Positions 1 to 64,000 of a DNA stretch of 64,000 nt are shown one piece after another. Both the position numbers and the translations under genes were made by a program. The notes under the pieces were generated by a model, which saw only the letters and a program-made list of their open reading frames with translations, was not told the origin of the DNA and did not search any database. Each line of letters begins with the position of its first letter. The stretch's first letter is position 1. The DNA is from Lepidodermella squamata (taxonomy: Eukaryota; Animalia; Gastrotricha), in contig JBLDXI010000020.1 in assembly GCA_047495785.1 (NCBI GenBank), positions 2,728,001-2,792,000 of the forward strand, given 5' to 3'.

Positions 1-10638: not shown

Positions 10639-13600
10639 ATGGCCAGAAAGAAGCAGGAGGCACAACTGCAGGTTGAGTTGGATACACAGGAGCAATGGGA
10701 CGATATGCTTTCGAAAGAAGGCCTAATCGGTTGGAACTGTAACTACTAATCCCAACCAAGTAATTTACCTTCTGTTTCAATTAGTCGTCGATGTGTATCA
10801 AGAGTGGTGCGGACCGTGTACATCAATGGTTGCGAATTTAAGGAGATTAAGGAATGAGTTGGCTGGAGATGAATTGCTGAAATTCGCTGTGGTTAGTTTG
10901 GCTCTGGAGAGGCTGATATTCGAAAGAATAATGTTGTTAATCATTTTCCCAGGGCAAAGCTGATACCGTTGACGCCCTTGAAAAGTACCGGGGTAAATGC
11001 GAGCCATGCTTTCATCTATATGCGGTGAATTTCTATTCTAAATAATTAATGCTGAATTGAGTTTCAATGTTCTTCAAGGGTGGGCAGCTGGTCAACATTG
11101 TACGTGGAGCGAACTCGCCTTTGTTGATGCGGTTGATTGTTGACGAGTTAAATAAGGAAAAGAAAGTTCTTGCCGGCGAAGCAGAGAGAACTCATGTATG
11201 TGTTGAATCAATTGCTTTCAAATTCATTCATGCATTGTGTTGACTTTCAGTTCATTGATCCTGTTATCGCTGCTCAAGAAGCTGCTCGCCTTGCTGAGAA
11301 AGCAGATGAAGCTTTAGATAGCCAGGGTAAGCCATTTTTGAACAATTTCGGCTGATGAAAATGCGGTAATGTGCCAGAGTCTAAGCCAGCATCACATTCG
11401 GTGATGGAGGGTATATACATAATTGAATTATGCTATTTATTTTTATTCAAGTTATCACAAAAACACGTTATTTGCAAGGAGAGCTTAAGAAAGCTAATCC
11501 AAACTAAAATATTCAACACCATTTTATTATTTTCATAATTTTCTCACAAATTACTTGCCTGATGTATATAGAATACTTCAATCTCGAAAAGAGTAAGTTT
11601 TAATTGGGTAGCATTACGGCTATAGATTTTTATAAATCCGACACTCGGTTATAAGCCATAGTACACTTCCATTTATTTGCTATTTCTCTAGGGAGTATTA
11701 TTTGCTCTTTGACTCTATTTAATCATATTTCAGATTCGCAATTGAAGGAGGTTTCGATCGCTATAATCAAGCCGAACGTTTTCACCAGTGGAAAAGTCGC
11801 AGATGCAGTCCAGATGGTAACACTTTTGTTCCCAAAATTGGCATTGCCTAACTTTCAATAATGTAACTCAGATCAGCGACAGATTCGAAGTGCTGGCAAA
11901 ACAGGAATTCACGTTCAGCGAAGATTGGATCAAAGAGTTTTACGCTCATATTGAGAGTGAACCCATTTTCGAGGAGTTGATTGAATTCATGACATCTGGG
12001 CCATGTATGATCATGGTTTTAACCAACGCTTCGGGCGATAACGTGTGCCAAGAGTTTCGCGATTTTATCGGTCATAAAGACCCAAACATCGCCAAACAGG
12101 AAAACCCCGACAGTCTGCGTGCTCATTTCGGTAGCGATATGGTAAAGAACGGCATTCATGGCAGTGAACCAACGGAAGCTTCAAAGTATAATCAAAGATT
12201 TTAACATCTGAGTGAGGTCTATGATATTTTTCCGCAGGGAAACTGCTTTGGTCGTTGCCTTGATGCCTGACTTGGTCATTCCGAAACGACCGCCAAAGCC
12301 GCGCCTGATGCAGTTCGCAATCGTTGTGCCGCCTCCTGATCTGGAACATGCTGAGCTGATCAAGAACAGACTTGAAGGCCACGAGTTTCGCATTCTTCGT
12401 TCGGAAGAAATCGTCATGTCAGAGGAGATTTTCGAAAAAGTATTCGATCACATGAGGCGAGACGATATCGAAGAATACAGTAGAATGCACAAAATCTACG
12501 TCAACAAGTTTGTGAACTGAACATTTTACATTATTTACTCAAAATCATGTTTTACAGCGGCCCGAGTCACGTCTTTGTCGTTGAAAAGCTGGAAGGCATC
12601 CCTCAATGGATTGAAATGTTCGGCCCACATGACGTTGCGCAAGCTCATGCCACCGCACCGGATTCTCTCGTAGCTCACTTTTACCCTGCCGATGGCGAGA
12701 TCACGAAAAGTTCGATTCACTTCGCAATGCTGCCGAGCCACGGCCGCCAAGACGCGTCTTTGCTCCTTCGCCATCTCGATCAGGTTAAGCCTATTGCTAA
12801 ACCGGAATTCACCATCGCAGCTATCAAGCCTGATGCTCTTCTTCATCGAGGTAAAAAATCTCAAGCTTTGATTCAAGTTAATATAAATATTTCTCCATTA
12901 AGATGACATTTTGCAACGGATTCACGAAAGCGGTTTCCAAATTATCGATCGATTGGAGAGAAAATTAACGCCCGAATTGGTTATGCGTATGTACGTCAAT
13001 CACAAGGGCCAGGGCTATTTCTCGAAAGTTATGGACAACTTGACCAGTGGACCGACCATGTTTATGATTCTTTACCGAGAAGAAGCTATTCACGGCTGGA
13101 GAACTGTCATGGGTTTGCCTCCTTTTCATCTATTCTATTCATTGAAAATTATCTTTTTCTTTAGGCCCGAGCGACCCTGAAAAGGCCAAAGCCGAGGCTC
13201 CTGACAGCCTACGAGCCCTCGTTGGGCAAGATATCGTAAGAAACGCAGTTTTTGGCGCCGATAGCGCAGGTGAAGCTACTCATCTCTTGCGTCTAATCTG
13301 GGGCCAAAACGCCGAAGTAACTGAAGATGGCCGTTTGGAAAAGGCCACGCCCATCCCATCGCGACCTGGCAGCGGCGGCCAGGGCACTGCTACTCCGACT
13401 CCAGCTCAACCTGTGGCTCCGGCCGAGCCGGAACCAGCCGCGGCTGCGGAGCCACCAAAACCATCAGGTGAACTAGCTAAATCGCCTACTCCTGTCGAAA
13501 AAGCCCCGACTAACACTCAGAGTGAAAAGCACGTTAGTGATCTTAGCAGTAGTGATAAACCGCCTGCACCGCCCTCGAAAGAGCCAACGCCTATTCCGAC

Positions 13601-13782
13601 ACCGCCTGAGATCAAACCAGTCGCAACGCCTGTTGAGGTGAAAGAAAAAACTAACGCCTCAGAAGTGAAAATTGTGGCAACGCCAACTCCTCCCGAGCCT
13701 GTCAAAGAGAAAACAAAGGTCGAAGAGGCGAAACCACCTGCGAAATCTGAGCCAGCTCTTACTAACACCGTAGCCAAAAAAC
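10639..13782 (+). CDS. NME8: Thioredoxin + three NDP-kinase domains (NME8/TXNDC3-type outer-arm dynein intermediate chain) + Pro/Glu/Lys linker; N-terminal part of a predicted fusion with the annexin
   Basis: Spliced model MARKKQEAQLQV...VVDVYQEWCGPC...KYRGKCEPCF (Trx); NDK1 AIIKP..FMTSGP..PDSLRAHFG..KNGIHGSE; NDK2 ..PDSLVAHFY; NDK3 AAIKPDA..LTSGP..PDSLRALVG..RNAVFGAD. All introns GT-AG and in phase. If unspliced it would stop at 13799. Confidence 0.9.
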
Positions 13783-13905
13783 GTATTGAACTAACATAGC
13801 CTCCTTAAGTTCGCACTATAATTTCAATTAATTTGCTTAATCACCTATAATTTTTTTAGTTTTTTAATTATTTAACAATTTCTAATAATTTTTTGCAAAT
13901 TTCAG

Positions 13906-15990
13906 AGCCTGATATTCCTACAATTGTTGCCCACGAAAATTTCGACGCGAAAGCTGATAGCGAGGCCTTGTATCGCGCTATGCAGGGCGTTGGAGCCGAT
14001 GAGGATAAAATAACGTCGATAATGACGCGGCGGTCGTGGCAGCAGAGGGTTCAGATTGCGCACAAATTCAAGGAACTCTACAATTTGGACTTGATTGAGA
14101 CGTTCAAGGGCGAGGCGCATGGCAATTACGAAGATCTCGTTGTTGCGCTGTGCCGCGATCCAACCGCCCAGGCGGCTCATAACTTGAACCAGGCGATGAA
14201 AGGCCTTGGAACTGATGAGGATGGATTGATTGAAGTCATCTGCACCACGCCCTACCACGAACTGGAAGCTATCGAAAAGGAATACGAAAAATGTAAAAAA
14301 GAAATCAATTTAAAATTAGATGTGCACAACCTAAATTTAGGACTCGAGCACTAAATTTGAGGCTTCGGTTTCTTTTTTTTTAGATTTTTCACGCCTCTCC
14401 TATAGAATCTAAATTTTTTTTCGATTCGTTTGATTCCAAATATCGATTTTACAAAATCGGTGATTTTCCGATATTAGAAGTCAGCGAACAAACATTCGCT
14501 AGAAAGCAAAATTTAGTGCTGGAATCTCAATTTTGATGATGTTCCGTAGACCCTTTATTATTTACATTTTAAATTTCAAAATCGAAAATTAAAGGTCGCA
14601 AGAATCGTAAATTGGAAATCGCTAAAATTTAAAAATTTCAATTTCAAAGATTTTTAAATTTGCAAAAATCTGAATTAAAAAAAACTAATATTTCAATGAA
14701 ATTTTCAAAAATAATTATTCTCATTGTTTTCAGTGTTCGGGAAGACTTTGGTCGCAGCGGTTACGGACGATACGAGTGGCCCGTTCCGTGATGTCCTCAT
14801 TAAGCTTCTGAATCGCAAGGAGCTGTCGAATGCCGTCGATCCGGCCGCTGTGAAAAATGACGCCAAACACCTCCACGAGGAAATAGGCAAGGGAGCTAAA
14901 GAAGGCACAGCTGCTTTGACCAATTTGATGGCCGAACGATCTCATCCTCAACTTGCGGCCATCTTCGACGCTTACAAGCAAGATCATGGCAAAGATATTG
15001 AAGACGTTATCCACTCTTCATTTGAAGGGGACGTTAAGGACGCCTATCTCGCCGTTGGTAAGAAAATTTCAAAATTAGATTGCAATTTTATTATAAAAAT
15101 GTTTAATTCAGTTGGAACTGTTCGAAATGTTGCGGCATATTTTGCCAAGCGCCTGCGAGCGTCGACCGAGGGAATGGGAACGCGGGATAACCAGTTGATC
15201 CGCATTTTGGTCTCCCGATCTGAGATCGATTTGGAAAATATCAAGAAGGAGTACGAAAAGTTGTACAAAGTGCCGTTGTTGAAGCACGTTGCGGATGATA
15301 CAAGTGGTGACTACAAGCACGCGCTTGTCTCAATCATCACTGGAAACAATGCCAATCTCAAAGGTGAGGATACTTATATTCAAAAAAAATTGAAATTTTC
15401 AGAATTTGAATTTTTAAACGTTCAACTTTTAAATTCTAAAAATTAAAAAATTGAAGTTTATTTATTTCATGAATTAAAAAAATAAATGAAACCTAATTTT
15501 AATTGATTAATCGATAAAAAATTGAGAAAGTTCAAAAAGCTCTTAATCTATACCAATTTGGTGGAATTTTTCCCGAATTAATTTGGCATTAAATTATTTA
15601 ATGGTTTGAATCTGATCTAAATTGCCACCCTGGTTGGATAAAATACGAATAGGTCGTGTTGTTGATGTCCCTGCAAAGAGCCCATCACCACCCCCTAGCA
15701 CCAACTTGCCTCGGCCACCTTCTATCCCGGCCTCGCCCGTGCCGGAACCGACTTCACCTAGAAAGCCGCCGAGTCGCACTAATAGCAAGGCGAGTGTTAA
15801 AAGCGGCTCTGGGGCAACGCCGGCTGCGAAACCGGCTAGTAAGGAGCCGACTACGCACAGCCGACGCGCGTCAAACGCCTCGGTTAAAAGTCAGCAATCA
15901 GTCGGCGGTAGCACTAAAGCTGCCCCGGCGGCGGCGGCGGCCAAACCGCAACCGGATGACGATGAAGAGGCTAAAACCGTCGATGGTTAA
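13906..15990 (+). CDS. Complete four-repeat annexin core + Pro/Ser/Lys-rich tail; predicted C-terminal part of the NME8-annexin fusion
   Basis: Exons 13906-14292, 14734-15057, 15112-15363, 15653-15990. Repeats with AMQGVGADE, AMKGLGTDE, EGMGTRDNQLIRILVSRSEIDL, DDTSGDYK. No ATG of its own before repeat 1. Confidence 0.88.
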
Positions 15991-17294
15991 GGTAGACCGA
16001 AAAAAACAAGATGAATCATCACGCTGACTTCCCAGATTCGGTTTATCATTTTTCAATTTTCCGGAGTTTCATCAATTTTTCTATTGTTTCTTTTGCCCAC
16101 TGAGTTGCATTACGTTAAATACCTATTATTAGCTACGAAATAATTTTTGCATTTGCTTCACTGGTTGTTTAAAATGTCTCTTGACTCCAAATAATTATAT
16201 TTTTCTTTATTTTTTCAGCTTGAAGATTTCAATCGCAATGGAAATGGAGAGCGATGCCTGATGGATCAAAATCGAACGATTTATAATGCACAAATTATTA
16301 GTTTTGGAATGATATTAATATTTTTTTTCAATTCATGTTTTACTTCAAAAAGTACCGTTTCTGTGATACTAAAAATAATTGAGAAAAAAAACGAAAAAAA
16401 AGTATGAAAAAATGATAATTTTATAAAAATGTTGTGCGTATATTATTTATAGTTTTATTCAATTTTAAAAACCTGAATTATTGATCGCAAAAATAATGAT
16501 AAAAAAAATAAAACAAAAACAAATTTATCTGGTTTTGTTGTTCATTGTTATTGGGAACAATAGGCACGGTGTGATTCGGCGATAATGACTGGTACACCGG
16601 TTCGCACTGAAGTGGGCGGATTATTGTGGGCACCCACCCGTATTACGCCGCGCCTCGAGGCTGGTTCACGCGGTTAATCCACGCTGGGCGCTAAATAATG
16701 TTAACCAATAAGTAGTGCGCGCATTTAAGCTGTTTGTTTGCGACGAACACCGCCCGTTGCGCACGAAAAGACGGTGTTGACCCGGCTCAGGAACTCCAAT
16801 CCGTAAAAGCGACCTGTGAACTTTAACGCACAGACGAAAGCGCGCGCGCGATTACAAAACAAGTGACTTATTATCATTTTATTCATTTATTCCTTCTTTC
16901 TTTTGTTCTTGATATAAAATTCGATGAGAAAAATTTACACAACGCTATTATAATTCTGAACCATGAAACGAGAGACAAAAAATCAAGGTATTATATTGCA
17001 AATTCCGTCCTGTTGATGAAAAAAAGAGAGACATTCTACAGCAAAATTTTTTACATACAATATAATCATCTTATTGTACACAGGAAAAAATTGAGCAATT
17101 GATGGTGATATGCTTGATATAAGCTCAACAAAAAAATTTGGTCACGCAGTGTTGTTTATGGAATTTTTTTTCAGCAGGTGGACACACACACAAACAGTCA
17201 CGCAAAATAATCGAGACATGTAAACACACCCTGTGGATGAAATAAAAAACATAGAGATCGAAGTGATGAAAATTGAGGTGGATTTGCTATTTCG

Positions 17295-19990
17295 TTAACA
17301 CGTGTTGTCGTTGCTGTTGTTGCGTTCAAACCCGATTTCAGCCATTTTCTTGAGAAATTGGGTCATTTTCGCGCGAACGACTTCAGGCAGATGCGCGTGG
17401 CTTTCGTAGGTCTGCGAGACGCCGTTTTCATCCGTAACCTCCAGCGTCCGATCGCTGAAATATTGAACCCGGCAGCCGGTGAGGAATCTCACGACAAACA
17501 GGGTGCCGGAAGACTCGGGCTCCGCAGTCACCCAGCCGATGCCAGGGAAGAAATTCTCCTTGCCCATCGCGGTTGAATTCGGATCTCTAGACAGCGATTT
17601 CGCCCGCCTTAACAACGGATTTGTCCCGCCAGACTCAGACTGGGCGTCACTTCGACCCCGGCTTGATCTTACAACAACAGGCGACCCGGGTACTAACGAA
17701 TTTTTCTCTTCATGCACCTCGCTGTTAGTCGCCATTGAATTTGTTGATGAAATCATGTTCATAACAGACATAGCCCGGCTTCTTTTCGAACGATTCACCC
17801 CGGACGAGGATGAGCCGAGACGACGGCCGCTTTCCATAGGGAAAACGAGGTCTTCATCCAACCGGTCTCGAATCGCGCTTTCAACCAGCATTTTTTCGAG
17901 TTCAATCGCCGAATTCCTCACGGCCTGGGCGTCGCGGAATAACGGCCGCCGCGCCTCAGGTATCAACTCTTCAGAATCCTTCGAATCTCGCGGTTGAATC
18001 AACATCACCGCTTTTGCCGTGTCCTCTAAACGGATAGAACCGTCAGCCGTGAATCGAAAAGTGACGCCAACTCGTGGGAACTCAACAACGCAATCGGTTA
18101 AAGTTTCCATGAGGAAACATCGAACGTAATGGCCGTTTAGTAGCGTGTTAATGATGACTTTCGGCGTTGTTTGCCGGTGAAATTCAACGATATTCGCCGC
18201 AAATCTGTACATGCCGAACAAACTTCGCCGCATAGTGGCGTATGTACAAGACCTAGGCGCTTTGGCTAACGCATTTCGAGGGATGTCTTCGATTCTAGTC
18301 GCTCGATCTGCTAATAATGGGACCTGCTCGGGCCGGCTGATCTTCGCGATGGTGATTGTCTCGCCATCTGGAGAAATTTCAACAACCTCAGTGATATGAA
18401 GCCCGCCATCATCGACCTTCTCAACAACCACCGTTCCAGACTCCAAAATACTGAAAGTAGCGTTTTCTAACGGAGCTCGACACGGCTCTAGCCTCCTGGT
18501 ACACAACTTTGGCGGCCGGCTTGAGCTGGCGACTGATGACGAGGCATTTGTCTTACAGGGCGAGCTAGTCGTGCTTGGAGCTGGTCTTGAGCTGAAGCTT
18601 TGAGTTGATCGGAAAATGTTTTCCGAGCCTTGAGATCTATGCTGTTGTTGTTGTTGTTGCTGTTTTTCTTGCTGTTGACTTGAGCTTAGATATCTTCGGC
18701 TACTAGTAGGCGATGACTGAATTGAGGAAGCAACATCGCTCTCGGAAACTGGGGCTAGGCCTGGATACCGAGTGACTTTGGTATTTCGCGGTCGGTACGG
18801 TGAGCTGACTGAGGCTGGTTGAATGTTTATTAGTGGCGCGCGTAGAGGCGGTGGATTGCAGCCTGATGACGTTGTGGATGTTAACAAAGTCGAATTAGGC
18901 CGGCCTGAATCCGTCGAATCGTTCAAAATTCGTGAGGAATTTCCTTGATAGCCAGTTGATCGTAAAATAAAGGGATGAAGCCGAATTTCTAATAAAATAA
19001 TCAAAATAAATGTCATTCAATTCAAAGAAAATATTCATTACCATCTAATCGAAGCCTTTGATTAGGATTCTGGCGTAAAAGTTTATCAATAAGATCAGCA
19101 GCGTCATGAGGGACATTGCCCGGAAGATCGTAACTTCCCCTTCGAATACGATCAAAGGTCGTCGGAATTGAGTCAGAGTCAAAGGGACACCTGCCCACAA
19201 GGAAGCGATACAAAATGCAGCCCAAGCTCCAAACATCGCATTCTTGACCGTGCATATCGCGGCTAACAAATTCGGGCGCCATGTAATTCGGCGTTCCGAC
19301 CAAGGTATTATGAACGCCGCCAACACGGCAAGCTAAACCGAAATCGCCGATTTTCTAAATGAATCAACGAGTAGAAAAATGTTGCATTTGAAGGAACTCG
19401 ACTTACCAGATGCAGATCTTTGGTCACCATTATGTTATTTATTGACAGATCTCGGTGCATTATGCCTTTAACATGCAAATATTGCACGCCAGCAACAATT
19501 TGACTGAAGAAATCGCCGACTGAACAAAGCATCATATAAAAAGAGCTAATGATATTCGCAATCAAACAAACCTTCTTTCTCTGATAGATTCCTTCCCAGT
19601 TTCTTTAGATACGACGTCAAATCACCATTTTCGCAATACTCCAGAACGAAGTATATCTTATCAGAATCTTCGCCTCTATCGATAAACTATGGGAATAAAG
19701 CAGAATACTAAACATCTCCATCGGAAAAAATGTAACTCACTTTGACAATATTCGGATGAGAAAGTTCACTGTGAATCTTGTACTCATTAGTCACACGCAT
19801 CCGCATATCATCGGATGACAGTTTCTTCTTCTCGATCTACAACGAGAGAAATGCATTAACAAACCAATAGACAGAAGCATCAAATACATACCACTTTGAT
19901 CGCGACAGTCCGCCCAGATGAGTCAGTGGCACTGAAAACCTGGGCAAATCCGCCCTTCCCGATGGCCTGTCCCAATTGAAACTTAGGCAT
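17295..19990 (-). CDS. PLK4: Polo-like kinase 4 (SAK)
   Basis: Spliced kinase MPKFQLGQAIGKGGFAQVF..VAIK..HPNIVK..HRDLSINN..KIGDFGLA..GTPNYMAPE; DSTDSG degron-like motif; cryptic polo box (RRLEPCR..ATFSILESGTV, TPKV) and C-terminal polo box (FFPGIGW). Confidence 0.88.
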
Positions 19991-20279
19991 CGGGGCAGAT
20001 GTTGTTTGTCAACAGCAAATCGTTAGAATATTAGACGAGGATCCGCTTACTTTTTAAAAGAGCTAAGAGCAAAGAAAAGGTTGAATGACATAGCATACAT
20101 CATCGGCCAAGTTGAGTTGTTATCATTTGGGTATAAAATAGCAAAATATCGAATAGCGCAGCCGCAGTCGAGCGTCGGTAACAATAGTGTTGGTGGTAAC
20201 AAGAGTAGTAAGTTCTATCAAGTGAAGTACTCAACAGAAGAAAGAAGATGGTTAGCAACTGGTTGCAAGTTGTAGCTGA

Positions 20280-20293
20280 GTTGTAATGACAAC
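20280..20293. promoter_or_regulatory. X-box (RFX) motif upstream of PLK4
   Basis: GTTGTAATGACAAC, a 14-bp imperfect palindrome like the X-box consensus GTTGCCATGGCAAC, about 290 bp upstream of the PLK4 ATG. Confidence 0.45.
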
Positions 20294-22656
20294 CTTTGAA
20301 CCTTTGGAGATAAAGTCATTTGATGCAACGAATCTAGAAATTTATTATCAGCATTATGCCAGCCACAACATAGCGGCAACCGAGGGAATTATAAAGTAGC
20401 CAGCAATAGAATTTCCTAGCGGTAACAAGATTTGTTTCATGTTACAGCAAATCTGGATCAAGCAAAATGGGACATTAGGTTTGTCAGATCAGCTTTAAGA
20501 ATAAAGTCATGCCAAGATTTCATAACAGATTACGAACACCGCGAGATTAAAGGCTTTAGCCGCTCGCGTATAACCCTACTTCGGTATAACCCTAACCCTT
20601 CGCTTCTCCCAACTTTTCCAAATTTCCCGCGCGGCGGCTAATTTTTGAGATAATGTGTGCGTAAAATAAAAATCAAATTATATATTTTATTTTTGCTGAA
20701 CTGCACATTTTATGTAATTAATATACTCGCAAGGTAAAATGAAGAAGCGGTTAATTACTCTCATCAGCGAAAAGTTATAAGTTCCAAATAACTGTCTACG
20801 CGTTACGTTAGTCGCTGACGCCGTGACGCGCCTGTCGCCACCTGCTTCCTGCACATTTGTATCTGTTAGCTGATTCGTTGGGACATATTGCCGTTTATAG
20901 TGGGTGTTATGCCCAGGCGCTAGGCTTCTTCGAACGTTTTTTCTTCTCTCTCGACTCGAGAACTCTGCATCCTGCGACAATACCGGGATTTATTATTTTG
21001 TTGATTACACTTGGAGTTTACCTCGCAAAGTGTTATTTTAATTTACGCTGTCAACTCATTATAAAAGTTTTGGATTTTGGTCATTTACATTCGGTCTTCG
21101 GTTTTGCGTTGCGAGTTGAATCCTTCATCGTTCCACTATTCGATATTCGATAAGTCGTGATATGTCTTAGTGAGCGCTTTCCTTCCCGTCCCTGATTTGC
21201 TCCCATTGTGTGATTTTTGAGCGTTTCAGATAATATTTCATGCTTTTCAATTCTTAAAAAAAATCAGAATGTTCAAGTGATCACACTTTGTTTCTTTTTT
21301 CTCTAAGCTAGCCGATTGCCAAACTATAAGGATATTATCTATAAATCAGTGATCACCTGCAAGAGTGGTAATAAACGCGCACGCCGTTGGTTTTTTATAG
21401 ACAGGCAGAGTATTTAGGGTATAGGGTATTGAACTCGCAGCCCGTCTTCATCGTGCGGTGGGATTTGAGCTGACTCTGATCAACGGGGGAGTTCACCCGT
21501 CAGTGAATGCGAGGCTTGATAGCATAATTATCATACTAAACGGACATTTTTGCTGATCGAAATTGTGCGATAATTTTGTTGTCGGCCGTTTGACAAAAAG
21601 TTTCTGATCAAATCAAGAAAAGGCTTTCCATTATTTTTGCCAATTGCCAATATTTTTTCATTTACGCTGTCATATAAAAAAGAGGAATTGCGTATTAATT
21701 ATCAAGCGCCAGCCGCTGTTTTTCTCAAGAAATATGCATACATTTAATATGAAGCGTTTTTTTGGCGTGGGTCTCAGATATTTTTAGCGTTGGTGCGCAC
21801 ACGTTCGCTCATCTTAATTATTGCATTTTTTCTTTAGAATAGAAAAGTATGTTCAGAGTTATTTTAGCCCGGGCTTGCGTAACTTGGAAGTTGTCGAATT
21901 CGAACAACTTTGACCGGCTTTCGCCGTAATCTTGGGCCTGACATTGAATATTGAATATTAATTACCACCAAAATTTCCGTTTTTTCTTTCAAAAATTCAG
22001 GATTCAGGCTACTGAAATAAGGGCTTAAAAACGGGAATAAACTAAAAATGGATGCCATCAGTTCTGAAAAGAGACATCCGCTAACAATTTACTTGATTTA
22101 ACCATCCGGTTCTTGGAACGTCTATGATCAACGTTATTCTAAACTAATGTCACTCGATTATACTTCACATAAACCAGGCGAAAAAAGTGAAGAATTGAAA
22201 TATTAGAAATCAAAATACGCATCTTGAGGTTGTTAAAATCTTCATTTTATTCTTGGTACCAATCCGAATGTTGAACGGGCCGTGATATCAGGTCGTTAAT
22301 TTTTTTCCACAAGCTTTGCGTGTCGCCTTACACATCATGCTTCGAATCTCTTATGAGTTCGTTCGAATTTCTGATGTAATGAGTATTGATAATTTCCTTA
22401 AAATAATTGTTCCTAGCTCTACTTCGGTCACGTAAAGTAAAAAAGTGTCTATCCTTGATAGATTGATGCTCGTAGCCGATAGCTTCTTAATAAATTTCTC
22501 GAAGTTTTACTTCGGTAAGGAAAATCGGAAAGCGTTAATAATTAATACATAGTGTAATGCAATTACTCGTCTATTCAATCTTCCATGAACATGTCATTTA
22601 TATTTTCAACTATTTTCTATTTCAACACCATAGGGACTTGAAGTCAAAGAGTGTTC

Positions 22657-25600
22657 ATGAAAGTAAACAAAGGATTACCTCCTCAAGAGCAAAGGTATTT
22701 ACGAGCCAATTCTTATCATCTTATCACGGTCGCGCTATTTTTTATTATTATCCAGAGCCTCATTTTTCTTGCTGCACGCACTAGCTAAGGGTCTACGAGT
22801 CTTTGGGATATTTTGGATTTACGATGTGGCAAAAGTTTTAAATGTTTTCTACTTTGCTGCTCTTATTGCAGTTGGGTATGTTTATTTCAATCTAAATATT
22901 TCAAGTTGAAACGCACATGTTGATATTAATTTAGAGCTGCCGCTTTCTACCTTCCAATCCAGCGGCCATTTACTTACGGTCAGAAATTGACCACGCGGCA
23001 GGCATGGAATGTTTTCTACATCGGTGCTTTTCGGCTCATTACCTTGGTCTTTTGGATCACATCTTTGTCAATTTGCGGTCCTCTAAGGTAAAAATAAGAG
23101 CATTATAATAATGTTCCGTCAATAATTTGAAAATTTTCCAGATCAACTTTATTATGCGAACATTCCGAGACAATAATTCTAGCTACTCTATCAGCTCTTT
23201 TCACTTCTGGTACCCCAGGAAAAGTAGGTTTTTGGTTGTGGTAAAGATCTCTTTACTATTTTTTTCGTACATTTAGTTCCGAGGCGCGTTTTGTTTCGTT
23301 GGAGCTTTCATCTCAATATTGTTGATCGATTATGACAGCGAGGTCACTCCAACACCTGATTCCGTCTCGCCTAGTAATTTATCTAGAAATGTATTAGAAA
23401 AATCCTATTGAAATTATTTTACAGCTCCCACTTCGTCTTGGATCGGAAGTGTTTTCAACACTGTATTTGGATTATCGGACCACAAAGCCGGTGTTGTGCT
23501 GTTAGGCTTTACGATGTTTTTAAACGCAATTTGCTCACATTTGGAGAGGAGAATCGCCGTTGATGTCGGTGGCTCCAAACGTTTGAACGCTCTGGTCAGT
23601 TTTGCAACCATGGTTGTGGCCCTCCCCTGTGCAATCATGGCATACTTCTTCGGAGCAACCCCCTCGGCATACCCTTGGACTTCTTTCGTAATTCCGTTAA
23701 TTTATATTATAACTGTCGCGTTTGTTGGGTGCTACTACGTGGATTCTGTATGTGTTACTCGGCTGCAAGCACCAACCGCTGCTAGAGTCGGCTCGTTAGT
23801 CTCCATGATTTCAGCCATGACCATGACTTTACTCTGGAACCACCCGGTCGCCTGGAAAATCATGAAATCGCACGGTTTAGACGTCGCGAATGTTATAGCG
23901 GATGAACACGCTATGTCAGCCGGTGTGATTTTCGCGTTCGTCCTACTCTGTTTAGCAGTTTTGATGCTAACCTCAACAACCCGGGCATCTCATTGGGATT
24001 TGGTCGGAACAACTCATGACGGCTTGCCGCTGTATAAGGAGGCGCAAATGCAAAAATCGACATTTTCGACGACGCAAATGCTGCGTTCAGCGTTACATCG
24101 AGTGCTCGAGTCGCCGGATTCACGGCGGATATTTTACTTTCTCTGTCTCAATCTCACGTTCACCTTTGTTGAGCTTACCTACGGCTTCTGGACTAACAGT
24201 TTGGGCCTCATTTCCGACGGTTTTCACATGTTTTTCGACTGCGCTGCGCTGGTTTTCGGTCTCATTGCATCCGTCGTTGCTCATTGGAGGCCTACTAAGC
24301 AATTCACTTTCGGGTATGTCTCATTTTGATTGGCCATAAACCTCGCCAGAGATAAAAACTAATGAAGCTGGAATAACTCATTGTACTTTTCCAAACCTAT
24401 TTATTGATTTTTTCGGGTGAAGCTCCTCAACTTGTAAGGTCTCTCCTTTTCAATCGGACTATCACTTTCTTTATTGGAAAAGATAGAACTGAGTCCATAT
24501 TATAAGCATACAAAATCCTAAGTTTATGAAAGCCACCGTTCAAAAATTATTCATGGTTTTCGGATGCATTTTTTTCTTAGTTTACATGCTCCATACCTAT
24601 ACCACCCATGGCCGTCATTCCGGATAACAAAACCTGTTCGTGCCTCGTATGATCAAATGCTCGAAATTAGGGAAATTCTGTAGGCTGCTTTGAAATATAT
24701 TGAAAAAAACTTAACAACGATTTCAGCCTTTGCAAGTAGCAATATTCAAAAGCAGAATCCCGAAAAATGCATCCGAAAACCATGAATAATTTTTGAACGG
24801 TGGCTTTCGTAAACAAGAAATTTCACACGCTTATAACATGGACTCAGTTCTATCATTTCCAATAAAGAAAGTGATAGTCCGATCAAGAATGTGGCCGTAG
24901 AGTCAAGGCAAAAACACCCATTTTTGAACCCCTAAAAAAGTGACCTTCGCGGAAATCGCTGTGGCGTCAAAACCGTTCATTTCCGTACGAAATCCTTTGA
25001 ACTGGTTGTAGTTGAAACCAATCCCCATCAATTACAATAAAAAAATCGGAATTCCATGATGAGCTATTTTGGGTATAGCGCGCGGAAAAACACCCTTGTT
25101 TTACATGTAAACATGTATGCGCCGGTTTCAAAAAGATCCGCCATAATGAAAATTTACGAAAATCGCCAAAAGAATTAAAACTTCAAGTTTCCAATAGGAG
25201 TTTCATCTCTGGTAACTCTATTCTCTATGAGCGCATCTATACACAACTCAGGGCATTTTTTTGTCAATAGCAAAAATATTAAGGAGGACTTTTTTAGTTT
25301 TGTTTTCCGAATATTGACTGTATTTTGAAGTCTTGATTGTTTATTTATGGTATTTGTATTCATATTTTATAGCTATGATCGAATCGAAGTGTTGTCCGGC
25401 TTTGTGAACGGTCTTTTCCTGGTCATTATCGCATCAGCGGTGCTCGTATCTGCAATGGACCGAATTTTCGATCCACCCCACATCAACACCCACCGCCTGC
25501 TATTCGTGTCATTCGGCGGTCTATTCATTAATCTATTCGGAGTTTTCGCCTTCCACAGCGCCATTTTCGGCGGTGAATCCGGCGAAGACCATGGCCATTC

Positions 25601-26228
25601 GCATGGAGGAGGTTCTCATGGCCACTCCCACGGCGGAGTGTCGCATGGTCACTCGCATGGCGGCGGCTCCCACGGCCATTCCCACAACAGCAACATGGAA
25701 GGCGTCTTCCTCCACGTTCTAGCCGACACCTTAGGCAGTGTTGGCGTCATTATTTCGTCATTTTTAATCGCGCAATACGGCTGGTACATCGCCGACCCGA
25801 TCTGCTCGATTTTCATGGCGTGCCTCATCATCGCTAGTGTCATTCCGTTGCTGAAGGAAACAAGCCACGTGCTGCTGCTTCGAGTACCCCGTGATGTCCA
25901 GAAAAGTATCGGTGAAGGCCTACAAAACCTGCTGACTATTGAAGGAGTGCTTTCGTACCGCGATCAACACTTCTGGCGCCATTCTTCGAACGTAATCTGC
26001 GGCGTTGTGCATGTCCAAGTCGCCCCTGACGCCTTGGAACCCCGCGTTACCAGCCGGGTGACAGCTCTTTTCGCCGAATTCGGCGTGAATCGTATGGCTG
26101 TTCAGGTCGAAAAGGAGACTTTCTTCTCCCATATGGCTGGACTAGGCATGACAATCGAAAAGCCGGAAAATTTGAGTGCGAAAGCGGCTGGTTATGACAT
26201 GGCGTTAGAAATGATTAAAACATGTTAA
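22657..26228 (+). CDS. SLC30A5: Zinc transporter ZnT5 (SLC30/CDF family)
   Basis: N-terminal membrane extension (CGPLRSTLLCEHSE, DHKAGV), then SRRIFYFLCLNLTFTFVELTYGFWTNSLGLISDGFHMFFDC, YDRIEVLSGFVNGLFL, a (HGHSHGG)-repeat His loop and NMEGVFLHVLADTLGSVGVI; GT-AG introns in phase. Confidence 0.92.
24453..24883. mobile_element. MITE/foldback in ZnT5 intron, with ~120-bp imperfect inverted arms
   Basis: 24453..~24572 (atcggactatcactttctttattggaaa...aaagccaccgttcaaaaattattcatggttttcggatgcattttt) is the reverse complement of ~24763..24883. Confidence 0.75.
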
Positions 26229-26628
26229 CAAAAAATCCCGCATGAATATAAAGCGTATAATGTAAGACCTCTTGATCTGATTTCGTTATATATATAGTGC
26301 AAAACGAAAGTGTCTAGTGTAACTGCCAATAAGCGTTGTATCTAGGTAACATCAAGAAATAGCTGTTGTCGGAAATTTCTATTTTCATTCAAAGGTAAAA
26401 CGCGGCATTTTTTGGCACTATATCTTCTTCACATTCTTCAAAGCTATAAATTATTATTATTGTCTATCAACTTCATTATGACGCTAAATAATATTATTTT
26501 AATGGGCACCAAAATCTTCGGTGGTTGGACGATGGAAAAACCGAGCAAATAAATATAAAAAAATGTTTTTCGTAATTCATGATTAATTATTTTTTTAGAT
26601 ATTTATTAAAAATTAATTAGGGCAGTGC

Positions 26629-29600
26629 ATGCTTTCGTTTTTGAAGGGCAAAAAGGACAAGGACAAGGCTGGACGGAAGCTGTCGTCCACGTCCGGCCCA
26701 AACGGCAAGCACTCAACCACCGAAGCAGATGAAGCATTAGATGATCACTCTCAACACGAAATTTTGGAGGAAGACGATGAAGTAATCAAACCAGGCACAG
26801 TTTCCAGTCTTGTCAACCAATTTGCGCCCGGTGCGCCCAACTTGCCGCCGCCAGCTACGCTGAAAACGTCAACAGCATCGCTCAAACCGACGCCTAATCC
26901 TAACCCGCCTATTAGACAGACATCAAAACTAAAGAGTATTATTCGAGGAGGTAATTTTCTACTAAAATTTGATCAAAATTGTATGCCTTAAGATTGCGAT
27001 TTCAATTTAAACAAAATTAAGTAAATTTTACGGGAAATTTTCAAAAATACGCAAACCAAAATTCGACGAAAATATTCAAATTTAAGGTGGAAACCCCAGT
27101 TCCCTCAACTTTGAAATGGATTTTCTTAAATAAAAATGGCTCCATTGATACCTAAAAGTGAAAAGTGAATTTTCCAGCTTGCAGATTTAAGATCAAGGAT
27201 TTCTACATCCAAAAATGAAAAAATTGAAATTAAGATGAAAAATCGCGGAGATTAAATTCTTTTTCCTAATTTGTTCTTTTATTTTAATTTGAACTATTTT
27301 TATTCAGACTCGTCAGTTCTCTCCGCTTACGAGCCTCCTGGTGTAGCCGAACAACGTCAACAGCCCAGAATTACAGTCACAGTCACCCGTCCCTCCATGA
27401 TCAAGTCACCCCAGCACAGTTTACTGCAACTCGCCCCGCAAACGACGACGATTATCGGCGGAAACGATGCGCTATCGCCATCTCTTGCGATTTCTAGCAC
27501 TCCTGGTTACATAGTGCTACCACCCTTGCCAGTCCGCGCCTCAGCGATCCGCCGCTTGCCCAGGGGGGATTTCGGTATTATCTTACGACAAGCCGTTACG
27601 TTGACCGTTGAAGAAAACACGCAAAGGCTGTTAGTCCGCGGCGTTGTTTTCGCTGAACCGAATGTTGTCAGTCAAAACCAGCCTCTTACCCTGTTGCCGG
27701 GCGATGAATTGCTCGAAGTCGGCGAAACGTCAGTTATCGGCTGGTCGCGCGATGATATCGTCAATTTATTCCGCCGAGCTAACGATACTGTTGTTCTACG
27801 TTTCCAACAAGCGCCGGAATTTCGAGAAATTTCGCTGAATTTCTTCTCGGACAACGTTTCAGTCTCATCCGATACTAGTCGAGTTAAACGAGGTCGTGGC
27901 TCAGGTATCCGTAGAGCGGATCCTGTCTTGAAAGTTCGTCGCTTCAGCTCAGTTTCAAGTATGGGAAATGACGGAACTGATGATCGAACAAAAGTTTGGC
28001 TCAATCACGAACGCGGTTTTTGTATGGCGAAGCAGATTTCTAACGAATCTGATGATTACGTCACGGTTGAGGTGGACGGGCAACAACTCGGCGTTAGACA
28101 GGCTAATTTGTTTCCGAGAAACCCGCTTGCCCAGAATTTTGTTCCAGATCTATCGCGTTTGTCCTATTTGAACGAACCAGCTTTGTTGAATACGTTGATT
28201 CAACGTTTCGCGAACGGGCTGTGCCACAGTGTGGCTGGAACTTCGTCTTACCTGATCAGTCTCAGCCCGCAGAGACCGATGTATTGCTACTCGGAAAAGG
28301 TTCTGCGAATGTTTAATTGGACTGATTGCTGCGACGAGTTGCCTCACCCGTTCTCGCTAGCTGCCGGGGTTCTGGCGAATATGCAGCGTAGTCGGCAGGA
28401 CCAAACCGTTGCGTTTTTAGGCCTGAGTGGGTCTGGGAAATCCGCCTTAATGCGACACGTTTCCTCCGCGCTGTTGGACCCTAGAGCGACCGCAGCCCCG
28501 TCTGCTATCACATCGAGCCGCCTTAATGCTGCTCTGACTATTCTCGACGCGTTCGGGTCTTGCTCGATCGGCCAGAATACTTGCGCGTCGAGGTACGCCC
28601 TTCTGGTCTCGATCAATTACGACCAGCAGGGTCGGCCGCTCGGGGTGGTTTTATCGCCGAATTTTCTCGACCGCTATCGAGTCACGCAACGGGCTGAAAT
28701 GCCGTTGCAAAGCCAAAATCAACCGGCCTCTCCGACTAGTCTCGATACGTACAGTAATTTCGCGATTTTCTACCATTTGCTGGCCGGAATTTCGGCGGAA
28801 GAAAAGGCTGAGTTGATGCTAGACGCGCCGCAACAGGGCCAGAACCTGCTTCTTGAAATGACTTTTTCGAACCAACAAATGCAAAAGTCTTTCGCGGATA
28901 AGTGGACCTCTGTGACGAATTGTATGGACGAGTTGAATATCAGCGGCGATGAACGGCGTGGCATTTGGCGGACTATTGGTGCCATCATTCATTTGGGCTA
29001 TGCTGGCTACGTGCAGACGCCGACTGGCGTTGGCCAATTCCACCGCGCTGAATCGGCTCAACGTGCTGCTGATTTACTAGGTTTGTATTAATTCAATTTC
29101 AATGCCTGATTGGAATACAAAAAAATGGAAAAATGTAGTGCTCACATTGAGAATGAAAAGAGCCGGTGCGGCCTGATTGGGCAGTTGAAGGTTTAAGAAC
29201 TTACCTGGCGCTAAAAGACAGAGGGGGTTGTAGCAAAAATTGACTCAATCGGCACAATAATATCAACCTGAAATTACGCGCCATTGAAAATGACCGAGTT
29301 AGCATTCTCATGGAGAAAACACCACTGAGGCATGTTTACCGGGTCAAACTACCAGAATAGTGGGGAAAAACCAACAACTTGCAAAATAGCAAACTAGTGC
29401 ACTAGCTACATTTCTTTCTATAGATCAAGTTAAACTGGGGTATTCAACGAAATTTCCTCAAAATACCTGCTTTTGGCTACATTTTTATTAATTTTTATAG
29501 CTCCTTTATTAATTTGTTCTATTTGAATAGGCGTTAAGGTGGAAGACTTGGCGAATGCAATTTTCTCTGCTGCAAAGAATGCGCAGAGTCAAAGCAACCC

Positions 29601-32600
29601 TGGTTCGCGAAATTCCACCTTAAACTTGAACGCGGCAAACACCTCGCAGATCGCTTATCGAGCCTTCATTTCCGGCTTATACGCTCATCTATTCGCTGCT
29701 GTTACGGCTCTGATTAACCGCCGTTTGACTACCCACTCGAACCGGGCTATGTACACGATCCATCTTCTGGACACGCCCGGGCTTCAACGAGTTGGCGATT
29801 TGAATGGCGGATCTTTCATGGATTTCTGCTACAACTACATCACAGAACGACTGCTTGGCCTTTACGTCGGCTCAGCTTTCACCGGACCACTCGATGCCTT
29901 TGTTCAAGAGGACGTTGATAGCGGTTTGGAGTTGAATTTGGAAGTGCCTCTCGATGCTAACCGGACCTTGCTTGATACTTTTGATGGACGTGATCAATCC
30001 TCCTTATTTTGGCTGTTGGACCAGGAAATTCTATCGCCCACCGGGTCGGATGATGGTTTCCTGAATCGACTATTCACGGTTGCTCACGATCGATTCAGGT
30101 CGTCAACTGCCTCGATCCATCAAGACGGGTTCCAACTGCTTCACGCCTTCGGTCAATTCCCGGTTATTTACCGGGTTGCGGGCTGGATGGCTGCAATGAC
30201 TGAACATCACGCGTTTTATACGGCAGCTGATTTGTTGAGATCATCGATTTCACCATCAGTAGGCGCCGTGTTCAGCGCAATCCTCGACCTGCCAGCCGGG
30301 TCTAGCATTCTCCGCCCGCCTTCAATCCGCCGGTCACCCTGCCTGGCTATGAAATGTCAGGTCGATCAATTTTTGGAACCGCTACGCAGAACTCGCCACC
30401 ACTTCTCGCTGTCAATGCAGACCAGTTCGAACAAATCGCATCACCAATCGACGCCGCAGCATGTCGATATCGCTGTCGACTACGTGCGAGCCCAATTTCG
30501 AGCTCTTTGCGTCGAAGAGCTGGTTAAACTGCAGAAATACGGCTGCACCGAATCGTTCCGCTACACTGATTTCGTGCGATCGTTCCGCCTGCAGCTGCCG
30601 ACCGTTACTCCGCTCGAAACTGACGACCCTCGCCTCGCGACCACCTTAATCCTGCAATCAGCCACGATTGAGCAGAGAATGTTCCGATTCGGGAAGAATC
30701 GAATCTTCCTATGCCGAGAGGCATTGCAAGAGCTTGAGTCACTTCGAGAGGAACGCTTAGGCGAAGTTGTTGTCAAACTGCAGGCGTTGTGCCGGAGTCA
30801 TCTGTCGCGAAAACGCTGCGACAAATTGCGGGTTCAGCATGCGGCTGCTCGCTGCATTCAGAAGAACGTTGCGAAATGGGCGAGTTTCCGCGAATGGCCG
30901 TGGTGGCGTTTGTACGTTCGCATCAAGCCATTGGTCAATGTCCACAAAACCGAGGAGGAACTTCGAACGCGGCAGGAGGAGGCGATGGGCTTCAAGCAGA
31001 AGTTCGAACGGGCTGAGAATGAGAAGTCAGAGCTAGCGCAAGTTAACGCGAAATTGGAGTTCAAAATCAAGCAGCTCGAATCTGCCCTGGCTGAACAAAG
31101 CGCTGCGCATCAACAGGCCTCGGAAATGTTGGAGAATGAATCGGCTGAGAAGCGAAAACTTCAAAATGAAGTCGTGGATATGAAGAAACGAATCGGGAAG
31201 CAACAAAGCCCGGCAATGATGACTAGTTCAACGGTCATTCTACCGCCATCTCCATCACCCCTCGCCTCTGTCTCAGCAGTTCTAGACACCCGTCTCGGGG
31301 TCGAGCGGGACGAATTAACCCGGCAGCTGGAGGAAAGAGCCGAGGCTCATAAATGCCGGGCGTTGAAATTAGGCGCTGAGTTACAGGACGTGCGTTACGA
31401 ATTGGAGCAAACTCGAACTGCGTTGGCCGATGCTGAGCGCCGATTGGGCCGGTCAGATGCCGATATCACTGCTTCAGTCGAAGAGGCTCGCCGCGAACGT
31501 GTGAAAAGTCAGCATCTCCAGCAGGAATGCGACGGGCTTAAATTGGACCGAGGTCGTATGGAAAATGAAATCATCGACTTGTCCGACGCGAAATCGAGCC
31601 TGGAAGAGCGTGTCGCGAGTCTTCAGAGCCAGATATCCGCCCTAACCGCGACTGCTCTGCCCGAAAGTCTTGAGTTAGCTAGTCTGCGGCGGAAGGTGGA
31701 TGAATTGAGCTTGAAATGCAAAGATCAGGAGGAAGAGCTTGACGAGCAGGCCGGCGAGATTCAGATGTTGCAATCGTCGAAATTGAACCTGCAAATGCAG
31801 CTGGCTCAAACCAGTCAAGCCCTGCAAAAAGTTCAGGAGGAGAAGGATAACGAGCTGCAAGACGTCCGAGCTGCTTTGCTACGTCGCGCTCGAGCTGCTG
31901 AGCAGAACCTGGAGGAAGCCGACTCGGAGAGGCAGAAATTAGCCAGGGAAAAGCGGCAACTCGAGGCGCATTTGCATCAATTGCAGAGTGAGCAGGCTGA
32001 GTTGGAGGAGCGACGAGTTCTAGCCACCGAGCGCCGTCTTCGCAACAAATTAGCAGCAACTCGGGCCTTGCTTCAAGCCGCTCAACTGACTATCAGCCGT
32101 TTGAAGGCGTCTGGTGATAAGAACCCAGGTGCTGATATTCGTTTGCTGGAGGAACGCGCTGAAGATGCGGAGCAAAAGGCGGCTCGTCTCGCGAAGGCTA
32201 AACAGCGCCTCGAGGCTGAAGTTGCGGCTATGGCCGAGGAAGTTAACCGACTCCAGGTTGTTCGCAGTGAGCTCGAAAAGCGTTGTGCGGCATTGTCGAA
32301 GGAAAACGGCGAGCTGGAGGATCAGCTGGGCGAGCATGATGACGAATTGGCGGAGATCAACGACAAACTGCGAGCTGCGATCGCTGAGCGCACTGTCGAT
32401 AAGGTTGCGGTCGATTCTCAGGCGCAAGAGATCATCAGACTCGAGGTATTTTTCAGAATTTAAGAAGGATTTTTTATTCAGTTTTTACCAAAGAGGAGTA
32501 TTTTATACTATTAAGGAGGATTTTTTATTTATTTTTTCTATTTTGCAGGAGAAACTACTCAACTCTGAAGAGCGTTGCTCAGCCCTTGAGACGCGTCTCG

Positions 32601-33310
32601 AGCTATTCCAAGCGAAGATGATTGATAAGCAAGAGTATATTAAACTCGAAATGCAGATTCGAACGCTCGAGGGTCATCTCCAGCTGGAACGAGTCGAAAG
32701 GGCCCGACTTGAAACCGCCTTGGACCGGGCTAAGCAGAAGGCCGAAACTTTGCAAGAGGCAGTTGCCACCCTCGAGGAACTGCTGCGTAACGAAAGACAG
32801 CGGTCTTCTCGCCTGGAAAAGGACTTGAATGCGGTTACTGAGGAGGCTCAGGATAACGCGAGACGTTTGACTGATGTTGAATCGAAATTATCGGCGCTGA
32901 ACACGGAAGCGTCGCAACTGCAGAAATTATTCGAAGAACGCGAGGAGCAGCTTCATCTTGCCTATCAAAACATTTCCACGATGCAAAAGGCGTTGGAAGA
33001 GAAAGCCTCGTCCTCTGCTGATGAAGACGATGAAGATGAAGAGGAGGATGACGACGATGAATTCGACGACGGCTGCATGTTCGAGGCAATGTCGCAAAAT
33101 AGCGATGTTGAAGATGAAGATGTGAGCGAGAATCTGCGGCAAAACGGTGTCGGAGATCATCGCAATGGCCATCACCACGTGAATGGGAATGGCTTGGCCG
33201 GTAGCGCTGGTACGGTTTCTTACAGTAGTGATAGTGTGATTAATGACGATGGCGGCTCAGACCCTCACATTTCCAACGGTCGGCGACAGGAGGCGCTTCT
33301 TGCCGATTGA
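26629..33310 (+). CDS. MYO18A: Unconventional myosin XVIII (PDZ, motor-like domain, IQ, long coiled coil, acidic tail)
   Basis: Four exons. PDZ (RRLPRGDFGIILR..LLPGDELLEV), DLSRLSYLNEPALLNTL, P-loop GLSGSGKS, ASRY, LLDTPG, WPWWRLYVRIKPL, and MYO18-type DQEEELDEQAGEIQ. Confidence 0.88.
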
Positions 33311-34196
33311 TCAGCTCCACCTTAAATTCTTTCGTCTTCCCCCTTTTTTCAATTAATTATAGGGTTAGTGAGATCGGCTGTTTTCTACGGTTGTTTATGC
33401 AGTATTGAAGGAAAAATCTTTGTGTGCCACGATTGCTCTTGGGAACTGCTGCGTATTTGTGTGCGTGTGTGTGCTTGTAATGATTCGAAGTCGAATTTTC
33501 TCGACCTTAAAACGGCGAATGTTGTTGTGAGGCTTCGAAGTTCGAGTGATTGTTTTGTTAAATTTGAGCTGCTTGCAGTGTTTCTTATTTCCCTGCAATG
33601 AAGAATTCCGCAATTTTTTCTATTCTATGAAATCGAATGGCATCTCCTTGGAAAAAACACACAATTCGAGTCACTTTATATTACTTGAAAAATTGCCTTT
33701 AATTAATAGTAATTTAGTTTTTTTATCGCGATGATATTCGTAAAAAAAATTGCGTGCGAATTTTCCGCTCTTCCGAAATTTTTTATTATTAAACGAACGG
33801 GAACAATCTTTCTCCTATTGTCCTCCAATTATATTATGCTATACTGGCCGGTACTAATTGATATAAAACACCACTGAAACTGCTATTCAACCTTTTGTCT
33901 CACAGTGCTTGTTGTTTTCCCGACTTTTCGACGGACCGTTGTTTCAAGTTGAAAACTGCTATTCATTTTGCTAAAAATGTGAATTAATTTCATTGCGACT
34001 TTCTCTTTCTTTTTTGCCCATGCATGTGTTGTATTCATTACTATTATTATTCTATGTTGGAGAAAGAAACAATGGTAGCTGGATTTCCAAGCGAATAATT
34101 ATATTAAAGTAATGTAATACCAGCAATAAAAGCAGTTCTTACCTTTTAATTTGATTTTTTATTAATTTATTTTAGAATATTTTTGCGTGTATAATA

Positions 34197-35654
34197 ATGG
34201 CCGGTGATCACCGGGGAGTTCACGGTGGATATTCGTCAGAGTTAGAACCTGATTCCGACTTTGAAGAGCGGAAAAGAAAACGGCATGATTTAGCGCGACC
34301 GCCTCCGATTTCAACTGCTTTGGTACCTTTGTCAAGTGGAGTTCAGAGATTCGCATCAGGATCTGGAATGCCGCCGCCCAAACGAATGGCTGCTGATTTA
34401 TATGATAGGGAGGACGCGATTGCTAGGCGACGCGAATTTCTGCAACTCAACGCATATGACCGGCATAAAATTCTTGTCAATAATTACCTAGCATTATACG
34501 GCGGGAAATTGGAAGATTTTGCACCGAAAAAGTTGGAACTATCGATATTTCAAGCCTCCTAAAAAATAATTTTCTAACATTTTAAGCAAGGTTGTTCGAA
34601 CTGATATCGACGTAATTCGAGATAATCATCAATTTCTGTGGGAAGAAGACGAAGATGCGGAAATGTCGTGGGATCAAAAATTGGCGAAGCGGTACTACGA
34701 TAAGCTGTTTAAAGAGTACTGCATCGCGGATTTGAGCCGGTTTCAGGAGAACAAAATCGCCATGCGATGGCGCACTGAGCAAGAAGTCGTCAGCGGCAAG
34801 GGTCAATTCGTTTGTGGGGAGCGAAAATGCCGCGAAAGAGCTGGTCTTGCCAGTTGGGAGGTCAATTTCGGCTACGAAGAGAAGGGCGCAAAAAAGAATG
34901 CTCTCGTTAAGCTCAGTGAGTTGATTTTACATTTCGTCAGCCTTTTTCATTTATCAAAGATTCCTTATCGCAAAATTATGCGTGATGATTCATTTACATC
35001 AGCTTACGTCATTTAACATATATAATGTTGAATGCGATCCAATTTTTGCTCAACTTGGCCTATGTAATGTTGATTTTCATGTAGATTTTTTAAACCCCAC
35101 GAGTCAGTATTCGATATTTTATAGGATAATATGATACTTCAAAATTCCGAAGGTATCGATCTCCGATAATCGATACTGATCGATTTTTTTATTTTTGTCA
35201 ATATCGTTGGAAAGGGAAAATAAATGCAGTTTAAAATGAATGAAAATCAGCATTACACTGGCCAGTTTGTCCATGTAAATTAAATTAATTTCAAGATCAC
35301 ATTAGACATGGACTTATTTAATTGTTGTCTTTTCGCGTTTTCCTAGGATTATGCCCCGATTGCTCAAATAAGCTAAACTTTCATAACAAGAAAACTTTGG
35401 CCACTCCGAGATCTGAAGTCAAATGCGAGCTAATGAGCCCTAAGCGTGAAGCTGTTGATAGCAGCTCTACCTCAGGACAAGCTGCTTCAACATCGACCCC
35501 AGCCGAAGTTTGGAGTAAACCTGTTCAAAGAAAGGAAACCGAGGAGAAAACAATGTGAGCAGATTTTCATTGAATTTATATAAAATCATCTGATTTTTTT
35601 CTGATTTTCAGGGATGAAGAAATCGATTCGTATCTAGCTGGTCTTTTTGACTGA
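34197..35654 (+). CDS. FRA10AC1: FRA10AC1 homolog (spliceosome-associated)
   Basis: LNAYDRHKILVNNY, RTDIDVIRDNHQFLW, LAKRYYDKLFKEYCIADLSRF..MRWRTEQEV..GKGQFVCG, SWEVNFGYEE..KKNALVKLRLCPDCS; four exons, stop 35652-35654. Confidence 0.93.
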
Positions 35655-35751
35655 ATGTGATTTTTCTAAAAAGAAATTCAATTATTTTGACTAAAATATT
35701 TGAAATTTGTAAGAAAGATTTTCTATTTTTAATAGATTATTTAATTTCGAA

Positions 35752-37790
35752 ATGCCTGGTGAACCTGAGCACCATGACGGCGAAGTAGCGGTCGCCTCTG
35801 ACAAGGCCCCGCTGTACTGCTCGGAGAAGACCGGCAGCGATGAAACTGGCGATGGATCTGAGAACAAGCCCTTCAAGACCGCGCTTCGAGTAAAATTTTA
35901 AATAATTCACTAATCATTTTTTGAGATTTTTGTTCTTTTTTTTAGGCGCTGAAAACATTGGACTCTGAGCCATTTCCGCCTATTTTCGTCGACGCGAAGG
36001 AGGAGGGCAAGAAGTACGAACCGATTGCCAAGTCTCAATTGAAGAAAATCACCAACCTCTGGCAACAAGATAAGCGAAAGAGCCAGGATGCGGCGAAACG
36101 CGAGGCTGAAAAGGCCGAGCAGCGCGAGAAGAACCTGCAAGAGGCGCGATCTGTCAAAATTGAGGAGGACAAATCGCTGCCAGCCGCGACTCAGTCCAAA
36201 ATCGGCCATCTCGAAAAGCTACGTGGAAAACGCGTTAAGGTCTTCGGATGGGTCCACCGCCTGCGTCAACAGGGCAAAAACATGATTTTCGTTGTGCTTC
36301 GCGACGGCACTGGCTACCTTCAATGTATTCTGAGTGACAAGCTGTGCCATACTTACGAGGCCCTAACCCTGTCGACTGAATCGACTGTCGCGATTTACGG
36401 CGAGTTGAAAGTCGTGCCTGAGGGTAAGTCCGCCCCTGGTGGTCACGAGTTGCAAGCAGATTACTGGCAACTGATCGGAGCCGCACCAGCGGGTGGCGCT
36501 GATGCGATTTTCAACGAAGACGCGGATGTCGATGTCCAGCTTAACAACCGCCATATCATGATTCGCGGCGAAAATACGAGCAAGATTTTGAAGGTGCGGT
36601 CCGTTGTTACGCAATGCTTCCGCGATCACTTCTTCAGCCGCGGCTACTTCGAAATCACCCCGCCTACCATGGTGCAGACCCAGGTCGAGGGCGGTTCGAC
36701 CCTTTTCAAGCTCGACTATTTCGGCAAAGAGGCCTTTCTAACCCAGTCGTCTCAGTTGTACCTTGAGACATGCATCCCGGCGTTGGGTGATGTTTTCTGC
36801 ATCGCTCAGTCGTACCGCGCGGAGAGGTCGCGAACCCGTCGCCACTTGGCCGAGTACAGCCACGTTGAAGCCGAGTGCCCGTTCATGACGTACGACGATT
36901 TGCTCAACCGCATCGAAGATTTGATTTGCGACGTTGTTGACCGAGTCTTGAAGTCGCCATACGCGTCACTTGTCCACGAACTGAACCCGAATTTCAAGCC
37001 GCCCCAGCGTCCCTTCCTGCGCATGAACTACTCCGAGGCGGTTGAGTGGTTGAAGAAGGATGGCTACAAAAAGGAGGACGGTACTTTCTATGAGTTCGGT
37101 GAAGACATCCCGGAGGCGCCCGAGCGTCACATGACTGATAAAATCAACCGGCCGATTTTGCTGTGCCGTTTCCCGGCTGAAATCAAGTCGTTCTACATGC
37201 AGCGATGCCCGGAAGATGCGCGCCTCACCGAGTCGGTCGATGTCCTTATGCCGGGTGTTGGTGAAATAGTCGGTGGATCGATGCGTATCTGGAACCCTGA
37301 TGAGGTAAAGCAAATTCTCATTAAAAATTGTTTCCAAGCTTTATTTCAAGCCTCCTCCGCCGATTGAGGTTCCAAAATTAAGGTGGAATTTCGAATTTTT
37401 TTAATTTTGATAAATTTTAAGGTGGAATTTTTATTTTTTTCTACATTTTTAATTTGGAACTAGTTGACCCTGGATGGCTGATAAAGTTGCGTTTATTACT
37501 ATTCATTATTATTCGAATATATCAGAATATTTCAATATTTCAATTTGTTTTAATTTTATTGAAATTTCTCTTAAAATACGATTTTTCATTCTTAGATGTT
37601 GGCCGGCTACAAGCGGGAAGGCATCGACCCTACCCCTTACTACTGGTACACTGACCAGAGCAAGTTCGGCGCTTGCCCCCATGGCGGCTACGGTCTCGGT
37701 CTCGAGCGTTTCCTCACTTGGCTGCTGGACCGCCATCACATTCGCGACGTGTGCCTGTATCCCCGCTTCATTGAGCGATGCACGCCTTAA
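35752..37790 (+). CDS. NARS1: Cytoplasmic asparaginyl-tRNA synthetase
   Basis: Three exons; [81 protein letters not shown]. Confidence 0.96.
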
Positions 37791-48812: not shown

Positions 48813-51668
48813 ATGAGTCATCTATTTTTTCTCATTATCGCAATTCAAAATTTCAGCAATGTCCAAGGCTTGTTGAACTCATCCTCGCCCATGCCGAGCA
48901 TAATCAATGCGGAGAGATTGCCAACAGACTCTGTTAACAAAACCTCAATTTCAATCGCAGCCATCATTAATTACGGTATTAATTTGATTAAAAAATGACC
49001 TGGTAACTCATAATTGAATAGGAGGGCCTACATTCCCGTTAGGGCCCATGTGCACTGAAGGAATTAGGTTAGCCTTAGAAGCAGCTCGTAACTTGCCAGT
49101 CATGCAACGATACGACGTCTCTGTTGAAGTTTTCGACGATTTAGTAAGTCCAAAAATAAAAAATTTCTCAAAATTTCCACCTTAAAACTTCAAACAGTGT
49201 CTGAGGACTGAGGGTATAAAAAAACTTATGGACTTGCTGGAGTCTAACAATATTGATGGAATGAACCGTGTGCCTATTGTGACTGGGGCAATGTGCACGG
49301 TTCAAGCGTTATTTGGCCCTATCCTACCTCACTACAACTACGTAGGGGTAAGTTCATTCTCAAGCTACTGGTCTCTCTTTGAAGATTCCTATTATACAGG
49401 TAATCCCTGCTTCTATGATAAACGAGATTTACACCAAGCGGTCACTTCACAATTCCTATTTCGCCCTATCTCCTACAATACAAATTTACTACGACGCTCT
49501 CCCGACATTTTTGGAGAGAAACGGCTGGAGTCGGGTGTTTTTATTGACAGAAACCTATCAATACTGGACGCCTGTAAGACTTGACCTAGATTTCGAGACT
49601 TTTTAACTCTATTTTCATTCAGCTGGAAAATGCGTTGTTCGAAAGAATGGCTGAGCGGAAAATCTCTCTGGCTGGGATTTCTAAGGTGATAGGATTCACT
49701 GGTCTGGCCCCTACCATCGACGCCATTCAGCTAGCGGTCCAAGCTCTAGCAGCATTTGACCCGAGAATAGTGATTGTGAATACATCCCTAGCTCCAGTTT
49801 TGGCCTGTTTCCTATATCGATACGGGTTGTATGGCCCTAGTTTCGTTTTTTTGCTCTTCGGTCCTAGTTTCTACCTCTCCGATAGCCCTCTGCGAGATCC
49901 ATTCTGCACAGATGAAATGCTTCACGCGATTCTGAAAAGCACCATCCTCTTTCATCATGCCGGGGCCGATCTTGTCAACAGAGATGCCGTTGACTCTCTA
50001 AACTTATCCTTGACCTATTTCGATGAGGCCTTGAAATCTAAAATTGATCGCGTTGAGTCGAGTTCGAATTGGTTTTCCTGGAGAGGAGGGTGCTATGCGC
50101 AAACTGCAGCGGCAATTTTAGCTCTGAATTCCGCTGAGGTCGATCTCGAAAGTAAGGAAACATGAAAAATGAACGCCAAAACAATTCAATATTTTTTCAG
50201 GATTTGGAGACACTATACTCAACTGGGTGACCAAAAGCGAGGGATTCCGGCTAAACGGGTCTTATATCCATAACTTGATGAAGAAGAGCTTTGAGAATCT
50301 TCGTTACAAAGGATTCAATAATGAAGAGAATGATAAGGTCAACAGTTTGTATGGGGCAACGGTATTCCTGCAGCTACAACCATCTGGAATAGAGAGACCA
50401 TTAGCAGCATCGTTGAAGCTTGCTGCAATCGCAATGGTCAATGTCACTTCAGAGCCAGACGGCATCAGGTTCAAGCAAGGACCAAAATCAGCCATATGGG
50501 CGACTTACGACGGATTACCACCGTCGGATTCACTTCGTATCCTTCCAGTAAGAAGTTCAATAGTCCCAGCGTCAACCACTCTCGTGCTTAACATGATTGG
50601 ATCAACTCAGGCAGTTATAATGATTGTTTTACTTATCCTGAATCTTTGGAATCGAAAGAAGTCGAAAAGATTGCAAAACTCAATGCCTAAAATGAACGCT
50701 TACATCTTAGTTGGGAACATTTTCATTGCTCTGTTCCCAATAACGCCATCTGGCCTTGAGGACAAAGATACGCTGAGTCTATGCTTTGTTTCGGTCATCT
50801 TTCTCATCTTCGGCTTCTCATTAATGAGCTGTGCGATTCTGGCGAAGATGCAAGTAGCATACAACTTAATGGAAGAATTTCTTCGCTCAGGTGCACCTGT
50901 GTCTAACATTGTCCAGCTGAAGGCTGAAAGACCTGACTCTGAGACTACGACAAATCGAATTATCGATTCACGCATGGACCTCGAAAACACAACAGACCGA
51001 AGGCGGAAAGGCGGCGGCATGTATTCGACGAGCAGTTCGCTTGTTGTTCAATCTGTGGACGACTTCAGGAACGCCGCCTACAGATCTTACGTCGTAGCCC
51101 CGTGTTGGGCACTCCTTCAGCTCACGCTATGTTTGGTATGGTTGTTTGCAATCAAGCCGATTGAAGTTCGGCAGATCAATCGGGAATTACGCCCGTCCTC
51201 CTACGACATGAGCCTCGCCTTTCAGTATTACACGAGAGCCTGCGTTTTGAAGGCGGGGACAATTTTAGAAATAGCCTTTCTCACTGTATTCGCGTTAAGC
51301 TATCTTATCGTATTTCTGCGGTCCACCTTTCTAGCTATTTTCCTGCGAAACGTAAGTTGAGCTATAAATAGCATAATTTTTTAATGCATTAGCCTATTAA
51401 GTGCGATGTCTTCGGAATTAACGATTTGCACAACGTGAGGATAGTTTCCTACGCAACAGGGATTATCGTCTCAGCCGGGGGAGCTGTGATAGCTCTCTTC
51501 TTCTCTTACGACCCTGGGTATATTTTAACTGGCGTGGGCATCTTAGCGCAATCAGTTGTTGCGATGAATTCAGCTTTCATCTTCTACCCAAAGGTTCAGT
51601 TGATTTTCATTGTGTCACTCTTTTTGTTTTAACCTTGTATAACACAGGTGCGGCAACGTCTCTACTGA
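48813..51668 (+). CDS. Intron-containing class C (GABA-B-like) GPCR
   Basis: Signal peptide MSHLFFLIIAIQNFSNVQG; seven in-phase GT-AG introns; VFT (CLRTEGIKKL, PIVTGAMC, NGWSRVFLL, DPRIVIV), WATYDGLPPSDS stalk, 7TM (MNAYILVGNI, FGFSLMSCAILAK, FIFYPKV). Confidence 0.82.
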
Positions 51669-51936
51669 ACGATGTTAGATTTATACAAGCTAGGTATCTC
51701 ATAGCAACGACCTGGTACTGTTTATGTTCATGAGTGCAAAGGGCATTGTGGCTATAATGTCCAAAAGTCTGAAATTCCGATTAGTGTCCTATCTTTGCAG
51801 TGTCAAGAGTGCGCAGTTGATTCTTATCTTTTGCGTAGGCTTCGCTCCGCCAGAAGTTTCACTGCACAGGGATGTGCACACCATTCTGGCGGGTTCTTTA
51901 TACATACACACAAGTCAAACTGACGACTCTGGACAA

Positions 51937-53243
51937 ATGTCGATCCTGGCACAGGGAAGCAATGATACATGCACGGCGCCGTCATGCCTAACGATTCCTG
52001 AGCATCCGTTGAATGAGGAAACTGGAGGAATCGAATTCACTGACGACGAGGTCGGCTGGTTCTACTTCAGAGATGAATTCAGAATACTACAGCCATTCTG
52101 GAAGTGGACTTATCTCGCAATCGGTCGATCTGGGATTGAAAGTCCGATGTCAGTCGCTTTGCTTCCAGTTGCTTTCTATTTCGTCATGGTGTCGGTTTTC
52201 TCGGTGTTTGACTTGTTTGGGAAGAACTGGGATTGGATTCAAAAGTACAAAATTCAGCCAGGAAAGGTTGGTCTATCGTTTTTTTCAACATAATGTCATA
52301 TCTTAATATGAATCTTTATAGTATGTGGAGCCTAAAACCATCATGAAAGCTGCCAAATTGACGTTTTGGAACCACGTTTTGCTCTTCGCGCCTATTTTCT
52401 TGATGCAGTACGTTACTGGCCAACCTAAAATCGTAGCGACGCCTCTAGCTCCGACTTTTTTCGAGTTGACCACTCAGGTCTTTATTAGTAAGAATTGTTG
52501 ATAGATGTATTCCGCCTTATAACATATATTCTTTCTCAGTGATTAATCTGTTCGATTTTCAATACTTTGTTTGGTAAGCGATCATTTTCGGCCTCTCTCT
52601 TTTCGACCTCTAATCGCGTTTTCCTCACATTTAACAGGCATTCGATGCATCACAAAAACAGGAGGTTGTACAAGTGGTGCCACATTGTTCATCACGGTAA
52701 GATTCCTTGGCTAATAGTTGAGAAATACTTCAACACATTATTTTTGTTTCCTCGATCTCAGAATTTCACGTTGTGGTAAGTAAACGAAACCTCAATATTT
52801 ACATAAGCGTTTAATAATGCCCTTTTAACATTCAGAGCTCATGGTCCACCCAATACTTGCATCCCTGGGAAATTTTCTGCGTCGGTGTGTATAACGGAAC
52901 CCTGCCGGTGTTTTTCGACTCGCACTGGCTTACCACGATGGCTATGAGCTATTTCAACATTTGGATCAGTGTCATCGCTCACTGCGGCTACGATTTGCCA
53001 TTCGATTTGAGCAAAATTCTACCCTTTTACGGAGGGGCGAGCAAGCATGACATGCACCACCTGAAACCATACACCAACTATCAACCTTTCTTCTCCACTT
53101 GGGACAAACTGATGGGCAGCGAATGCCCCGGTTTCCAGGCTGGTGGTAAGAAGCCTAAAGAGCTCGTTGAATGGGAGAAGAGCCGCGAGAAAGACTTCGA
53201 ATGGTACAAGGCGATGCCGGTTCGCCGAGTTGAGGAAGATTAA
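51937..53243 (+). CDS. Cholesterol 25-hydroxylase-like / fatty-acid hydroxylase-sterol desaturase, paralog 1
   Basis: Six exons; FDFQYFVWHSMHHK, WCHIVHHEF, TQYLHPWE, AHCGYDLP, HDMHH His boxes. Confidence 0.88.
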
Positions 53244-53887
53244 ATAATAACGTCCTGAACTAGCCTTATGAAAATTCCATTGAAATGTTGTGTCAGTGTG
53301 TTGAATGTTGATGTTTTCTACTAATTTAACTTTTGAGAAGTAACTGTTTTATTCGGATCTGCTTATTCTTCCTAGTCTGAGCTAAATGACTGGCTATGAT
53401 GGCCACTCTAATTGATAGAGTGCCTAGCCATGAAATGCTCGCGACTTCCTGCTGATTATCGGCTTCAATGAACCTGGATAAGGTTGAGAAACTGATATCA
53501 TCTATATATTTCCTTGGTGTGGAATTTTAAATTCATAGTTGCGAGCTTTGTGACTGGCTTCTTTATATTTGAGCCATGAAGGTTCAACAGGTCTTTTGCC
53601 ATGTCCCTATGAAAAGCGATAAAGCTGAGGGATCAAATGCGCTCATATGACCTCGTGTACGGAGAAAAAGAATAAAACCGATGAACTAGTTTAGGACTGA
53701 CTCGTATTTTGGGTTTATTGGTTGAACGGCTATCTCACTTTTCGTCTTTGACCCAAAAATAGCGAAACAAAAGCCCCTTTTTATCTTTAATGTCTTATCG
53801 ATGACTACCCTCATATGCGCTATCTATTCTAAATAGTTCATTGCGTTAGACTTTTTGTCTAGATAATAAGAAACTGGACTAATTAGC

Positions 53888-55134
53888 ATGAATTCTAACG
53901 ATACGTGTCAGGGGGCTGAGTCTCTTTGCGTCACGCCACCTTTGGTGACGAAATATGGCCCGGCCGAGTATGACGAGAGCGAAGTTGGCTGGTTCCATTA
54001 CAAAGATGAGTTCAGGATCCTACAGCCATTTTGGAAATCGGCGTTCGTCGCCTTCGGAAGATCCGGGATAGAGAGCCCAATGTCGGTAGCTCTCATTCCT
54101 TTGGTTACGTATTTCACGGGTGTCATGTTTTTCACCCTTTGCGATTTCTACGGCCAAAATTGGCATTGGATTCAGAAGTACAAGTTACAGAACAACAGAG
54201 TGTCGGCGAAAGTTGTGATCAAGGCTATTAAACTGACCATGTGGAACCAACTGCTGCTGATTTCGCCTATCCTTATGATGCAGTATGTATTGGAACAGCC
54301 GAAAATTACGGCCTACCCGCTAGCACCGACTTTATACGAATTTGTCTTTCAAATCTCAGCAAGTAAGAGAGTTTTTGCTGTTATCTGACTTCATTTCATT
54401 TCTTTTTTTGCAAACACAGTGATTGTGCTCTTCGATTTTCAATACTACTTCTGATAAGTTTACATCCTTTAGTGGAAACCTTGATATTTCAACCATACTG
54501 TTCTCATTTTTAAGCATTATCTGCACCACAAAAATAGGCGTTTGTACAAATGGTGCCACATGGTCCATCATGGTAATGATTCTCTTCCTTTAATTTCTAA
54601 TATTTAAAATATATTTTTCAGAGTTCCACACGCCGGTGAGATATCCACGCAAGATCCTTTAGGTGTTCAATTTTTTCCTCTTTTAAGCAAGCCTGGTCTG
54701 CCCAGTACTTACATCCTTGGGAGCTACTCTGCATCGGTGTTTACAACGGCGTCCTGCCATCTCTGTTTAAATGCCATTGGTTGACAATGATTGGCATGAG
54801 CCTGTTCAACGTCTACATCAGCATTCTCGGACACTGTGGCTACGATCTACCCTGTGATTTGAACAACATGTTCCCCTGGGTAATTCCTTACCTCTACGGC
54901 GGAGCTCGTAAACACGACATGCATCACATGAAACCATTCACAAATTTTCAACCATTTTTCTCGACTTGGGACCGGCTAATGGGCGATGAATGCCCTGGAT
55001 TACTGCCCGGTCATAAAAAACCACCTGGCTTGATCGAATACGAGCAAAATCGTGAAAAGAACGCCCTTGATTGGTACAAGGATATGCCGGAAAAGCTCAT
55101 TGAAAATGATGACGAGAATTACAGCCATTTTTGA
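53888..55134 (+). CDS. Cholesterol 25-hydroxylase-like paralog 2 (requires a non-canonical AT-AA intron at 54454..54513)
   Basis: Same His boxes (WHYLHHK, HMVHH, HCGYDLP, HDMHH) and exon structure as paralog 1; frame intact apart from that one intron. Confidence 0.8.
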
Positions 55135-55432
55135 TTATGTAGCAACAACAAAACTCATAAACCAATTACGCCTTGAACCCCAAAAATGACAGGCTGTGAA
55201 ATGGTTTACTCATCCCGTAATATGTATATTTGACGAAAGAGAAATAAATGACTGCTTTGAGGCGCGTAGACACCTTTAGTCGAGAAAAGTTTCCCACGGC
55301 ATGTTAATGCGTTATATGCGGTTGCATGATTCATGAGTGTATAGGATTAAAAACTGAAAAAAACGCGGACAAAATGGGTGTCGCACTTCACTGTTAAGTG
55401 TTAAGCTTAAAAACCGGCGTTTACATTTTGAC

Positions 55433-56815
55433 ATGATTTTCAAGTTATTCCTTTTTATATCCCTAATTTTAAAATGTATTATCGGCCGAGATCAAGATAC
55501 AGGTCTGAGTTTCAGGGAAAGATAGATAATCATTCGATGTTTGTTCAATTCAGGTTGCGAAGATTTGCTTCTGGCCGGAAACTTCAGCGCCGCTGCATTG
55601 GAGTTAAATAGAGCAATCTATGAGAGAAGATGGGACGCCTTCCTTTGCATTCTAGGAACTTTCCCAATTATCGACTTTGAAATGAAGGATGTTCGAGGCA
55701 ACACGCCCCTTCTAAAAGCTGCAGCTTTAGGATTGATTGACTACGCTCATCTCCTGTTCAACAGAAGTTTGATCACTCCGAATGTAGCGGCGAGAAATTG
55801 CCGGGAGGATAGAATTACCTCGCTGCATTATGTCGCTCGCAAAGGTGATGTGGCTTTTGGGAAACTTCTCCTGGATAACAAAGCACCTGTCGACGCGAGA
55901 GATATTGGTGATCGCACTCCACTACATATTGCAGCAATGAAAAATCATTCAGAATTCGTTCAGCTTCTTCTCGATTATCGGGCGAATATTGATGCCATCG
56001 ATATCAGGCGGCGGACTGCTCTTTTTATCGCGGCTCATCGTGGTTACAGCAAAGTCGCAGAAGTCCTGGTCCAATACCGAGCCGACGCATCCAAACAAAG
56101 AGCCGAAAACGGGTATACGCCGTTAATCATTGCCAGCGAATATGGTTACCTTGAAATTGTGAAACTGCTGCTAGATCAAGGCGAGGCTGCTGTTGATGCA
56201 CAAACAACGACAGGACTGACCAGCTTGCATGTTGCCGCAAGATCTGGCCATGGAGAAGTCGTGAAATTCCTACTCGAACGTAATGCGAGCGTCATTTTGA
56301 AAGACGCACTCGGAAGAACGCCGCTACATTGGTGCGCAGAGAGCGACCAAGTGAAAATAGCAAAACTGCTACTGGAAAGTGACTTCATTAAGCTGGATGT
56401 TGAGGATAATGATAGCCTGACACCATTGCACATTTGCGCTATTCAAAACGCTGTGAGAGTTGGCGAGCTCCTGTTAGAAAAGGGCGCAAAACTGGAATGT
56501 CGTGATCGGTGGAATCAAACACCGCTGCATTACGCGGCGATTGGGAATGCTGATAACATGGCACGATTGCTATTCGAATCCGGGGCAAATGTTACTGTTC
56601 GAAGCTCGAACGGCCGAACTGCGTTACACATGGCGGCAGCTCGAAATCATACGATCATAGCTCACTTGATTCTCGCACAGGAGGGCGGTGTTGAGCTGCT
56701 AAGCGTGCAGGACAATGACGGCAAAACACCCCTAGATTTAGCTGTGACCTATGAAATGCGAAATCTGCTCAAAGCCCGACTTCTCATGGCATCTGATCCA
56801 GGATATTGCTTATGA
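55433..56815 (+). CDS. Ankyrin-repeat protein (about 10-11 repeats) with predicted signal peptide
   Basis: Exon 55433-55502 MIFKLFLFISLILKCIIGRDQDT, 51-nt GT-AG intron in phase, then repeated G.TPLH.AA..G...V..LL..GA motifs. Confidence 0.85.
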
Positions 56816-56966
56816 CTTTTTAACTGACAAATAGTGGTTGCGAAACACATTGCATTTTTATTCCGGTTATAAAAGCATACAAAAACAGTAAAATGGCGAT
56901 TTATTGGCAATTTTTATTACCAACAACAAAAGATCATGTAATGGTTGAAAAACCTACAGAAAGAAA

Positions 56967-59900
56967 TTACCGGCGACTTGTAGCGTTGCCAATCGCAACA
57001 TCCTTCAAGCCTTTTTCGTTAAGAAAAGCGCGATAGCTCTTCAAAAACGCTCCTTGCAACTCCTCGGCGCATTGGTAGAACTTAGATTCAGGTGGATTGA
57101 AACGCCGGCAGTTATCAAACATGAGTAAAATGTCGTATTTGAACTGATCGAGGCTGACATACTCGCGCTGGATGATTTTCGTGGCAATGCTGGACAAATC
57201 GATAGGGCAACGAATCACCGAGTAATAAACCGGGTACAACGTGCGGTCGACAGGCTCACGGAACGGCCACGACTTCTTATGCTTCTGCAAATTCGCCAAA
57301 ATCTGCTCGACACCGGCCCAAAAATCGTCCCGGCCCGACATCAACTGAGCTTTGACATCACTGTCATCTTTCCTACACTTCGCGCACAGCCAACTTGCGA
57401 TCCATTTAGCCTCACATTCCGCCACGAAAATACACCGCCCGTGGAACCAATCGCCGCATTTATCGCAAGAAATGTAAAACTCAGCGTCGTCATACGGCGT
57501 TCGGCAAATGCAGTACAACTCATCGCCGAATTCGTTGGTTTTCGGCTCAACAGGTGGTTCTTCGGCGGCGGATTTCGCCGGCTGCTTCTTCGCAGTCGAT
57601 TTGCGAGCGGGTTTCGACGTGCTAGGCTGCTCCACCTTAACAACAGGCGCTTCTTCGACTACAACAGGCTCTTTCGGGGTCTCTTTCGCCCGAGTTCTAG
57701 TTGGCTTGCTAGGCTGCTCAACAACAACAGGGCTAACTGGTTTCTCTTCCTCAGCCACCTTGACAACCGATTTTTTCGCGGTTCTTTTCGACGAAGTTGG
57801 AGCTGGTGCTGGCTCCGAAACTGGAACCGGGGTGTTTACGACTGGTTTCGCCTCAACACGAGGTGGGCTTTTAACTACAGGCTCCGGGGGCACTAATTTC
57901 GGTTTACAATCAACGCAAACGTAAACATCAAGCGCCTGAGCCATTTCTTCAGTCACCCCAACGCAACTGCCATGAAACCAACCTCCACAAGTTTCGCAGC
58001 CGATGTAGAACAAGGTCGGGTTGTAAACTGTTCGGCAAATGCAGTACAACTCCTGATTGGCCGTTGCTGCTTCTTGCTTCGGCGTAGCTTCAACGCTGCC
58101 ACTCAAAGTTGCGCGTAAATCGTCGAAAATATTGCCGACAGCCGGTTGTTCGGCGGCATTCGGTGTTTTCGAGCGGCGGGCCGGTCGGCTGGGTGATTCG
58201 GCGTTTCGGCGCTTTTTCGGCGCCTGGACTTCGGGCGAAACTTCAGCCAGCTTTTCAACGGTTTCCGACGGCTGATTCTTCCGCTTTTTCGCATTTCCAA
58301 CGGGTGGGACAGCCGGGGAAGCAGCTTCGACAGGAGCTTCTTTCTCGGGTTTCGCGCGTTTCTTTCGACCTTCAGATGCGGGTGGTACTGGGGCCGGAGA
58401 TAGGACATTAGTCTCCATTCTCGAGACCTCATTTTCAGGCGCCTTTTTCTTCTTGCGACCTTCACTTTGGGGGGCAGCTAAGGGTGAAGAAACTGACCCT
58501 TCCGGTTTGAGCAACGGCAATCTAGACACAGCTTTCTTAGCAGCATCGGAGGCGATTGGAGATCTGATGGGTGATGGAGTCCTTTCTCGAGCTGGAGGCT
58601 GTTTTGACGAGGGTGAAAAGCTCTTCTCGAGGGAACGACGTTTCGCGGCGATTCGTTGCCGCAACATATTCGCTTTTTCGTCTAGAACGCTCTTGTGGTT
58701 TGAAGACTGAGCGACAGGAAACGTCAACAAGGACGATGCCTGAAAGTATGAAAAAAAATCAATTTTAAATTGAGTATTCAATATTCAATCAAGAGTATTG
58801 ACTAAGTATCTTTCCCCATTCTCAGCATTTAGGGCGGAGAAATCGAACCCTTTTTCAATCTTCGTTTCGTTAAGGCGCAAAATTCATGGATTCAATTCAA
58901 TCAATTCAATCGTAAAATTATAAAATTTTGATGAACTTCTCAGCATTTCTGGTTGAGTTCGCATGACTTATGGATAAGCTTCTTATCAAGTAACAAATCG
59001 GTCAACGAGAGTGAAAAAATCCGGAGAAATTTGGTTTAAAACACAGAAAAAGATCAAAAATGACCAAATCTGTCATCATCATATTTTTGGAAATATTATT
59101 GAAAATAAATTTCAGTAAAATAGTGGAAATGGCATGGAAAAGCGATTCAAGAAACGTCTTCCTAGAATCTCAGTTTATAGTTATCATGCCTAACCGATAA
59201 TTTCCATATTACGCATATTTGCGCCATGAGCCGTCAGTTTACGAGTTATCGTTCAGTCTACAGAGCCCAAATCGATTTTGAGAATCAGTGATTTCAGTGA
59301 AATCCAACATTAACTCCAACATAGCTCAGGGCACAATGCAGCCAAAATAAAAACCAGGTTCAGAGGGCATGAATATCGATCAAGAAACGAAAAATTCGCA
59401 AATAATCAACAATATTTAGTTCCGGGACTTTTAATTTCAGTGCTGGAACCTCAAGTGTTGTAAATATTTAGATCCATCCCAAAAATCGTTTATTAGGTAT
59501 GTTGCTTACCTTGGGTGACATGAAAATCTGGTCATTCGAAACTTGTTTCGACATCGGCGGCGGGGGTGGCTGGGCCTTGCCGCCTCGAGACGGCGTCGGC
59601 GGAGCATCCCTCGGTTCCAACGTCACCAACTGAAACGACCCATCAGGCGGCAGAAGCAAGTACTGGTCAGAAAACAGGCCCTTCACCTTGAACTGGCCAT
59701 TCGACAACTGCGTAATCTTCACCTCCTGATCCTTCACCGGCTCGTTCGGATTTTTCGACGGCGACGGAATCTGCATAACAGCGTCTTTCGGCTTCTTCAC
59801 CGGCGAATCGACCAGCTCATCGTCGTTGCAAACAACCGGCTGCGGCTGGCAGAGCAGGGCCAGCGATGTTTTCGACAAATGTTCGTGGAAATACCGAACC

Positions 59901-64000: not shown

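What the first reader, a model, noticed from the sequence alone, without database searches (positions are those of the whole stretch)
10639..15990. Thioredoxin-3xNDK dynein subunit fused in frame to a complete annexin: a possible Ca2+/membrane-sensing axonemal protein
Seen: after NDK3 a ~150-aa P/E/K/T linker ends AAA AAA C|GTATTG (donor 13783). The annexin exon begins TTCAG|AG CCT (acceptor 13905), so C+AG gives Gln in frame. The 123-nt gap is AT-rich, intron-like and has no ATG; the annexin ORF's apparent start is TTG and its first ATG lies inside repeat 1. A similar P/S/K tail follows the annexin. Known: NME8/TXNDC3-type proteins are outer-arm dynein intermediate chains; annexins bind phospholipids Ca2+-dependently and are usually stand-alone. 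Inference: one polypeptide combining redox (WCGPC), nucleotide and Ca2+/lipid modules, perhaps tethering dynein to the ciliary membrane through the flexible linker. Whether such a fusion is already reported could not be checked.
Basis: partly seen in the sequence, partly recalled or inferred. Interest (0 to 1): 0.85.

Follow-up and report, generated by a model that had tools for sequence, protein, structure and literature searches.

The report
Dynein NME8-like protein fused to annexin
In this small invertebrate, a cilia-motor subunit gene (thioredoxin plus three NDK domains) is spliced in frame onto a complete annexin, a calcium- and membrane-binding module; the joined message is seen in RNA of two organisms, I found the combination described nowhere, and its function is untested.

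Summary
Exons 10639-13782 encode a thioredoxin (WCGPC) and three NDK domains, the NME8/TNDK-IC architecture. A four-repeat annexin follows on the same strand. The 123-nt gap is a phase-matched GT..AG intron, and the annexin has no ATG of its own.

RNA-derived contigs (run X1) confirm 11 of the other 13 predicted introns. They also join the two halves in two ways:
- 13467>13906, a second in-frame donor that drops 105 linker codons. This was not predicted. It looks like the main form and is also present in a diverged relative (X2).

A third joint, 15363>16219, ends the protein just after annexin repeat 4, so the P/S/K tail is optional. All 24 listed coding variants are synonymous.

This genome uses spliced-leader trans-splicing (earlier notes), so a two-gene operon is the main rival. 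The missing start codon, the two in-frame junctions and their presence in a relative argue against it.

None of the 150 best annexin matches in 1.8 billion proteins carries Trx or NDK, and no paper searched links the families. Axonemal location and a calcium/membrane role are inference only.

Verdict: a real, expressed, apparently undescribed domain fusion.

The parts
10639..10729 (+). Exon 1 with the start codon ATG at 10639
   Evidence: Translation and splice model. Intron 1 (10730-10784) is not among the joints shown.
10785..11326 (+). Exons 2-5: thioredoxin domain, active site WCGPC at 10805-10819
   Evidence: Pfam PF00085 on exon 2. Introns 2-5 are skipped in X1 contigs at GT..AG.
11734..12185 (+). 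Exons 6-7: NDK domain 1, catalytic-His context NGIHGSE kept
   Evidence: Pfam PF00334, E 4.9e-22; closest solved chains are NME7-type NDKs and TXNDC6; alignment.
12238..12850 (+). Exons 8-9: NDK domain 2 (degenerate, SIHFA) and the start of NDK domain 3
   Evidence: BLASTP against NDK1 gives 9.5e-07 and against NDK3 1.3e-08. The exon pieces alone give no Pfam hit. Introns confirmed.
12903..13330 (+). Exon 10 and the first part of exon 11: NDK domain 3 (His replaced by Phe, NAVFGAD)
   Evidence: Pfam PF00334, E 3.6e-13; alignment; intron 10 confirmed.
13331..13467 (+). Constitutive P/A/E-rich linker, about 45 aa. It ends at the alternative donor CAG|GTGAAC (GT at 13468-69, phase 1).
   Evidence: Joint 13467>13906 in X1 (depth 26.5) and in X2 (99 letters on the shorter side). 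In frame, G+AG gives Glu. The 4 variants listed here are synonymous.
13468..13782 (+). Optional part of the linker (105 codons), present only in the long-linker isoform. It ends at the donor AAC|GTATTG.
   Evidence: X1 contigs cover it at lower depth, 8-13.5. Two contigs ending at 13782 carry the overhang AGCCTGAT. The 2 variants here are synonymous.
13783..13905 (+). Intron 11: 123 nt, 22% G+C, in-frame TAG at 13797-99, no ATG, no AATAAA. Possibly a former intercistronic spacer.
13906..14292 (+). Exon 12: annexin repeats 1-2. It begins 4 residues before the point where a stand-alone annexin core starts.
   Evidence: Pfam PF00191, E 4.8e-30; comparison with the 313-aa annexin P0053.
14734..15057 (+). 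Exon 13: end of repeat 2 and repeat 3 (Ca2+ motif degenerate)
   Evidence: Pfam; intron 12 skipped in X1; motif scan.
15112..15363 (+). Exon 14: annexin repeat 4 (GMGT...DD site intact)
   Evidence: Pfam, E 6.5e-23; intron 13 skipped in X1; motif scan.
15653..15990 (+). Optional P/S/K-rich tail exon (111 aa, stop TAA at 15988-90). The acceptor at 15652/15653 is inferred only.
   Evidence: In frame in the model. X1 depth is 10-18, against about 40 on neighbouring exons. One synonymous variant.
16219..16370 (+). Alternative last exon. It adds Ala, then stop TGA at 16221-23, then 3' UTR, giving a protein that ends ...NANLKA.
   Evidence: Joint 15363>16219, GT..AG, 2 X1 contigs, depth 40.9; translation.

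Best explanation
Window 10639 to about 16370 (+) is one gene, not two. Its pre-mRNA is spliced so that a thioredoxin + 3xNDK protein of the NME8/TXNDC3/TNDK-IC type continues in frame into a complete four-repeat annexin core. NME8-type proteins are outer-arm dynein intermediate chains of animal cilia and sperm.

Shown here:
- The exon structure.
- Two alternative phase-1 donors (13467 and 13782) that both join the acceptor at 13906.
- An alternative 3' end.
Together these give four in-frame products of 967 to 1183 aa. The 967-aa form (45-aa linker, no tail) is probably the commonest.

Inferred (about 0.8): the fused message is the main translated product, because the annexin half has no start codon.

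Inferred from family knowledge only (about 0.3): the NDK/thioredoxin half anchors the protein in the outer dynein arm. The annexin core sits on a disordered P/A/E/K-rich tether of selectable length. When ciliary Ca2+ rises it binds acidic lipids of the nearby ciliary membrane through the intact type II sites of repeats 2 and 4. This would couple Ca2+ signals or membrane proximity to the dynein arm. Linker length and the phosphorylatable tail would be tuned by alternative splicing.

Likely origin (inference): two neighbouring, perhaps operonic, genes merged when donors in the upstream gene's last exon captured the splice acceptor of the annexin gene.
For: Gene model: a single 1183-aa ORF over 15 exons with GT..AG introns, mostly 50-61 nt. 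Domains as listed under 'parts'.

RNA evidence:
- X1 contigs skip 11 of the other 13 predicted introns, and DNA run X3 skips none.
- Joint 13467>13906, GT..AG, is in X1 (depth 26.5; the upstream exon contig is 34.1).
- The same joint is in X2, a relative with 10 differences in 106 linker letters and 2 in 99 annexin letters.
- Two X1 contigs ending at 13782 continue with AGCCTGAT, which is 13906-13913.

Both junctions are in frame. There is no ATG between 13783 and 13979. Exon 12 starts exactly where stand-alone annexin cores start. All 24 of 24 listed coding variants are synonymous, including 6 in the linker and 1 in the tail exon. The DNA contig across the junction is identical to the window.

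Family knowledge: NME8 = Trx + 2-3 NDK and an outer-arm intermediate chain (PMC8754002, PMC4415241, PMC2978717). A motile-cilia gene, calaxin, is noted elsewhere in this genome (s1-411571, unchecked).
Against: - All RNA evidence comes from assembled contigs, not raw reads. No single contig spans from an NDK domain into the annexin core beyond 106+99 letters, and depths are rough.
- The 13782>13906 junction rests on 8-letter overhangs only.
- No protein-level evidence exists.
- The genome trans-splices and has operons with gaps of 54-125 nt (earlier notes s1-421510, s1-374160). The 106 nt from TAG 13799 to the acceptor fit that pattern. The loose-end table was truncated, so a leader at 13906 could have gone unseen.
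- No fused homologue was found outside the two close organisms.
- Location in the dynein arm and lipid binding are untested. NDK3 lacks the catalytic His.
Confidence: 0.8

Rival explanations
1. Two genes in a spliced-leader-resolved operon. The NME8-like mRNA ends after TAG 13797-99. The annexin mRNA receives a leader at 13906. The observed cis-spliced joins are by-products of processing the polycistronic precursor and make no functional protein.
For: Earlier notes on this genome report leader trans-splicing and operons with gaps of 54-125 nt. The distance from TAG to the acceptor is 106 nt. The acceptor TTTCAG|AG is of the kind used for leaders. The loose-end list was truncated, with 6 rows not shown.
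Against: - The annexin exon has no ATG before 13980. A leader-capped mRNA would start inside repeat 1 and lose helix A.
- Two different donors both land in frame.
- The junction contig depth (26.5) is close to that of the flanking exons (34-47), not a trace.
- The same junction is kept in a diverged relative (X2).
- There is no AATAAA between 13800 and 13905.
- No leader-like loose end at 13906 is among the rows shown.
Confidence: 0.08
2. A mixed locus. Besides the fused protein, it also makes a stand-alone NME8-like protein of 755 aa, by intron 11 retention or polyadenylation, ending ...KKRIELT. It perhaps also makes an N-terminally shortened annexin. The fusion would then be one regulated isoform among several.
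For: The ORF continues 5 codons past the 13782 donor to a TAG, a natural-looking gene end. Annexin exon depth (about 47) slightly exceeds the sum of the two fused forms (about 35-40). Alternative splicing is already shown at the linker and at the 3' end.
Against: Depths from contigs cannot be compared reliably, as itself warns. A retained-intron message would carry a stop far upstream of later exon junctions and would be a likely target for decay, unless polyadenylated first, and no AATAAA is present. No such transcript end was reported in table 6, but contigs cannot show ends.
Confidence: 0.25
3. Artefact: a chimeric assembly of the genome or of the RNA contigs, or reverse-transcriptase template switching, joins two unrelated genes.
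For: The RNA evidence consists of short de Bruijn contigs.
Against: An independent DNA run (X3) has a 1269-letter contig across 13031-14299 with no difference. The junctions are canonical GT..AG and in frame, which template switching does not produce. The same junction occurs in two runs of two organisms from different studies.
Confidence: 0.02

Closest known systems
NME8 / TXNDC3 / DNAI8 (human), sea urchin outer-arm IC1, Ciona IC3: the 'TNDK-IC' family
   Same: N-terminal thioredoxin domain with WCGPC followed by three NDK domains, then an acidic or low-complexity C-terminal region. The family is restricted to animals and choanoflagellates (PMC8754002, PMC4415241, PMC2978717).
   Different: Described members end after the NDK domains or a Glu-rich tail. 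Here the low-complexity region acts as a linker into a full annexin core. None of the surveyed animal Nme8 proteins is described with an annexin: the word does not occur in PMC2978717.
Annexins with long disordered N-terminal domains (vertebrate A7, A11)
   Same: A canonical four-repeat core preceded by a long Pro-rich disordered region that sets the partner or location of the core (PMC10955470, title and abstract only).
   Different: Here the 'N-terminal domain' is a whole 600-aa multidomain dynein-type protein plus the linker, and the core has no start codon of its own.
Calaxin (opisthokonts) and LC4 (Chlamydomonas): Ca2+ sensors of the outer dynein arm
   Same: A Ca2+-binding module physically attached to the outer arm that changes motility with Ca2+ (PMC4415241). 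The fusion would work like these if the inferred location is right.
   Different: Those are EF-hand proteins bound non-covalently to heavy chains. The module here is an annexin, which binds lipid with Ca2+, and it is covalently fused to an intermediate-chain homologue. Calaxin seems to be present in this genome as well (s1-411571, unchecked).
Mollusc Hmw/CFAP97-annexin proteins (Mytilus XP_071159420, Batillaria KAK7504860, Plakobranchus GFO20496)
   Same: An annexin core at the C-terminus of a cilia/flagella-associated protein domain. This is a second, independent case of annexin joined to a ciliary protein.
   Different: The partner domain is different (CFAP97, not Trx-NDK), and some have 7-8 repeats. 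They are annotated only as 'annexin A6-like'. I did not check RNA support for them.
Giardia alpha-giardins (annexin E1 and others) on flagella
   Same: Annexin-family proteins that localise to flagella (PMC3150270, PMC4863580; titles and abstracts).
   Different: They are stand-alone annexins of a protist and are not fused to axonemal subunits.

Membership tests
NME8 / TNDK-IC (thioredoxin-NDK dynein intermediate chain) | N-terminal thioredoxin domain with a CGPC redox site | tested here: met
   WCGPC at 10805-10819. Pfam PF00085 on the exon 2 piece scores 21.4 bits, E 2.6e-4, just under the whole-domain cut-off because only 35 aa were given.
NME8 / TNDK-IC (thioredoxin-NDK dynein intermediate chain) | Two or three tandem NDK domains after the thioredoxin domain | tested here: met
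   Pfam NDK on exon 7 (4.9e-22) and exon 10 (3.6e-13). The middle copy is shown by BLASTP to both others.
NME8 / TNDK-IC (thioredoxin-NDK dynein intermediate chain) | Orthology to NME8 rather than NME7/NME9, shown by phylogeny | not tested
   No full-length NME8 sequence could be fetched, because the spliced protein cannot be given by reference. NDK1 is closest to NME7-type chains and TXNDC6 among solved structures, and no NME8 chain matched.
NME8 / TNDK-IC (thioredoxin-NDK dynein intermediate chain) | Physical subunit of the axonemal outer dynein arm | not testable with these tools
   Needs fractionation, proteomics or imaging of cilia or sperm.
Annexin | Four annexin repeats of about 70 aa | tested here: met
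   Pfam PF00191: two repeats in exon 12 (4.8e-30), one in exon 13 (3.8e-18), one in exon 14 (6.5e-23).
Annexin | Type II Ca2+ sites (GxGT loop plus an acidic residue about 38 positions on) | tested here: met
   KGLGTDE...DD in repeat 2 and GMGTRD...DD in repeat 4. Repeat 1 has GVGAD...E. Repeat 3 is degenerate.
Annexin | Ca2+-dependent binding to acidic phospholipids | not testable with these tools
   Needs a liposome co-sedimentation assay.
Spliced-leader-resolved operon of two genes (the rival filing) | The downstream gene has its own start codon after the trans-splice acceptor | tested here: not met
   No ATG from 13783 to 13979. The first is at 13980, inside repeat 1.
Spliced-leader-resolved operon of two genes (the rival filing) | Spliced leader found on the downstream acceptor in RNA | tested here: inconclusive
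   No leader-like loose end at 13906 is among the rows shown, but 6 rows were not printed and contigs drop rare forms.
Spliced-leader-resolved operon of two genes (the rival filing) | Poly(A) signal for the upstream gene in the short spacer | tested here: not met
   No AATAAA or ATTAAA in 13800-13905, only AATAAT at 13884. The poly(A) signal usage of this animal is not known to me.

The most novel reading that the evidence does not exclude
An outer-arm dynein intermediate chain has acquired a covalently attached annexin, giving motile cilia of this lineage a Ca2+-switchable link between the dynein arm and the ciliary membrane. The tether length (45 or 150 aa) would be chosen by alternative splicing. 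The fusion would have arisen by converting a trans-splice acceptor of an operon's downstream gene into a cis-splice acceptor. Together with the mollusc CFAP97-annexin proteins, it would point to repeated recruitment of annexins into the axoneme.
Probability: 0.25. Interest if true: 0.78.

Novelty: new variant of a known kind. Interest (0 to 1): 0.6.

Why it matters
How Ca2+ reaches and regulates outer-arm dynein is known only through EF-hand sensors (calaxin, LC4). What links doublet microtubules and dynein arms to the ciliary membrane is poorly defined. A natural protein that covalently couples an outer-arm subunit homologue to a Ca2+/lipid-binding annexin would give a concrete, testable candidate for such a link. 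Domain fusions are also classic predictors of functional association, so this one suggests looking for an annexin-NME8 interaction in animals where the two are separate, including in NME8-linked ciliary dyskinesia.

It is also a clean example of how gene fusions can arise in genomes with operons and trans-splicing. The former stop codon and spacer appear to survive as an intron.

The claim is limited. The fusion is shown as RNA in two closely related organisms only, and the function is inferred.

Tried and rejected
1. HMMER scan of 1.84 billion representatives with annexin exon 12. It gave 2842 hits with best identity 40%. The ranking is dominated by multi-core annexins. None of the 150 listed has Trx/NDK similarity (local phmmer; Pfam on 9 long ones). 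Fusions further down the list, or split by gene callers, would be missed.

2. Word-indexed search with the same exon. It returned one 118-aa stand-alone annexin fragment, which was not informative.

3. The spliced full-length protein could not be used as a query. There is no reference for a spliced sequence, and I did not type it. Full-length NME8 relatives and their architectures were therefore never searched.

4. Two metagenome scans. The annexin exon found nothing. The NDK exon returned 80 NDK loci at only 31-40% identity, apparently unrelated single-domain NDK genes, none with an annexin.

5. Organism identification.
- AsnRS is 70-74% identical to many animal phyla alike.
- Plk4 found one relative, an ENA metagenome scaffold. 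It is collinear with window 17-33 kb but has no NDK or annexin within 10 kb.
- The animal stays unidentified.

6. ESM Atlas was busy three times, then returned annexin-only clusters.

7. Rfam on 10000-17400 gave nothing.

8. Six literature searches found no paper describing this fusion.

9. Rejected: a leader-donated ATG. Any ATG placed directly before 13906 would read AGC CTG..., out of frame with the annexin.


Full report
**What is in the sequence**

The stretch 10639-15990 on the + strand can be assembled into 15 exons. The introns are GT..AG and mostly 50-61 nt long; four are longer (123, 289, 407 and 441 nt). The exons read as one 1183-aa frame.

Pfam on the exon translations gives:
- Thioredoxin on exon 2, with WCGPC at 10805-10819.
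- NDK on exons 7 and 10.
- Annexin four times, on exons 12-14.

A degenerate middle NDK copy on exons 8-9 is shown by its similarity to the other two. NDK1 keeps the catalytic-histidine context (NGIHGSE), NDK2 has SIHFA, and NDK3 has Phe in place of His.

The annexin has intact GxGT...D/E calcium sites in repeats 2 and 4, a variant in repeat 1 and a degenerate repeat 3.

After NDK3 comes a 151-aa P/A/K/E/T-rich stretch.
- Donor AAC|GTATTG, with GT at 13783.
- Acceptor TTTCAG|AGCCT, with the exon starting at 13906.
- Both are phase 1.
- The 123 nt between them are 22% G+C, contain an in-frame TAG (13797-99) and hold no ATG.
- The first ATG downstream is at 13980, inside repeat 1.

Compared with a stand-alone 313-aa annexin (P0053), exon 12 begins four residues before the point where that protein's core starts, right after its initiator Met-Ala. 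The annexin here is complete except for a start.

**Is the join real?**

Three public runs hold this stretch. I laid them on 10500-16400.

Run X3 is DNA. Its contigs are unspliced, and one covers 13031-14299 without a single difference, so the adjacency is not an assembly error.

Run X1 is recorded only as 'RNA?'. Its contigs skip 11 of the other 13 predicted introns exactly at GT..AG, which only processed RNA does. Introns 1 and 14 are not among the joints shown.

At the junction in question there are two signals.

1. Two X1 contigs that end at 13782 carry the overhang AGCCTGAT. These are the first eight letters of the exon at 13906, whereas the genome continues GTATTGAA. The only other X1 overhang listed (GTGGGCAG at 11025) reproduces the confirmed intron 3 in the same way, so this reading of overhangs is validated internally.

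- It is carried by an X1 contig of depth 26.5.
- It is also carried by a 205-letter contig of run X2, with 106 letters on the NDK/linker side and 99 on the annexin side.
- X2 comes from a different organism and study. It differs at 10 of 106 linker positions and 2 of 99 annexin positions, so the fused message is conserved in a diverged relative.

Both junctions keep the frame, giving Gln or Glu at the join.

**Isoforms**

The upstream donor removes 105 codons of the linker. Contig depths are 34 before 13467, 26.5 on the short junction and 8-13.5 within 13468-13782. They suggest that the short-linker form predominates. Contig depths are crude, and itself warns against ranking by them.

At the 3' end, two X1 contigs (depth 40.9) join 15363 to 16219. 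This adds one Ala and a TGA, so the protein ends ...NANLKA, like an ordinary annexin.

The P/S/K tail exon (15653-15990) is covered at depth 10-18. Its join to 15363 was not among the joints printed, so the tail is optional and its acceptor is my inference.

The four combinations give 967, 1072, 1078 and 1183 aa, all in frame.

**Selection**

Of the differences between the runs and the window listed, 24 fall in my coding model, and all 24 are synonymous. Six lie in the linker, two of them in its optional part, and one lies in the tail exon. The whole frame, low-complexity parts included, is under purifying selection.

**The main rival**

Earlier notes of this scan say that this unidentified small animal trans-splices 30-33-nt leaders onto its mRNAs. 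They also report operon-like clusters with gaps of 54-125 nt (s1-421510, s1-374160, s1-430905). I did not re-test these.

The 106 nt between TAG 13799 and the acceptor fit that pattern, so 'NME8 gene, spacer, trans-spliced annexin gene' is a serious alternative. Against it:
- The annexin has no start codon.
- Two independent donors are both in frame, which is about 1 in 9 by chance.
- The junction contig is about as deep as the exons.
- The junction is kept in X2.
- The spacer has no AATAAA.
- No leader-like loose end at 13906 was among the rows shown, though six rows were not printed.

I put the pure operon reading at about 0.08. A mixed locus that also makes a stand-alone 755-aa NME8-like protein is about 0.25 and is not exclusive of the fusion.

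The operon pattern is more useful as a clue to origin. The stop codon and spacer of an upstream cistron look as if they were turned into an intron when donors in its last exon captured the downstream acceptor. This is inference.

**What it is like, and what it is not**

Trx + 2-3 NDK is the defining architecture of NME8/TXNDC3 (alias DNAI8), the orthologue of sea urchin outer-arm intermediate chain IC1 and Ciona IC3. The family is restricted to animals and choanoflagellates (PMC8754002; PMC4415241; PMC2978717). The architecture test is met. Orthology by tree and presence in the dynein arm were not tested.

The survey of animal Nme8 proteins in PMC2978717 never mentions an annexin.

Searches for the fusion elsewhere:
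- Among 2842 annexin matches in 1.84 billion representative proteins, the best identity is 40%. None of the 150 best carries Trx or NDK.
- Papers holding annexin together with NME8 or TXNDC3, or 'annexin domain' with NDK or 'thioredoxin domain', do not describe a fusion.
- These searches have gaps. I could not query with the full-length spliced protein, and InterPro was not available.

**How it probably works**

Shown: a message, and by the missing start codon very probably a protein, that joins the two halves through a disordered linker of 45 or 150 residues.

Inferred from the families: the Trx-NDK half places the protein in the outer dynein arm, within tens of nanometres of the ciliary membrane. 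The annexin half binds acidic lipids when Ca2+ rises. The linker length would set its reach. The optional tail, which has an RRAS motif, could add phosphoregulation.

It would then work like calaxin or LC4, as a calcium module on the outer arm, but through lipid binding rather than an EF-hand switch. I give this functional reading about 0.3. Calaxin is itself noted in this genome (s1-411571, unchecked), so the animal has motile-cilia machinery.

**Seen on the way**

Three mollusc proteins among the annexin hits have an N-terminal Hemingway/CFAP97 domain, a cilia/flagella protein, in front of 4-8 annexin repeats. This is an independent case of an annexin joined to a ciliary protein. It is annotated merely as 'annexin A6-like'.

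**Verdict**

The fusion is real at the RNA level and appears undescribed. It is a new domain architecture built from two well-known families, in an unidentified invertebrate and one relative. The function is open.

Noticed in passing
P0027, P0038, P0117 (hits): Mollusc proteins with an N-terminal Hmw/CFAP97 (cilia- and flagella-associated protein 97) domain followed by 4-8 annexin repeats: Mytilus edulis XP_071159420 and many isoforms, Batillaria KAK7504860, Plakobranchus GFO20496. They are annotated only as annexin A6-like. This looks like a second, independent annexin-ciliary protein fusion, conserved across bivalves and gastropods.
   Followed up: partly
window 16540-16860: A G+C-rich island of about 320 nt in the otherwise A+T-rich spacer between the fusion gene's 3' end and the Plk4 gene on the minus strand. 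It has no long ORF and no Rfam match. It could be a promoter/CpG-like element or an undescribed RNA gene.
   Followed up: partly
window 14293-14733 (intron 12): The 441-nt intron holds a repeated element. DNA run X3 depth rises from about 74 to 467, with single-base deletions at 14453-14458 and several contigs that run on into unlike sequence.
   Followed up: no
L001 (ENA metagenome scaffold, 78.7 kb) versus window 17300-33100: A relative of this animal is present in a public metagenome assembly (about 67% nucleotide and 70% Plk4 protein identity). It is collinear for Plk4, a cation-efflux gene and a myosin XVIII-like gene. Collinearity stops at the NME8-annexin side, where the relative has GATA-type genes instead.
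   Followed up: partly
window 4514-9718 (+): Two long tandem ORFs (771 and 804 aa), each with an ANF_receptor ligand-binding domain, lie just upstream of the fusion gene.
   Followed up: no
window 15653-15990: The optional P/S/K tail contains an RRAS motif (protein kinase A type) and several S/T-K repeats. This would fit cAMP-dependent regulation, but it is only a motif match by eye.
   Followed up: no
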